Source of the DNA: Promethearchaeota archaeon
GTDB lineage: Archaea; Asgardarchaeota; Lokiarchaeia; Sigyniarchaeales; SOKP01
NCBI GenBank assembly: GCA_048938895.1
Contig: JBHLLU010000002.1
Span: forward strand, 32,001 to 96,000
Reading direction: 5' to 3'
Length of the DNA: 64,000 bases
This document shows positions 1 through 64,000 of this stretch, one piece after another; position 1 is the stretch's first letter; each line of letters starts with the position of its first letter. Both the position numbers and the translations under genes were made by a program. A model generated the notes under the pieces. That model ran no database searches. It was given only the letters and a program-made list of their open reading frames with translations, and was not told where the DNA came from.

Positions 1-2
1 CT

Positions 3-1907
3 GAACCAGAATCCTGCATACAAGAGTATTCAGACTTCAATAATAGAAGATTTCATGCTCAAACCTTTGCATGTTCTGTATGTGGGCCTCATTATACCCT
101 ATACAATAATAAAAAAGAGATTCTTGTAAATGAATCAATAACTAAGATTTTACAAGAAACGGCGGTGAGGATAAACAGAGGCGAAATTGTTGCAATCAAA
201 GGTATTGGTGGGGTGCATTTAGTTTGTGTGGCGAATGATGATGAAATAATTAATAAATTACGTAAGCGAAAAGGAAAAAGAAAATTTAAACCATTTGCAT
301 TGATGATTCCTGAATTAGAAGTTATTGAGAGTATACTGAAGATTTCTGATAAGGAGAGAGAACTGTTAACATCATTTCGTAAACCTATTGTTCTCTTAGA
401 AAGAAAAAATCTACATGAAAATTCAATTATTAGTAGAAATGTTGCTCCAGGATTGAATAATATTGGGATAATGCTACCTTATTCTGGAATCCATTACCTA
501 TTATTTGATAATGTTGGGAAAAAACCCTTAGTCTATACAAGCGGGAACAAATCGTATATCCCAATGGGAATTGAGAATTCGAAAATATTTGAACAGCTTG
601 AAAACCTCGCTGATGTATTCTTACTTCATGATAGACCAATTCATCAAAGGGCTGATGACAGTGTTTTAAGGATCCATGATGATAAAATAAAAGTAATTAG
701 GCGATCCAGAGGATATGTACCCGAGTATATCCCACTTCCATTTGAAGTGTCCGTTCCAGGAGCAATAGCAACAGGTCCTCTATTAGCAACCACAGGAGCA
801 ATATTAAGGCGAAATAGGGTTTTTCCGACTCAACATATTGGTAATGTCTCTCATTTAGAAACTTATGAATTCCTAAAAAAAGCAATATATCATATGAAAA
901 ATCTTCTCCAAATTGAAGAAAAGGAAATCAAATTTGTGGCATGTGATGAACATCCAGGATTTATTACAACGCGGTTCGCAACCGAACTTGCTGAACAATT
1001 TAATTGCCCTGTGTATAAAATCCAACATCATTATGCTCATGTTTTATCATTGATGGCTGAGAATGGAGTGCCACCAGATGAAAAAATAGTCGGAATATCA
1101 ACTGATGGTGTCGGCTATGGTGAGGATAATAATATATGGGGTGGTGAAATACTTCTTTCTTCCTATGATAATTATAAACGTTTGGGTCACCTTGAATACC
1201 AACCAATGATTGGAGGAGACCGATGTACAAAATATCCGGCTCGTATGACTGCCTCTATAATTATAAACTCAATGGATTTGAATGACGCTATAAGGATTCT
1301 TGAAAAACTAAAGATTAAAGATGATCTAGAATATAAAGATAATGAATTACAAACTTTAATTTCCCAATTTAAGAGATCAAACGGTATTTTTCCTTCCCAA
1401 AATATTCCAGCAACAAGTTCTACGGGTAGAATTTTTGATACTATTTCTTATCTTTTAGGAGCTTCGAAGATTAAAACCTATCGAGGTGAACCTGCTATGA
1501 GACTTGAAGCTATGGCTATGAAAGGAAACCCTAATAATATTGAGTTGAGTGTAGAATCTGCTAGACGAGACGGAGTCTATAGCATTAATACATCAAAACT
1601 AGTATTAGATGTCATTTCTTTAATAGAACATAATAAATTTAATAATGAGGATATCGCAGCCAAATTCCAAATTGAATTCGCAAGCACGTTTGCTGAAATT
1701 GCCATGAAAATAGCCGAGAAGAATAATCTAGATAAAATAGGTTTAACGGGAGGCGTTGCTTATAACTATTTCTTTTCTAGAACAATAAAGGAGAGAGTTG
1801 TCCAATCAAATTTGAAATTTCTGGAACACAATAAAATTCCCCCCGGTGATGCTGGAATAAGCACTGGACAGCTGATAGGTGGTATATTTAAATCTTCAAA
1901 AAGTTAA
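3..1907 (+). CDS. hypF: Carbamoyltransferase HypF ([NiFe]-hydrogenase maturation), 5'-truncated by the window edge
   Basis: The frame is open from nt 3 (EPESCIQEYSDFNNRRFHAQTFACSVCGP, second Zn finger). It also has AIKGIGGVHL, KPFALM, RADDSV, QHHYAH, DGVGYG, GGE, TSSTGRIFD and PPGDAGISTGQ. Confidence 0.96.
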   Translation, partial: EPESCIQEYSDFNNRRFHAQTFACSVCGPHYTLYNNKKEILVNESITKILQETAVRINRGEIVAIKGIGGVHLVCVANDDEIINKLRKRKGKRKFKPFALMIPELEVIESILKISDKERELLTSFRKPIVLLERKNLHENSIISRNVAPGLNNIGIMLPYSGIHYLLFDNVGKKPLVYTSGNKSYIPMGIENSKIFEQLENLADVFLLHDRPIHQRADDSVLRIHDDKIKVIRRSRGYVPEYIPLPFEVSVPGAIATGPLLATTGAILRRNRVFPTQHIGNVSHLETYEFLKKAIYHMKNLLQIEEKEIKFVACDEHPGFITTRFATELAEQFNCPVYKIQHHYAHVLSLMAENGVPPDEKIVGISTDGVGYGEDNNIWGGEILLSSYDNYKRLGHLEYQPMIGGDRCTKYPARMTASIIINSMDLNDAIRILEKLKIKDDLEYKDNELQTLISQFKRSNGIFPSQNIPATSSTGRIFDTISYLLGASKIKTYRGEPAMRLEAMAMKGNPNNIELSVESARRDGVYSINTSKLVLDVISLIEHNKFNNEDIAAKFQIEFASTFAEIAMKIAEKNNLDKIGLTGGVAYNYFFSRTIKERVVQSNLKFLEHNKIPPGDAGISTGQLIGGIFKSSKS

Positions 1908-2111
1908 ATAAGAGTTATGAACGCTTACTCAAACATTTCCTTCTTATTGAATTTTGTAAGGAAATAATAATAATATACAAGCAATTAAAAAGATTAATCG
2001 TCTTTGGTATTCTGCCATAATGATACTGAAAAGGTAGATTTTGAAAATATAAATATAAAAGCAATGTATTTACATTAAATATCAATTAAATATTTCAGAT
2101 TTCATCAAAAA

Positions 2112-3182
2112 ATGATCGTAAATAATGAACACAAAGAATCTTTAATAAATATTGCCAAAAAATTAATAAGAAAACCACATTCCGTTCCTACAGATGAAAA
2201 TGATGAACCTACTATAACTTATATCGAGTATTTAAGCCTTATGTATACCCCTGAAATTGCACAGTTAATCCAAATTCTTCCCGTTTTCCCTGAAGGGATA
2301 AACATTACACAATTTGCTCAAGAAGTAAAAATTGATAAAGAAGAATTGATTGAAAAACTTAGAGATGTTAGTAGAAGACGATTTGTAATAGCCCGAGGTA
2401 CAATGTATTCATTACCTAATGCATTTATGATGTATGATATTCCTTTTATTGTCAAAGAAAACTATGAAGGACCTGATGCAAAAAAATTTGCTGATTTAAG
2501 CAGAAAGTTCTATATTGAAGATAAATATTATCAAAAGTGGGAGACCTCTTGGAAAGGTACACCTTATATGAGGGTGTTAACTGTAAGTGAAGAGATCGAT
2601 CCAGAACATGAAATTGTGCCTTTAGAAGAAGCATATAGTATTATTGAAAAAAACAACTACTTTGCCATAATTCCTTGTCCATGTAGATTAAGAGCAGGAA
2701 TAAGTGGAGTTAGAGAATGTACTGATAAATATCCACTTAATAATTGCCTTCAAATAGGTCTAGCGGCTGGATTTATTGCCAATGAACCTGATAAGCAGAT
2801 AATTTCAAAAGAGGAGGCGAAAGCACTAATGAGAGAGTCAGCAGAGCTAGGTCTCGTTTTAACTACCGACAATACTGCTAAAATTACTTCTGTTATCTGT
2901 TCTTGTTGTGAATGTTGTTGCGGTATATTAAGGGGTTTAACTAAATTTGATAATCCAAGAGCAATCGCTAAAGCAAATTATATATCAACTATAGAAAAGG
3001 ATGCATGTACTGCATGTGAAACTTGCCTTGATCGCTGTAAATTTAATGCTATCACTGTGAACGATGTTGCTAACGTGAACCCTGATAAGTGTATAGGGTG
3101 TGGTTTATGTGCAGTGACATGCCCTAGTGATGCAATAACGATGAAACGGTTTGAAAGAGAAACAATTCCCGGATTGTCATAA
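2112..3182 (+). CDS. Fe-S protein: N-terminal wHTH-like region, Cys-rich core and C-terminal 2x[4Fe-4S] ferredoxin
   Basis: CPCR and [10 protein letters not shown] motifs plus two ferredoxin motifs ([23 protein letters not shown]). Confidence 0.8.
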
Positions 3183-3235
3183 AAATTATTTTACTACATC
3201 TTTTGTATTATCTAAGCTTTGTTAGACTAAAAAAA

Positions 3236-4051
3236 ATGCCACTAACTAAACGCATAATTCCTTGTTTAGATGTAACAAACAATAGGGTTGTTAAAGGAAC
3301 CAAATTCCTTAATCTCAAGGATGCAGGAGACGCGGTTGAATTAGCACAGTTTTATGATGAAAATGGAGCAGATGAACTTATTTTCTTAGATATAACAGCA
3401 TCTTCAGATAAGAGGAAAATCTTAATAGATTTAGTTGAAAGAACAGGAGAACAGGTCTTTATACCTTTTACTGTAGGAGGTGGATTGAGAACAGTTAAGG
3501 ATATTAAAGAAATTTTAAGGGCAGGAGCGGATAAGATTACTCTAAACACCGCTGCAGTTCAAAATCCTGATTTGATAAAAGATAGTGCTTATATCTTTGG
3601 TTCTCAATGTATAGTAATTGCGATTGATGCTAAAAGGAATTATATAAAAAAACCGCATAAGGATAATAATAAAGTATTTTTAAAAATAAAAGATGAGTAT
3701 TGTTGGTGGGAAGTCTATATTCATGGAGGAAGAACACCAACAGGTAAAGATGCTCTTTTATGGGGTGAAGAAGTTACTAAATTGGGTAGTGGTGAAATCA
3801 TGTTAACATCGATGGATTGTGATGGGACTAAAACAGGATATGATTTAGAATTAACACGAGCTTTTAGTGAAAGGTTAAATGTCCCGATCATTGCCTCAGG
3901 TGGTGCAGGAACTCCTCAGCATATTATTGATGTGTTCAAATACAGTAAAGCAGATGCCGCCTTAGCTGCTTCAATTTTTCATTATAATGAATATCCAATA
4001 GAAATTGTCAAAAGAGAATGTAAAAAAGCGGGAATTCCTATGAGGTTATAA
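3236..4051 (+). CDS. hisF: Imidazole glycerol phosphate synthase cyclase subunit
   Basis: [58 protein letters not shown] 3236 is preferred over TTG 3203. Confidence 0.97.
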
Positions 4052-4053
4052 TT

Positions 4054-4683
4054 ATGTCATTTAATATTGCCATTATTGATTATGAGATGGGAAATCTAAA
4101 GAGTATCTATAAATGTTTAAAACATTTAGACGTCACTAGTTCAATTACTTCTGATCCTAAAGCAATATTGAATGCAAATGGCGTAATATTACCTGGCGTG
4201 GGCGCTTTTGGTGATGCTATGAGACATCTTGAGGAGAAAGATCTTATTGATGTTATTCATCAAGTGGTTAATAATGGTATACCCTTATTTGGGATTTGTC
4301 TGGGGCTTCAATTATTATTTACATCAAGTTCAGAGATGGGAACTTTCGAAGGTCTTAATATAATTAAAGGGAATGTAGTTTTATTCGATATTGAACAGGT
4401 TGGAAAGATACCTCACATAGGATGGAATAGTGTCGAGTTTCAGAATACTTATCACTTCCTCATTCAAGGTATCCCTAATAATTCTTATTTTTATTTTGTG
4501 CATAGTTATTACAGTATACCTGAAAACAATGAAAATAGTTTGGGAATGACTAAGTATGGAGATATAAAGTTTTGCTCAGTTGTTAGTAATGATAACATTT
4601 TTGCTACTCAATTCCATCCGGAGAAATCTAGTAAATATGGGATTAGAATTTATCAGAATTTTATAGATTTTTGTAAAAACTAA
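4054..4683 (+). CDS. hisH: Imidazole glycerol phosphate synthase glutaminase subunit
   Basis: IIDYEMGN, LPGVGAF, GICLGLQ (catalytic Cys), PHIGWN, YFVHSY, QFHPEKS. Starts 2 nt after hisF. Confidence 0.97.
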   Translation: MSFNIAIIDYEMGNLKSIYKCLKHLDVTSSITSDPKAILNANGVILPGVGAFGDAMRHLEEKDLIDVIHQVVNNGIPLFGICLGLQLLFTSSSEMGTFEGLNIIKGNVVLFDIEQVGKIPHIGWNSVEFQNTYHFLIQGIPNNSYFYFVHSYYSIPENNENSLGMTKYGDIKFCSVVSNDNIFATQFHPEKSSKYGIRIYQNFIDFCKN

Positions 4684-4754
4684 GCTCTTTTTCATAGTAG
4701 ATTAATAAAATTCTTTATTAGCAAAAATTCAAAATTAGCATATAGTGACTTATC

Positions 4755-6152
4755 ATGGGTGGACTTTTTGGAGTATTTTCAAATAAGGATTGTATAGATG
4801 ATTTATTTTATGGAACCGATTATCATAGTCATTTAGGAACTGTTAGAGGAGGTTTAGCAGTAAAAAATTCTGGTGGGTTTCAAAGGTATATAAAAAATAT
4901 TACAACCTCTCAATTCAGATCAAAATTTGAAAAAGATATAACGAAAATGCACGGTAATAAAGGAATTGGAGTAATTAGTGATTTTGATGATCAACCTTTA
5001 ATTATTAATTCACAATTAGGAGTATTTGCAATTTCTACAGTAGGAAAAATAAATAATCTAGAAGACTTAGCTAAAGAAGCATTAGAAAATGGAACACATT
5101 TCTCAGAAATGCAGGGTAGTGAAATCAATCCTACAGAAATGGTTGCTACTATTATCAGTCAAGGTAAATCTTTTGAGGAGGGAATTCAAAAAGTTCAAAG
5201 TATCATTGATGGTTCATGCACCATGCTTATTTTGACAGAAAATGGAATTTTTGCTGCAAGGGACAAATTAGGGAGAACACCTCTTATTTTAGGTGAAAAA
5301 CCTAACGCATTTGCAGTCACCATGGAAACAAGTGCTTTTCCTAATCTGGGTTATGAAATTTCTAAATATTTAGGACCAGGTGAGGTTTTTTTTATTAACG
5401 AAAATGGTTTTGAGCAAAAGATCCCCCCAAGTAATCGTTTGCAGATTTGTGCCTTTTTATGGGTCTATTATGGTTATCCAGCATCTAATTATGAAGGCGT
5501 TAATGTAGAAGTCGTACGATATAAATGTGGATCTTATTTAGCAAGAAATGATGCTGTGGAAATTGATCTTGTAGCAGGCATCCCCGATTCTGGTACAGCC
5601 CATGGATTAGGTTATGCAAATGAAGCTCGAATTCCATATTCACGTCCATATGTTAAGTATACTCCAACCTGGCCTCGAAGTTTTATGCCACAGGAGCAGT
5701 CAATAAGAGATTTGGTTGCTATAATGAAACTTATTCCTATTAAAGAATTAATTAATGATAAACGTCTCCTCTTCTGTGAAGATTCAATTGTCCGAGGAAC
5801 TCAGCTGAAAAAAACAATTGAAAGATTGTTTGATTCAGGTGCTAAAGAAGTTCATATGCGACCAGCATGTCCTCCACTTGTGTATGGTTGTAAATTTCTA
5901 AACTTCTCTCGTTCTAAGTCTGAATTAGATCTAGCAGGAAGATGGGCAATAAAAGAATTAATCGGGAGAGATATCGGAGATCCTGCAGAGTATATAAATC
6001 CAGAGTCTGAAAAGTTTAAAGCTATGGTAGATATAATACGAAAAAGATTAGGACTGACAACTTTACAATACCAGAGACTTGAAGATTTAGTCAAAGCTAT
6101 AGGATTACCTAAAGAAAAGTTATGTACTTATTGTTGGGATGGTGCAGAATAA
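4755..6152 (+). CDS. purF: Amidophosphoribosyltransferase-like protein lacking the N-terminal catalytic Cys (begins MGGLFG)
   Basis: ARDKLGRTPL, IPDSG, RSFMP, PRPP loop EDSIVRGT, RPACPP and C-terminal LCTYCWDG. Confidence 0.85.
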   Translation: MGGLFGVFSNKDCIDDLFYGTDYHSHLGTVRGGLAVKNSGGFQRYIKNITTSQFRSKFEKDITKMHGNKGIGVISDFDDQPLIINSQLGVFAISTVGKINNLEDLAKEALENGTHFSEMQGSEINPTEMVATIISQGKSFEEGIQKVQSIIDGSCTMLILTENGIFAARDKLGRTPLILGEKPNAFAVTMETSAFPNLGYEISKYLGPGEVFFINENGFEQKIPPSNRLQICAFLWVYYGYPASNYEGVNVEVVRYKCGSYLARNDAVEIDLVAGIPDSGTAHGLGYANEARIPYSRPYVKYTPTWPRSFMPQEQSIRDLVAIMKLIPIKELINDKRLLFCEDSIVRGTQLKKTIERLFDSGAKEVHMRPACPPLVYGCKFLNFSRSKSELDLAGRWAIKELIGRDIGDPAEYINPESEKFKAMVDIIRKRLGLTTLQYQRLEDLVKAIGLPKEKLCTYCWDGAE

Positions 6153-6160
6153 ATTGTGAA

Positions 6161-7657
6161 TTAGGCTCTACTTTTCACAATAGATTTTTCCATTTCTGCT
6201 AGTTTTTGCACCGATTTCAGAGGATAATCACCAGTTAAACATGCTAAACATAGTTGAGTTCTATTTTTTCCAATTGCCAGCATCAAATTATCTATAGTCT
6301 GATATTCTAAAGTATCTGCACCAATTTTCTTTCTTATTTCTTCTAAATAATCTTCATTGTATAGTTCCTGAAAACTCCCAGCTATTAATTCTGCTTTTGT
6401 AGGGAAGTCGATTCCCATATAACATGGACTTATTATCGGTGGACAACTAATCCGTAAATGTACTCGTTTAGCTTGACCTTTTTCTCTTAAAAGTGAAACA
6501 ATCTGTTGTGTTGTCGTCCCCCTAACAATTGAGTCGTCTAAAAGAATAATATCCTTTCCTGAGATAACACTCTTGATTGTGTTAAGTTTTTCTTTTACCG
6601 CTATTTTTCGCTTCCCTTGTCCTGGCATAATAAATGTTCTGTGAACATACCTGTTTTTCATCAAACCTTCTACATAGGGAAGCTTAGCTTCCTTAGCATA
6701 TCCTACTGCAACACTACGACCAGAGTCGGGAACAGGCACTACTACAGCGTTCTCTCTAATTTCAGGATTTTTTAAAATCGGATCGCTTTTAGCTAAATAT
6801 TCTCCTAATCTAAGTCTAGCTTCTGCAACTGAGACACCATCAATTGTGGAATCGGGTCTAGCAAAATAAACAAATTCAAATTGACATAAAGCAGTTCTAT
6901 TTGATTTTATTATATTTTCAGAATGAATAGCTTTTTGATGACTAAGATGCACAATTTCACCAGGCTTAACATCTCGTATAAAATTTCCCCCAACAACATC
7001 AATCGCACAAGATTCTGATGCTACAAAATAGATGTTTCGCTGAGAATTTTTTATCTCTCCAATACATAGAGGTTTAAATCCAAGGGGATCGCGTATTGCA
7101 TAAATATCCCCCTCAGAGGTCATTAATATTAAAGAATATGACCCATCTAACAACCTGCTAGCTAGAGTTAAAACTTCTGGCCAGTCTTCTGTCCCTACTG
7201 CAATAGATCCAAATAATTGTGCTATTACTTCAGTATCAGTATCTGTAATAAAAACTCTTCCCATCTCATCCATATTTTTTTTAACATCATCAAAATTAGC
7301 TATAGTTCCATTAAAAGCCATAGAAAATTCAATATCACTTGTTTTAAAATGAAATGGTTGCATATAATCTGTAGATTTATATCCTGTCGAGCCAGTGGTT
7401 GCATATCTATTGTGTCCAATACCTACATTACCCCAATATTTAGATAATGTTTTATTATCTAAGACCTGTGAAACTAATCCACTTTTTTTATATGTATTGA
7501 TTTTGCCACCAGTTTTTAAGATTGAAATTCCCGTTGATTCTTGACCACGATGTTGTAATGCAATTAAACCTTGATATAAGAGTTTAGAAACAGAAAATCC
7601 TAAATCATCAGAAGTAACACCAAAAATAGCGCAATGATCTTTTACTTTATCTCTCAT
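6161..7657 (-). CDS. purF: Amidophosphoribosyltransferase (canonical, propeptide plus Cys nucleophile)
   Basis: MRDKVKDH-CAIFG, LQHRGQES, GHNRYATTG, CQFEFVYFARPDS, VPDSG, DDSIVRGTT, CLACLTGDYP. Confidence 0.97.
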   Translation of the reverse strand: MRDKVKDHCAIFGVTSDDLGFSVSKLLYQGLIALQHRGQESTGISILKTGGKINTYKKSGLVSQVLDNKTLSKYWGNVGIGHNRYATTGSTGYKSTDYMQPFHFKTSDIEFSMAFNGTIANFDDVKKNMDEMGRVFITDTDTEVIAQLFGSIAVGTEDWPEVLTLASRLLDGSYSLILMTSEGDIYAIRDPLGFKPLCIGEIKNSQRNIYFVASESCAIDVVGGNFIRDVKPGEIVHLSHQKAIHSENIIKSNRTALCQFEFVYFARPDSTIDGVSVAEARLRLGEYLAKSDPILKNPEIRENAVVVPVPDSGRSVAVGYAKEAKLPYVEGLMKNRYVHRTFIMPGQGKRKIAVKEKLNTIKSVISGKDIILLDDSIVRGTTTQQIVSLLREKGQAKRVHLRISCPPIISPCYMGIDFPTKAELIAGSFQELYNEDYLEEIRKKIGADTLEYQTIDNLMLAIGKNRTQLCLACLTGDYPLKSVQKLAEMEKSIVKSRA

Positions 7658-7792
7658 TATTATTTTCGGGTATTTTAACAGTTTTCCATTAAGACAATTA
7701 AGAGAGGAAAATTAATTATCTTCAATTAATTTAAATCATAAATAATTTTTAATTATTAGTCTAATTGATTATTAAATTTTCTATGGAAAATC

Positions 7793-8473
7793 GTGTCAAT
7801 TAAAAGCAACAAAACTAAATACATAGCTGTAGCCATTTTAATCGGAGGTAAAAGTTCTCGTTTTGGGAGTGACAAAGGTCTTTTTAAATACATTGATAAA
7901 CCATTGATATCTTATCAACTCGATACTTTAAGTCAGAGAAATTACGATATTTTTTTAGTTGCTAATTCAAAGCGACAAGTTCAAAATTACATCAACCAGA
8001 TTGACGTTAAATTTATTACCGGATTTATTATTGATGAAAACAATGTCTCACCTGAATTGAAATCACACACCCCTATTATAGGTTTATATTCTGCATCTAA
8101 AGAACTAAAGAGTTTAATCTACGAAAAATTGTTTGTAATTGCATGTGATACCCCATTTATTAATTCAAATGTATTAGAACTTTTGATAGAAAGATCATTT
8201 GGATATGATTGTTGTATTCCTCAATGGAATAATAAATTTGTTGAACCTCTCTTTGCTATTTATTCAATCAAAAAATTGTTCAGAAAAGCAAAAGAAAATC
8301 TTAAGGATAATAACCTTAAATTATCAAATCTCTTAGATAGAAGCTGGAAAATTAATTATTTATCTATTGAAAATGAAATTATGCCATTGGATAGAAATCT
8401 TCTAACTTTCTTTAATATTAATACTCCTGAAGATATTGAAAAACTCTCTAAAATCCAACCTGAAAAAACTTAA
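7793..8473 (+). CDS. mobA: Molybdenum cofactor guanylyltransferase
   Basis: ILIGGKSSRFGSDKG, IACDTPF, EPLFAIY, FFNINTPED. Confidence 0.9.
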   Translation: MSIKSNKTKYIAVAILIGGKSSRFGSDKGLFKYIDKPLISYQLDTLSQRNYDIFLVANSKRQVQNYINQIDVKFITGFIIDENNVSPELKSHTPIIGLYSASKELKSLIYEKLFVIACDTPFINSNVLELLIERSFGYDCCIPQWNNKFVEPLFAIYSIKKLFRKAKENLKDNNLKLSNLLDRSWKINYLSIENEIMPLDRNLLTFFNINTPEDIEKLSKIQPEKT

Positions 8474-8541
8474 ACGGTTTTGAAAAAAAAATAAAGTAAA
8501 TAAAAAAACAAAATTAAAAAAAAAAAATCTTTTTAGAGAAA

Positions 8542-9039
8542 TTAATCTAGAGTAGCTCCACCTATAATTCCTAAAATACCACCTGCAGCGCCCATAAAGA
8601 AACTAATCCAAATTCCCCATCTCGCACCAGCAAGACTTCCAAAAAATAGACTATCTCCAAGTCCCAAACCCTCAAAATAACCTAGTTCAAGAAATAATTG
8701 AAGCGAAAGGATAATTGGTCCTGCTAACATGAGCAATCCACCTAATATACCGAGGAATTTAATTTCTACTAATGCTGCTACGAAAGCTACTGCTCCTCCC
8801 GCAACTAATAATATACCGATGAGAAGTAATAACATATCCTCTGCGGAATCTGGTCCAAAATCAATACCAGATATAATTCCAGCTCCCGACCCAAAACCTC
8901 CGATATAGATTGCATCTCCCCCTCCCCAAATGCGCCATAGAGAAAATAAACCAGGAAATAGATAGAATAGCACTATGCTAAGAATTCCTAAAATACCTCC
9001 AACTATAGCAAGAGGTTTACCTGCTCCCATTTTTTTCAC
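8542..9039 (-). CDS. Gly-rich four-TM membrane protein, paralogue 1
   Basis: Four hydrophobic GxxxG-rich segments; close similarity to 9236-9730 (GPDSAEDML, MLAGP, WGxWI, FFM). Confidence 0.8.
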   Translation of the reverse strand: MKKMGAGKPLAIVGGILGILSIVLFYLFPGLFSLWRIWGGGDAIYIGGFGSGAGIISGIDFGPDSAEDMLLLLIGILLVAGGAVAFVAALVEIKFLGILGGLLMLAGPIILSLQLFLELGYFEGLGLGDSLFFGSLAGARWGIWISFFMGAAGGILGIIGGATLD

Positions 9040-9235
9040 ACTTTTATTTTTTTTTAAGAAATTATTAAACTTCTGTTATTACTTTGATCTGATGTGATAT
9101 ATAATATTTGTTATACTTTTGTTGAAAAAATATGATTAGATTGATATCTGATGAATGAATAAATATTTAGAAGATCTCAAGAATATCCTTACTAGAGAAA
9201 ATAGCATTTATTAATAAAAAAAAAAATTGAAGAAG

Positions 9236-9730
9236 TTAATCTGAAGTTGCTCCACCAATGATTCCTAACACGCCTCCTCCAATAGCCATAAAGAAACCAA
9301 TCCAAACACCCCAATTTGCGCCTGCTTGGCTTCCCCAGAGAGCAAACTCAGGAAATCCTTCCCAGAATCCTAATTCAAGAAATAATTCGACTACAAGTAA
9401 GCCTGGACCTGCTAACATAAGAATTCCTCCGATTATTCCAAGGGCTTTATTTTCTGCGATTCCCCCAATAAGGGCTAATACACCACCAGCAATTATTAAG
9501 ATAGCGACTATTAAGAAAAGCATATCCTCAGCAGAATCGGGTCCATAATCAATACCCACCAGTGTGCCAGATGTAGATCCAAAACCGCCAGCAAATATAG
9601 TAAGAGCTGCTCCTCCATCGAACCTCCATAAACAAAAAAATCCAGGCATCGCGTAATACAAAACAATACTAAGAATTCCTACAATTCCACCAATTATGGC
9701 AATAATTCTTCCTGCTCCCATTTTCATCAC
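9236..9730 (-). CDS. Gly-rich four-TM membrane protein, paralogue 2
   Basis: Tandem paralogue of 8542-9039 (MGAG start, GIIGGATxD end). Confidence 0.8.
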   Translation of the reverse strand: MMKMGAGRIIAIIGGIVGILSIVLYYAMPGFFCLWRFDGGAALTIFAGGFGSTSGTLVGIDYGPDSAEDMLFLIVAILIIAGGVLALIGGIAENKALGIIGGILMLAGPGLLVVELFLELGFWEGFPEFALWGSQAGANWGVWIGFFMAIGGGVLGIIGGATSD

Positions 9731-9911
9731 ATATTTTTGTAAAATGTAAGTTTTATATAAAAATTAGCATATATAATAGTTTATTATTTGAATTGATCTT
9801 ATATATAAGATTTACTAATACAATTTATTCAGGGTAGATTAATTTACAGATTCCTCAGAAATAAGGTTATATTCAGAAATTATAATAAAAAAATAGTAAT
9901 AAAAATATAAT

Positions 9912-10424
9912 TTAAAAAGCTCCTGGGCCGTAGACAGTAGCTACAAGTCCTATAATTCCACCAGCATATAATAAATACATTCCAATATCAAATCCACCAA
10001 AATCTAAGATTTTTAAAGGAATAATATCTTCTACTAATGGAGAATCTGTTCCTAGAATATTTGTAATCCAATCGTCAACACTAATGACTCTATAACTTCC
10101 TAAAAAGATTAGGGTAGCTATTCCAAGAGTTAAAAGAGTCCCGATTGCGGCAAAAACTCTTTTCTTCATGCCTAAAATAAGGAAAAGTCCCGCAGCTAGG
10201 AACAAAATGAACCCCACCGCAATAATATAGAGCGAAAAGCCTGGTATATTTAATGTTGATCCTAAATTCTCCGCATCAGTAAACATTGCTCCAAGATTAT
10301 TTATGATTCCCAAACCATTAGCATAGTAAGGAGGTACCGTATCAATCGCATACCACGAAAAGAAATAGGTTGCCAGAATAGTAATTATTCCAGATAACAG
10401 ACTTAACAATTTTCCAGTTTCCAT
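9912..10424 (-). CDS. Four-TM membrane protein, distant member of the same family
   Basis: Similar length and layout (N-terminal GK..L..L.GI, aromatic after TM1, C-terminal GGIIGL). Confidence 0.7.
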   Translation of the reverse strand: METGKLLSLLSGIITILATYFFSWYAIDTVPPYYANGLGIINNLGAMFTDAENLGSTLNIPGFSLYIIAVGFILFLAAGLFLILGMKKRVFAAIGTLLTLGIATLIFLGSYRVISVDDWITNILGTDSPLVEDIIPLKILDFGGFDIGMYLLYAGGIIGLVATVYGPGAF

Positions 10425-10613
10425 TTTGAACCACTTATTAGAAATTTTTAATATTTATAACTAGATAGATCTTGAACTATATTTAAGATTATCTTATTTC
10501 AATAAGTTCTTAATTTACATGTGTGTAATTCAGTTGAAATCATATTAAATGAAACAATATCCTAATTTTAAGAGTAGGCAAACACTTTCAATTTAAATTT
10601 CAAATTTAAAGTT

Positions 10614-10991
10614 TCAAGTTTCTAAAACTAATTCGTTATTTACTTCCTTGATAACAGATAACAATTTGCGCATATTAAAAGGTTTATCAAGAAAAGCACA
10701 AGCTCCTATAGAAAGAGCCTTTTTTTTTATTGTTATGTCCGCACTAGCAAAAATAATTTTAACATGATTATTGATACATAAAATTTCAGCCATGGCGTCG
10801 AGTCCATTTTTTATTGGCATACGATGATCCATTAACACAATATCCGGTTTTTCTTTAAGGTTATTATATTTCTCTATAGCAGTCTTGCCATTATATGCGG
10901 TATCAACAATTTCATACCCCGCTTCAGTTAAAATCAAAGTATATAGCCGTTGGAGAGATTGGTCATCATCCACAATAAAAATCTTTACCAT
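10614..10991 (-). CDS. Single-domain CheY-like response regulator
   Basis: IFIVDDD, VLMDHRMPIKNG, IIFASA, LDKPF. Confidence 0.93.
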   Translation of the reverse strand: MVKIFIVDDDQSLQRLYTLILTEAGYEIVDTAYNGKTAIEKYNNLKEKPDIVLMDHRMPIKNGLDAMAEILCINNHVKIIFASADITIKKKALSIGACAFLDKPFNMRKLLSVIKEVNNELVLET

Positions 10992-11154
10992 ACTGGAACC
11001 TTAAGTGCTTTTTGAAATATTCTCTACCAAAATATCCCATTATGTTTTACAACTAACTTAATAATAACAATAACTTTTATTTAAGTTTAAACAATTGAAA
11101 AGCTAACTGCTACTCTTGGTAATTTTCAATAAAATTGCTATTTCTAGAGAAATA

Positions 11155-11162
11155 TTTATATA
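11155..11162 (+). promoter_or_regulatory. Candidate archaeal TATA box (TTTATATA) with purine-rich BRE
   Basis: GAGAAATA-TTTATATA lies about 26 nt upstream of ATG 11188, the spacing expected for a leaderless transcript. Confidence 0.5.
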
Positions 11163-11187
11163 TGTACAATCGATAATTATTCTAATA

Positions 11188-11262
11188 ATGTTTAATAAGT
11201 CTCTCTCTAACAAATTGGTATTGTTATTACTGAGTTTAGTAGTAGTATTATTATTACTCTAA
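11188..11262 (+). CDS. Putative 24-aa Leu/Val-rich leader peptide MFNKSLSNKLVLLLLSLVVVLLLL
   Basis: Translated by hand; the last 15 codons are 10 Leu, 4 Val and 1 Ser. It is followed by alternative pairing segments and a T-tract. Confidence 0.5.
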   Translation: MFNKSLSNKLVLLLLSLVVVLLLL

Positions 11263-11403
11263 ATCAAGAGAGACGAACCTGATTCTTTTTTTGATATAAC
11301 TTTTCTCATGGATTTGTTCTCTCTTGAAGTCCAGAGGATTCCATCTAAAAAAGAAAATTATGGTTCACAATAACAATGTAGAAAGAAAAAAGGAGGTGAA
11401 AAA

Positions 11404-11562
11404 ATGGAGGAAACCGAAGAACAGTTGATAATAAAAACTACTGTTAAGAAAGAAGAAATTGATTGGGCTAAGTACCTTGACCATACTAAATTTCTTCAAC
11501 CTGCAGAAATGAATAATTATTCCCAAGAACGCTTTAAACGGGATTATGAAGAACTAGGATAA
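11404..11562 (+). CDS. Small 52-aa hypothetical protein (MEETEEQLIIKTTVKKEEIDWAKYLDHTKF...)
   Basis: Not in the ORF track (<60 aa); perfect SD AGGAGGTGA at 11391-11399. Confidence 0.65.
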   Translation: MEETEEQLIIKTTVKKEEIDWAKYLDHTKFLQPAEMNNYSQERFKRDYEELG

Positions 11563-11726
11563 TTTTATTATCTTAATATATTTTATAGCTATATCTCATT
11601 CTTATTATTAAATTATATAATAAATCTTTATAAAAATAATAAATTCTTTAATTTAGTAGATTTACTTCTATTAGTTTTACTTACAAATTTGTATCAAGAT
11701 TTTAAAAATAATTAAGGAAAATTACA

Positions 11727-13448
11727 ATGAAAGATTTAATCATTAAAAATGGCCTGGTTTACGATCCTCTGAATAATATCGATGGGGAAAAGAAAGATAT
11801 CTATATCAAAGATGGAGTCGTTGTAGACAAGGTTAATAGTGATGCAAAGGTTATTGATGCCTCAGGAATGGTTGTGATGCCTGGCGGAGTTGATATACAC
11901 TCCCATATAGCTGGTACAAAAGTAAATGCTGGACGACAATTTCGACCTGATGATAAATTGGAGGAATTTAATGAAAAGCGAACAAAAATAACTCGGAGTG
12001 GCACAGGTTGGTCAGTTCCATCAACTTGGGCTACAGGATATCGATATGCGCGCCTTGGATATACAACCGTTGTAGAGCCCGCTATGCCAATGTTGAAAGC
12101 TCGCCATACTCATGAAGAGTTTTTAGATATGCCTATTATTGACAAAGCAGCTTTTCCTTTATTCGGAAATAATTGGTTCGTAATGGAATTTATAAAAGAA
12201 AAGAATTATGATAAGCTTGCTGCCTATGTTTCATGGATTTTAAAAGTTACTAAAGGTTATGCCGTTAAAATAGTAAATCCTGGAGGAGTTGAAAATTGGA
12301 CCTGGGGAAAGAATGTTAATTCCATAGACGACCACGTTTTTCACTTTGATGTCTCACCTAGAGAAATTCTAGAAGGATTATCAACGGTTAATGAAAAACT
12401 CGGATTACCCCACACAATACATGTTCATGCAAATAATTTAGGGCATCCTGGTAATAAAAAGCATACTCTTGAAACATTTGAAGCTGTAGGAAAAATCAAA
12501 CCAAAAAAAGGAAGAGATTCTGCTTTACATTTAACCCATTGCCAATTTAATGCTTATGGAGGTACAAACTGGACTGATTTTGAGTCTGGAGCCGCGGATA
12601 TTGCTGAATATTTAAACAAACATAATCACATTACAGTTGATGCGGGGCAAGTAATATTCGGTAAAGCAGCTACTACAACGATGACCGCAGACGGACCTTG
12701 GGAATTTGCACTCCATCATATTGGTGGAACTTCTGTTTGGGGCAACCGTCCAGGAATAAAGTGGATTAATGGGCAAGTAGAAGGTGAATCAGGTTCAGGG
12801 ATTGTACCATATTTCTTCTCACCAAAAACGGCAGTGAATGCAGTACAATGGGCAGTTGGACTAGAACTTATGCTCTTAATCAAAAATCCATGGCAAGTAT
12901 TTCAAACTACTGATCACCCGAATGGGGGACCATTTACATCTTATCCTCAAATTGTTCGTTGGCTTATGGATAAGAAGTCTCGAGATGATGTACTTTTAAA
13001 TCAATGCTCTAAAAGAGCAACAGAGAAAACCCAGTTAAAAGATATTGACCGAGAGTTTACATTAAACGATATATGTATTGTAACTCGAGCAGGTACCGCA
13101 AAATGCTTAGGAATGACAGATAGAGGTCATTTAGGCAAAGGAGCAATAGGTGATGTTGCAATTTATAAAATAAATCCTGAAGAAACAGACGGATACGAAA
13201 TTGAAAAAGCATTTTCATTAGCAGCTTATACAATAAAAGATGGAGAGATTGTTGTAAAGGATGGGGAAATTACAGCTACTCCGATGGGTACAACGATTTG
13301 TTCTGAAGGAAAGGTTAAGGATGAAATCATGAAATCTATGCTTGAAGATGTTAAATCTCATTGGCGCGATCATTATAGCATTAACTATGCCAATTATGCG
13401 GTTCATGATGCGTATGCTCCTAAAGTAAAAATTATGAATGGAGTTTAA
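11727..13448 (+). CDS. fwdA: Formylmethanofuran dehydrogenase subunit A (amidohydrolase)
   Basis: PGGVDIHSHIAG, GYTTVVEPAMP, KIVNPGG, HVHANNLGHPGN, TTDHPNGGPF. Confidence 0.95.
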   Translation: MKDLIIKNGLVYDPLNNIDGEKKDIYIKDGVVVDKVNSDAKVIDASGMVVMPGGVDIHSHIAGTKVNAGRQFRPDDKLEEFNEKRTKITRSGTGWSVPSTWATGYRYARLGYTTVVEPAMPMLKARHTHEEFLDMPIIDKAAFPLFGNNWFVMEFIKEKNYDKLAAYVSWILKVTKGYAVKIVNPGGVENWTWGKNVNSIDDHVFHFDVSPREILEGLSTVNEKLGLPHTIHVHANNLGHPGNKKHTLETFEAVGKIKPKKGRDSALHLTHCQFNAYGGTNWTDFESGAADIAEYLNKHNHITVDAGQVIFGKAATTTMTADGPWEFALHHIGGTSVWGNRPGIKWINGQVEGESGSGIVPYFFSPKTAVNAVQWAVGLELMLLIKNPWQVFQTTDHPNGGPFTSYPQIVRWLMDKKSRDDVLLNQCSKRATEKTQLKDIDREFTLNDICIVTRAGTAKCLGMTDRGHLGKGAIGDVAIYKINPEETDGYEIEKAFSLAAYTIKDGEIVVKDGEITATPMGTTICSEGKVKDEIMKSMLEDVKSHWRDHYSINYANYAVHDAYAPKVKIMNGV

Positions 13449-13580
13449 GATTCTTTTTTCTTATTTCATTCAATTTGCCTATACTTTTTTTATAAAAAAT
13501 ACACAATTATTCCAATCACTTTTTTAAAAGAGAAAAAGTATTAGTACTTCATATATAATTGTAAAAACATAGGTTTTAAC

Positions 13581-13874
13581 ATGCATAATGAAGATTTAAT
13601 GAAACTTTTAGCAGCTCTTGGGGCAATAATAAGTTTAATAGACGCTTTATTGGGTTTTGATGACAGAAATTTAGACAATTCAAAAATAATTTTGCTAGTA
13701 CTTTCAATTACTTTAGCAGCAATAATTTTAATAAGTATAATTCTACCCCATAAGTTTATGGAATTAAATTGGATTATCTGTGTAGTAATAGGTATTATAA
13801 TGATAATTTATACTAGTTTAATAGGCGGAATTCTCGTTTTAGTTGCGGGATTTGTAGGATATACCGAAAGATAG
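13581..13874 (+). CDS. Small membrane protein
   Basis: 97 aa with 3-4 hydrophobic segments and C-terminal IGGILVLVAG. Confidence 0.7.
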   Translation: MHNEDLMKLLAALGAIISLIDALLGFDDRNLDNSKIILLVLSITLAAIILISIILPHKFMELNWIICVVIGIIMIIYTSLIGGILVLVAGFVGYTER

Positions 13875-13969
13875 TTAAGATAATTCTTAATTTCATAGTA
13901 ATCGCATAAAATTGAAACCGTCATTATTATATGGCTTTTTATTTAAATGCCAAAAAGAACAATTCGGTA

Positions 13970-15235
13970 TTATATCCATTCCAATATTGAAGAACATCCC
14001 AGACCTTCCTTGTTTTCAACCCTACCGTGAACTAAAAAGGTATCGCCTTTATATCCACACTCAGGGCATTTATTTCTTGAAACAATCTCAACGATGTCAT
14101 CAACAATTATAGCATGGTTTACTGAGGCCTCAACGCCAAATGGAGTTAGCACTTCCAGAAGTCCCCTATCTCCTGCTTTTTTTAATGGTTCAAGGTCTGT
14201 TATATCCCTGACAATAATTCTAGCTTGAGATGGACAATGAAATATAAAATCTTGATATTTATCTGACCAGTGGCTCCCAAAAGTTATTGGCGTTTCGGTA
14301 AAACCATACATATCAGTAATTCTATCAGAGCTAGTCCCAAATGATTCCACACAATCAGAAACAAATTTTACTTTATCTATTGGAGGATATTTTAATTGTG
14401 ATTTATGTCCATCCCATCCTCCACCTCCAAAATTTACCACACTGTTGGGTAAATTAAATTTCAGATCCTTTTCTTTCATGATAGTATTCATGAACGTGTT
14501 TAATAATTGAAGACTCCCTCCAAATGAGATATGTTTCTGTTTTTCCAACGGTTTTTCTAAATTTTTTCTTACATGCTTAATCACATATTTTGAGTTTACA
14601 CCAAAAGCACCAACTAGACTTCGCTTTTTAATTATTTCCTTAAACGCTTTTAGAATAAAAAATTTAATCAAAAATTTTGGATTCGACATTCTTGTTGAAA
14701 TTTCATGCAAAATACTTCCATATAGTTTGATCGGTCTTACTTTCGTATACCTCATAGCAATTCGGTTTAAGAACTTAACACTAGGGGCGAAATCAAATGA
14801 AATTGTATTAAACCATTCATCTTGAGGAATTGGAATGAATTCATAAATACATTTGATAGTCATACTTGCTAATAATTCAATATCGTCTTTTGAACGTCCT
14901 ACTAAAGAAGCATCCCCTGATGTACAAGATGAGACATTCCATAGTTCAAACTTAGGGGAATATAAAGGTATTTTTAAGAATTTTTTAAACTTTCCTGCTG
15001 ATTCTTTGAAAAGATGTGCGGAGATATAAGGTATGGACGCTAAATCATCAATATTATTCAAATCACTAATATTAAAACTATTTTTTTTTACCAAATCCCT
15101 ATAATAAGCATTAAATCCAATAGCTTCTTCAGTAATTTCGCGCATTAGATTTACGAACTCTTGGCTATTATAATCTGTATTTATGATTTCTCGTATTTTT
15201 TCATCATCAACAATTTCGCTACTTAACATTATCAA
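13970..15235 (-). CDS. LuxE/PaaK-like acyl-protein synthetase (ANL superfamily)
   Basis: IPYISAHLFK, SSCTSGD loop, GGGGW, DMYGFTE, IIVRD, DDIVE and C-terminal GR...GLGCS carrying the LuxE-type acyl-acceptor Cys. Confidence 0.78.
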   Translation of the reverse strand: MIMLSSEIVDDEKIREIINTDYNSQEFVNLMREITEEAIGFNAYYRDLVKKNSFNISDLNNIDDLASIPYISAHLFKESAGKFKKFLKIPLYSPKFELWNVSSCTSGDASLVGRSKDDIELLASMTIKCIYEFIPIPQDEWFNTISFDFAPSVKFLNRIAMRYTKVRPIKLYGSILHEISTRMSNPKFLIKFFILKAFKEIIKKRSLVGAFGVNSKYVIKHVRKNLEKPLEKQKHISFGGSLQLLNTFMNTIMKEKDLKFNLPNSVVNFGGGGWDGHKSQLKYPPIDKVKFVSDCVESFGTSSDRITDMYGFTETPITFGSHWSDKYQDFIFHCPSQARIIVRDITDLEPLKKAGDRGLLEVLTPFGVEASVNHAIIVDDIVEIVSRNKCPECGYKGDTFLVHGRVENKEGLGCSSILEWI

Positions 15236-15321
15236 TCACTTTTGAATCGATCTAAATCTTTAGTAATACTTGTAATAATTTCTTGAATTTATTAATTATA
15301 CTTATTTTTTTTCCAAATAGG

Positions 15322-16161
15322 TTAAATGAAATTAAATCCTGCGTTCTTGAAAGAGGTAATTAATTCTTGATTCATACTTACCATTGCTTCTGACGGATAT
15401 CTGAGTTTAAACAAGAATTGAGCATGATTCTTTATATCTAATCTTTTAATTCTTTTTTTAGCAAGTTTTAGCCATCTATCTCCTTGTTGTTTACTAGATT
15501 CTATTACTTCAATATAAGCTTTCGTGAAATATTGTTCCGGATCTTCATCAAAAGGGCCATATTTATCACTATAAGCTTTCTCGATTTCAGAATCGCTTAA
15601 AATACTATATTTTTCCCTATGGGTTATAACATTTCTATCTAGTTTTGGTATAGTATTTGGGGTAGATTCAGGATAGCCTATACATAGAAGCATCATAGGG
15701 AGCACTAATTTTGGTATTGAAAAATTTTCTCGAATTTCATCAATTATTCCCTGAATTGAACCTACATAAACTGATCCAAGGCCAAAGCTTTCTGCTGTCA
15801 TAACTACATTTTGAGCAGCACACATTAAATCTGCATATGCAATAAGAAAGTGAGAGAGTGCATTTTCACCTTGAAAGTCAGTATCAGACAATGCAGCCCA
15901 TTTCTTTATTCTATTAAAATCAATGCAGAAAATCATTGATAAAGGGGCATTTTTTACCCAAGGTTGTGACCCTATCATTTTTCCTAAATATTCTCGACCT
16001 TCTGCAGTTTGAATTGTAATTATAGATAGGGGTTGAATATTTCCCCCTGAAGGGCAATTGTTTGCAGCATCTAGCAATTTATCTATAAGATCTTGCGAAA
16101 CTTCTTGATTTTTATATACTCTTACAGATCTTCTTTTGATCATTAAATCATAAACACTCAT
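15322..16161 (-). CDS. NfsA/Frp-type nitroreductase (flavin reductase)
   Basis: RRSVRVY, PSGGNIQP, QPWV, FCIDFNR, AAQN, AESFGLGSVYVG, LCIGYP. Confidence 0.9.
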   Translation of the reverse strand: MSVYDLMIKRRSVRVYKNQEVSQDLIDKLLDAANNCPSGGNIQPLSIITIQTAEGREYLGKMIGSQPWVKNAPLSMIFCIDFNRIKKWAALSDTDFQGENALSHFLIAYADLMCAAQNVVMTAESFGLGSVYVGSIQGIIDEIRENFSIPKLVLPMMLLCIGYPESTPNTIPKLDRNVITHREKYSILSDSEIEKAYSDKYGPFDEDPEQYFTKAYIEVIESSKQQGDRWLKLAKKRIKRLDIKNHAQFLFKLRYPSEAMVSMNQELITSFKNAGFNFI

Positions 16162-16249
16162 AGGTATGAATGATTCTAAGTAGCTTATAAATTTATGACA
16201 TTGTAAGTATGAATAAAAAACTCAATATTAGCAAAAGAATTTTTATTGG

Positions 16250-16384
16250 CTAGTTAAATATAGAGCAGTTTGAAATTGTTTCCTTCACTTCTGGAAATTC
16301 ATTTTCTTTATCCAATTTTGATTGTCGTTTATTTTTAATTGCATAATAAACCAAACAAACAGGTCCTATTTTCAGTTTGATCAC
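16250..16384 (-). CDS. Possible 44-aa small protein (MIKLKIGPVCLVYYAIKNKRQSK...)
   Basis: GTG-started open frame with a TATA-like TTTATAAT about 25 nt upstream; no recognisable motif. Confidence 0.25.
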   Translation of the reverse strand: MIKLKIGPVCLVYYAIKNKRQSKLDKENEFPEVKETISNCSIFN

Positions 16385-16498
16385 TCTTTATTTCGAACTA
16401 TTTTTAATTATAAATATGATAAGAACAATAAAAGAAATCAGTAGACTAATTTTTTATTTTTTTTAGAAAGATATTGAAAATTAGAAAATAAATGATGA

Positions 16499-16580
16499 AG
16501 CCAGCGGTGGGATTTGCACCCACGATGCCTAATGGCAACGGCTCTGCAGGCCGCCTCCTTAACTACTCGGATACACTGGC
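16499..16580 (-). tRNA. tRNA-Cys (anticodon GCA) with long variable arm; CCA not encoded
   Basis: GCCAGTG/CGCTGGC acceptor stem plus U73; D arm TCC-GAGTAGTTAA-GGA; anticodon arm GCGGC-CTGCAGA-GCCGT; variable arm TGCC-ATTA-GGCA; T arm GTGGG-TGCAAAT-CCCAC. Confidence 0.93.
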
Positions 16581-16733
16581 AATAATAAGAATAACTTCTA
16601 TTTGAGTATCATTCAATTAGATATTAATATTTATTCTTGCTTTTTTTTTAGCTTTTCTATTTACAGACTTATTATCACAACTTATATTTGAATATATTAT
16701 TATTATGTAGAAAATAAATTGAAGAAGGATTTA

Positions 16734-17021
16734 TTAACCTCCGGCAATTGCGGGAACGAAAAAAATTTCATCATCTTGTTTCAATTTTGTATTAAGCCCA
16801 TCTAAAGCACGGATATCTTTGCCATTTACCGTAATTAATACATATTTACTCAAATTGGCCGAATTTTTAAAAATTTGCTCTTCAAAAGCCTTTCCATATT
16901 TTAGAACAAGTTTTTCTAGCAAAATTCTAATATCTGAATTATTTTCTAAAGAAAAGATTAATTCTTCTTTATCGGTAATATCAGTCAATATTGAAAAGAA
17001 ACTGATTTTTACATCAACCAT
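16734..17021 (-). CDS. MoaD/ThiS/SAMP ubiquitin-like sulfur carrier
   Basis: Beta-grasp pattern, ITVNG, DEIFFVPAIAGG with C-terminal diglycine. Confidence 0.92.
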   Translation of the reverse strand: MVDVKISFFSILTDITDKEELIFSLENNSDIRILLEKLVLKYGKAFEEQIFKNSANLSKYVLITVNGKDIRALDGLNTKLKQDDEIFFVPAIAGG

Positions 17022-17139
17022 AACTAATCAATGAAATGTTAATATATACCTTTATAAATGTAATTAATAAACTTAATATTTTAGATTATAAATATTAAAT
17101 TCTAATGTTGTAAGTGATAATTCCAAATAAACAAAACAA

Positions 17140-18090
17140 GTGAATATTATTAAAAAAGAAATTCTTAATATTGGTCATCTTTCAACAGCGTATCATACCA
17201 ATTTTATATTAATGGGGGATGATAAGTTAGAAAAAGATTTAGGCGTAAATGTCAATTGGTCATTGTTTGGTACAGGTCCTCTAATGGTTGAAGCGTTTAA
17301 AAGAGGAGAACTGGATGTGGGGTATATGGGGCTACCTCCTGCGATAATTGGTATAGATAATGGTGTTCCAATTAAATGCGTTGCAGGGGGTCATGTAGAA
17401 GGCACTATAATGATTGGAAAAAAGAAATATATGCCAATTTCAAAATTTAATGGTGAGATTTCAGATGTTCTCTCTCAATTCAAGGGTCACGCAATAGGAA
17501 CTCCAAGTGTGGGCTCTATTCATGATGCAATTCTCAATTATTATTTAGAAAAATATAATATGAAAGAAGAGGTTGAAGTAGTGAATTATAAACAAGCTGA
17601 ATTCATAGCACTGGATATGAAAAAAGGAAAATTGGAGGGAGGCGTAGGAACTCCTGCTTTGGCAGTTTTTGCAGAAACTATCTTAGATTCTCATTTAATT
17701 ATTCCTGCTCATTATTTATTAGCATACAATCCTAGTTATGGTATTTTCTTTCATGAATCGATTATTGAAGATTATCCTGAATTCGTCACAATATTTCTTA
17801 AGCATCATAAAAGAGCGTCATATTTACTCCGAGAATCTCAAGATGAGGCGGCAGAAATAATTGGAAGAACATTTTCGATTCTTAAGAACAATATTCCTTA
17901 TGTAAAGGCTGTCCTTGAAATTTCATCTAAATATTGTATAGCCCTTTCTGAAGGATATTTAAAATCAACTGATGGCTTTATAAATACAATGTACAATCTC
18001 GGTTATATAAAAGAAAGACTCACCCGAGATAAAATTTATAATTTTAAGTTCGTTACTGATGTACATCCAGAAAACGAGCACTATAAATGA
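17140..18090 (+). CDS. SsuA/TauA/NMT1-like periplasmic-binding-fold protein without signal peptide
   Basis: FGTGPLMVEAFKRGELDVGYMGLPP and IGTPSVGSIHD; no hydrophobic N-terminus. Confidence 0.8.
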   Translation: MNIIKKEILNIGHLSTAYHTNFILMGDDKLEKDLGVNVNWSLFGTGPLMVEAFKRGELDVGYMGLPPAIIGIDNGVPIKCVAGGHVEGTIMIGKKKYMPISKFNGEISDVLSQFKGHAIGTPSVGSIHDAILNYYLEKYNMKEEVEVVNYKQAEFIALDMKKGKLEGGVGTPALAVFAETILDSHLIIPAHYLLAYNPSYGIFFHESIIEDYPEFVTIFLKHHKRASYLLRESQDEAAEIIGRTFSILKNNIPYVKAVLEISSKYCIALSEGYLKSTDGFINTMYNLGYIKERLTRDKIYNFKFVTDVHPENEHYK

Positions 18091-18100
18091 ATACTCCAAT

Positions 18101-18466
18101 TTATAATGAGATAATAAGTTGCCCTTCTTCTTGATACTTCAATAATAGGTCCGCAACTACATTTGATTCGACTAGCTCTATCCCATTTATTAATTCCGAT
18201 TTATCTAAACCAATAAGATTGGCCGCAAGATCGCAACATTTAAAATGTATCCCAAGTTCAAGACATTCCTGTATTTCTTCATCATATCTCATTCGACCAA
18301 CTTTATTTTTCTTACCAAGGATGATTCCCATTGGTCCCCATAAAACAACGGTAACATCAATTTGTTTACTTTTATAATACTTAGCAAATCGAATTATTTC
18401 TAATGGGCTAGTTGATTCATATATCATATCTTTAAGTAATAATAATGCTTTTGTTACCTTTCCCAT
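18101..18466 (-). CDS. DsrE-family protein (sulfur relay)
   Basis: VTVVLWGPMG, FKCCDLAA, ELINGIE pattern of the DsrE/F fold. Confidence 0.72.
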   Translation of the reverse strand: MGKVTKALLLLKDMIYESTSPLEIIRFAKYYKSKQIDVTVVLWGPMGIILGKKNKVGRMRYDEEIQECLELGIHFKCCDLAANLIGLDKSELINGIELVESNVVADLLLKYQEEGQLIISL

Positions 18467-18687
18467 TTGATTTGAACAACTCTTTTACAAACTTTATTTA
18501 AGTATAACTTATAGGATATTTATCAAATTAATATAAATTTTTCTTTAATGACACATAGAGTATTATTATAAATCATTAAAGTAAAAAATAAATGTCTCAA
18601 AATCTATTTCTTTCTTTAGAAGTTATAATATAGAAAAATCTTCAGCTTCTTTTTTGAAAAAGAATAGAGAATAAAGATTTGATTTTT

Positions 18688-19497
18688 ATGTCATTTACTC
18701 ATGAACAAATAGAAAGGTATTCCCGTCAAATAGTCTTAAAAGAGATAGGAGGAATTGGTCAGGAAAAGTTATTAAAATCGACGATTACCATAATTGGTTG
18801 TGGAGGATTAGGTTCTCCTGTGGCTTATTATCTTACTGCAGCAGGGATAGGAAAATTAAAACTTATAGATTTCGATGTGGTTGATCGTTCAAATTTACAT
18901 AGACAAATCCTTCATTTTACTAATGATATTGGTAAGAAAAAAACAAAAAGCGCAATGGAAAAATTACATAAATTAAATCCTGATGTAGAAATTGAAGTAA
19001 TTAATGAAATTTTATTACCAAATAATATTAAAGGGATAATAAGGGGTTCTGATTTTGTTATAGATGGCTCTGACAACATACCTACAAAGATGCTCATAAA
19101 TGATGCATGCATTCAATTGAATATACCCTTTTCCATTGCAGGAGTGGTACGATTTAATGGACAAATCATTACTGTGAATCCTAATGAAAAAACTGCTTGC
19201 TATAGATGTGTTTTCGGGGATATAACTGAAAATAATTCTACCATGTCATGTTCTCAAGCAGGAGTAATCGGATTGATTCCTGGTATAGTCGGATCTATTC
19301 AAGCTAATGAAGCAATTAAAAGCATTTTAAATATTGGGGATTTGATAACCAACCGCATGCTTTTTTTGGATTTACTTAAATATAGGTTTAGCTTCATAGA
19401 TGTAACCCGAAATGAAAAGTGCTTAGCATGTGGGAATAACGCTGTAGACTTAGTTGATACACACGATTATAGGATAGGTGATGCATGTTTTGAATAG
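18688..19497 (+). CDS. moeB: MoeB/ThiF/UbaA E1-like adenylyltransferase
   Basis: RYSRQI, IGCGGLGS, DFDVVDRSNLHRQ, DGSDN, CYRC, CSQAGV, CLAC. Confidence 0.93.
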   Translation: MSFTHEQIERYSRQIVLKEIGGIGQEKLLKSTITIIGCGGLGSPVAYYLTAAGIGKLKLIDFDVVDRSNLHRQILHFTNDIGKKKTKSAMEKLHKLNPDVEIEVINEILLPNNIKGIIRGSDFVIDGSDNIPTKMLINDACIQLNIPFSIAGVVRFNGQIITVNPNEKTACYRCVFGDITENNSTMSCSQAGVIGLIPGIVGSIQANEAIKSILNIGDLITNRMLFLDLLKYRFSFIDVTRNEKCLACGNNAVDLVDTHDYRIGDACFE

Positions 19498-19750
19498 CAA
19501 AGTAGGAAATAATGAACAGATCCATAGATTAGACATTAGAGGAAAGGTTTGTCCAATGACGTTTGTCTATACAAAATTACATTTGGAAAAAATGAATACA
19601 GGAGAGTTATTGGAGGTTATATTGGATTTTCCCGCAGCTGTAAAAAATATTCCAGATAGCTGCAAACGTCAAGATCTAGGAGAAATTGTTGATATAAGAG
19701 AGATTAATGAAGCAAAAAAGGAATGGATGCTTATAATCAAAAAATTATGA
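19478..19750 (+). CDS. tusA: TusA/SirA sulfurtransferase
   Basis: LDIRGKVCPMT motif, GELLEVILD. The true start may be TTG 19490 after SD AGGTGA. Confidence 0.9.
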   Translation: MMHVLNSKVGNNEQIHRLDIRGKVCPMTFVYTKLHLEKMNTGELLEVILDFPAAVKNIPDSCKRQDLGEIVDIREINEAKKEWMLIIKKL

Positions 19751-20751
19751 CAAAAAGTAATACTTTGGTTAAATATCTAAAAGCAGTGGGCTTAATTTCA
19801 GGTGGTTTGGATAGCTTAACCGCATGTCTTCTAATAAAACAGCAAGGAATTGAAGTATTAGGATTACATATTGAATCTCCCTTTTGTCAATATAAAACTA
19901 ATTTGGACATTTTTCAAACAAAGTTAGGAATAAAAGTACACAATTTACCGCTGGAAGATGATTTCTTAGAAATTATTAAGAATCCTAAATTTGGATATGG
20001 TAAACACATAAATCCCTGTGTAGATTGTAGAATTTATATTTTGAAGAAGGCTAAAAAGTATATGAAAGAGATTAATGCGGATATTATTTTTACAGGGGAA
20101 GTTCTTAACCAAAGGCCAAAATCTCAACATTTAAAAGCACTTCATATCGTAGAGGAAGAGTCTGGACTCAAGGGAAAATTATTAAGACCTTTATCTGCTC
20201 TTCTATTAGAACCTACTATCTATGAAGAAAAAGGGTTAATAGATAGATCTAAACTTCTAGGAATAAAGGGAAGAAGTAGAAAGTCCCAATTAGAATTAGC
20301 TAGAAAGCATGGATTGTTGCAAGATTATTATGCTGGTGGAGGGTGTCTGTTAACAGATGAAAATTATGCAAATCGAATGGAAGATTCCTTAAAATTTGAT
20401 AATGTTCAAACAATAGAAGATATGAAAATCTTAAGATATGGAAGACACTTTAGATTTAACGATACAAAAATAATAGTTGGTAGAGAAGAAAAAGAAAATA
20501 ATATACTACTTAAACTTAGAAAACCTGAAGATTTAATAATGGAAGTTAAGGATGTTCCAGGGCCAGTAACTATAATTCAAGGGAAGATAAATGAAGATAC
20601 GTTAAATTATGCTGCTTCTCTTACACTAAGATATTCTGATTTAGAGGAAACTAGGGGAAGAGTCCTCTATGGAAACGATTACAAAAATCTTGACAAAATT
20701 ATTATCGCCAAAATTCAAACTGATGAAGATCTTAAAAAATACATCATATAG
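19747..20751 (+). CDS. ThiI-like PP-loop tRNA sulfurtransferase with C-terminal DUF814-like region, no THUMP domain
   Basis: SGGLDS, NPCVDCR, TGEVLNQRPKSQ, LLRPLSA, GGGCLLTD, GRHFR, IVGREEKEN. ATGA overlap with tusA. Confidence 0.85.
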   Translation: MTKSNTLVKYLKAVGLISGGLDSLTACLLIKQQGIEVLGLHIESPFCQYKTNLDIFQTKLGIKVHNLPLEDDFLEIIKNPKFGYGKHINPCVDCRIYILKKAKKYMKEINADIIFTGEVLNQRPKSQHLKALHIVEEESGLKGKLLRPLSALLLEPTIYEEKGLIDRSKLLGIKGRSRKSQLELARKHGLLQDYYAGGGCLLTDENYANRMEDSLKFDNVQTIEDMKILRYGRHFRFNDTKIIVGREEKENNILLKLRKPEDLIMEVKDVPGPVTIIQGKINEDTLNYAASLTLRYSDLEETRGRVLYGNDYKNLDKIIIAKIQTDEDLKKYII

Positions 20752-20938
20752 GGAATTAGAAGAGAAAAATAATATTCTTTGAAAAACTAAACTGACATTT
20801 TACATACTTGTCTATATAAACATTACGGAAATAACCTTAATCAGCAAGATATAAATAAAAAATCTAATACTAATGAAATATCATTGCAATGTACTTGATG
20901 ATCTTTAGAAGATCATCTGAAAATTAGGTGTCTTTTTC

Positions 20939-23900
20939 GTGATTTCAAAAAAGAAAAATATTTCTGTAAATGAAGAGTATAAAGAAATAGTCCATAATCT
21001 CGATGTGGGATATTTTCGAGTTGGGTTAGATGGAACTATTCTAAAACATAATCCAAAATTCAACGAGATTTTTGGCATCTCTATAAATAAAAGTTTAGTA
21101 GGAACTAAATCATTTGATTTTTGGCAACAATCAGAGGAGAGAGACAAATTTATTGAAGAATTAACAAGGGTAGGGCATGTTAAAAATTATTTAGCTCACG
21201 CCAGAAAAGTCACTGGAGAAGAAATTGTTGTTCAAGGAAACTCTCATTTGGTGAAAAATGAAAATGACCATCCCATCGCAACTGAGGGGACAATCATTGA
21301 CATTTCCGAAAAATTTATCCTTGAACATAAGTTAAAAACTTCAGAAGAGAAATATAGGGATTTAATTGAATTTTTACCTGATACTATTTTTGAAACTGAT
21401 TTGGATTTAAACATTACCTTTGTCAATTCAGTTGGTTTTGAAAAATTTGGTTATGTAAAAGAAGACCTTGATAAAGGGATAAATATTGGTCAACTTATCG
21501 ATCCTAAATATAGGGAGAAAGCTTATTTGAAAATCAATGAGGTGCTTGAGGGAAAAGCAACTAAACCCGAAACATATTTAATTCAAAAAAGAGATGGAAC
21601 TCCAATTTATGCTAGAATTCATTCAAGACCTATTATAGAGAATGGTTCTATAGTAGGAATGAGAGGAACATTAACTGATATAAATGATAGGATTATAGCT
21701 GAAAAAAAATTAGAAGAATCCGAAGAAAAATATCGAATGATTTCTGAAAATGCAAATGATCTAATTGCCGTAGTTGATATGAATCTTAGCTATGAATACA
21801 TAAATAAAGGTTATGAATTATTAGGCTATACAAAAGAGGAGATTTATAATACTAGTGCTCCTGATTTAATACATCCTGATGATGTAAATCGAGCTGTTGC
21901 TGCATTTATGAAAGGGAAAGAAACAGGAACGGGCTCCGAAGAATTAAGAATAAGACGGAAGGACGGTACTTATTCGTGGTTTGAAGTACAAGGACAGCTT
22001 TTCAAAGATCGAAATGAGGAACAAAAAGCACTTCTAATTTCAAGAAATATAACTGAAAGAAAAAATTTTGAAGAACAATTAAGAGAATCTGAAAGTAAAT
22101 ATCGTTCCTTATTTGAAAATATGAATGCGGGATTTGCATATCATGAGGTTGTTGTGAATGAAATCAATCAACCCATTGATTATATTTACCACGAAGTTAA
22201 TCCTGCCTTTGAAAAGCTTACAGGTATGAAAAGGGAAGATTTGATAGGGAAACGAGTCACTAAAGCAATACCAGGAACGGAAAACGATCCAGCAGATTGG
22301 ATAGGGAAATTTGGGAATGTAGGACTTACAGGTGTTCCTTTAACAGTGGAAGATTATTCTGAAGCGATTGATAGATGGTTTAAAGTATCAGGATATTCTC
22401 CTAAAAAAGGATTCTTTGCCGTGACATTTACAGATATAACAGAAAGAAAAAAGGCAGAGCAAGATTTAATAGAATCAGAATTGAAATTCAGTACAATCGC
22501 AGAGCAATCATTACTAGGGATAGCAATATTGCAAAATGATAAATTCAAATATGTAAATCAAAGATTTGCGGAGATGGGTGATAGAACTGTTGAGGAAATA
22601 AGTAACTGGGGGCCTAGAGAATTTCTAGAAATGGTGCATCCAGATGACAGGAGTATAGTAATTGAACACGCAAAGAATCGACAATTAGGATTAGATAATA
22701 ATTATTCCAGCTATGAATGTAGAACTTTTAAAAAGACTGGGGGTTTGATGTGGGTTCAAACGTATTCTCGAACAATTATATTTAATGGAAAATCAGCGGA
22801 TTTAATCACCACAATTGACATAACGGATCGTAAGCTTGCGGAACAAGAGTTAATAAATTCAGAAGAGAAATATCGCAAATTATTCGAAAATTCTCCAATC
22901 GCCTTGATGGAACAAGACTTCTCAGATACAAAAAAATATATTAACCAATTAAGAACGTCAGGAGTTCAAGATTTTGAGAAATTTTTTGAAGATTATCCTA
23001 AAGAAGCATTAAAATGTATGGTAAAAGTAAAAATAATTGATGTGAATAAGAAAACTTTAGAGATCTACAAAGTTGAGAGTAAAGAGGACTATATTTTTAA
23101 AATGAATCGACCGCAGAATATTTTGGAAAATAATATGCCTGAGGAAATATTTTTAGATAATAAGAAGGAATTATTAGCTCTAATAAATGGTGAAACTGTT
23201 TATGAATCGGAAGTTGCATCCAAAACCCACGATGGTATAGATCTACATCTTTATGCTAAGACATCTATAGTTCCTGGTTTTGAAAAAACATGGTCAAAGG
23301 TAATATTATCTATTGTAGATATAACAGATAGAAAATTAACAGAACAGAAATTAAGAGCTTCTGAAGAGAAATTTTATCACCTTTATGAGAGTTCTCCTTA
23401 TGCGATTCTATTAATCAATATGAGGGGAGATATTGTAGATTGTAACTTATCAACCGAGAAACTTTTAGGTTTCAATAAAAATGAACTGATAGGAAAGCGT
23501 TTCCAAGAAGCAGTTTTCATTCCTAAACAGCATATATCCTTAACTATGGAAGATTTCAATACTCTACTTAAAGGAAAGAAAATAGAATCAAAAGAAGTTC
23601 AGTTGTATACAAAATCTAGAGATCTAAAATGGGTTTCATATCAAGCCTCAACATTTTTCATAGAAAAAGAAATGATAATTCAATTAAGCATTCAGGATAT
23701 TGAAGCAAGAAAGAATGCTGAAAAAGAATTAATTGATTCTGAGGAAAAATACCACAATTTATTTGAAACTTCTCCTAATATAATAATATTAGCTGATCCA
23801 AGAGGTACAATAGTGGAGTGCAACTCTGCGGTTGAAACTATATCTGGCTATTCTCAAGATGAATTCATAGGGAAAAATTTTATAGAATTAGAGATTTATC

Positions 23901-25693
23901 AAGAAGGGGGATTGAAAACTCTTTCTGAGGGTTTTATGGATTTATTTGGGGATAGTAAACTCGAGTATGTCGATCTACCAATAAATCATAAAGATCATCG
24001 TACTATTTGGATCCGTATTATTGCCAGTTTAATCACATTGAGAGGACAAAATTTCATTTTGGTTATAATTCATGATATAACTACCCAAAAGATAGCAGAG
24101 GAAGCCTTAAAAAGAAGTGAAGAACAATATCGTGATTTACTTGAAACCTCTTCCATAGGCGTACTGGAATATGATATGCTTAACAATAAATTAACATATA
24201 TTAATCCTAAATTGTTAGAAATAATTGGATATGAAAAAGGTGAATTAAACGAAGAAATTTTTATTAATAAACTGATATATCATAAAGATCTACAGAAATT
24301 GATTAGAACCAATGAAGAAGCAGATTTAGAATTTCGAATTTTTGATAAACAAGGGAAATTAAAGTGGTTATCAGGAAAAAGAATTCCTAACTATGGGGAT
24401 AACAACGAGATTATTGGAATTAGGGTGTGGTTGGATGATATTACGGAAAAAAAGATGTATGAAGAACTCATTTATGAGCTTAATGTTAATTTCCTAAATT
24501 TTACTACCGATATAAGAACCAATATTGAATTACTTCTAAATACTGCTATGAAGCTGTTGGGGGGAGATTATATAATATATGCACATAAAAATCATTATGA
24601 AGGAGAAAATCAATATCAAATAATCACTTCAGATAACGAAACTTACCTATTTGAACCAAAACAGTTTAAAGAACAACTTCTTCTGAGTGAAATCCTTATT
24701 GAGGGACACGATTTTCCTCAAATATTTTATGATATAGATGATGTCTCATTTGCTCAGTCTGATCCATTTATTAAGAAAGTTTCTGCTAAAGGGGCATTTG
24801 GAAAATTAATTAAGTCTCAAGAGGGGTTTGATAATTTGATATGTGTTTTATATAAAAACAACCCAATCATTACAGGTCAAGATAAATTGGTACTTTTTTT
24901 AATTTCTGATGCAATTGAAATTGAGCAACGGAGATGGCAAGTTCAACAAGATTTAGAGAAGCAAAATATTACATTAAATAAGATAAACAAATTAAAGACT
25001 GAATTATTTTCTAGAACATCACATGAATTAAAAACTCCCTTGATTTCAATTAAAGGATTTACTGAGCTTCTATTGACATTACATAAATCTAAGCTAGATA
25101 CTGAAACCATTTCAATACTTGAGGAAATTAAAGATGGAAGTAAACGTTTAGAGAAAATTATAAATCTTCTTCTTGAAAGCACCAAATTAGAGGCTGGGCA
25201 ATTAGCATTGAAAAAGTCTAAAGAAGATTTAACCTTCCTAATTAATTTTTGCGTGAAAGAACTAAAGGGCCTTGCACGATTAAGAAATCAAACCATAATA
25301 TTTGATATGGATGATACTATTGAAGCATTTTTTGATAAAGAAAGAATCTATGAAGTTATTTCAAATTTACTGCTAAATGCTGTTAAATATACACCTCCTG
25401 GAGGTGAAATTTCAATCCGAGTTCAACAAGATCAAAATTCATACATAATTTCTGTCAAGGATAATGGGATTGGGTTCACAGAAGAAGAAATGGAAAATGT
25501 ATTCAAGCAATTCGGTAAAATCGAAAGATACGGACAAGGCTGGGATGTAGCAATAGAGGGTACTGGACTTGGTTTATATATCACTAAAAAACTTGTTGAA
25601 CTTCATGATGGCAAGATTTGGCTAGAATCTGAAGGACGAAATAAGGGGAGTACATTCTATTTTTCAATTCCTAAAAGTAAAATAATATCGTAG
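20939..25693 (+). CDS. Soluble sensor histidine kinase with about 9 PAS domains, a GAF-like region, HisKA and HATPase
   Basis: Repeated SEEKYR.../DIT linkers; SHELKTPL, NLLLNAVKY, DNGIG, GTGLGL, GSTFYF. Confidence 0.95.
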   Translation: MISKKKNISVNEEYKEIVHNLDVGYFRVGLDGTILKHNPKFNEIFGISINKSLVGTKSFDFWQQSEERDKFIEELTRVGHVKNYLAHARKVTGEEIVVQGNSHLVKNENDHPIATEGTIIDISEKFILEHKLKTSEEKYRDLIEFLPDTIFETDLDLNITFVNSVGFEKFGYVKEDLDKGINIGQLIDPKYREKAYLKINEVLEGKATKPETYLIQKRDGTPIYARIHSRPIIENGSIVGMRGTLTDINDRIIAEKKLEESEEKYRMISENANDLIAVVDMNLSYEYINKGYELLGYTKEEIYNTSAPDLIHPDDVNRAVAAFMKGKETGTGSEELRIRRKDGTYSWFEVQGQLFKDRNEEQKALLISRNITERKNFEEQLRESESKYRSLFENMNAGFAYHEVVVNEINQPIDYIYHEVNPAFEKLTGMKREDLIGKRVTKAIPGTENDPADWIGKFGNVGLTGVPLTVEDYSEAIDRWFKVSGYSPKKGFFAVTFTDITERKKAEQDLIESELKFSTIAEQSLLGIAILQNDKFKYVNQRFAEMGDRTVEEISNWGPREFLEMVHPDDRSIVIEHAKNRQLGLDNNYSSYECRTFKKTGGLMWVQTYSRTIIFNGKSADLITTIDITDRKLAEQELINSEEKYRKLFENSPIALMEQDFSDTKKYINQLRTSGVQDFEKFFEDYPKEALKCMVKVKIIDVNKKTLEIYKVESKEDYIFKMNRPQNILENNMPEEIFLDNKKELLALINGETVYESEVASKTHDGIDLHLYAKTSIVPGFEKTWSKVILSIVDITDRKLTEQKLRASEEKFYHLYESSPYAILLINMRGDIVDCNLSTEKLLGFNKNELIGKRFQEAVFIPKQHISLTMEDFNTLLKGKKIESKEVQLYTKSRDLKWVSYQASTFFIEKEMIIQLSIQDIEARKNAEKELIDSEEKYHNLFETSPNIIILADPRGTIVECNSAVETISGYSQDEFIGKNFIELEIYQEGGLKTLSEGFMDLFGDSKLEYVDLPINHKDHRTIWIRIIASLITLRGQNFILVIIHDITTQKIAEEALKRSEEQYRDLLETSSIGVLEYDMLNNKLTYINPKLLEIIGYEKGELNEEIFINKLIYHKDLQKLIRTNEEADLEFRIFDKQGKLKWLSGKRIPNYGDNNEIIGIRVWLDDITEKKMYEELIYELNVNFLNFTTDIRTNIELLLNTAMKLLGGDYIIYAHKNHYEGENQYQIITSDNETYLFEPKQFKEQLLLSEILIEGHDFPQIFYDIDDVSFAQSDPFIKKVSAKGAFGKLIKSQEGFDNLICVLYKNNPIITGQDKLVLFLISDAIEIEQRRWQVQQDLEKQNITLNKINKLKTELFSRTSHELKTPLISIKGFTELLLTLHKSKLDTETISILEEIKDGSKRLEKIINLLLESTKLEAGQLALKKSKEDLTFLINFCVKELKGLARLRNQTIIFDMDDTIEAFFDKERIYEVISNLLLNAVKYTPPGGEISIRVQQDQNSYIISVKDNGIGFTEEEMENVFKQFGKIERYGQGWDVAIEGTGLGLYITKKLVELHDGKIWLESEGRNKGSTFYFSIPKSKIIS

Positions 25694-25697
25694 TATT

Positions 25698-27827
25698 ATG
25701 GTTGAACAAGATTCAATAGTAAAAGGTTTATTAGAGGACCCCGATTCCTGTAATATTATTGTTGGTGCTGGATGCTCTATAGATAATCCTTCTAATATAG
25801 CTCCCTCTATCGGAATTATAGAAGCAATTATCAAGTTTACATGTGCTAAATCAGAAATAGAAAACATTTTGGGACTTGAAGGCTTACGCTTTGAAATACT
25901 ATTAGAAATTATCAGAAACCTCTTTGACAATGAATTGAAAATATTGGAATATTTAGAGAAATGCGATAAACCTAACAGTATCCACTTTTATTTATCAGAA
26001 ATGATAGATCGAGGAGTAAACGTTATAACAACGAACTTTGATTTCCTAATTGAGCATGCAATTATACAGTCAAACAAAAATCATGAAATGTTCAATTTAG
26101 TTATAACTGAAGAAGATTACCGAAGATTCGAAGATATTATTGAACATAAAAATAATGGAAAAAAGTTTTTGTTTAAAATTCATGGCTCTACAAAAGATAT
26201 ATTAAGGGGAAGAGATACTCAAGAATATTTTCTGTCTTTAATTAAAAAACTTGGTTCCTTCAAAACTGAATTCAACTTATTTTTTGTAGAACCATACAAA
26301 GGGGTTCTTTTTAACAAATTGTTTAATAAAGCTAATATAATCCTAATAGGATATTCTGGTCAAAATGATTTTGATATTATCCCGATTTTAAAACGATATC
26401 ATAAAATGAGAAGAATTATCTGGATTAATCATCTTGAAGACAAAAATGAAAAAGAAAAAATTACTCAAATTGTTAGCAACAGAGAAGAAAATGTTCAAAC
26501 AGAGGATAAGATAGATCAGATCCTTTTGGAGATTAAAAACCAAAACCCAAATATCGATTTAATCCGGATTGATACAAACCTTAGCAATTTTTTTAAAAGT
26601 ATATTAAATTATTACCCTGAACTTTCTGAAGAGAATTTTTCACTTAACTTTAGTGATTGGTTACCTGAGAACCTTGAGATACCCACTATGATGATGAAAT
26701 ATCTCATCCCTCATGTAATATATTTTAACTTTAACAGACTTGAGGACTCTTTCAGATGTGGTATTAGAGCTCTTGAATATATTGACAGTGCAGATAATCA
26801 GTGTCTTAAACAACTCATTTTAAATAATATTGGTTGGATTTATTATAAAATGGGAAACCTTTCCGAAGCAATCGAACACTTCAAAGAGGCAGCAACCATT
26901 GCTCAGGAGTTAGGTAAAAAAGATCAAGAGCTGGTGTATTTAAGTAATTTAGGAGATATAAATGAACGAATTCAAAATTTTCCACAAGCACTTGAGTACT
27001 ATAAAAAAGCTATGGCGCTAGCAGAAAATTCTGGAAACCTTATGGAAGAGTTAAGGATTTTGAATAGTGTTATAGAAGTTTATGAAATACTTGAAAATTA
27101 TTCTGATGCCTTAAAATTCTCTGAAAATGCATTAAAATTATCAGAAAGACTTGGTGATTTAAAGAAAAAAGCAATGGTTCTCAATAATATAGGTTCAATT
27201 TATTATAAACAAAATAACCTTGATTTAGCATTGGATTATTTCCAGCAATCAGAGAAAATATTCCGAAGAATAAACGATAATGAAAACATATCAATTTGCC
27301 TTAATAACATTGGCACAGTTTTTCAAAATTTATATGACTACCCAATAGCATTGAATAAATTTGAGGAAGCGATAGAATTTGATGAAAAATTACAGAATTA
27401 TAAAGGAAAAACTCAACATTTGCGTAAAATAGGAGAAGTCTATTTTGATCAGAATGATTATGTCAGAGCGTTAGATTACTTCAGGGATGCTATTGAAATC
27501 TCTAGGAAATTAAAAGATGAGAAAAGTGAACTTGAACTGCATAATTGGATTGGAAAAACATTTTTCTTTCTTAAAGAATATAATAATGCATTAAAAATAT
27601 ATAGGGATGGATTAAAAATAGCAGAAAAACATAATGATTTGGTGATTAAAGCAGATTTTCTCAATAATATTGCAGGATGTTATTATATGCAATTAAAGTA
27701 TAAAGATTCCTTAAGATATGCTCATGAGTCGTTATTGACTTTAAAACTGATAGGAATGGGAAAATCCATTAAAGCAATAACTTTGGAAAAAAAGATCCTA
27801 AATATTAAAAGTCTAATAAATTCATAA
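25698..27827 (+). CDS. SIR2-like domain plus TPR-repeat protein
   Basis: VGAGCS, ITTNFD, KIHGS and IGYSG, followed by about 8 LNNIG-type TPRs. Confidence 0.88.
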   Translation: MVEQDSIVKGLLEDPDSCNIIVGAGCSIDNPSNIAPSIGIIEAIIKFTCAKSEIENILGLEGLRFEILLEIIRNLFDNELKILEYLEKCDKPNSIHFYLSEMIDRGVNVITTNFDFLIEHAIIQSNKNHEMFNLVITEEDYRRFEDIIEHKNNGKKFLFKIHGSTKDILRGRDTQEYFLSLIKKLGSFKTEFNLFFVEPYKGVLFNKLFNKANIILIGYSGQNDFDIIPILKRYHKMRRIIWINHLEDKNEKEKITQIVSNREENVQTEDKIDQILLEIKNQNPNIDLIRIDTNLSNFFKSILNYYPELSEENFSLNFSDWLPENLEIPTMMMKYLIPHVIYFNFNRLEDSFRCGIRALEYIDSADNQCLKQLILNNIGWIYYKMGNLSEAIEHFKEAATIAQELGKKDQELVYLSNLGDINERIQNFPQALEYYKKAMALAENSGNLMEELRILNSVIEVYEILENYSDALKFSENALKLSERLGDLKKKAMVLNNIGSIYYKQNNLDLALDYFQQSEKIFRRINDNENISICLNNIGTVFQNLYDYPIALNKFEEAIEFDEKLQNYKGKTQHLRKIGEVYFDQNDYVRALDYFRDAIEISRKLKDEKSELELHNWIGKTFFFLKEYNNALKIYRDGLKIAEKHNDLVIKADFLNNIAGCYYMQLKYKDSLRYAHESLLTLKLIGMGKSIKAITLEKKILNIKSLINS

Positions 27828-29162
27828 CTGCTTCATTTCTATATCGCGCTGAGTTCTTACTTTAATGTTATGAGCCGCATCGATATGTATTAAATTGTCA
27901 GTAATAACCTCTTTCTTACCTAGCAAATAAGCAGGTTCCTCAACTAATAATTTATCATCTTTAGCAGCAATTTTTTTCACAATAACATCTGGAAATACAG
28001 GAGTTGCATAACAATAATGACAAAAAGCCCGCTCTTTTGTTAGGTTAAGAATTTCTATGAGTTCCTCATCAGAGACATTGCTTTCCACTTTAAGTTCAAG
28101 CTCATAATCATCTATCATTGGATGGCCATCTTCAATTCCGAATCCTGTAGTTAAATCAATATTCATTGTGGCATGAGTTTCTAATTTTTTAAGTTCAATT
28201 CCATTTAAACCAGCTAGTGTGGCAAATGTACTGGCAAAATCACCGCAAAAACCAGCTATACAAAGTGCAACAGGATGAAAAGATGTACCCCCACCACCTA
28301 AAATAATCGTTTCGTCAGTTTGAACTGTAATATCTCCCGCTCTTTCTGTTGGTAAAATGATTTCAAATTGAGGACCATATTGTACATTTAATCTCCAACG
28401 ACCTTCCGCTTCTATGACTCTTTTACAGAGTGATTTATTTTGTTTAAAGACCTCAATAGTGTCTCTATAGGCATTTAGATTAATTCGATTAAGTTGTTTA
28501 TAATATTTAGAATCTTCTTGATTTGTTTTAATATTAGTCGTTCCCTCATTCAGTAATGTAATCTTTGGAATGGTTGATGTTGATATGCAATAATAACAAA
28601 AACAACGTCGTTTTGTTATTTCTGAAATTTTTTGGAGATCTTCATAACTTGCATCGCTTTCAATAAATAACTCTATCTGATAATGGTCAACTATGGGTAT
28701 GTTTTTCTCTATACCCAATATAGTAGTGAAATCTAAATCACCTTTAACTCTAATCATCAATTGTTTTAATTCAATTCCTTCCATCGCTGCCCATTTTGCA
28801 TATGCTGCAGAATAACATCCACAAAATCCTGCCATACATAGTGAAATTGGATGCAAAGCAGTACCTCCGCCTCCAAATAATGTTAGTCCATCCGTTTGGA
28901 TCGTAATCTCTCCAGCTCTTTCTGTTTTTAATCTTACTTCAAATTGGGGGCCATAATCTAAATGTAGCTGCCAGATCCCCTTAACTTCTAATTTTTTCTT
29001 ACACAGTTCCCGATCCTTTATATATTCACTCACAACTTGTTTAAATCCATCTAAATCAATGCGATTCAAGAATATATGTTTTGGTTTGCCGTCATCGATA
29101 ACCTTTTCTTCAATTTTTTCGGCGAGTTTTTTCAAAGTATCGTTAAAATTTCCAAAATCCAT
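27822..29162 (-). CDS. Tandem double OsmC-domain protein
   Basis: Internal repeat (LNRIxL...W.L...YGPQFE...TERAG.IT.QTD....GGGGT..HP..LC.AGFCG). Start chosen at ATG 29162 after SD AGGT. Confidence 0.85.
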   Translation of the reverse strand: MDFGNFNDTLKKLAEKIEEKVIDDGKPKHIFLNRIDLDGFKQVVSEYIKDRELCKKKLEVKGIWQLHLDYGPQFEVRLKTERAGEITIQTDGLTLFGGGGTALHPISLCMAGFCGCYSAAYAKWAAMEGIELKQLMIRVKGDLDFTTILGIEKNIPIVDHYQIELFIESDASYEDLQKISEITKRRCFCYYCISTSTIPKITLLNEGTTNIKTNQEDSKYYKQLNRINLNAYRDTIEVFKQNKSLCKRVIEAEGRWRLNVQYGPQFEIILPTERAGDITVQTDETIILGGGGTSFHPVALCIAGFCGDFASTFATLAGLNGIELKKLETHATMNIDLTTGFGIEDGHPMIDDYELELKVESNVSDEELIEILNLTKERAFCHYCYATPVFPDVIVKKIAAKDDKLLVEEPAYLLGKKEVITDNLIHIDAAHNIKVRTQRDIEMKQL

Positions 29163-29302
29163 TATAACCTTATATAAGCTATTTATATGTAATAACAAAA
29201 ACTCAATCTAATAATTACATTCTATAAAAAAATCTATCTATTTCAATTTTTTGAAATGTATTGATTAGAATTATAAATAAAAAAAATAATAGAATAAGTT
29301 TT

Positions 29303-29701
29303 CTAAATATCACTCATTCTAAAATATAGATTTAATTTGTGTTGAAACTCATTAAAAAAATCAAGATCTCCATTCCATTTTGTAATATCATTAATACTAA
29401 ACATTTGTTCAAACATTTTACCAATAACAGAACACACTTTTTGAATCTTCTTTTTATTCACATCTAAAGGTGACCGGCATACAAGTACTATCTCATCTTT
29501 CATGCAATGAATGCAGGAATACTTATTATGTCCTATGTTGAATCCTTTTAACTCTCTGCCAGAAATTTCCTTGCTAAACGTCTTAATTGCAGAAATAAAA
29601 AATCCTAGGAAAGTTTTATCCACTTTTTCTTCTTTAGAAAAGTCAACGATCGGAACACCAGCTCTGGAAAAAACCCAAAGTTCATCAAGCATGGGAGACA
29701 T
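29303..29701 (-). CDS. Longin/roadblock-like small protein (Asgard type)
   Basis: LWVFSRAGVPI, FISAIKTFSKEI, F..MF..W.GD..FF.EF pattern. Confidence 0.7.
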   Translation of the reverse strand: MSPMLDELWVFSRAGVPIVDFSKEEKVDKTFLGFFISAIKTFSKEISGRELKGFNIGHNKYSCIHCMKDEIVLVCRSPLDVNKKKIQKVCSVIGKMFEQMFSINDITKWNGDLDFFNEFQHKLNLYFRMSDI

Positions 29702-29740
29702 AATTATTTTTCCTAATTTCTTGTATAAATTTTCAATTTA

Positions 29741-30076
29741 CTAATTTTTAGAAGAACCTAAAACAATTTCTTTATAAGTCTTATAACTTAGATTTACAAC
29801 GATTAAAACAAAAAACCCTCCAAAAACATATACAACAGCAACCATAATATTTGTAACCACAGTATTTTCGAGAGCAAGAAAGATTATATTAAATACATAG
29901 CCACACAAGAATAAGATGATTAACACTTGGATGATTATCCATTTTTTAATTAATCTAGTTGCAGGAAACAATTCTTTAATTTTAGAGACAATTAGAAGGC
30001 TTATAAAAAAAAAGACTATCCCTCCAATTGAACAAATCAAACTAAAATAGAAGTATGCATCTAATGCCATTATCAA
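29741..30076 (-). CDS. Three-TM membrane protein
   Basis: Three hydrophobic helices; lies between two longin-like genes. Confidence 0.7.
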   Translation of the reverse strand: MIMALDAYFYFSLICSIGGIVFFFISLLIVSKIKELFPATRLIKKWIIIQVLIILFLCGYVFNIIFLALENTVVTNIMVAVVYVFGGFFVLIVVNLSYKTYKEIVLGSSKN

Positions 30077-30178
30077 CCACTTATATTATTATAAATTTAG
30101 TAATTTTGTGTTATTTTATCAATTATTTGTTTTTAGAAATATAAAACTTTTTTCCTGTCTTCTTTAATATATTTTATT

Positions 30179-30583
30179 TTATTCGATAACATGTTTTATT
30201 TCCGAAAGGAACCTCTGTTCGCTATTGGAAAAGATTTTTCTGTCCCCTTTAAAATCTTCTATTAGAATTGTAGGATATATTTGAAAGAATCTTTCACATA
30301 TAAAATCTAATTCTTCATTAATTTTAGTTTCTTTAACATCCGGATCAGTACAAGCAAGAAAAATTAAATCATCCTTTTTTTTAATCGTAATTAATGTATT
30401 TCCCCATTCAATATTCGATAATTCACCATTAGCAATGTGTTTGGTTAAACTCTCAAAAGCGGTTAGGACTTGGCCAAAAAACTCAGAACAAAAGGCTTGA
30501 TCGTTAATACGTTCAAATACAATATTATTTTTTTTATCTAATATAGCAAGATTTTCAAAAAATTTTCCCAAATGAATCCCCAA
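30179..30583 (-). CDS. Longin/roadblock-like small protein
   Basis: LAILDKKNNIVF, FGQVLTAFESL, RFFQIY...FKGDRKIF; same pattern as 29303-29701. Confidence 0.65.
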   Translation of the reverse strand: MGIHLGKFFENLAILDKKNNIVFERINDQAFCSEFFGQVLTAFESLTKHIANGELSNIEWGNTLITIKKKDDLIFLACTDPDVKETKINEELDFICERFFQIYPTILIEDFKGDRKIFSNSEQRFLSEIKHVIE

Positions 30584-30831
30584 TTTTATTGTTAACCTTT
30601 AAAGATTATTAGTGAGTAAGTCCTTATTAAATAAATTTTTTTTCAGTTATTTTAATTTTAGCATATTGCATTGTCTTTCGTTGATAGTATAAATTATAAA
30701 ATTTACTCTAAAGTCAGCAATATAAGGAATGAGTGCTTACTTTAAAATAAATTAATTAAGGTTCATTTTGTTTATTAGTATAAACAATTTAATCTGAAGA
30801 AATTCTTAAAAAAACTCTAAGGTGAAATTAT

Positions 30832-31545
30832 ATTAGCTTTGATTGGTCAAAAGCAGAAGAAGAACCAGAAAGAATTTTTAAAGTTGAAGGAAAATACCTT
30901 TTAGATCTTCGTGCTAAAACAACAGATTTAGAAAAAAGTATTGTAAATTATAGAGAAAATACAAAAAAGGCAACTGAGGCATTAGAAGTGGCAAATGCAG
31001 AGCTGAATAATCTTAAAAAAAATGTTGATACGGCGAATTCAGAAAGCAAAGAATTGAAAGAAAATAATGTAAAATTAGTAGCTGATTTAAATGCACGTTT
31101 TGAAGAAGTAAAAGCATTGAAATTAAAAATAGCAGATGCAGAGAATAAAGTATCCCAATATGAAGAGTATAAAAATCAAGCTACTATTAAAAACAATGAG
31201 CTTGAGTCAAAAATTAACGATTTGAAGGCTAAAAATAGTGAGAAAGAGAAAGAAATTGAATCATTGAAAAAAGATTTAGATATCCTAAAGAGTGAAACTG
31301 AAAGTAAATTAACATCATTGAGAAATGAGTTATCTGAGAATAAAAGCAATAAGCAAAATCTTGAGAAAAAAATAGAAGACAATGAAGGGATCATATTAGA
31401 ATTGAAGAAAAGAAATAAAGAATTAGAAACCCAAATACTTCAAGCTATAAATATTCCCAAGCTATTAAAAGAGGTAAAAGAAGTTTTACAGCACAAAGGG
31501 TTCATCTCTGAGATGGAATTTGAAAATATAATGAAAAGATTATAA
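30832..31545 (+). CDS. Coiled-coil protein, probably starting at ATT 30832 (ORF track start GTG 30988)
   Basis: The frame is open from 30826; SD AAGGTGA at 30819-30825; heptad-rich E/K/L body; C-terminal KGFISEMEF. Confidence 0.75.
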   Translation: MSFDWSKAEEEPERIFKVEGKYLLDLRAKTTDLEKSIVNYRENTKKATEALEVANAELNNLKKNVDTANSESKELKENNVKLVADLNARFEEVKALKLKIADAENKVSQYEEYKNQATIKNNELESKINDLKAKNSEKEKEIESLKKDLDILKSETESKLTSLRNELSENKSNKQNLEKKIEDNEGIILELKKRNKELETQILQAINIPKLLKEVKEVLQHKGFISEMEFENIMKRL

Positions 31546-31691
31546 CCTGATTTTACATACTTTTCTAAATTTATTTCTTACCTAACCAAGTTCTAAAGAA
31601 GAATTGGACTACTAATATTTTATTAGCTATAAAATTTATCTCTTAATTAAAACCAATATTATGAAAATTCTTGTAGTAATAGTTAGCAAAG

Positions 31692-31922
31692 TTGGTGATA
31701 ATTGTTAGCGATAATTCGAAAAATAAAGATTTGGAAGAAATACCAGAGATAAAAAAATATTTTTCAAGGATTTTTACCGTAATGCCTAAAGAAATTAGAG
31801 ATAGAATGAAGCATTTAGATATTCCTAAGGAAAAAAAGAAAATATTGAAAAATAAAGTAGCTTTTTTATCAAAAAAGAATCAAATTAAATATTTGGATGA
31901 AATGAAAAGATTATATGACTAA
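31692..31922 (+). CDS. Small basic hypothetical protein
   Basis: 76-aa ORF filling the gap on the strand of its neighbours. Confidence 0.6.
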   Translation: MVIIVSDNSKNKDLEEIPEIKKYFSRIFTVMPKEIRDRMKHLDIPKEKKKILKNKVAFLSKKNQIKYLDEMKRLYD

Positions 31923-31995
31923 CTTCTTATGAAAATTTACCTTTTCAACTATCTCTGAATTTTTTCTTTTTCCTTATAAAAATTTAAAGTATAAC

Positions 31996-32025
31996 TAATA
32001 ACTGATAAAATAAAATTAGTTATTA
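31996..32025. promoter_or_regulatory. Inverted repeat upstream of hdrC (candidate operator)
   Basis: TAATAACTGAT-N8-ATTAGTTATTA, 10/11 complementary. Confidence 0.3.
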
Positions 32026-32177
32026 AGTATCGATAACAAATTTTTTTAAGAAAAATACTTTTACCTTCATAAGATTATCGATGGTTTTGTTTGATCAAAC
32101 ACAATAAGTAAATATCTTGTTATTTTACAAAATCGTAAATCAATTTTTAAAAATTATTGACGAGATTCGAAATAAAT

Positions 32178-32786
32178 ATGAGCGAGAATGTAGAAAAATA
32201 TATTAAAAGAAAAGTGTATAAGGCTACAAGCTCAAAAATAGCTCAAAAATTTGTCGATGCCGGTTTAGAAAAACTTAGAGCTTGCATAAATTGTGGTACA
32301 TGCACAGGTGGATGTCCTTCAGGAAGAAGGACCGCATATCGCACCAGATCTGCTATTAGACGTGCATTAACTGGGGATGAATCTGTATTGAAAGATATTG
32401 ATATATGGCTTTGTTCTACTTGTTATTATTGTTATGAGCGTTGCCCCAGAAATATTCCTGTCACTGACATGATTATTAAACTTAGAAATATTGCAGTTGA
32501 GGAGGGATATATTTTAGATGCGCATTTTGGATTAGCAAATAATATTTTTTATGCTACAGGGCATGGAGTGCCTGCTAATGGTGAAAATAATAAAAAGTGG
32601 AGAGACTTAAGAGAATCATATGGATTACCTCCATTACCACCTACAGTACATTCCTATCCTGAGGCTGTGAAGGAGTGCCAAACACTTATGAAAGAAGTGG
32701 GATTTCGAGATTTAATGGACAATGTTGAAAAATTAAAGGAAGAACGAAAAAAAGAAGATGAAAAACATGAGGGAGAATCAAAATGA
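32178..32786 (+). CDS. hdrC: Heterodisulfide reductase subunit C
   Basis: CINCGTCTGGCPSG and IWLCSTCYYCYERCPR. Confidence 0.95.
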   Translation: MSENVEKYIKRKVYKATSSKIAQKFVDAGLEKLRACINCGTCTGGCPSGRRTAYRTRSAIRRALTGDESVLKDIDIWLCSTCYYCYERCPRNIPVTDMIIKLRNIAVEEGYILDAHFGLANNIFYATGHGVPANGENNKKWRDLRESYGLPPLPPTVHSYPEAVKECQTLMKEVGFRDLMDNVEKLKEERKKEDEKHEGESK

Positions 32787-33733
32787 ATGAGGATTATAAA
32801 TGGCATTATGGCCTTTTTTTAGGTTGTGTAATTCCAAACCGGTATCCCATGATAGAAGCTTCAATTCGTAGTGTTTTTGAACATTTGAATGCTGAGTTAT
32901 TAGATTTACCAGGAGCATCATGTTGTCCGGCACCAGGAGTTTTTAGAGCATTTCACATTCCAACGTGGCTTGTAATTGCTGCTAGAAATATTGCTATTGC
33001 AGAAGAATTAGGAGTAAGTCCTCTTACTGGTTGCAATGGGTGTTATGGAACTCTTAGAGACGCTTGGTACGAACTTGAACATGAATTTGATATGAAGAAA
33101 AAAGTTAATGAATATCTAGCTAAAATAAACCGTGTATATAAAGGGAATTTAGAACCAAAACATGTGGTTCAAGCTTTATACCTCGATATGGGAATTGATT
33201 ATCTCAAAGATCATATTAAATATAAATTTTCAGATTTAAAGGTTGCTGTCCATTATGGATGTCACATTGTAAAACCAAGTGATAAGAGACCGTGGGAAGG
33301 TGAATATGAAGCTCCAACATTTCTTGATCGAATTGTAGAATTAACAGGAGCAAAAAGCATAGATTATAAAGATAAATTTATGTGTTGTGGTGCTGGAGGT
33401 GCTGTAAGAACAGCAGTGAAAGAAGTTGCTGACGATTTTACTCGGGAAAAATTAACAAATATGCGAAATGCAGGAGTGGATATTATCATTGATTGTTGTC
33501 CGTTTTGCCATTTACAATTAGATCTCGGACAAATGGAAGTAAATAATTTGTTTACTAATGAAATTGGTGAACCATTCAAAATTCCCGTAATATATATCAC
33601 TCAACTATTAGGAGTTGCGTTTGGGATAGATCCAAATTTATTAGGATTAATTAAAAATCATGATTTACAAGGTGTTTCTCCCTTTATTTCAGTGGATCCA
33701 TTCCTCAATATTGTAAAAGAACAATTAGTATAG
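32783..33733 (+). CDS. hdrB: Heterodisulfide reductase subunit B
   Basis: FLGCVIP, SCCPAPG, CNGC, HYGCH, CCGAGG, CPFCHLQLD (two CCG domains). Confidence 0.96.
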   Translation: MNEDYKWHYGLFLGCVIPNRYPMIEASIRSVFEHLNAELLDLPGASCCPAPGVFRAFHIPTWLVIAARNIAIAEELGVSPLTGCNGCYGTLRDAWYELEHEFDMKKKVNEYLAKINRVYKGNLEPKHVVQALYLDMGIDYLKDHIKYKFSDLKVAVHYGCHIVKPSDKRPWEGEYEAPTFLDRIVELTGAKSIDYKDKFMCCGAGGAVRTAVKEVADDFTREKLTNMRNAGVDIIIDCCPFCHLQLDLGQMEVNNLFTNEIGEPFKIPVIYITQLLGVAFGIDPNLLGLIKNHDLQGVSPFISVDPFLNIVKEQLV

Positions 33734-33746
33734 GTGGATAAAGAGA

Positions 33747-35744
33747 TTGACAGAAATTAAAAAGGAAATTAAAGTCACTGGAAATGAAAGACCGAAAATT
33801 GGAGTCTTTATTTGTCATTGTGGAGTAAATATTGGTGGTGTCGTTTCGGTTCCAGATTTAGTGGAATATGCTAAAACACTTCCTAATGTAGAAGTTGCAG
33901 AGGAATATAAATTCTTTTGTTCTGATGTGGGGCAAAAGATGATAAAAGAAGATATAGAAGCAGGTAAGATAAATAGGGTGGTAGTGGCAGCTTGTTCTCC
34001 TAGAATGCACGAACCAACGTTTAGAATCGCCTGTAAAGAAGCGGGATTGAATCAGTTTTTGTTTGAAATGGCTAATATCAGGGAACATTCAACTTGGGTT
34101 CATATGAGAGAGCCTGAAGGTGCATATGAAACTGCAAAAGATCATATTAGAATGGCTGTAGCGAAAGCAAGAGAGTTAATACCCTTGGAAGTTCAAAAAG
34201 TAAAGGTAGAACCTAAATGCTTAATTATTGGGGGCGGGATTGCTGGAATGAATGCTGCTTTAGATCTAGCGACTGAAGGGTATAAGGTGTATTTAGTTGA
34301 AAAAACCCCCACAATCGGTGGACATATGGCTCAACTTGATAAAACTTTTCCCACTATGGATTGTTCTTCCTGTATTTTAACTCCTAAGATGAGTGAAGTA
34401 TCCCGAGAGAAAAATATTGAACTCTTAACTTACTCAGAAGTTGTGGAAGTAACAGGTTATGTAGGTAATTTTGATGTTACTATTTTAAAGAAACCTCACT
34501 ATGTAGATCAAGAAAAGTGTACAGGATGTGGAATATGTGTTGATTATTGTCCTGTGGTTGTTGGAAATGAATTTGATCTAGGATTAGCGACACGAAAAGC
34601 TATTTATGTTCCTTTTCCCCAGGCCGTTCCCGGTCAATATACTATAGATATGGATCATTGTATAAAATGTGGGATATGTGCAAGAATAGATGTTTGTGAA
34701 CCTGAAGCAATTAATTATGATGATGAACCAGAAGAAATCAAGATTAAAGTGGGTACTATAATAGTTGCTACAGGATGGGACTTATTTGATCCCACCGGAT
34801 TAAAACAATATGGTTATGGAAGATATCCTAATGTTATAACTGGGCTCCAAATGGAACGTTTATTGAGTTCGTTTGGACCAGTAGTAGGAAGGCCTGTGCG
34901 TCCTTCGGATTTAAAAGAACCTCATAGTATAGCCTTTTTGCAATGTGTAGGAAGTAGATATTTTAGGGAGGGTGGAAATCAATATTGTTCTAGAGTTTGT
35001 TGTATGTATGCAACAAAACAAGCAAGACAATATAAAGAAAAGCATCCTGATGCTGATGTATATATATTCTATATGGATATTAGAGCATTCGGTAAAGGTT
35101 ATGAAGAGTTCTATGAATCAGCTGCAAGAAATTTTGGAATAAACTATATCAGGGGAAGAATCGCAGAAGTAAGTGAAGATGAGGATCATAATATCATTAT
35201 TCGAGCTGAAGACACTTTAATGCAACAGCCTATTGAATTAAAAGTAGATTTATTTGTTCTTTCAACAGGTATAGAACCAAGGGCAGATTCAGATATGATA
35301 ACTTCTTTACTGAGAATCCAGAAGTCCGCTGATGGGTTTTTCTTGGAAGCCCATCCAAAATTAAGACCTGTTGATACTTTAACAGAAGGTATTTTTATTG
35401 CTGGTGTAGCTCAAGGGCCTAAAGATATTCCTGATGCAGTAGCTCAAGCTAAAGGTGCTGCTTCAAGTGCTTCTGCATTAATGGCTCAAGGAGAAGTGGA
35501 AGTTGAACCATTTTTCGCAGTGGTACGTGCAGAGCGCTGTATTGGTTGCGGAATGTGTGTTGAAAATTGCGCGTATGGGGCAATTGATCTTGTTGATGAT
35601 AAACGATTTGGAACTATTGCAAAGATTAATGAAGCCCTATGTAAAGGATGTGGTGCTTGTTCAGGAAATTGTAGATGTTCCGCAATTGATATCAAGGGAT
35701 TTACAGGAGAACAAATTTACTCTATAATAACTGGAAGATTATAA
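33747..35744 (+). CDS. hdrA: Heterodisulfide reductase subunit A (all-Cys, no Sec)
   Basis: FICHCGVNI, AACSPRMHE, ANIREH, GGGIAG, LDKTFPTMDCSSC, QCVGSR, CSRVCC, QGPKDIP and ferredoxin motifs. Confidence 0.97.
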   Translation: MTEIKKEIKVTGNERPKIGVFICHCGVNIGGVVSVPDLVEYAKTLPNVEVAEEYKFFCSDVGQKMIKEDIEAGKINRVVVAACSPRMHEPTFRIACKEAGLNQFLFEMANIREHSTWVHMREPEGAYETAKDHIRMAVAKARELIPLEVQKVKVEPKCLIIGGGIAGMNAALDLATEGYKVYLVEKTPTIGGHMAQLDKTFPTMDCSSCILTPKMSEVSREKNIELLTYSEVVEVTGYVGNFDVTILKKPHYVDQEKCTGCGICVDYCPVVVGNEFDLGLATRKAIYVPFPQAVPGQYTIDMDHCIKCGICARIDVCEPEAINYDDEPEEIKIKVGTIIVATGWDLFDPTGLKQYGYGRYPNVITGLQMERLLSSFGPVVGRPVRPSDLKEPHSIAFLQCVGSRYFREGGNQYCSRVCCMYATKQARQYKEKHPDADVYIFYMDIRAFGKGYEEFYESAARNFGINYIRGRIAEVSEDEDHNIIIRAEDTLMQQPIELKVDLFVLSTGIEPRADSDMITSLLRIQKSADGFFLEAHPKLRPVDTLTEGIFIAGVAQGPKDIPDAVAQAKGAASSASALMAQGEVEVEPFFAVVRAERCIGCGMCVENCAYGAIDLVDDKRFGTIAKINEALCKGCGACSGNCRCSAIDIKGFTGEQIYSIITGRL

Positions 35745-35802
35745 CCATATTTATTCCATTTTTTTACCTAATTTTAATGTATGCTTGATAAGCAGAAAAT
35801 AA

Positions 35803-36288
35803 CTAACGAGGTATCCATTTAGGAACTCTCTTCTTGTATTCTAAATATTTCTCCTTAAATAATATTTCAAGCTGTTTCTCCTCATAAGTAGCTAATCGAT
35901 CATAAATAATAAAAACTATTATCCAAATTGCAAAAGATATCAAGGAAATCGATAAAAAATTGCATGATAGATATATGAGTAAAACGCCAAGATACATTGG
36001 ATGCCTTACATGCTTAAAAATTCCTTCGGTTATAAGTTCATCCTTATTTTCAGGAGTTCGAAATAATATATTATGGGAACTTCGAATTAGTAAATAAGCT
36101 ATAACGATCAGGATAATAAATATTACAATTCTGACGATTAAATGAATAAAATTGTTTAATAGGATTGAGAAGGAAAAAACTAACGAATCAAGAATCCAAA
36201 CTGATGTAAAGGTAATCATAGAAAGCAATTGGAAGAGATGAGAATGAGGCGCTTCGATTCCTAATCTATGTTCTTGATGAGGACTCAT
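35803..36288 (-). CDS. Isoprenylcysteine carboxyl methyltransferase/PEMT-family membrane protein
   Basis: LITEGIFKHVRHPMYLG, EE..L...F...Y..Y...VPKWIP. Confidence 0.88.
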   Translation of the reverse strand: MSPHQEHRLGIEAPHSHLFQLLSMITFTSVWILDSLVFSFSILLNNFIHLIVRIVIFIILIVIAYLLIRSSHNILFRTPENKDELITEGIFKHVRHPMYLGVLLIYLSCNFLSISLISFAIWIIVFIIYDRLATYEEKQLEILFKEKYLEYKKRVPKWIPR

Positions 36289-36389
36289 TTTTTAACAGAT
36301 TTATAACTTTTTTTGTTATTTTTTTTTAATCTTAATATAGAAATTAGGCATACCTAAAAAAAGTGACTATAGATTATAGATAATTATAG

Positions 36390-38471
36390 TTAATTTTCCC
36401 AAGTAGATTGCAGTAATTTCATTGCTTGGGTAATATCATGAGTTGGTGGTTTACAAATTTTATTTATACAAATATAAGCTGTTGCTTTTTTATCCAAATT
36501 AATGAAAAATTCTACAAAATTAGATAATTTATCAATATCTGGAATTTCTTGATCAATATTTCTCTTTAATATCACTTTGTTAGGAATATATTCATTTCTA
36601 AAAGCCTCAATCATTGTTTTTGTATCCTCATCCTCCGTATTACCAGCAACTACTAATGAATATGTTGGGCCAATAGCAAAATCAACAGCTACCAAGAATT
36701 GAGTATGAGCCAAAGGATTACTTCTAATTCGTTCTGAAAAGACTTTATTTAAAATATAAGCTTTTTCCTCTAACTCTGAATCTCCTGTGATATAACTTAA
36801 TCTTAGTAAATTCAACATAGCTATTGAATTACCAGAGGGAATAGCTCCGTCATATACTTCCTTTTGACGTGTCAATAATTCTTCTGCATTTTTAGCTGTA
36901 AAATAAAATCCACCGATATTATCATCCCAAAAATCTATTAATTGAATAGCATGTAGTTTTATCGCGCATTCTAAATAAAAAATATCGAAGGTGGCTTCAT
37001 ATAATTCAATTAATCCCCAAATAAGAAAACTATAATCTGTCAAATAACCATCAATTTCTGTGCTGCCATCTTTATAGCGATGGAGAAGTCTATCATTTGA
37101 ATCAAAAAAGTTTGAAAAGATGAAATTTACAGCATTTTTAGCTATTTTTAGATATGAATCTTCCTTAAAAACAATAGCTCCTTTAGCTAAAGCAGCAATC
37201 ATTAATCCATTCCAATCTGTTAGGATTTTTTTATCTTTATGGGGATGAATTCTTTTGTCCCTTTCTTCAAATAATACTTTTCGAATCTGTTCAGCCTTTT
37301 GTTGATGTTCATTTATTATGAATTCCTTAAGATGTAAAATATTTTTTGTTGTTTTTTTCCCTGTAGCCTCTTCTAAGTAATTACCTAATTCTTCTACATT
37401 ATAGGTTTCTGTAACAAATTCGAGATCAACGCTATTTAATATACTTGCTAATTCTATTTTAGACCAAACATAGAATTTTCCTTCTTCACCTTCACTATCT
37501 GCATCTTCAGCTGAATAAAAACCTCCCTCCGGAGATAACATATCCCTTATTACATATCTAAAGATTTCTTGTGCTGTATTTTTATATATCTCTTTATTTG
37601 TTGCCTGATAGGCTTCAATATAAGCCATAGCAATTAGCGCTTGGTCATAAAGCATTTTTTCAAAATGAGGTAAGAGCCAAGATGAATCTGTTGAATAGCG
37701 ATGGAAACCAAAACCAATATGATCATAAATTCCACCCTTTCTCATTTCTTGAAGGGTTTGCTCTACCATTTCTAATGCATTTTTTTCCCCAGTACGCTTC
37801 CAAAACCTCAGTAAAAATATAAGATTATGAGGTGTTGGGAATTTAGGGCGAGTACCAAATCCCCCATAAGTTTCATCAAATTGACTTTCTAATAATTGAT
37901 ATGTTTTTTTAAGAGTTTTTTTTGTAAATTCTGCTCCAGGTGCTTCTTGATCGAGATTTTGGAGACTAAAGGCTATTTTATCGGCCGAGTTTACTAATTC
38001 ATGTCTCTCGTTATTCCAAAGTTCTTTTATTCTGTTAATTAACTCCACTAATCCTATTCGGTTAAATCTCGTATGTTTAGGGAAATAAGTTCCTGCGAAA
38101 AATGGCTTTTTTTCAGGAGTCATAATTATTGTAAGAGGCCAACCACCTGAGCCTGTCATCATTTGACAAACAGTCATATAGATTTTATCTATATCGAGGC
38201 GTTCTTCTCTATCTACTTTTATAGAAATGAAAGTTTCATTCATTAATTTAGCAACATCTTCATCTTCAAACGATTCATGAGCCATAACATGACACCAGTG
38301 GCATGTAGAATATCCTATCGATAAAAATACAGGTTTATTCTCATGTTTAGCCTTAAGAAAAGCCTCATCCCCCCAAGGATACCAATCTACGGGATTATGA
38401 GCATGTTGTAGTAAGTAAGGGCTTTTTTCATTTATAAGTTTATTTGGTTTTATCAGAGTTGAATCAGTCAA
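36390..38471 (-). CDS. YyaL/SPATA20-like thioredoxin-domain protein (DUF255)
   Basis: [48 protein letters not shown]. Confidence 0.95.
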
Positions 38472-38634
38472 TTAAACATCACCATTCTAATAAATCAATA
38501 TAAGGTGTAAATATCAAACTATTGCTTATATTTCATGGGGTAATATATTTAATGTCAAACTAATCTAAAGATAAAAAGTAGGAAACATAATAATATATAA
38601 ATTATATTTTTCGAGTTTAACTAGGTGAAAAAAA

Positions 38635-39201
38635 ATGAAAGTGGTATTGTTTAATGGAAGTCCCCGAAAAAAAGGAAATACATTTCATTGTTTGAATACA
38701 GTAATGGAGGAATTAAAATCTGCTGGGATTGAGTGTAAATATATATGGATAGGCATGGAAAAGCTACAAGGATGTACCGCTTGTAATCAATGTGTAGTAA
38801 ATAACGACCAGAAATGTGTTATCGAGGGGGATAAAATGAATGATTATATTCAAGAAATACTTCAGGCAGATGGAATAATTATTGGTTCTCCTACTTATTT
38901 TTCTGATTTATCAGTAGCTACTAAAGCTTTAATTGAACGAGCGGGTTTTGCAACTGGTAGACTTTTAAAAAATAAATTAGGGGCTGCTGTCGTAGCTGTT
39001 CGAAGAGCGGGAGCTAACCATGTATTTTCAAGTATCAATTATTTCTTTTTAATAAAAGAAATGATTGTAATTGGGAGTACTTATTGGAATATGGGAATAG
39101 GAAGAGCTCCAGGAGAAGTTTTAGATGATATAGAAGGGATACAAACCTTTAAGAATTTAGGTAAAAATTTTGCTTATGTGCTTAAAAAAATGAATGCTTA
39201 A
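38635..39201 (+). CDS. Iron-sulfur flavoprotein (flavodoxin-like, Isf family)
   Basis: GSPRKKGNT, CTACNQC....C, GSPTYF, RRAG. Confidence 0.9.
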   Translation: MKVVLFNGSPRKKGNTFHCLNTVMEELKSAGIECKYIWIGMEKLQGCTACNQCVVNNDQKCVIEGDKMNDYIQEILQADGIIIGSPTYFSDLSVATKALIERAGFATGRLLKNKLGAAVVAVRRAGANHVFSSINYFFLIKEMIVIGSTYWNMGIGRAPGEVLDDIEGIQTFKNLGKNFAYVLKKMNA

Positions 39202-39232
39202 TTTTTTTTTTCTATTTGTTAGAAGTATCCAA

Positions 39233-39793
39233 TCATTTGTTTCCATAATTATCAATGAAGATAAAGTCTGCTAATTTCTTTCTTGGGGGTCTCTGCTTCT
39301 CCCCCAATTTCATAGCATCAGAAAGAACGGGATTGATTTCATTTGAATGTTTCCCAATAATTACAAGTGTAATTAGTCTCATCTCTTCAGGTATCTGTAA
39401 GATTTCTTTTGCCTGAGTTTCTCTAAATCCAGCAATAGGGTGGGCTACTAAACCTAACTCAGTTGCTCGCAAAATCAAAAATGCTGTGGACATTCCTGTA
39501 TCAAATAAATAGTATAATCGTTCCTTAATCATACAATCATTTTCGGGTTTGCTAAATATTGCTATAATCATCGAAGCTTTTTCTACCCATTTATTTCCTT
39601 CTGAAAGAGTAGTAAACAACTCTTTTAAAATGCCTTGATCTCGTACAAAAATAAAATTCCAAGGTTGTTTATTAGCACATGAAGGAGTTATTTGGACTAC
39701 TTGGGCCAAATCAAGAATCAATTCATCATTTATTGCAACGGGATCTAGTGATCTATAAGCTCTTCTTCTTTTTATTGCATCTATAACATCCAT
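39233..39793 (-). CDS. Nitroreductase family protein
   Basis: RRAYRS, PSCANKQPW, DTG, ATELGLVAHPIAG. Confidence 0.9.
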   Translation of the reverse strand: MDVIDAIKRRRAYRSLDPVAINDELILDLAQVVQITPSCANKQPWNFIFVRDQGILKELFTTLSEGNKWVEKASMIIAIFSKPENDCMIKERLYYLFDTGMSTAFLILRATELGLVAHPIAGFRETQAKEILQIPEEMRLITLVIIGKHSNEINPVLSDAMKLGEKQRPPRKKLADFIFIDNYGNK

Positions 39794-39819
39794 AATAAGA
39801 GAAAAAAATTATTAAAAAT

Positions 39820-40305
39820 TCATTTTTTTAATTTTGTTAAAACGTTTTGTACATCTTCGGCATGACCGTTAACAGACACTTTCGGCCAAATATGCACTAT
39901 CTTTCCTTCTGGGTCTATTAAAAATGTACTTCGAACGACACCCATATATTCTTTTCCTCCAAATTTCTTTAGAGCCCATTTTCCATATTCTTTAATCACC
40001 TTTATCTCAATATCACTTAGCAATGTAACTTTTAAATTCTTCTTTTCAATGAATTTAGCATGAGATTCAGGACTATCTGGGCTTACACCAATAACTACTG
40101 CATCCAGCTTTTCTAATTTTGGTAAAATCCCCGTAAAACCTATTGCTTCAGTTGTACATCCTGGTGTATTATCTTTAGGGTAAAAATAGAGAATTACATA
40201 TTTGCCTTTAAAATCATCAAGACACCTCTCTTCATTATCTTTATCGGGGAGACAGAATTTTGGGGCGTCAGAACCAACTTTTAATTCAATTATTTGTTGT
40301 GTCAT
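39820..40305 (-). CDS. bcp: Peroxiredoxin Bcp/PrxQ
   Basis: YFYPKDNTPGCTTEA, GVSPD, RSTFLID. Confidence 0.95.
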   Translation of the reverse strand: MTQQIIELKVGSDAPKFCLPDKDNEERCLDDFKGKYVILYFYPKDNTPGCTTEAIGFTGILPKLEKLDAVVIGVSPDSPESHAKFIEKKNLKVTLLSDIEIKVIKEYGKWALKKFGGKEYMGVVRSTFLIDPEGKIVHIWPKVSVNGHAEDVQNVLTKLKK

Positions 40306-40499
40306 ATCTTACTCAATTTGAATTGGATCTATTAATAATATACTAATTAAAAATAGGTTCTTTGTATTATCAATATTCGCGTTATGAAGTATTAGACTGA
40401 AATAAAAAGAGTTTAATAAAATAACAATGTAAATAATTTTAATTAATAAATTATAATATCATTTTTAGTAATTTTTAGTAATGAAGTGGAGGAAACAAG

Positions 40500-40916
40500 A
40501 TGAGCGAGAATTTTAACGATTTTCCTGTCGTTATGGAGATACCAGTTCGATGGGGTGATATGGATGCAAGAGGGCATGTTAATAACACAATCTATTATCG
40601 TTATTTTGAGAGTACGCGAATTGCTTTATTCCAATATTTCGATATATATGAAGAACCTACGGAAGTTCATGTAGGACCAATTTTATCATTTCAAAGTTGC
40701 TACTATAAAGCACCATTAGTCTATCCAGATACAGTTTTGGTTGGGGCAAAAATTATAGGTATAGAAGGATCTAAAATAATTATAAAGCATCTATTGTTTA
40801 GTAAGAAATTGAATAGGATAGCTGCTGAAGGTGAAGCTCATATTATTTGGTATAATTATGAAGAGAAGAAAAAAGTCAACATCTCAGATGAACTTAAGAG
40901 CAGCTTACTAGGTTAA
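40500..40916 (+). CDS. 4HBT/YbgC-type acyl-CoA thioesterase
   Basis: VRWGDMDARGHVNNTIYYRYFE. Confidence 0.92.
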   Translation: MSENFNDFPVVMEIPVRWGDMDARGHVNNTIYYRYFESTRIALFQYFDIYEEPTEVHVGPILSFQSCYYKAPLVYPDTVLVGAKIIGIEGSKIIIKHLLFSKKLNRIAAEGEAHIIWYNYEEKKKVNISDELKSSLLG

Positions 40917-42403
40917 GGGTCATTTCTAAAGGGATGACGCGCATTTTCTGCATTATTTATTCCATCATCAACAGTTGGTAAACCTTCCATTGCTTTTCGT
41001 ATGGCATTTCGAGTTGCTTTATAATTGTTGATAAATACTCTTTTTCTAGCACTAGCACTAGGATGAACAAATACATTAGCAATGAGAACGATATCATCTG
41101 CCGCTTCTTTAGGAAGTATTCCATCCTCTACGCATTGTATAACTGCCTTGGCGATTGCTGCTTGAGCTGGTCCGTAGGTAAGACTTGCATGACGAAGTGA
41201 AGTAGGTCGTACAGTTGGGATCATAATTGTTGCTGGTTTTACCTGCATATTGGGTTCAAGAATGACTTGAAGTCCTTCACGCCCTTCTTCTGGATTGGTT
41301 AAAGCTTGGGCATACGCATTACCTACGGGGCCATTTTTATTTCCAATTAGAATATCTATGTGCGCAAGCTCAACTCGGTCACCTACTAGAGACTCTCCTA
41401 CTTTCAATTCAAAATCAGTAATCTTTTTAGGTGTAATTCCAACGGCGTAAAAACGACTAGTAATTGGTTTTTCACCTAAGTCAAATTCGAGTTCTGTTTT
41501 TTCAATTAATCCTAATTTTTCGAGTTCCACTCGTAATTCATCCTTTATTTCATAAGAAAGTGCATCACCTAACACTAATGGTTGACGTGTAGTACCTACG
41601 GGAAGTTTCATCATATTTAAACAAGATTTAACCCCTAAAGCCCCAGAATTTATTAAAAGCCTTGCTATTTTTTGTACTTTTTTTTGAAGTATTTGTGCTT
41701 CTGGTAATCGGTTATTCTGAACATGATCATAGATTTCAAGCCAAATTTTAGGAAAAACATTTGCCGAACCTAAAATACAACCAGCTGCACCTCCTGCTAA
41801 GGCACCTAACACATTTTCATCCCATCCAATCAATACAGAAATTTTATCACTAACTTTTTCTAATAATGCTGAAAAGTATTTATAGTCGCCACTGGAATCT
41901 TTAATTCCAACGATGTTATCAATGTCGACTAAGTCTTCAACAACAGTCCAGGGTAATTCTACGCCTGTACAAGCAGGGATATTATATAAAAGTATCGGGA
42001 TGTCTGTTTTCTCAGCTATTGTAAAATAGTGATCATATAATCCTTTTGCTTTAGGTTTTAAGTAATAAGGTGTAACAATTAGTACCGCATCTACCCCTAT
42101 ATCTGTTGCAGCGTTAGTAGCTTCTATCACCAACTTCGTACCAGTTTCACCTGTTCCTGCAATAACAGGAACTCTCCCATTAGTTTCATCAACCACAATC
42201 TCTGTTACTTTCAAACGCTCTTCAAATGTCATATTAACAAACTCACCTGTGGTTCCTACAGGAACAAGCCCAGTGACTCCTTGATCAATAAGGTGATTAA
42301 CTAAATTTCTTAAATTCTCTTCATTTATAGATTCATCACCTTTATTAAAAGGAGTTACTAAAGCAGGCATAACACCTTTAGGCCTAAAATCAAATGTACT
42401 CAT
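40913..42403 (-). CDS. Fusion of a DapA/NAL-family class I aldolase and formaldehyde-activating enzyme (Fae)
   Basis: N-terminal: PALVTPF, GTTGE, TPYY, YNIP, GIKDSSG. C-terminal: VGESLVG, AHIDILIG, KPATIMIP, GPAQAAIAKAV, VFVHP, NYKAT..AIRKAM, HPF. Confidence 0.92.
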   Translation of the reverse strand: MSTFDFRPKGVMPALVTPFNKGDESINEENLRNLVNHLIDQGVTGLVPVGTTGEFVNMTFEERLKVTEIVVDETNGRVPVIAGTGETGTKLVIEATNAATDIGVDAVLIVTPYYLKPKAKGLYDHYFTIAEKTDIPILLYNIPACTGVELPWTVVEDLVDIDNIVGIKDSSGDYKYFSALLEKVSDKISVLIGWDENVLGALAGGAAGCILGSANVFPKIWLEIYDHVQNNRLPEAQILQKKVQKIARLLINSGALGVKSCLNMMKLPVGTTRQPLVLGDALSYEIKDELRVELEKLGLIEKTELEFDLGEKPITSRFYAVGITPKKITDFELKVGESLVGDRVELAHIDILIGNKNGPVGNAYAQALTNPEEGREGLQVILEPNMQVKPATIMIPTVRPTSLRHASLTYGPAQAAIAKAVIQCVEDGILPKEAADDIVLIANVFVHPSASARKRVFINNYKATRNAIRKAMEGLPTVDDGINNAENARHPFRNDP

Positions 42404-42423
42404 TCAATTTATACCTCCTGAAT

Positions 42424-43710
42424 TTATTCATAATGATGTAATTTGGTTGCTGCAATAAAAGATAATCCATTTTTAGTAAGAGCTTCTGCTGTAGAGTTCA
42501 CCGCATCATATCGATCGAGATGATTAATTCTTAAGGAATCCCATAATCCTGCTTTTATTAACTCTTCTTTAGGCATAAAATATTCAAGTATATCTGTAGG
42601 ATGTTCTCTTTTTCCGTCTACTTCTACGTTTCCCCCTTCATGTTTAGCGCTAATATTTCTAACCTTTTTTGCTAAATCTATTAATTCATCTCTTCTATCA
42701 TATGGTTGTCTGACAATACTTTTCCAAGTCTCTGTTATATGATGTTCTAATCTTACTACATCTTCAAATCCAAATGGTTTTCGGATATATGCTGCCATTT
42801 CAATAGTTTCATTATTTACTGAATTTGATAAATTAAAACCGATTAATGGACTTGTTCCATCTTCCCGAGCAAACAGTTTTGCTGTGAGTAATGTCCATAA
42901 GCATGAATAGGGATTATCATTACCCATATAAACACTTATTTTGAATTCATTATTAATTCCCAATTTATATAGGAAATAACCCAAAAGTACCGTACCAGGA
43001 TTAACATTTAGAGCTTGCTTTATTCCATAATTTGTATAATAATAAAGATATTCATCAATCCATTTTAATGCAAAATCATTAGGTTGTCCTACTCCACCAA
43101 AATATCCCGTAATAGTATCTGGACCACCTAAATGTACATTCACTGGCATTCCATCTGGACCAGGAGCAGTTCCTTTAGTATCAAGCGTCTCAACCCACGT
43201 GGAGCCAATTATTTGCATAGCTGCGGTCATTGCCAATAAATCCCCATCCTTTTCTTGTTCTTTCATTCTTCTTACTCTTATTATTCGTCCTGGAACTAAT
43301 TTCTTGTTTTTAATTGCATCTTTAGCTATATCAATTAAAAATGAAAAATATTGACATGCTGAAAGTTCCAATGTCACCGCATAATCCTCTTTGAATTCCA
43401 TTTTTGATGCATTCTCTCCCAGGATTTTTTTCCTATAATCCGCTATACTAATAAATGAATGCTGGTCACGAGATTCTATAAGCCATTCAATATCCTTGAC
43501 ATAATCAGAATTAATTTTTTCTAATCGACTGATTAAGTAATCGAACCTACTCACTTCTTGAAATTTTCTATTAATCTCTTCGATGCCACCATATTTTTCA
43601 ACTATGTTAAATAGTTCATTTATTAAAGGATTACTCTCATCCAGTAAAAAATCATTAACAGTTTTAAGTGCATCCTTGGATATTTCTAATTGTTTTCTTA
43701 AATCTTTCAT
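42424..43710 (-). CDS. Uncharacterised protein, probable TIM-barrel enzyme
   Basis: Long well-formed ORF with alternating beta/alpha pattern; lies 20 nt upstream of the aldolase-Fae gene, with SD AGGAGGT between them. Confidence 0.75.
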   Translation of the reverse strand: MKDLRKQLEISKDALKTVNDFLLDESNPLINELFNIVEKYGGIEEINRKFQEVSRFDYLISRLEKINSDYVKDIEWLIESRDQHSFISIADYRKKILGENASKMEFKEDYAVTLELSACQYFSFLIDIAKDAIKNKKLVPGRIIRVRRMKEQEKDGDLLAMTAAMQIIGSTWVETLDTKGTAPGPDGMPVNVHLGGPDTITGYFGGVGQPNDFALKWIDEYLYYYTNYGIKQALNVNPGTVLLGYFLYKLGINNEFKISVYMGNDNPYSCLWTLLTAKLFAREDGTSPLIGFNLSNSVNNETIEMAAYIRKPFGFEDVVRLEHHITETWKSIVRQPYDRRDELIDLAKKVRNISAKHEGGNVEVDGKREHPTDILEYFMPKEELIKAGLWDSLRINHLDRYDAVNSTAEALTKNGLSFIAATKLHHYE

Positions 43711-43903
43711 TATAAAAGTCTACCATATCTATTTTTTTCATTATCTATACCCATAGGTCTCCCACAAACGCATAATATATTGGATAGACCATAAATTTAA
43801 TACAAGATTCACTATATTATAAATTTAATTCAATATTGCTAAAAACTTATAAAGTGCTTCATGATTCTAAAAATTAGTATTAAAAATATACAAGGTATCT
43901 TAA

Positions 43904-45259
43904 ATGTATAAATACAGTGTCTCAATATTAGGAACCGGTTTTATTGGATTGTGCTCAGCAGCGTGTTTTGCCGATAAAGATATTAAGGTTTTGGCTTCTA
44001 CTCACAATCAAAGAAAAGCAAATATGATTAATGATGGAATTGCTCCATTTTTTGAAGCAGGACTCCAAGAAATGATGGATAATATAAAAAAATCTAATCC
44101 TGAACTATTAACCTGTATTACTAACCCAGTACAAGCTGTACTTGATACTGATATTTCAATGATTACCCAAGGTACTCCAATGAGGGAAGATAAAAGTATT
44201 GATCTGAGTTTTATAGAAAGTACTGCTCAAGAAATAGGGAAAGCATTAAAACAAAAGGATGATTATCATTTGGTTGTAGTTCGATCTACAGTTGTTCCTG
44301 GCACTACAAGAAACTTGGTTAGTACTATTATTAAACAAGTGTCTGGAAAAGAAACAGGTAAAGATTATGGATTATGTATGCAACCTGAATTTTTAGCTGA
44401 AGGACGTTCAATCGAAGATACTTTACATCCTGATAGAATAGTGATTGGGGAATTCGACGAAAAAAGTGGTGCTATGCTTCAGGAATTCTATGAATATTTC
44501 TATGGAAATCATTTAGAAAACTGTCCCATCTTACGGATGAATTTAGAAAGCGCTGAATTAGTTAAATATGGAAATAACTGCCTATTGTCTACAAAAATCA
44601 GTTATGCCAATGAATTTGCTAACTTTGCTGAACTTGTACCGAATGTCGATGTTGTCCAAGTAATGAAAGGTGTTGGACTAGATTATAGAATAAATTCAAG
44701 ATTTCTTGGTGCGGGAGTAGGATTTGGTGGTTCTTGCTTTCATAAAGATGTTAATGCAATAAAGGCTTGGTCAAAATCTAAAGGATACACTTCTAGGTTG
44801 TTAGAAGCGGTACTAGATATTAATGATGATCAAGCAATTCATATTATTGATATTGCTGAAGAACTTGCAGGTAAATTAGCAGGCAAAAAAATAAGCCTAC
44901 TAGGACTTGCATTTAAACCAGGAACAGACGACATGAGAGAAGCTCCAAGTATTCGAGTAGTAAATGAACTAAGGAATCGAGGGGTAACCAATATTATTGG
45001 TTATGACCCAAAGGCAAAAGAAACAGCTAAAGAAGTTTTTGGAGATTCTATCAAATATGCTAATTCAATTGAAGAAGCTTTAAAAGGTTCTGATTGTGCA
45101 CTTCTCATCACTGATTGGGAAGAATTTAAAACATTAACACCAGGTGATTTTAAAAAATATATGAAAACGCCCAGTCTTGTTGATGGAAGAAGAATTTATG
45201 ATTATGAGGAATTTGACAACGTTTTGCAATTCAGAGCAATAGGACATATAAAATTATAA
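43904..45259 (+). CDS. UDP-glucose/GDP-mannose 6-dehydrogenase
   Basis: LGTGFIG, RSTVVPGT, PEFLAEG, AELVKY, GFGGSCFHKD, LAFKPGTDDMRE. Confidence 0.95.
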   Translation: MYKYSVSILGTGFIGLCSAACFADKDIKVLASTHNQRKANMINDGIAPFFEAGLQEMMDNIKKSNPELLTCITNPVQAVLDTDISMITQGTPMREDKSIDLSFIESTAQEIGKALKQKDDYHLVVVRSTVVPGTTRNLVSTIIKQVSGKETGKDYGLCMQPEFLAEGRSIEDTLHPDRIVIGEFDEKSGAMLQEFYEYFYGNHLENCPILRMNLESAELVKYGNNCLLSTKISYANEFANFAELVPNVDVVQVMKGVGLDYRINSRFLGAGVGFGGSCFHKDVNAIKAWSKSKGYTSRLLEAVLDINDDQAIHIIDIAEELAGKLAGKKISLLGLAFKPGTDDMREAPSIRVVNELRNRGVTNIIGYDPKAKETAKEVFGDSIKYANSIEEALKGSDCALLITDWEEFKTLTPGDFKKYMKTPSLVDGRRIYDYEEFDNVLQFRAIGHIKL

Positions 45260-45318
45260 TTGAACTTACTACCATCATTAAAAAAAATAGGAAACTAAAT
45301 TCCAAACTAATTTATTGT

Positions 45319-46236
45319 TTAAATTTTCAAATTTTTTAGTTTTTTGAGCAAAATTAATGTTGTAATACTGATTGTAGCGATTATTAGAATGGTATTATAA
45401 CTGGGAATGTTTTCTGAAGGTGCTTCCCCGATAATTTGATAATTACTAATTGGAGCAATTAATGGATGATAATCAGTATAAATCCATTGAGATGATGGTA
45501 AGTGCTGATCCATTATAACAGGTTCATCTCCGATTCCATCGTTGTTATTATCTTCTCCTTGATATCCACCCCAATGATTACCAAGATATTTAGTAAATGT
45601 TCTACTGTTATAAATATATTTCATTTTGGTTGGTGTACGAAATCTGTTATTAACACTCCACCGATATTCGAATCCCATTAAATTTGTTTGGTGATTATCG
45701 TTAAGATAAATTACATTGCTATTAGACGCAAAAAAGCGGAGACCATTTTTTCCTATAAAATAATTTAGTGAAACGACATTATCAATACATTCATGTAAAA
45801 TGATCCCATAAGCATTTGGACTAGTAACCCGATTATTGTGTAAGGTTCCATGATTGACAGAAATTAATTTAATCCCCGCATCATAAGTGTCTGAACCACA
45901 ATTTGAAAGGGAGCAATTTTGGATAATGAAATATTCTGATGTATTTTCTACTAATATACATGAACCCACACCTCCTCCATCTATCTCCAAATCTTCAATA
46001 AGATATGGATTAGATTCCGTACCATCCCCTATGCAAATGCCAGCAGTCTTTGCGTCAGACCAGTTATTATTAATATGTATTTTTACAGATATTGCAGAGA
46101 TTTTCAAGTTCTGCTTATAGATTGTTGATGTGCTACTAGTCTTATTGCCAATTCTAAGAATATCATTATTTATTGTTATAGTTGATAAAATGAAAATGAT
46201 TCCCACACTTATCAGAAATAGCCTTTTCACTTTCAT
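45319..46236 (-). CDS. Surface protein with NosD/parallel beta-helix repeats and a Loki-CTERM-like anchor
   Basis: Signal peptide, GDGTESNPYLIE, GNHW..Y.G.D.NNDGIGD, C-terminal IPSY + hydrophobic helix + Lys-rich tail. Confidence 0.85.
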   Translation of the reverse strand: MKVKRLFLISVGIIFILSTITINNDILRIGNKTSSTSTIYKQNLKISAISVKIHINNNWSDAKTAGICIGDGTESNPYLIEDLEIDGGGVGSCILVENTSEYFIIQNCSLSNCGSDTYDAGIKLISVNHGTLHNNRVTSPNAYGIILHECIDNVVSLNYFIGKNGLRFFASNSNVIYLNDNHQTNLMGFEYRWSVNNRFRTPTKMKYIYNSRTFTKYLGNHWGGYQGEDNNNDGIGDEPVIMDQHLPSSQWIYTDYHPLIAPISNYQIIGEAPSENIPSYNTILIIATISITTLILLKKLKNLKI

Positions 46237-46364
46237 ATTTATTTCTGTCAAAAGCTTATATATATGTTTTTTTATCAAAAATTAAATTCTTCAAAATTTT
46301 TCAAATCATTTTGGTATAATAATATAAAAACTCATCTCAGTCTACAAAAAGCTTAAATACTTAC

Positions 46365-46922
46365 ATGAAACAAATCTTTATAATGAAAAAATCTAGGATA
46401 TTGGTAGCTTTATTATCCAGCGGGATACTTTTTTTAATTTCTTTTATCCCCATTAGTTATGGTAATCCCGTAATTATTTATAGTAAACCCAATTTTAAAG
46501 CGCTACTCCTTACTTTAGGTCTCCTAATTTACCTTCTGCTCATAACTATTATAATCGAGCTAGGACTATTATATTTAATTTTTCATAAAGATATTGTTGA
46601 TTCAAGATGTTCTCTCAAATTCATCAAGTCTGTCATTGTAGTGAATTTATTTACATTTCCTATTACCCAATTAGTTGGACTTATCTTATCTGTTCTGTCT
46701 ATTCAAATTTTCCTTCTAATATTATTATCTGAAGTATTCCCATTTTCAATTGAATATACATTATATCTCAGAATATTTGATGCTTTTTATGAATCTCAAG
46801 ATTTTGTAAATCCTATCCCTAAAAAAAAAGTATCATTCTCAACCATTATAGCCAATTTGACTACAATGTTATTAGGTATTTTTATTTTTCTTCCCCAAAT
46901 CCTATCAACCGCTTTTGGTTAA
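46365..46922 (+). CDS. Multi-pass membrane protein
   Basis: Five hydrophobic segments, GNP, VNLFTFP, IANLTT. Confidence 0.75.
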   Translation: MKQIFIMKKSRILVALLSSGILFLISFIPISYGNPVIIYSKPNFKALLLTLGLLIYLLLITIIIELGLLYLIFHKDIVDSRCSLKFIKSVIVVNLFTFPITQLVGLILSVLSIQIFLLILLSEVFPFSIEYTLYLRIFDAFYESQDFVNPIPKKKVSFSTIIANLTTMLLGIFIFLPQILSTAFG

Positions 46923-46971
46923 ACTTTCAATATTATAATTACTTAATCGATCTATTAAAGGAAAATCCACC

Positions 46972-48780
46972 ATGAGAAAAGAAAGAGGTTTAGAACGGAG
47001 TATAGATAATCTGTTTATAATATCAATTGTTCTTAATATTCTTTTTTTTGTAGCTTTTCTCACAATAATTCCACCTATAAAAACTGAACCCTATTACCCG
47101 AGTTTTTATAACGTTGTAATTGGATATGGTAGTAATCCCGCAGCACTTGATCCTATTGATACATGGGACGCTCCTTCTCGTGTTTTCCAACACCAAGTTA
47201 CTCAATCTCTAGTTGAATATGATCTATCTACCCATCCAAATTATCAATTAAAACCAGTTCTATCTGAATATTGGATTTGGGAAAATATTACGAGAATTTC
47301 TTTTAAATTAAGAGATAATGTATACTTTCATGACAATACTCGAATGACTGCTGAAGATGTAAAATGGAATTTTGAAAGACTTATGTGGCTCTGCAATGCT
47401 ACGGGAACTCTTCCTGCAAATGACAGCTCTTGGGAGGCATTTCCTTCAAAATTATTCTTTTTTGAAAATGGAACTTATATTTTTAAGAGTTTTGAAGCAA
47501 ATGATACAATTGACCCACTAAGTTTCACGATAAATTTGAATGCTCCTTTTTCAGCATTGTTAGATCTTCTTACTTTTGGTGCAATCAACATTTTATCTCC
47601 TGCATCTACTCCATTTTATAGGTATTTAGATTTAGCAGAAGAAAAATTAATTGGTACCGGTCCATATGAATATGTGCATTTTAAAAGAGATAAAGAAGTG
47701 AGACTATCTAGGAATGATTTATATTGGGCATTTCCAGGATATTTTGAAACGGCAGTATTTCGAATTATTGAAGATGATACAGCACGGATGACTGCAGGTT
47801 TAGCTGGACAGTTTGATTATGTTAGTGGTGTACCAGAATCTTATATCGATACCTTTAATGGTGATCCTAATTTCCATGTGGAAGATGTCGGCGAAGATTT
47901 ATGTTATTTTTATTTAGAAATTTATTGTGGTGCAAGAGATACGACTGGAGACTTAATAGTCCCTGGTGATTATCAATATCAGAGAAATAATGCAACATTA
48001 AGAAGAGCAATAACGCTTGCTATTAACTATACTTACATCTATGATGTAATTCAGAACGGATTAGCTACCGAGGGGACAACAGCAGTTCCTCGAGCGATGC
48101 CAGGTCATAATGCATCAGTAGTTCAAGCAAGCTATTATAATTTTACCACTGGCATAAAAATGGCAAGAGATCTCATGAAAATATATAATCCTATTTGTGC
48201 TACATGGGACTCAAGCTACCCCGGAACTGATGAGGGTTTATGGACTAATGCAAATCTACTTGGAAGATCTTTTTATTTATATAGACATTTTGGAAGTATT
48301 ATAAATCAAAATCTGAATCTATTAATAGATTCTAATCTTAATTTAATCGGAATTCAAGCTTCAGAAATCCCAATAGATTGGGATCCAATCTACTTCCTAG
48401 AAGAGAAAAAACCGTGGGAAATGGATCTTAGATATATTGGTTGGTGTCCTGATTATTTAAATCCCTATAATATTATTGATCCCTTGTTTAATCTTGAATC
48501 TTATTCTTGTTTTTCAAGGATTAATGATACAAGCATTGGAGGGTTATCTTATATGATGAAAGCTGCGATTAAAGAGACGAATAGAACTAAACAGTTAGAA
48601 ATTTATGGAAATATTCAATCATATATTTTTGATGTCGATCGACCACTTACACCGGCAAGTCATGTTCACATTCCTCTTTGGGTTTACCATCTAGAGCAAA
48701 TCCATAAAAAATCATTGAAAGGAGTTCACTACAATGTAATGAAACTTTTAGAAGTTAAGAATTGGTATGAGGATGATTAA
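46972..48780 (+). CDS. ABC peptide/nickel-type substrate-binding protein (family 5), copy 1
   Basis: LDPIDTWD, LRDNVYFHD, TAEDVKWNFER, IGTGPY, WCPDY; N-terminal TM anchor. Confidence 0.9.
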   Translation: MRKERGLERSIDNLFIISIVLNILFFVAFLTIIPPIKTEPYYPSFYNVVIGYGSNPAALDPIDTWDAPSRVFQHQVTQSLVEYDLSTHPNYQLKPVLSEYWIWENITRISFKLRDNVYFHDNTRMTAEDVKWNFERLMWLCNATGTLPANDSSWEAFPSKLFFFENGTYIFKSFEANDTIDPLSFTINLNAPFSALLDLLTFGAINILSPASTPFYRYLDLAEEKLIGTGPYEYVHFKRDKEVRLSRNDLYWAFPGYFETAVFRIIEDDTARMTAGLAGQFDYVSGVPESYIDTFNGDPNFHVEDVGEDLCYFYLEIYCGARDTTGDLIVPGDYQYQRNNATLRRAITLAINYTYIYDVIQNGLATEGTTAVPRAMPGHNASVVQASYYNFTTGIKMARDLMKIYNPICATWDSSYPGTDEGLWTNANLLGRSFYLYRHFGSIINQNLNLLIDSNLNLIGIQASEIPIDWDPIYFLEEKKPWEMDLRYIGWCPDYLNPYNIIDPLFNLESYSCFSRINDTSIGGLSYMMKAAIKETNRTKQLEIYGNIQSYIFDVDRPLTPASHVHIPLWVYHLEQIHKKSLKGVHYNVMKLLEVKNWYEDD

Positions 48781-48811
48781 TCAAACTTTTGTTATTAATA
48801 GAGGTTAAGAA

Positions 48812-50638
48812 ATGGACTTAAAAAAAAAGGATTTAGCCATTACTATACTAACAGTATTAGTCGGAGCATCATTGATAAGCAATATTATTCTTCCATTATC
48901 CCCCAGAAATACTACTGATACCCCTTATCATTCTAATTACACGGCAGTAATTGGGGGGGTTAATTCTTATATTGTGCTTGATCCAATTGATACTGGGGAT
49001 TACTATTCTCGTATGATACAACATCAGATAACTCAGTCTTTAGTTGAATATGATTTATCTTCATATTCTAGAATCGGTATACATAATTATAGCTTAAAAC
49101 CTGTACTTGTAGAATATTGGATATGGGAATCACCTACTCGAATTTCTTATAAATTAAGAGAAAATGTATATTTTCATGATAACACATTAATGACTGCTGA
49201 AGATGTAAAGTGGAATTTTGAAAGAGGGCAATGGTTTTGTAACACTACGGGAGATCTACCACTCAATGAAACATCTAGGGAAGCTTTTTCGTCAAATTTA
49301 TTTTTTTTTAGTGATGGGACCCCAATCTTTAATAAATTTATTGCCAATGATACGAGGGATCCATTTAATTTCACTTTAATTTTGAACACTCCTTTTGGAG
49401 CATTAAATGATTTTCTTGCTTCTGGTCTTGTGAAAATTTTAAGTCCTGAATCCACCCCTTTCTACAAGTATTTGGATATAACTAAGGATAAATTAATTGG
49501 TACGGGCCCCTACGAATACCTACACTATGAAAGATATAAAGAATTAATTTTGAAAAGGAGCAGTATTTATTGGGGTTTTGCAGGATATTTTGAGATGATT
49601 GAGTTTAGATTTATTGATGAACCTACTTCTATCTCACATAATTACTTTACTGCAGCTTGTAATGGAGAATTTGATTACTTATTTGAAATTCCTCCTCTAA
49701 CATTTTGTGGTCCTCCTCCATATTTAGTTATAGATGTCGGTGAGGATCTATGTTATTTTTATTTAGAAATTTATTGTGGTTCCAGAAGTCCCAATGGCAC
49801 AATGCTAGGGAATCCTCAATATCAGAGAAATCCTCCATACTTAAGAAGAACTCTTGCATTGGCAATCGACTATACATATATTTATGATGAAATCCAGAGT
49901 GGTTATGGCATTGAGGGAACTACTGCTGTCCCTCGTGCAATGCCTGGACATAATGCTTCAGTAATTCAAGCAAGTGATATATCTCGTACTTATGCTTACA
50001 ATCTCGCAGAAGCAAGACAAATCTTAAAAGATAATGCTGCAGATATTGTTGCACGTGGCGGTCTCAATGTTAGCAATTATGATATTAATAACGATTCAGA
50101 TTGGATTGGGAAAAATATACTTGGTAGAAACTTAGAAATTAATTGCCATTTTGGAAGTACAACGAATTTGCGTTTAAATCAATTATTGAGTTTAAATTTT
50201 GATTTAATAGGAATCCAAATTAGTGAAACTACAAGAGATTGGAAAGAATATCTGAGCGTGGGGGAACAAACCCCTTGGGAAATGGATCTTAATTATATGG
50301 GTCGGTGCCCTGATTATTTAAATCCCTATAATATTATTGATCCCTTGTTTAATTTAGATTCTAATTCTTGCTTTTCAAGAATTAATGATACAACCAAAGG
50401 TGGTTTAATTGATATGATGGACACAGCAATTAAAGAGACGAATAGAACGAAACAATTAGAAATTTATGAAAATATTCAATCATATATATTTGATGTCAAT
50501 CGACCACTTACACCAGCCAGTCATGCGCATATTTCTGGTTGGGTTTATCTAATAAAACAAGCTCATATGCCAGATTTAAAAGGAGTTAACTATAATGTTA
50601 TGAAAATTATTGAATGCTGGAAATGGTACTATGAGTGA
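48812..50638 (+). CDS. ABC peptide/nickel-type substrate-binding protein (family 5), copy 2
   Basis: Tandem paralogue of 46972-48780 with the same motifs. Confidence 0.9.
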   Translation: MDLKKKDLAITILTVLVGASLISNIILPLSPRNTTDTPYHSNYTAVIGGVNSYIVLDPIDTGDYYSRMIQHQITQSLVEYDLSSYSRIGIHNYSLKPVLVEYWIWESPTRISYKLRENVYFHDNTLMTAEDVKWNFERGQWFCNTTGDLPLNETSREAFSSNLFFFSDGTPIFNKFIANDTRDPFNFTLILNTPFGALNDFLASGLVKILSPESTPFYKYLDITKDKLIGTGPYEYLHYERYKELILKRSSIYWGFAGYFEMIEFRFIDEPTSISHNYFTAACNGEFDYLFEIPPLTFCGPPPYLVIDVGEDLCYFYLEIYCGSRSPNGTMLGNPQYQRNPPYLRRTLALAIDYTYIYDEIQSGYGIEGTTAVPRAMPGHNASVIQASDISRTYAYNLAEARQILKDNAADIVARGGLNVSNYDINNDSDWIGKNILGRNLEINCHFGSTTNLRLNQLLSLNFDLIGIQISETTRDWKEYLSVGEQTPWEMDLNYMGRCPDYLNPYNIIDPLFNLDSNSCFSRINDTTKGGLIDMMDTAIKETNRTKQLEIYENIQSYIFDVNRPLTPASHAHISGWVYLIKQAHMPDLKGVNYNVMKIIECWKWYYE

Positions 50639-51063
50639 TATACCATTTTATAATGCGTCTCTGTTTTTTCTTTCACTTTGAACCCAAGTCGTTCATACAA
50701 TCTTTGAGCCTTTTCATTCGAAATCAAAACTTGGAGATATACGTCCTTTTGTTCTTCTTTCGCTTTTTTTAACAATTCTTTGATTAATGTAGTACCAATT
50801 CCTTGATTCTGAAACTGTGGTAGAATTTCTATTAATGAGAAAAAGAAATGATCTTCTTCTTCTCTGATTGAAATACAGCCAATGTCTTTACCTGATTTGG
50901 TTACTATCTTAAGTTGAACTGGTTTAAAATGCTTAAAATGATAATCTTTCTGCCATTCTTCATCCCATCCCCATGTTTTAGTAATATACTCTCTTAAAGT
51001 AGCTTTTTTAAGAAGATAGCAGAAGTCGTAATCTGTCTCTGTTGCTTGGCGTAATTGAATCAT
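50629..51063 (-). CDS. GNAT acetyltransferase
   Basis: ILPQFQNQGIGT, N..AQRLYERLGF. Confidence 0.92.
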   Translation of the reverse strand: MIQLRQATETDYDFCYLLKKATLREYITKTWGWDEEWQKDYHFKHFKPVQLKIVTKSGKDIGCISIREEEDHFFFSLIEILPQFQNQGIGTTLIKELLKKAKEEQKDVYLQVLISNEKAQRLYERLGFKVKEKTETHYKMVYHS

Positions 51064-51173
51064 GTATTAATTGCTATTTATTAAATCTTAATTAAAGTTA
51101 ATATTATTTTAAATAATTTTAAATCTTATAAGTCTTAATCCATTTCTAAAAAGCTATTCTAAAAAATTTTATT

Positions 51174-52154
51174 ATGCCTTCAGAAAAATCCTTAGGTGAA
51201 TATTTTAATAATACTGGTCGTGAAGATGTGTTATCTGGAGGAGTAAAAATGATACCCATCCAGACACAATTTGGTGAATTTAAAGTTTGGACGAAAAGGA
51301 TAGGAAATAATCCAACAATCAAAGTCCTTCTGTTGCATGGAGGTCCGGGTGCAACACATGAATACTTTGAATGTTTTGATAGTTTTTTTCCTGCAGAGGG
51401 TTTTGAATATTACTATTACGATCAATTAGGATCTTTTTATAGTGATCAACCTGAGGAACCGGGATTATGGGAGATTCCAAGATTTGTGGAAGAAGTAGAA
51501 CAAGTTAGAAAAGCTTTAAAATTAAAAAAATCAAACTTCTATCTATTTGGGCAATCTTGGGGAGGCATACTAGCAGTTGAATATGCATTAAAATATCAGG
51601 GTAATCTTAAAGGTCTAATAATCTCCAACATGATGATGAGTGCCCCTGCTTATGGAAAATATGCTGATGAAGTCCTTGGACCTAAACTTGATCCCAAAGT
51701 TTTAGCTGAAATTAAAGATTTGGAGGCTAAGGAAGATTTTGATAATCCTCATTATATGGAATTATTATTATCTAATTATTACACAGAGCATTTTGTACGC
51801 ATACCTGTTGAGCAATGGCCAGAACCCATTAATCGAACATTCAAACATCTTAATGAGGATGTTTATGTACCAATGCAGGGTCCTAGTGAATTTGGGATAA
51901 GGGGTACGTTAGAAAATTGGGATAGAACTTCTGACTTATCTAAAATAAAAATTCCTACTTTAGTAATCGGAGCTACTTACGATACAATGGATCCCGAGCA
52001 TATGAGATGGGTATCTACCCAAGTACAACAAGGACAATTTTTATTATGCCCAAATGGTAGTCATTGTGCTTTCTATGATGATCAGAAGAAATTTTTTGAG
52101 GGGTTGATAAAATTTATCAACGATGTAGATCAAAAAACGTTTTCTCCAAAATAA
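51174..52154 (+). CDS. pip: Proline iminopeptidase (alpha/beta hydrolase)
   Basis: LHGGPG, YDQLGS, GQSWGG, MQGPSEF, YDTM, GSH. Confidence 0.92.
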   Translation: MPSEKSLGEYFNNTGREDVLSGGVKMIPIQTQFGEFKVWTKRIGNNPTIKVLLLHGGPGATHEYFECFDSFFPAEGFEYYYYDQLGSFYSDQPEEPGLWEIPRFVEEVEQVRKALKLKKSNFYLFGQSWGGILAVEYALKYQGNLKGLIISNMMMSAPAYGKYADEVLGPKLDPKVLAEIKDLEAKEDFDNPHYMELLLSNYYTEHFVRIPVEQWPEPINRTFKHLNEDVYVPMQGPSEFGIRGTLENWDRTSDLSKIKIPTLVIGATYDTMDPEHMRWVSTQVQQGQFLLCPNGSHCAFYDDQKKFFEGLIKFINDVDQKTFSPK

Positions 52155-52277
52155 AGATTTAATCGTTTAAGAAAGAAATTGATATCAAAAGAATTAATAG
52201 ATTTTTTATCAAATATAATATAAGAAGCGATTATTTTTTATAGATTTATGATTACATAATCATATTTTCATTTCTTT

Positions 52278-52306
52278 CTGTGCAAAAATAAAATAGATTT
52301 GTGCAA
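52278..52306. promoter_or_regulatory. Two TGTGCAA boxes 21 nt apart upstream of the uDENN-like/7TM operon
   Basis: CTGTGCAA 52278-52285 and TTGTGCAA 52299-52306. Confidence 0.55.
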
Positions 52307-52435
52307 TATTATGTGTTAATGTCACAAAAAAAGTGAAAAAACATCTAATTTTTTATAAGTTCATAATCTTATGAATATTGAAACAAAGAATAATACTATT
52401 TCAATAATTGAACATTTAAGAAGTAGGTTCTAAAA

Positions 52436-52930
52436 ATGGCTACAGAGTATGCAATTCTCGCGAAATTAGGTGGTTTCATTGGAAGTAATCCTGAAATAAT
52501 AAGCTCAACTCCTTCTCTAAAATCAATTATGACTGAAACCGAACTTCTTAGTAAATGTTTTCCTATTGGTTCTAAAGTTGGACAATTCATCGAAGATAAG
52601 TTAAATAAATATCTAGTATTATCATACATTTTTAAAGTAAAACAAGAGCGTGAGAGAGATGATTTATTCTCTTTATCAATTCTCCTAAATAAACATGATA
52701 AAATTGATATATACAAACATACTCTGAAAGAACTTGTAGATATTTTAGAAGAAAATGGATTACTTAGTGAATTGATTTTAACTAAATACCATAATCTCAT
52801 TTATGAAGGGATGAATCAAGAAAAGGATATTCTCATTGAAAACAAATTTATAGAATTATCGAGAATCTTTAGAGATATTAAAGCAAAGGTTTTAAAACAA
52901 AAACCACAGTTAAAAGGAAGTTTTTTCTAA
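52436..52930 (+). CDS. Cytoplasmic protein resembling a uDENN/longin domain
   Basis: KCFPIG followed by beta-rich YLVLSYIF...LFSLSILL and then a helix, as in uDENN modules (by eye only). Confidence 0.5.
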   Translation: MATEYAILAKLGGFIGSNPEIISSTPSLKSIMTETELLSKCFPIGSKVGQFIEDKLNKYLVLSYIFKVKQERERDDLFSLSILLNKHDKIDIYKHTLKELVDILEENGLLSELILTKYHNLIYEGMNQEKDILIENKFIELSRIFRDIKAKVLKQKPQLKGSFF

Positions 52931-53568
52931 TGGTAGAAGATATTATTGTTGAAAATCTAAGAGTAATAGGTTATTTTCTTAGCGCTACTCTTATTCCATT
53001 TGCTACAGTAATCTTAGGAAGGAGGATTATTAAAGAAAAAAGGACAACAGGGCAACATAATAATGTTCGTTTAATAATTTTTGGAATCTTATTTAGTTTC
53101 GCCCTAATGAGTGTTTTGGAATACTTGGTTGAGTTGTCATTATTCCCAGAGGAAATATTTGGGTATAGTATAACATATATAAATTTATATTCGATATTAA
53201 TTGGTACTATGGTATCTTTAGGTCTTAGTTTAGTATTTTATATTAATAGATTGGAGACTTTTTATTTCTTTTCACTATTTATCTTTGGTGGAATGATAAT
53301 TTTTTATTACTTAACTGGATTTAGCGACTGGCTTGAATTGTATATACAAATAACAGCTGTACTGTGTCTCTCATTTATATATTTTACAAGTTTTCGAGTG
53401 AGAGATAATGGAGCACTTGGCTTAGCCATCTTTTTTACTTTAGCCTTTAGTACTTTGGTAATCGAGATTTCTTTTGTCAATCAGATAATAATATTTACAT
53501 ATAATATATTTATTTTGTTTTTCTCGCTGGGACTATTTAGGCCATTTAAAGAGGAGGTTATTCAATAA
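52930..53568 (+). CDS. Seven-TM membrane protein
   Basis: Seven hydrophobic segments; TAATG overlap with the upstream gene. Confidence 0.75.
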   Translation: MVEDIIVENLRVIGYFLSATLIPFATVILGRRIIKEKRTTGQHNNVRLIIFGILFSFALMSVLEYLVELSLFPEEIFGYSITYINLYSILIGTMVSLGLSLVFYINRLETFYFFSLFIFGGMIIFYYLTGFSDWLELYIQITAVLCLSFIYFTSFRVRDNGALGLAIFFTLAFSTLVIEISFVNQIIIFTYNIFILFFSLGLFRPFKEEVIQ

Positions 53569-53569
53569 A

Positions 53570-54220
53570 ATGCCACAGTTTCTCTATATGATAATAGAAG
53601 GTATGTATTTTATATTTGGCTTATTATCGATAAAAATTACCTTAAATACTTGGAAAGATAATAAAAACCGGATTCTAATTGCCATCTCTGTATACATGAT
53701 TGCTGTCTTAATGAAATCTGTAATTGATATGTTGTTTTATCTTCTTGATCTTAATTTGGACGTTGAAATAATTGGATATGTTACCATTGGGCAGATAATT
53801 GGCAATATTTTATTCGTGATTCAACTGGAATTTATATTTTTCTTAAAAAAGTTGACTAAATTATATACGCTTCCCTTCATCATAGCTTTCTATCTTATTG
53901 CTGGAAGAATTCAAGTAAATTCAGCTCTACCATTCATCATATATGCTATGTTGGTGGGTTATGGATCTGCTTATTTACTAATTAAAGATGGAAAAAGAAA
54001 GCTAAATGGACAAGCAGTTGGGATGGGCTTATTCTTCTTGCTTTGGGCTTTAGGACAAACTGTTCCCATTGAAGTATTTTTTATTTTCTGTAGGTTATTC
54101 GCAATGATATTACTCTTTTTAGGTACTAAGGGATTCTATGAAAAGTATATTTTCCCAGATCTAGAGGAAGAAAAGAAAATTATGGGTGCTTGGATCGCAA
54201 AATTTGTCATAAAGGATTAG
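53570..54220 (+). CDS. Seven-TM membrane protein (distant paralogue of the preceding gene)
   Basis: Seven hydrophobic segments; shared basic-NG...G..(L/I)FF motif at TM6. Confidence 0.75.
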   Translation: MPQFLYMIIEGMYFIFGLLSIKITLNTWKDNKNRILIAISVYMIAVLMKSVIDMLFYLLDLNLDVEIIGYVTIGQIIGNILFVIQLEFIFFLKKLTKLYTLPFIIAFYLIAGRIQVNSALPFIIYAMLVGYGSAYLLIKDGKRKLNGQAVGMGLFFLLWALGQTVPIEVFFIFCRLFAMILLFLGTKGFYEKYIFPDLEEEKKIMGAWIAKFVIKD

Positions 54221-54461
54221 TTCGATATAGATTTATTTTATGATAAAAACCAGATTTCAATTTTTTATTGAACCTTGACTAAGTTGAATTTACCTAGACT
54301 ATATTTGATTCTGAAAGAGGATATCAGCAAATTAACAAGAAGAATCTTATTTGTAGCAATAGAACAAAAATCAGTAAAAAAGCTCAACTTTTTATTTTAA
54401 AATCAGCATAATTAGTTAAGAATAAAATCATTATTTCAAACTACTCTACTAGTTGGCAAAA

Positions 54462-55358
54462 ATGGGAATTAGAAATCTTCTAAAAAGAGTTTTTACAAAA
54501 GAAAAGAAAGTTGTTATATGTGGATTAGATAGTGCTGGAAAGAGTACTATGGTTAGTTTTCTTCAAAATGGAACCTTTATAGAACACACTCCAACAATGG
54601 GTAAAGAATTGACCACTTTGCAAGTGCAAGGTATTAGAATAAATTTAATCGATATGGGAGGGCAAAAAGATTTTCGAGATTTATGGCTAGGAGAAGCTTC
54701 ACAAGCTGAGTGCGTTATATTTATGATAGATGCTCATGCTAAAGAAAGATTTAATGAAGCAAAAAGGGAGTTATGGAAATTATCAGATAATTTTAAGAAG
54801 AATCCATTGATTGTTTTAGCAAATAAATATGATCTGCAACCGGTGGCGAGTATCAGTGATATAATCGAAGTTTTAGATTTGAATAAATTACCTTCTTTTG
54901 AAGTTATGCCTATTTCATGTAAAACGGGATACGGAATTGTCAAAGCATTTATGAAAATTTATTATAAATTAACTGGAAGTCAACTAACTAAAAAAATTAA
55001 CACAAAAGCAGTAACAATTTTCGATCAAGGTGGTGTACCCCTTACATCTTCTTCAGATGAGGATATTCTTCAAGGAGGACTTTTCTCAGCAATTAACAGC
55101 TTTGTCAAACAATCATTCCATTCTGATTTGGATCAACTAAAATTTGGTGACAATTTAATTATCTTTAAGCGATCTAAAAATTTGTTAGGTTCTATTGTAA
55201 TTAATAATGGTGATAGGGTGAATGTTAAATATGCTGAAGATGGTTTAGATGAACTATTAACACACCTAGAGAATATGTGCCCTGAACTTGAAAAAAATCA
55301 AACAGATTCAGGAAAGATTGAATTCTTAGTGAAACAATATGCTTCAAATCTTTTATAA
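54462..55358 (+). CDS. Arf-family small GTPase fused to a C-terminal longin/roadblock-like domain
   Basis: MGIRNLLKRVF, G1 GLDSAGKS, G2 PTMG, G3 DMGGQ..FRDLW, G4 NKYD, G5 SCK. C-terminal IFDQGGVPL...GGLFSAINSF. Alternative start TTG 54453. Confidence 0.92.
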   Translation: MGIRNLLKRVFTKEKKVVICGLDSAGKSTMVSFLQNGTFIEHTPTMGKELTTLQVQGIRINLIDMGGQKDFRDLWLGEASQAECVIFMIDAHAKERFNEAKRELWKLSDNFKKNPLIVLANKYDLQPVASISDIIEVLDLNKLPSFEVMPISCKTGYGIVKAFMKIYYKLTGSQLTKKINTKAVTIFDQGGVPLTSSSDEDILQGGLFSAINSFVKQSFHSDLDQLKFGDNLIIFKRSKNLLGSIVINNGDRVNVKYAEDGLDELLTHLENMCPELEKNQTDSGKIEFLVKQYASNLL

Positions 55359-55559
55359 TATTATTTTCTTTTTCTTATTTTTCAAGAAATTCTTTATAGA
55401 GAAATAGTTTAAACTAGTTATCTATCAATAAAAGTTGAAGAATTTTGAATTTTGTACAAATTGAAATGAGAAAGTAATTATACAATCAAAAATTTTTGCA
55501 GAATAAGCTACTCGAGGTATTTTTGAACTCAACAAACAAAAAATAAAGAGTTTTACAAT

Positions 55560-56333
55560 ATGATTATGATTCTGTTTACAATTCTATTATGGATCATAAT
55601 ACTTGATAACTTACTTCTTGGGATTTTTTTACTCATCAAAGCATTCCAAATTAAGTTTATTAATCTCTATTCAATGGGTATCGGTTTTGTATTATTTTTT
55701 GTTGGATTGTTCGGTAATTTTGTATTAGGTTATGGTTATTTCTTTGAAGAATTATTTGTATTTATAGGTTATTTCTTAATCGCTTTCTTTACTTACTTAA
55801 CCTTCCATAGACGGAAGGTTGATTACAAAGCTAGACTATTATTATACTTATCATTAGTCTTTATGTTCACTCGAATCTTTCTTGGTTTGTTGGTTGAAAT
55901 TAATTTAAATCCAGTTACTAGATATTCTGAACTGATTATAATAAACTGCTGTCTATTCCTAGTTTTTTATTGGTTAGGATGGTCTTCTTTATCTGCGTAT
56001 AAAAGATTGCGTAACATTAATGTTGCTCCTTGGTTAAAAACAAGATATAAAGCTATTTCTATTGTTTCTTTTTTATGGCCATTCCATGCGCTATTAGGTT
56101 TATTCTTACCGTGGAATACTGAGTTTGGTGATCCTTCTGATATAATAAGTTTGATCCACTTCAGTATAACTGTAATTTTAAGCTTGATTTTTATAATAGG
56201 AATGATTATCGCGTGGATAATTCCTGAATATCTAAAAAATTACATAAATAGTAAAAAAGGGTATGAACCTCCGGATGATAAAGAATTATCTGAAGATGAC
56301 CTAATGAAGTTGATAAAAAGTCAATTGCCATAA
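55560..56333 (+). CDS. Seven-TM protein (family shared with 61965-62771)
   Basis: Seven hydrophobic helices, FTYLTF, PWLKTRY, AWIIP..LK, ELSEDDLM tail. Confidence 0.8.
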   Translation: MIMILFTILLWIIILDNLLLGIFLLIKAFQIKFINLYSMGIGFVLFFVGLFGNFVLGYGYFFEELFVFIGYFLIAFFTYLTFHRRKVDYKARLLLYLSLVFMFTRIFLGLLVEINLNPVTRYSELIIINCCLFLVFYWLGWSSLSAYKRLRNINVAPWLKTRYKAISIVSFLWPFHALLGLFLPWNTEFGDPSDIISLIHFSITVILSLIFIIGMIIAWIIPEYLKNYINSKKGYEPPDDKELSEDDLMKLIKSQLP

Positions 56334-56471
56334 GATAATAACAAATAATTAATTATCAAGAGTGAACTCTTCAGATTGGCATTTAAGCAGAAGTTGGCTT
56401 TAAACTCAGTAAACAACTGAAGATTATAGATAGTTCATGCTCATTATAAATTTTATAATTATATTATAAAT

Positions 56472-58346
56472 TTATCTGCTAAATACTATTGGAAGTGTAA
56501 AATAGAAAGTTGAACCTTTATTTCGACCTTTTGACTCAACCCAAATCTCTCCTCCATGCAATTCTATGATTTTTTTTGATATGTACAAACCTAATCCAGA
56601 ACCACCTAATATATCATCGAATCCTTGGTTCTTTCTGCTAAATTTTCCGAACTTTTGAAACAGCTTCTCTTTCTCATCCTCAGTAAAACCAAAACCATCA
56701 TCTTTTATCGAGGTAACAATAGTATTACCCTTAATTTCAGATCGTAGTTCTATCAATCCCCCTGGAGGAGAATAATTTATAGCATTGTTAAGTAAATTTG
56801 AAATAACTTCACGAATTTGCTCTTTATTAAATTTAGTAATCCCAATATCTTTTATATCTACATCAATTTTTAATAATTTCATTTTGGCGAAAGTTTGTAA
56901 TTCATCAACACATGATTTTATAAGTGTTGCAATATCTCCTTTTGAAGTAATTAATTCGATTTTACTAGTTTCTAATTTTGAACTTTCAATTAATTTATGG
57001 ATTATATCCTCAATTCTTTCGCAACCTCTTTGAATTGAATCTATCATTTTCACTACTTCTGGTTTTAAATTTTCATAATGTAAATTTAAAATTAAGTCGG
57101 CGTTACCCTTTATAGCTACTAATGGTACTTTTAGCTCGTGAGATGCTCTTCTAAGAAATTCATTTTTTAAATTGTTCAATTGTTCTAACTCTTTATTTTG
57201 TTCTTTTAATTTTTCCTCGGATTCCTTTAATTTTCTTTCACTGGTTTTACGATCAGAAATGTCTCGAGCTATGGTAATAATTTTCTTATTACCGGCACCA
57301 TCTACAAAATTCTTCGCCGAAATTTCCAACCATTTATAGCTACCATCTTCATGTTCAAAACGTGTTTGATATGAGCCTTTTCCTTTTCTTAATATTTTAC
57401 CTAATAAAATAGCTGATCGTTTTCGATCATCTGGGTGTACAAGAGTAAGAGGACTTTCTTTTAATAGTTCTTTTTTAGAATAGCCAAGAATCTGTCTATG
57501 TACATTTTCATTTAGATCTTCATATTCAAATTTATTATTTAGTACTTTAATGAGATCATTCGCATTTTCAAAGATTAATCTATATTTTTCTTCAGATTCT
57601 CTTAATTTGATTTCTATTTCCTTTTCTCTGGTGATATCTCGAGAAACTAATAATATCCTTTTATTACCATTCGAATCAAATGTTACCCTTCCGTTTACAT
57701 CCATCCATTTATAGGAATTGTCTTTTGTGCGCATTCTATATTGTCCTCGGCCTTGACCTTCTTTTAACGCTTCTTTTAAAAGAAGTTTAGCGTGTTTTAT
57801 ATCATCGGGATGCAAAAATTCCAAAGGAGATTTGCCTATGATTTCTTCTTTTGAAAATCCTGATATCCGTTCCTGTGTTTCATTTATAAATAATAACTCG
57901 AATTTATCGTTAAAAACTGAAATCATATCATTAATATTATCTGTAATGAACTGATATTTTTCTTCAACCTCTTTTTGGACCGATATATCTCTTAATACTG
58001 CAGTAAGTTTTATGTTTTCATTTTCCCGTAAAATAGTTCCATTGGCAGATAAATGTACATAATGTCCATCCTTATGTAATGCTCTGTATTCAGCAGATAT
58101 TGGACCTCCACCGTCTATTAAGTTTTTCATTTTACTCAATAAATTAGGAAGATCTTCGGGATGGATGAATTTAAAACCATTAGTTCCAATAACTTCCTCA
58201 GGATTATAACCAAGAATATTTTTTACTTGTGGACTCACATAAGTAAAATATCCATCTAAATCAGATTCTACTATGATATCTCTAATATGATTTACAATTA
58301 ATTGTAGATGTTCTTTAGTATCTTTTTTTTTTTTGTTGTTTGACAT
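56472..58346 (-). CDS. Soluble histidine kinase with 3 PAS domains
   Basis: HPED/HPDD PAS repeats, SHELKVPL, NLLNNAINY, GSGLGL. Confidence 0.95.
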   Translation of the reverse strand: MSNNKKKKDTKEHLQLIVNHIRDIIVESDLDGYFTYVSPQVKNILGYNPEEVIGTNGFKFIHPEDLPNLLSKMKNLIDGGGPISAEYRALHKDGHYVHLSANGTILRENENIKLTAVLRDISVQKEVEEKYQFITDNINDMISVFNDKFELLFINETQERISGFSKEEIIGKSPLEFLHPDDIKHAKLLLKEALKEGQGRGQYRMRTKDNSYKWMDVNGRVTFDSNGNKRILLVSRDITREKEIEIKLRESEEKYRLIFENANDLIKVLNNKFEYEDLNENVHRQILGYSKKELLKESPLTLVHPDDRKRSAILLGKILRKGKGSYQTRFEHEDGSYKWLEISAKNFVDGAGNKKIITIARDISDRKTSERKLKESEEKLKEQNKELEQLNNLKNEFLRRASHELKVPLVAIKGNADLILNLHYENLKPEVVKMIDSIQRGCERIEDIIHKLIESSKLETSKIELITSKGDIATLIKSCVDELQTFAKMKLLKIDVDIKDIGITKFNKEQIREVISNLLNNAINYSPPGGLIELRSEIKGNTIVTSIKDDGFGFTEDEKEKLFQKFGKFSRKNQGFDDILGGSGLGLYISKKIIELHGGEIWVESKGRNKGSTFYFTLPIVFSR

Positions 58347-58442
58347 TTTAAAAATGTGTTCTTGTTATTTATTGATTACAAGATTTAGACCTCGAATATA
58401 TAATAGTTGGAAATCTATTTCTTAAAAAGCTTGTTAAAAAAT

Positions 58443-58617
58443 TTGTGCAAGAAATATTTAGCTCTCAAGAACTTTTGTACATTTAGATCAATCAAAATAA
58501 AGATAAAAATGAACTTATTAAAGTCTTATTTTGCCTATATCTTTTCATGTTGATAGAACGTATTTTCATTATTAACAGTTGTTAATTATAAGAAAAAAGA
58601 TAATTTTTTATGTGCAA
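58443..58617. promoter_or_regulatory. TGTGCAA-type boxes in the divergent kinase/regulator promoter
   Basis: TTGTGCAA 58443-58450, TTGTACAT 58475-58482, ATGTGCAA 58610-58617. Confidence 0.55.
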
Positions 58618-58670
58618 AATTATTTATTTTTATTAAAGAAAATTAAAAACATAATTTCGGATAAAGAAAA

Positions 58671-59567
58671 ATGGCGCAAAAAGTCCAAAAAACAGAAGAA
58701 ATGAAGAATTATGAATTAGAAACAGGGAAAAATGCAATTTGGAATAATGAAATTACTAAAGGATTCTTAAAATGGCAAAAAGGTGAACGTCTTTACGACA
58801 TTGATAAAGAACGTGTTGCACTCTATGTTTCTAAGAATATGAAAGAAAGGTGGGTATCATTTGTCAAAAAAAGCAATTATTCTACTCTATCAAAATTAGT
58901 TAAAGAAGCAATCGATTTTTATATTCAATATAAATCTTCCCCCTATAGTGAAAAAGAACCAGAAAATACTAACGTGCTTTCAAGAATTTCTCATGATTTA
59001 AAAGAAAGATTAACCACAATTATGGCTTATCTACAATTACTAATTGAAGGGAAGGAATATTCTCTAGATTTTGGGGTTGTTACAGAATTAAAGAACATTT
59101 ATAACCAGTGCCTTTCTTTTGAAGAATTTATAATATCTAATTTTGAAAACTTAAAACTTGAAGAGGAAAAAATTATGGATAGAGACAAAATCAAATATGA
59201 TATTTTAATCATAGAAGATAATATTGAGACACTGAATTTTCTAATAAGATACTTTGGGCATTTAGGATATTCTTGTAAAGAAGCAAGAGCGGGTAAGAAG
59301 GGATTAGACCTTCTAAAAGAGTCTAAACCATTAATCATATTACTTGATATTATTTTACCAGATATAAATGGGTATGATTTTCTAAAATCAGTCAAATCGA
59401 ATCCTGATTATAATGATATTAAAATCATATTCTTAACTGCTGTACCAAGTTCAGAAGTTGCGGAAAAAATGGTTGAATTTGGTGTTGATGGTTTAATATC
59501 AAAACCTTTTAATTTAAAAGATTTTGAACTAGTCGAGAAGTTTCTGAAAGAAATAAAAAAAAAATAA
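58671..59567 (+). CDS. Response regulator with RHH-like domain, HisKA-like helix pair and C-terminal receiver
   Basis: RVALYVSKNMKERW...LSKLVKEAIDFY (RHH pattern), ISHDLKERLTTI, IIEDN/LLDIILP/FLTA/KPF. Confidence 0.85.
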   Translation: MAQKVQKTEEMKNYELETGKNAIWNNEITKGFLKWQKGERLYDIDKERVALYVSKNMKERWVSFVKKSNYSTLSKLVKEAIDFYIQYKSSPYSEKEPENTNVLSRISHDLKERLTTIMAYLQLLIEGKEYSLDFGVVTELKNIYNQCLSFEEFIISNFENLKLEEEKIMDRDKIKYDILIIEDNIETLNFLIRYFGHLGYSCKEARAGKKGLDLLKESKPLIILLDIILPDINGYDFLKSVKSNPDYNDIKIIFLTAVPSSEVAEKMVEFGVDGLISKPFNLKDFELVEKFLKEIKKK

Positions 59568-59576
59568 TTTATATTC

Positions 59577-61844
59577 CTAACCATTCTCCCTCATTTCTTT
59601 AAAAAAACGTATAAAGAATTTAGCACCCTTGTTTCTTCCATCAGATTCAACTAATACTTTGCCTCCATGAAGCTCTACTATTTCCTTTGTAATATAAAGT
59701 CCTAAACCTGCTCCCTCTATGTCCACATCAAGATCCTGACCATATCGCTCAATTTTCCCAAACTTTTGAAATAGTTTCTCTTTTTCTTCCAGGGTAATTC
59801 CTACTCCATTATCTTCTACAATGATGTCAATTAAATTTTCTGACTCTTTTAATTCTATTCTTATCTTTCCTCTAGAAGGTGTATTTTTGATTGCATTCGA
59901 AATAAGGTTTATTATTGATTGAGAAAATCTATTTTTGTCTACATTATAATAGATTTCATTAGGTAAATCCAAATCGATATTTATTTGTCTCGATGATGCT
60001 AGATACATTAATTCCTTGACACATTCCCTCATTACTTCACTTAAGTCTTGTTCTTCGAGATTAAGATTTAATTGTTTAATATCCAATTGAGAAGCATCTA
60101 ATAAATTATCTACAAGCTCTTTTAACCGTATTATACCACTATGTGATATTTCAAGATAAGATCTTATCTCTTCATTTAAAGTTGAATCTCTTAATAAGAG
60201 TTGAGATACACCATAAACCGATGTGAGTGGGGTTCTTAATTCATGCGAAATCCTTGTAATAAGTTCTTTTCTTAATTCATCTAATTCTAATAGTCTCTTG
60301 TTTTCTTCAACTATTAGATTCTCTGCCTTTTTCCTTGTTGTTACATCAATGAGAGAAACTAAAACTGCATTTTTTCCTTGATATTGGATTACCTTAGAAT
60401 TTATTTCGATCCATATTACTTCACCAGATTTTGTAAATAATCTGTAAGGGTGAGCTCCTTCTATGCCAAAGCTTCCCGTTTCCATTCTTTGGAATCTTTT
60501 CATCGCAATTGATAAATCCTCAGGATGAACTAATTTGAAGAATTCGTTTGGCGTCCAAGTTGATACTTCTTGTTGGGAATATCCTGTTGTATTTAATAGA
60601 GCCTCGTTAGCATATTTTATTTTCCCATCTTGTAGAATTACTATTCCTAAAAAGGATTGCTCAGTAATAGTTCGAAATTTTCCTTCTGATTCTATTAACT
60701 CTAATTCTGCTTTCATTCGCTCAGTAATGTCTCGATCAATACCACGATATCCTTGAAAATTTCCTTCAATATCAAAAATTGGAGCACCACTCGTTTCAAG
60801 TATTATAATTTGTCCATTCTTGTGTAAATTTCTATTTACCAACCCTTCAAACGAGCTTTGGGATATAATTATCTCCTCAAACATTTTTCTCACACGCTTA
60901 GCTTCCTCTCCTGGCATTAAATCGAATGGAGTTTTACTTATAACTTCTTCAGGCTCATAACCTAGTAGTTCTCTAATTTTTGGACTGGAATAAACATATT
61001 TATTATTTCGATCCACTTCCCAAATCCAATCACTGGTAGTCTCGACAAGACTTCTAAATTTCTCCTCAGATTCTTTTAATTTTTCCCCTGCAATTTTTCG
61101 TTCTGTAATATCTTCATAAGTGCCAAGAATTCCTATAATTTTGTCCTCCGAATCATGGAGAGGGATTCGATTTATATCTAACCATGCTTGTTTTCCATCT
61201 GCTTGGGTTTGTGGTTCAATGACGTGATATTCGGGTTTTCCAGATTCCATCACTAAACGCTCAATTTCATAAAATGATTCTGCTTCTTCAAATCTCCACG
61301 CTAAGTCATGATCTATCTTTCCTATTATATTTTCTGGATCTCCAACACCAGCTACTCTAGCAAAATTTCTGTTGCACCCTAGGTATTTTGAATCAATATC
61401 TTTCCAAAAAATATGTTGAGGAATATTATCTAATACTAACTGAAACATTCGCTTTGAATTATTCAATTCATCAAGTAGAGCCTTTTGGGTTGTGATATCT
61501 CTCATTACAGTTATAAAAATACGTTCTCCATCAATTTTATTTTTCATGAGCTTTGTTTTAAATTCTCCATAAAAAGAACTTCCATCAGGCTTTAATAATT
61601 TGTATTCATGTTTTTTTATGGATCCTTTTGTCTTGAGTTCCTTAAAATTTTCTTGAAGTTCATTATGTTGTTCTGAAACCACAAAATCAGAGATATGCTT
61701 TCCAATAAAGTAATTTTTATCTTCAATATCGTAAAAATCTAAAACATTTTGTGAAACGTTAATTACTTTCCCCTCAAAATTAAAAATTACAACGAGATCT
61801 GGTATGGCGTTAACTAATTCCTCCAAAAAAGTATTCATCATCAT
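59577..61844 (-). CDS. Soluble histidine kinase with 4 PAS domains
   Basis: PAS/PAC repeats, [27 protein letters not shown]. Confidence 0.95.
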
Positions 61845-61964
61845 TATAATAATCTAAAAAATTTAATGAAATTATATTGTATAATTATAGTGAATAAATT
61901 TAACTTTATGTTTAAAAATTCTAATATTCCCCTGTTTTAATGAGATTTAAAATATATTATGAAT

Positions 61965-62771
61965 TTACTTATCTTTACTAAGCTCTTTTTCAATGACTTC
62001 CATTAGTTCATTTTCACTATACTCCTTCTCAGATAGTCTCTTAAAACCTCTATTATAGAATTTTTTTAAGCGTTTTGGCATTATCCATGCGATAAATGCA
62101 CATATAGAATAAAAAATTGTAAATCCTAAAATTATATATGAATAAATAACATTTGGAAACTCATATAATCCTATTACATTGTAGGGAATGAAATAATATA
62201 TAAAAATACTTAAAGAATAAATAATAGAACTCAAGCCAATCAATTGATATCTCTTTTTAACCCAAGGCTCAATATTGATATATTTTAAGTAGTAGTAATA
62301 TTTCAATGCAATTATACCTAACCAGAGATGAGACAATAAAAACGATATTGTTATTGAAAAAAGAATAAAGAAGTAGTATACTAAGTTAGACTCTTCTAAA
62401 GAAGTAGTCATAGGTATTGAAATTTGAAAGATTAATCTAATGATGAAATCTATACTTCTGACTATGATCAAAATTAATAGAAAGATCTTAAAAGGACTCT
62501 TTTTATCTTTGAAAAATGTTAATTTAGTAAAAATCACGATTAGAATATTTGGAAATTGATTTAAGAATAAAGTTATTATAATTAGTGATGGAACTAAGGC
62601 ATAGAAAACCAATCTTAAACTAGTTATAAGGAAAAACAGGATTAAAGGGAGTAGATTATAAGTCTTTGTCTTTATCATTTTAATTAAAAGAAAAGTAGCT
62701 ACAAACAGTTGTAATACAATCCATACTAGCTGAAATGAGTAATTAATAATAACTACTGTCTGCAATAACAT
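61965..62771 (-). CDS. Seven-TM protein (paralogue of 55560-56333)
   Basis: FTKLTF, EPWVKKRY, AWIMPKRLK, EYSENELM; SD GGGGAGG. Confidence 0.8.
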   Translation of the reverse strand: MLLQTVVIINYSFQLVWIVLQLFVATFLLIKMIKTKTYNLLPLILFFLITSLRLVFYALVPSLIIITLFLNQFPNILIVIFTKLTFFKDKKSPFKIFLLILIIVRSIDFIIRLIFQISIPMTTSLEESNLVYYFFILFSITISFLLSHLWLGIIALKYYYYLKYINIEPWVKKRYQLIGLSSIIYSLSIFIYYFIPYNVIGLYEFPNVIYSYIILGFTIFYSICAFIAWIMPKRLKKFYNRGFKRLSEKEYSENELMEVIEKELSKDK

Positions 62772-62783
62772 AATAATCCTCCC

Positions 62784-63059
62784 CTATATCTTCTCCATTG
62801 TGATTAATGATTGATTTTCCAATATTTCTTTTAATAATATTTCTATAATTTGCTTAAATTTCTTAATATTCAGGTTCTCAAGTCTTCTTTTTAGAGAATT
62901 TTGAATAACTTTTTGATAATCCCTTAAATCCATCGTATTTAGTTTCTGAAACGGGGTAAGTTCTTCTTTAATTGCTAATTTAATAAGACCCCTTGAAGCC
63001 GCTTCCGATATACCAATTTCTTTTGATAATATTTCTCCTAGGTAATAGATTATCTGTAT
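62784..63059 (-). CDS. Helical hypothetical protein of about 91 aa missed by the ORF track (probable ATA start)
   Basis: Open frame IQIIYYLGEILSKEIGISEAASRGLIKLAIKEELTPF...NQSLITMEKI*. SD GAGGT lies 7 nt before ATA, and the stop abuts the SD of the 7TM gene. Confidence 0.7.
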   Translation of the reverse strand: MQIIYYLGEILSKEIGISEAASRGLIKLAIKEELTPFQKLNTMDLRDYQKVIQNSLKRRLENLNIKKFKQIIEILLKEILENQSLITMEKI

Positions 63060-63186
63060 ATTGCTAACCTCACTTCAAGATAGAAATTTAATTTTATTAG
63101 TGATGTGGGTATCTCTTAATATGTTTATTAATATCGGTTATTATATAATAAATTTTTTTTTGTTATAGCCTTATATTCGCTGTTTG

Positions 63187-63389
63187 ATGCACAGTCATTA
63201 TCATAAATTTGCACATGAGAATAAGATTTTCGATTATTTTATGCAAAATTCTAAAAAATTGATAAAAATTCGTTCTGTTAATAATAACAAAATTATAGAG
63301 GATCATCTTTTAATTTATTAATTTTTTTTAGTATTATAATCATTGGGTAATTGCACAAAATAGATTTAGAATCAGACCTTTTTGCACAA
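63187..63389. promoter_or_regulatory. Cluster of TGCACA boxes in a divergent promoter
   Basis: ATGCACAG 63187, TTGCACAT 63209, TTATGCAA 63239, TTGCACAA 63351, TTGCACAA 63382. Confidence 0.6.
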
Positions 63390-63427
63390 AACCCGAACAT
63401 AATATAAGTCTTAAATGATGATCATAA

Positions 63428-63700
63428 ATGGATTGTTATGATGAAATTTTGGAAATATATCAAAAAAATAATAAAAAAGATAGATTCATAACATATTTGA
63501 CATATCTAATAAACAAAAAATCAAAAGTTTTAACTGAATTACAATTTCAAAATTGCCTGATACTAATATTAGCAATTTGGAATCCTAAGTTCATTGATTT
63601 ATATGTTAGAGAAGGGGAAGACGCAAAGTCACTCCAACAGGAAAAGAAAGAAAAATTTATTAAAATTTTAAAATCTGAATTTAAAGATTTTAATAATTAA
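63428..63700 (+). CDS. Small hypothetical protein
   Basis: 90-aa ORF with ATG, preceded by a TATA-like TATATAA. Confidence 0.6.
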   Translation: MDCYDEILEIYQKNNKKDRFITYLTYLINKKSKVLTELQFQNCLILILAIWNPKFIDLYVREGEDAKSLQQEKKEKFIKILKSEFKDFNN

Positions 63701-63729
63701 ACAATAGAATAATAAAAAAAGGAATTAAA

Positions 63730-64000
63730 ATGACAGTTTCATCTCACAATAATATAATAAAGAATTCGGAAGGGATTTTTCAAACGCTAATTACTCATAT
63801 TAATTATATAATTATCGAGTTAGATTTAAATGGTAATATTATTTATATGAATGCTCAAGCAAATAATCTCTTAGGATACAATTCAGAAGAAATTTTAGGA
63901 GTAAATTGTTTTAAATTCATCCACCCCGAAGATCATTTAAAATTAATTAGTAAAATGAAATTTTTAATACAATATGGGGGTTCAATATCAGATGAATACA
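63730..64000 (+). CDS. PAS-domain protein (probably another kinase), truncated by the window end
   Basis: MTVSSH...IIELDLNGNIIYMN...LLGYNSEEILGVNCFKFIHPED, similar to the first PAS of 56472-58346. Confidence 0.85.
   Translation, partial: MTVSSHNNIIKNSEGIFQTLITHINYIIIELDLNGNIIYMNAQANNLLGYNSEEILGVNCFKFIHPEDHLKLISKMKFLIQYGGSISDEY

Follow-up and report, generated by a model that had tools for sequence, protein, structure and literature searches.

The window considered here, a 64,000-nucleotide stretch of DNA from a Promethearchaeota archaeon, contains a signalling island in which three intergenic regions, IG1, IG2 (58347–58670) and IG3 (63170–63427), carry repeated copies of the hexamer TGTGCA/TGCACA. 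The first gene to follow the IG1 boxes (52436–52930, plus strand) encodes a longin-like protein of 164 aa. Pfam assigns it no family, and an Atlas structure search matches it at TM 0.70 with NPR2/NPRL3 and DENN proteins, in their longin regions; the operon that it heads is closely followed by an Arf-family GTPase gene. IG2 lies between two divergent genes, one encoding a PAS histidine kinase (56472–58346, minus strand; Pfam PAS x3, HisKA and HATPase_c) and the other a putative regulator (58671–59567, plus strand) with an N-terminal ribbon-helix-helix (RHH)-like region (approximately residues 45–90), a HisKA-like DHp (His108) and a receiver (REC) domain (Asp226). The first gene after IG3 encodes a 90-aa protein (63428–63700, plus strand), for which Pfam, NCBIfam and PDB-sequence searches and the Atlas returned no match or lead, and is followed by a PAS kinase gene (63730 onward).

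An exact-word search of the window places the hexamer on the plus strand at 52279, 52300, 58444 and 58611 and on the minus strand at 63188, 63210, 63352 and 63383, matching all eight coordinates given in the initial annotation, and the extended box follows the consensus TT-W-TGTGCA-A-R-A. The recurrence of these boxes is confirmed, while the interpretation first placed on it is partly supported. Four variant words can be read from the sequence, TTTGTACAAA (55451–55460), TTGCAGAA (55496–55503), TTGTACAT (58475–58482) and TTATGCAA (63239–63246). All four lie where they had been reported and the word at 58475 is supported by orthologues, but those at 55451 and 55496 are not, as neither is matched in G064, the single orthologous region compared; the symmetric form TTTGTACAAA is itself seen at orthologous places in the upstream-region alignment of regulator loci. 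A spacing of 31 nt separates eight box pairs in five genomes, of which G000, G064 and G007 contribute two pairs each, with 32 nt in one other pair and 62 nt in one with a degenerate middle box, and the IG1 pair is spaced 21, 21, 20 and 20 nt in four genomes. The sub-sites are repeated or pseudo-symmetric and phased by helical turns, at a conserved 31 nt and at 20–21 nt. The previously reported pair spacings of 21, 22 and 31 nt are all correct, but the 22-nt pair is not conserved; it includes the eighth hexamer (63188–63193, minus strand), which lies outside the conserved cassette blocks described below, and this pair is weak because that hexamer has non-consensus flanks and lacks a counterpart in other cassette copies.

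Taken over the entire window, the hexamer shows no enrichment (18 copies against 15.9 ± 4.1 expected, a count reached in 33 of 100 shuffles), and its excess is local rather than window-wide. In the 4.65 Mb genome, 63 copies fall in intergenic DNA, or 0.119 per kb of the 527,814 intergenic bases defined with our own ORF caller (ORFs of at least 70 aa). Eight of these copies lie within the 958 bp of the three island regions, and every other intergenic region in the genome holds two at most. When the three regions were shuffled 20,000 times with dinucleotides preserved, eight copies were never reached (mean 0.21, maximum 3). In a scan of all 2078 reverse-complement-collapsed hexamers through every 11.2 kb span of the genome, the island cluster ranked fourth (−log10 P = 10.0), behind only TATATA, ATATAG and poly-A clusters; shuffles and scan both indicate local over-representation beyond composition. 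The extended motif has ten intergenic copies in this genome, seven of them beyond the island, and its whole-genome counts against a reversed control, coding DNA included, are 24/8 in G064, 34/8 in G007 and 11/10 in G042. A dispersed or MITE-like repeat was considered and rejected, multi-box clusters being confined to island contigs here and in five relatives, and Rfam matched no structured RNA at E ≤ 1 between positions 51000 and 64000.

Conservation is most pronounced in the regulator promoter. The proximal box TTTATGTGCAAA (58607–58618, plus strand), some 60 nt upstream of the regulator start codon, is the longest invariant run (12 columns) in a 363-column alignment of seven orthologous loci, and it recurs at about this distance in 8/8 orthologous loci, these being the seven aligned and G042. 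Distal box 1, TTTGTGCAAGAA (58444–58449, plus strand), is located 227 nt before the regulator start codon and 98 nt from the divergent kinase gene, on its upstream side; here GTGCAA is invariant in 7/7 aligned loci and forms the second-longest invariant run (6 columns), all remaining runs spanning three columns or fewer. Distal box 2 follows 31 nt after distal box 1 as the variant TGTACA (58476–58481, plus strand; within TTGTACAT), and the words aligned with it are TGTGCA in G052, G007 and G009, TGTACA in G064 and L029, and TTTACA in L069, with G042 carrying TGTGCA at the corresponding place in unaligned upstream sequence. The 31-nt spacing of this distal pair, upstream of the proximal box, is conserved in regulator orthologues, and the same box layout is present in G042 and metagenome contig L069. 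In comparison with the three remotest loci, 78–86% of positions are identical in the boxes and 51–54% outside them. The boxes are phylogenetic footprints in the regulator promoter. The initial annotation had stated that the regulator has boxes in its own promoter and had proposed looking for their conservation upstream of orthologues; the first holds, and the second was found, in all eight loci.

Alignment with five further copies from relatives identifies IG2, read on the reverse strand, and IG3 as copies of one promoter cassette of approximately 230 bp; as paralogous copies they are not independent draws. The IG2 cassette is oriented toward the kinase gene 56472–58346, and its middle block TTTTCATGTTGATAGAACG (58541–58562), kept in both the cassette alignment and the regulator-upstream alignment, takes the form of an inverted repeat, GTTCT-N-AGAAC, in relatives. 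In IG3, block 1 (63210–63215, minus strand; TTTGCACAT in plus-strand letters) aligns with the box nearest the regulator in IG2 and in relatives, and block 2 is a degenerate box in the opposite orientation, TATGCAAAA (63240–63248, plus strand), present in 4/7 cassette copies; the word TTATGCAA at 63239 is likewise a conserved block in 4/7. Blocks 5 and 6 constitute the IG3 proximal pair (63352–63388, minus strand; TTGCACAAAA ... TTGCACAAAA in plus-strand letters), 31 nt apart and positioned 76 and 45 nt ahead of the start codon of gene 63428; the pair is kept in 7/7 copies, with one or two boxes degenerate. The IG3 boxes belong to the plus-strand 63428 operon, and orthologues of the minus-strand 61965 operon are without boxes. 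The 90-aa gene adjoins six of the seven cassette copies, its homologues following one copy in G064 and two each in G007 and G009, and its distance from box to start codon varies from ~45 to ~140 nt among copies, a poor fit to one fixed operator position. Three copies (G000 IG3, G007:C143:4833 and G009:C181) have no adjoining regulator gene. The recurrence of boxes over three intergenic regions stands as first described, but not as three independent occurrences, two regions being copies of a single cassette, and duplication of that cassette accounts for much of the box recurrence inside the island.

The IG1 pair, TGTGCAAAA and TGTGCAATA (52279–52305, plus strand), is a direct repeat of 21 nt start to start, located 157 and 136 nt upstream of the start codon of gene 52436. 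It is kept at 21 nt in G064 and at 20 nt in G007 and G009, the second box in G009 being TATGCA, and in G063 and G056 it is gone as a clean gap of ~32 columns beside an otherwise conserved promoter block. Conservation above that of flanking DNA at orthologous positions is thereby seen both for the IG2 boxes and for the IG1 pair in four genomes. Orthologues of the longin-like gene occur in 8/54 genomes of the genus; the four that also have the regulator all have the box pair, and the other four (G063, G056, G058 and G057) have the gene without regulator and without box pair.

Regulator orthologues (E ≤ 1e-95) are present in 7/54 genomes of the genus, all seven with the proximal box, and the 37-nt pattern of the 31-spaced pair has five matches among the 54 genomes, all within five of these seven. 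Site and regulator co-occur, and a site is present in the regulator's own promoter; the box-bearing genomes belong to a single clade, so that their co-occurrence with the regulator counts as one evolutionary event, and the other island genes are distributed among genomes in the same way as the regulator. In this genome the proximal box is absent upstream of all seven paralogues. At four of six loci the nearest paralogue group has three direct repeats of TGTAAAA/TGTATAAAA before its own gene, spaced 20 and 18 nt, against an intergenic background for this word of 0.77 per kb. The predicted beta-strand reads KERISLYV in that group and KERVALYV in the regulator group, giving a pairing of strand and box over two groups only: KERVALYV with TGTGCAA, and KERISLYV with TGTAAAA triple repeats. 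A clear box was not seen for the tandem-paralogue group.

The putative regulator is the sole island protein in which Pfam and fold searches recognize a DNA-binding fold. Pfam identifies its receiver (Response_reg, E 1.1e-20) and gives a weak match to HisKA, and finds no ATPase domain. Among 54 homologues the REC residues D183, D226, T256 and K278 are invariant and H108 nearly so, providing the acidic pocket, phospho-acceptor Asp, Thr and Lys of a receiver in a phosphorylation-controlled response regulator. The 54-residue N-terminal model is strand-helix-helix (pLDDT 82), and its top Foldseek matches are by title almost all RHH proteins (ORF56, CopA_SO, CopG, NikR, PutA, ParD, omega), with probability up to 0.97, TM 0.6–0.9, rmsd ~1 Å and E 0.14–2.5, none at E ≤ 0.001. 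A PDB-sequence profile search gave three RHH matches (E 0.4–1.2) below four to ribosomal protein S1 (E 0.04–0.06). The RHH assignment is statistically weak; on the structural model, the N-terminus is an RHH-like fold. The description of this protein as RHH-bearing in the initial annotation is thus upheld by model and fold search but not by Pfam, where no RHH match appears even at E ≤ 10. A homodimer of residues 40–165, predicted from a custom alignment, scored 0.58 against 0.00 for the best of three controls; the mark is reached by 20/30 proteins solved as one-chain pairs and 1/23 solved as single chains, and contact agreement between runs was at least 81% and partner pLDDT at least 69. The predicted interface includes the DHp helices and strand residues 45–55, where residue 52 contacts 48. 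The protein is predicted to dimerise with a two-stranded ribbon, and as RHH and DHp dimers are already solved, the prediction may simply reproduce those known structures.

These comparisons support the motif as a conserved, phased cis-element of the island's putative promoters. Beyond this, we infer that the candidate 58671–59567 protein binds the boxes, that it does so cooperatively and under the control of phosphorylation, and in which direction it regulates. The full proposed mechanism, in which the boxes would be operators of a local circuit bound by this RHH-DHp-REC protein, is the reading toward which we lean, with the balance tipping modestly in its favour. The protein would dimerise through its ribbon-helix-helix and DHp four-helix bundle, each dimer inserting its beta-ribbon into the major groove at a single pseudo-palindromic box (TTTG-TG-CAAA), and contacts would form between dimers whose boxes are separated by two or three helical turns (20–21 or 31 nt). 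The neighbouring PAS histidine kinases would phosphorylate REC and so alter dimer assembly. Its putative targets would be the gene of the regulator itself, by way of the box ~60 nt upstream of the start codon; the divergent kinase or the '90-aa + kinase' operons after each ~230 bp cassette copy; and the operon headed by the longin-like gene 52436.

The boxes could instead be real regulatory sites for another binder, either the 90-aa protein or a clade-specific factor encoded outside the island, with the RHH regulator as a target, a reading we consider possible but rather doubtful. The 90-aa gene follows 6/7 cassette copies and its fold has no lead in Pfam, NCBIfam, PDB sequences or the Atlas, some cassettes are distant from the regulator gene, and the extended motif is also present beyond the island. 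However, IG2 here retains every box without a 90-aa gene, the IG1 boxes likewise occur where that gene is absent, no other island protein has a recognisable DNA-binding fold, the box nearest the regulator is the best conserved of all, and the regulator's nearest paralogue group has its own repeats upstream of its own gene. Passive duplication, in which a promoter cassette was copied along with its paralogous downstream genes and the hexamers have no binding function of their own, could draw on the ~230 bp alignment of IG2, IG3 and the five further copies from relatives, which takes in 6/8 hexamers and two variants. It is improbable given that no blocks of the cassette are better conserved than the boxes, the DNA between them having diverged to 51–54% identity, that the word occurs three times within one cassette at a fixed 31-nt spacing, and that the independent, differently spaced IG1 pair is kept in four genomes.

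More improbable still is a role as core promoter elements, a BRE/TATA variant for TFB and TBP, although the regulator-proximal TGTGCAAAA-TTATTTAT resembles the A-rich element followed by TTAAATAA upstream of paralogues. An archaeal BRE/TATA was rejected for too few copies (63 intergenic TGTGCA against ~4,100 called genes), variable downstream sequence, which after many boxes is C-rich and non-TATA (AACCC, AAGGTC), and variable distance to the start codon; the boxes moreover come in pairs 31 nt apart and are absent from paralogue promoters. A chance cluster in AT-rich DNA can be given almost no credence. The hexamer was picked after the sequence was seen and its whole-window count is ordinary, but the shuffles, hexamer scan, per-region counts and conservation in 8/8 orthologous loci all contradict it, shuffles and footprints together having already refuted it.

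The boxes and their candidate binder resemble several known systems. Operators of the RHH repressors CopG, Arc, MetJ, omega and NikR consist of pseudo-palindromic or repeated sub-sites of ~7–10 bp, several on one helix face in the regulator's own promoter, where the beta-ribbon of the RHH dimer reads the major groove and dimers assemble on neighbouring sites. The island boxes share the short, pseudo-palindromic or repeated sub-sites, their helix-face phasing and own-promoter placement, the proposed ribbon-in-groove binding by assembling dimers would be alike, and the fold search finds such proteins; however, the island sub-sites are 20–21 or 31 nt apart and not adjacent, the island protein joins its RHH to a kinase-type DHp helix bundle and receiver and not to a small-molecule sensor or antitoxin tail, and its similarity to known RHH families is below Pfam detection. 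The '0A boxes' of Spo0A and 'Pho boxes' of PhoB are helically phased short direct repeats in the promoters of the phosphorelay itself and mediate auto-regulation. Their arrays resemble those of the island in phasing by helical turns and placement in own-gene promoters, whereas the DNA-binding fold, domain of life and transcription machinery all differ.

Homologues of the 58671–59567 protein carry the source names Lokiarchaeota and Promethearchaeota, and the same domain order, an Arc-type RHH-HisKA-REC architecture, has already been named in Lokiarchaeum sp. GC14_75 (Galperin et al. 2018, PMC5847659). The archaeal DNA-binding response regulators described in that survey's account of Bat-type proteins, LtrR (HTH-REC) and FilR1 have HTH or wHTH domains; they are alike in coupling a receiver to a DNA-binding domain beside cognate kinases, but the island protein uses an RHH and keeps a His-containing DHp before the receiver without an ATPase domain. 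Where the survey lists the RHH-HisKA-REC architecture, the entry is given without DNA target, promoter motif or gene context. Relative to that entry, the island boxes would be the first candidate operator for the Arc-type RHH-HisKA-REC family.

Across the whole window, the hexamer TGTGCA/TGCACA is ordinary in number, with 18 copies against 15.9 expected. The eight copies and four variants described in the initial annotation were all recovered where it had placed them, and the eight copies fall within three intergenic regions of the signalling gene island at ~52-64 kb: the region before 52436 (IG1), 58347-58670 (IG2) and 63170-63427 (IG3). Together these regions span 958 bp and hold 8 of the 63 intergenic copies in the genome, with at most two in any other intergenic region; the intergenic set, defined with our own ORF caller (ORFs of at least 70 aa), comprises 527,814 bases at 22% G+C. 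When the three regions were shuffled 20,000 times with dinucleotides preserved, eight copies were never reached (mean 0.21, maximum 3). Since the word had been picked after being seen, all 2078 reverse-complement-collapsed hexamers were scanned over all 11.2 kb spans, and only TATATA, ATATAG and poly-A runs score above the cluster, which comes fourth (-log10 P = 10.0).

The window comes from a 146 kb contig in a genome of 4.65 Mb (31% G+C, 174 contigs), and the source names of its closest homologues place it in the Promethearchaeota, among Asgard archaea of the Lokiarchaeia type. In the island, a gene for a 164-aa longin-like protein (52436-52930, +) is followed by two membrane protein genes, an Arf-family GTPase that is extended at its C terminus (54453-55358, +), and a multi-pass membrane protein (55560-56333, +). 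The first PAS histidine kinase (56472-58346, -), the regulator (58671-59567, +), the second PAS kinase (59577-61844, -), a membrane protein paralogous to that at 55560 and preceded by a small conserved ORF (61965-62771, -), a 90-aa protein (63428-63700, +) and the third PAS kinase (63730 onward) complete the layout. Pfam and NCBIfam return nothing for the RHH segment of the regulator, nor for the membrane proteins or the 90-aa and 164-aa proteins. A PDB-sequence profile search with the 90-aa family gives zero matches, an Atlas feature search for this protein yields sub-threshold leads only, and Rfam has no match in 51000-64000.

Several features of these genes are recorded here in their own right. 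The Atlas model of the 164-aa protein resembles longin-type regions of NPR2/NPRL3 and DENN proteins (TM about 0.70), and in two relatives (G057 and G058) an Arf-like GTPase gene lies directly 5' of its gene. The GTPase domain of the 54453-55358 product covers residues 11-169 of 301, with no Pfam match in the C-terminal ~130 residues. The membrane proteins at 55560 and 61965 share 32% identity over 259 residues, in a match that crosses one TAA stop. Just 5' of 61965-62771 is a conserved 96-codon frame (62784-63074, -) without an ATG, GTG or TTG start in the source genome (G000); the aligned position reads ATG in G007 and ATA, after GAGGT, in G000, G009 and G052, and the frame may encode a small protein whose start codon is non-canonical. 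A 100-aa paralogue of the 90-aa protein is encoded 3' of the third PAS kinase (G000:C12:97462-97764, window position 65462, past the window end), and no exact box precedes it.

Orthologues of the regulator (E <= 1e-95) occur in 7 of the 54 genomes scanned in the genus and on one metagenome contig, with 73-90% identity; loci L029 and L072 are the same, as are L030 and L055, and each was counted once, the related-locus search taking as relevant 2/4 in genome contigs and 1/3 in metagenome contigs. In all eight loci, TTTATGTGCAAA is located ~60 nt 5' of the regulator start codon. An upstream pair is likewise present in 8/8 loci, consisting of T-W-GTGCAAGAA and then TTTGT(G/A)CA 31 nt on, with a degenerate first box in G042 and a degenerate second box in L069. 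The longest invariant runs in a 363-column alignment of seven of the eight loci are TTTATGTGCAAA at 58607-58618 and then GTGCAA at 58445-58450, all remaining runs being three columns or shorter, and identity to the three most distant loci is 78-86% in the boxes versus 51-54% elsewhere. The variant TTGTACAT at 58475, listed in the initial annotation, corresponds to TGTGCA boxes of relatives at the orthologous place. Flanks of 33 exact sites, drawn from 13 regions of six genomes and not independent of one another, give the consensus TT-W-TGTGCA-A-R-A, with T at -2 in 26/33 and A in 30/33 at each of +1 and +3 among these non-independent sites. The box is a near-palindrome, TTTG-TG-CAAA, and the fully symmetric form TTTGTACAAA is seen at orthologous positions. 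Two further variants that had been proposed between the GTPase and membrane protein genes, TTTGTACAAA at 55451 and TTGCAGAA at 55496, lack a counterpart in G064.

One promoter cassette of ~230 bp emerges when IG2 (reverse strand) and IG3 are aligned with five regions from relatives. IG2 and IG3 are copies of this cassette, and the three island regions are therefore not independent. Its conserved blocks are, in order, TTTTGCACATAA; TATGCAAAA, in 4/7 copies; TTCGTTCT-N-GAACAGA; TTTTAATT; GGGTTTTTGCACAAAA; and TTCTTGCACAAAA, 31 nt past the fifth block. An operon of the 90-aa protein and a PAS kinase lies downstream of the cassette, with the kinase alone at IG2 of G000. In G007, G009, G042 and G064 the regulator gene is divergent, on the far side of the cassette, and the first block is therefore the regulator's proximal box. 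Boxes are absent upstream of orthologues of the 61965 operon in G052, G009 and G007, and the IG3 boxes belong to the 63428 side. The box-to-gene distance differs between cassette copies. A 22-nt pair claimed in IG3 is not supported, because its box at 63188 lies outside the conserved blocks.

Two other observations concern the cassette. A conserved mid-cassette block (58541-58562 and 63262-63290) contains an inverted repeat, GTTCT-N7-9-AGAAC, in relatives and could be the site of a second factor or a hairpin. At L055 (G064:C262, 14145-14932), the 788 bp from the regulator to the 90-aa gene carry five exact boxes in two cassette copies; the sequence between the copies is like the first codons and last ~40 codons of a PAS kinase, as if a kinase gene had been internally deleted.

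The box pair in front of the longin-like gene is arranged separately from the cassette. Orthologues of this gene are found in 8/54 genomes, with two exact boxes in G000, G064 and G007, one exact box plus TATGCA in G009, and none in G063, G056, G058 and G057. These last four lack the regulator, their best matches being paralogues with 43-46% identity, or none at E <= 1e-95. G063 and G056 have a clean gap of ~32 columns in place of the pair, and the promoter block 3' of the pair (ACAAAA..AAAAAA..TTTTT) is kept in 6/6 aligned sequences. As a side observation, a second common promoter block, TGTAGCAA..ACAAAAA..AGT.AAAAAAG..TTTTTAT, is found at 54341-54390, before the Arf-family GTPase gene, and at 52313-52360, 3' of the IG1 boxes, and is conserved in G064 as well as in the box-less G063 and G056.

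Distal pairs and cassette pairs have a spacing of 31 nt in G000 (IG2 and IG3), G064 (two), G052, G007 (two) and G009; the exceptions are L029, at 32 nt, and contig C181 of G009, at 62 nt and with a degenerate middle box. IG1 pairs are spaced 21, 21, 20 and 20 nt. The 31-nt spacing amounts to three helical turns and the 20-21-nt spacing to two. When the 54 genomes were scanned for pairs of TGCACA words separated by 14-26 nt, a total length of 37 gave only five matches, in G000, G064, G007, G009 and G052, and the regulator is present in all five.

In the regulator, Pfam detects a receiver domain (E 1e-20) and, weakly, HisKA, but no ATPase domain, and the regulator's N-terminal 100 residues match no Pfam RHH family even at E <= 10. 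Among 54 homologues, the motif K-E-R-(V/I)-(A/S)-L-Y-V ... S-T-L-S-K-L-I-R-E-A-L is conserved, with D183, D226, T256 and K278 unchanged throughout and H108 nearly invariant. The 54-residue segment was modelled (pLDDT 82) as an extended stretch and then two helices. Foldseek finds nothing against the PDB at E <= 0.001; its top rows are almost all RHH by title (ORF56, CopA_SO, CopG, NikR, PutA, ParD, omega and AmrZ), with probability up to 0.97, TM 0.6-0.9 and rmsd about 1 A. A PDB-sequence profile search lists three RHH proteins at a non-significant E of 0.4-1.2, below four ribosomal protein S1 matches. Homodimer prediction for residues 40-165 scores 0.58, versus 0.00 for the best of three controls, and as similar dimers have already been solved this shows likeness, not proof; the score mark used is passed by 20/30 proteins solved as same-chain pairs and 1/23 solved as single chains. 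Contacts agree by at least 81% between runs, with partner pLDDT of at least 69 (custom alignment), and the predicted interface comprises residues 45-55 and the DHp helices, residue 52 contacting 48 as in an antiparallel ribbon. That the regulator binds the boxes is an inference: the box-bearing genomes form one clade, and the 90-aa protein is linked to the cassette as tightly as the regulator is.

The RHH-HisKA-REC protein family has already been published, and that article describes DNA-binding domains as rare in archaeal response regulators and archaeal two-component transcriptional outputs as largely unknown (PMC5847659). No operator for this family was found in the portion of the literature covered; searches with box 8-mers gave only unrelated primer or sequence matches, and a search for Asgard promoter data gave nothing usable.

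The proximal box is absent before the seven paralogues of the regulator in G000, one of which has a single TGTGCAAAA ~255 nt upstream. The nearest paralogue group carries KERISLYV where the regulator group has KERVALYV, and four of its six loci (G000 contig C99 upstream of 5731-6477 (-), L004, L006 and L057) have three direct repeats of TGTAAAA/TGTATAAAA, spaced 20 and 18 nt, just before their own gene; the intergenic background of the TGTAAAA word is 0.77 per kb. A tandem-paralogue group has conserved A-rich/TTAAATAA promoter blocks and no clear box. For two groups only, the pattern would fit family-wide self-regulation via related but distinct boxes.

Outside the island, single sites occur. 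TWTGTGCAARA is found at 10 intergenic positions in G000, three of them in the island, compared with 2-5 for seven single-substitution control patterns, and the other seven lie singly beside mixed genes (PAS kinase, Ras GTPase, Roadblock/VWA, ArsR, CoA-transferase, DUF3795 and a LamG giant protein). Counted over the whole genomes of relatives, the pattern outnumbers its reversed control in G064 (24 vs 8), G007 (34 vs 8), G009 (14 vs 6) and G052 (11 vs 3), and does not in G042 (11 vs 10); closely grouped sites in relatives are confined to island contigs. A DNA-level search with the Ras GTPase site has matches in two of five relatives, the stronger G009 matches spanning only the query part before the box. 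A wider regulon beyond the island is possible.

The boxes are best read as a putative array of operators serving an Asgard-specific response regulator with RHH output. Regulator dimers would bind boxes on the same DNA face, two or three turns apart, under the control of the receiver domain and neighbouring kinases, and the targets would be the gene of the regulator itself, along with the kinase and longin-like operons. The AT-rich stretch that adjoins the proximal box may be the core promoter of the regulator gene, and such an arrangement would point to self-repression. Base composition 5' of 1652 genes has a Shine-Dalgarno signal at -8 to -12 and no sharp TATA position, and a look-up of sequencing runs listed no RNA run. 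Such an array would work like RHH repressor operators and like the repeated boxes that bacterial response regulators bind. Readings as a replication origin, a CRISPR leader or restriction sites were dropped on judgement, no supporting genes or repeat architecture having been seen.

A broader and distinctly speculative proposal is that the Asgard-specific RHH-DHp-REC family consists of self-regulating DNA-binding response regulators with one readable box per orthologue group (for example KERVALYV/TGTGCAA and KERISLYV/TGTAAAA), and that in this island phosphorylation by PAS kinases leads dimers to bridge boxes exactly three turns apart, so that a two-component system connects directly with a longin/Arf-GTPase membrane module of eukaryote-like type. 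Were this so, no cis-regulatory code for an Asgard transcription factor would precede it, and a GTPase system that is a eukaryotic signature would be under the control of a prokaryotic phosphorelay. The analysis yields a precise conserved site of 11-12 bp, spacing rules and a named candidate binder, making the hypothesis directly testable. The predicted targets include PAS kinases and the longin-like/Arf-family GTPase neighbourhood, and the circuit may reveal how Asgard archaea control eukaryote-like GTPase modules.
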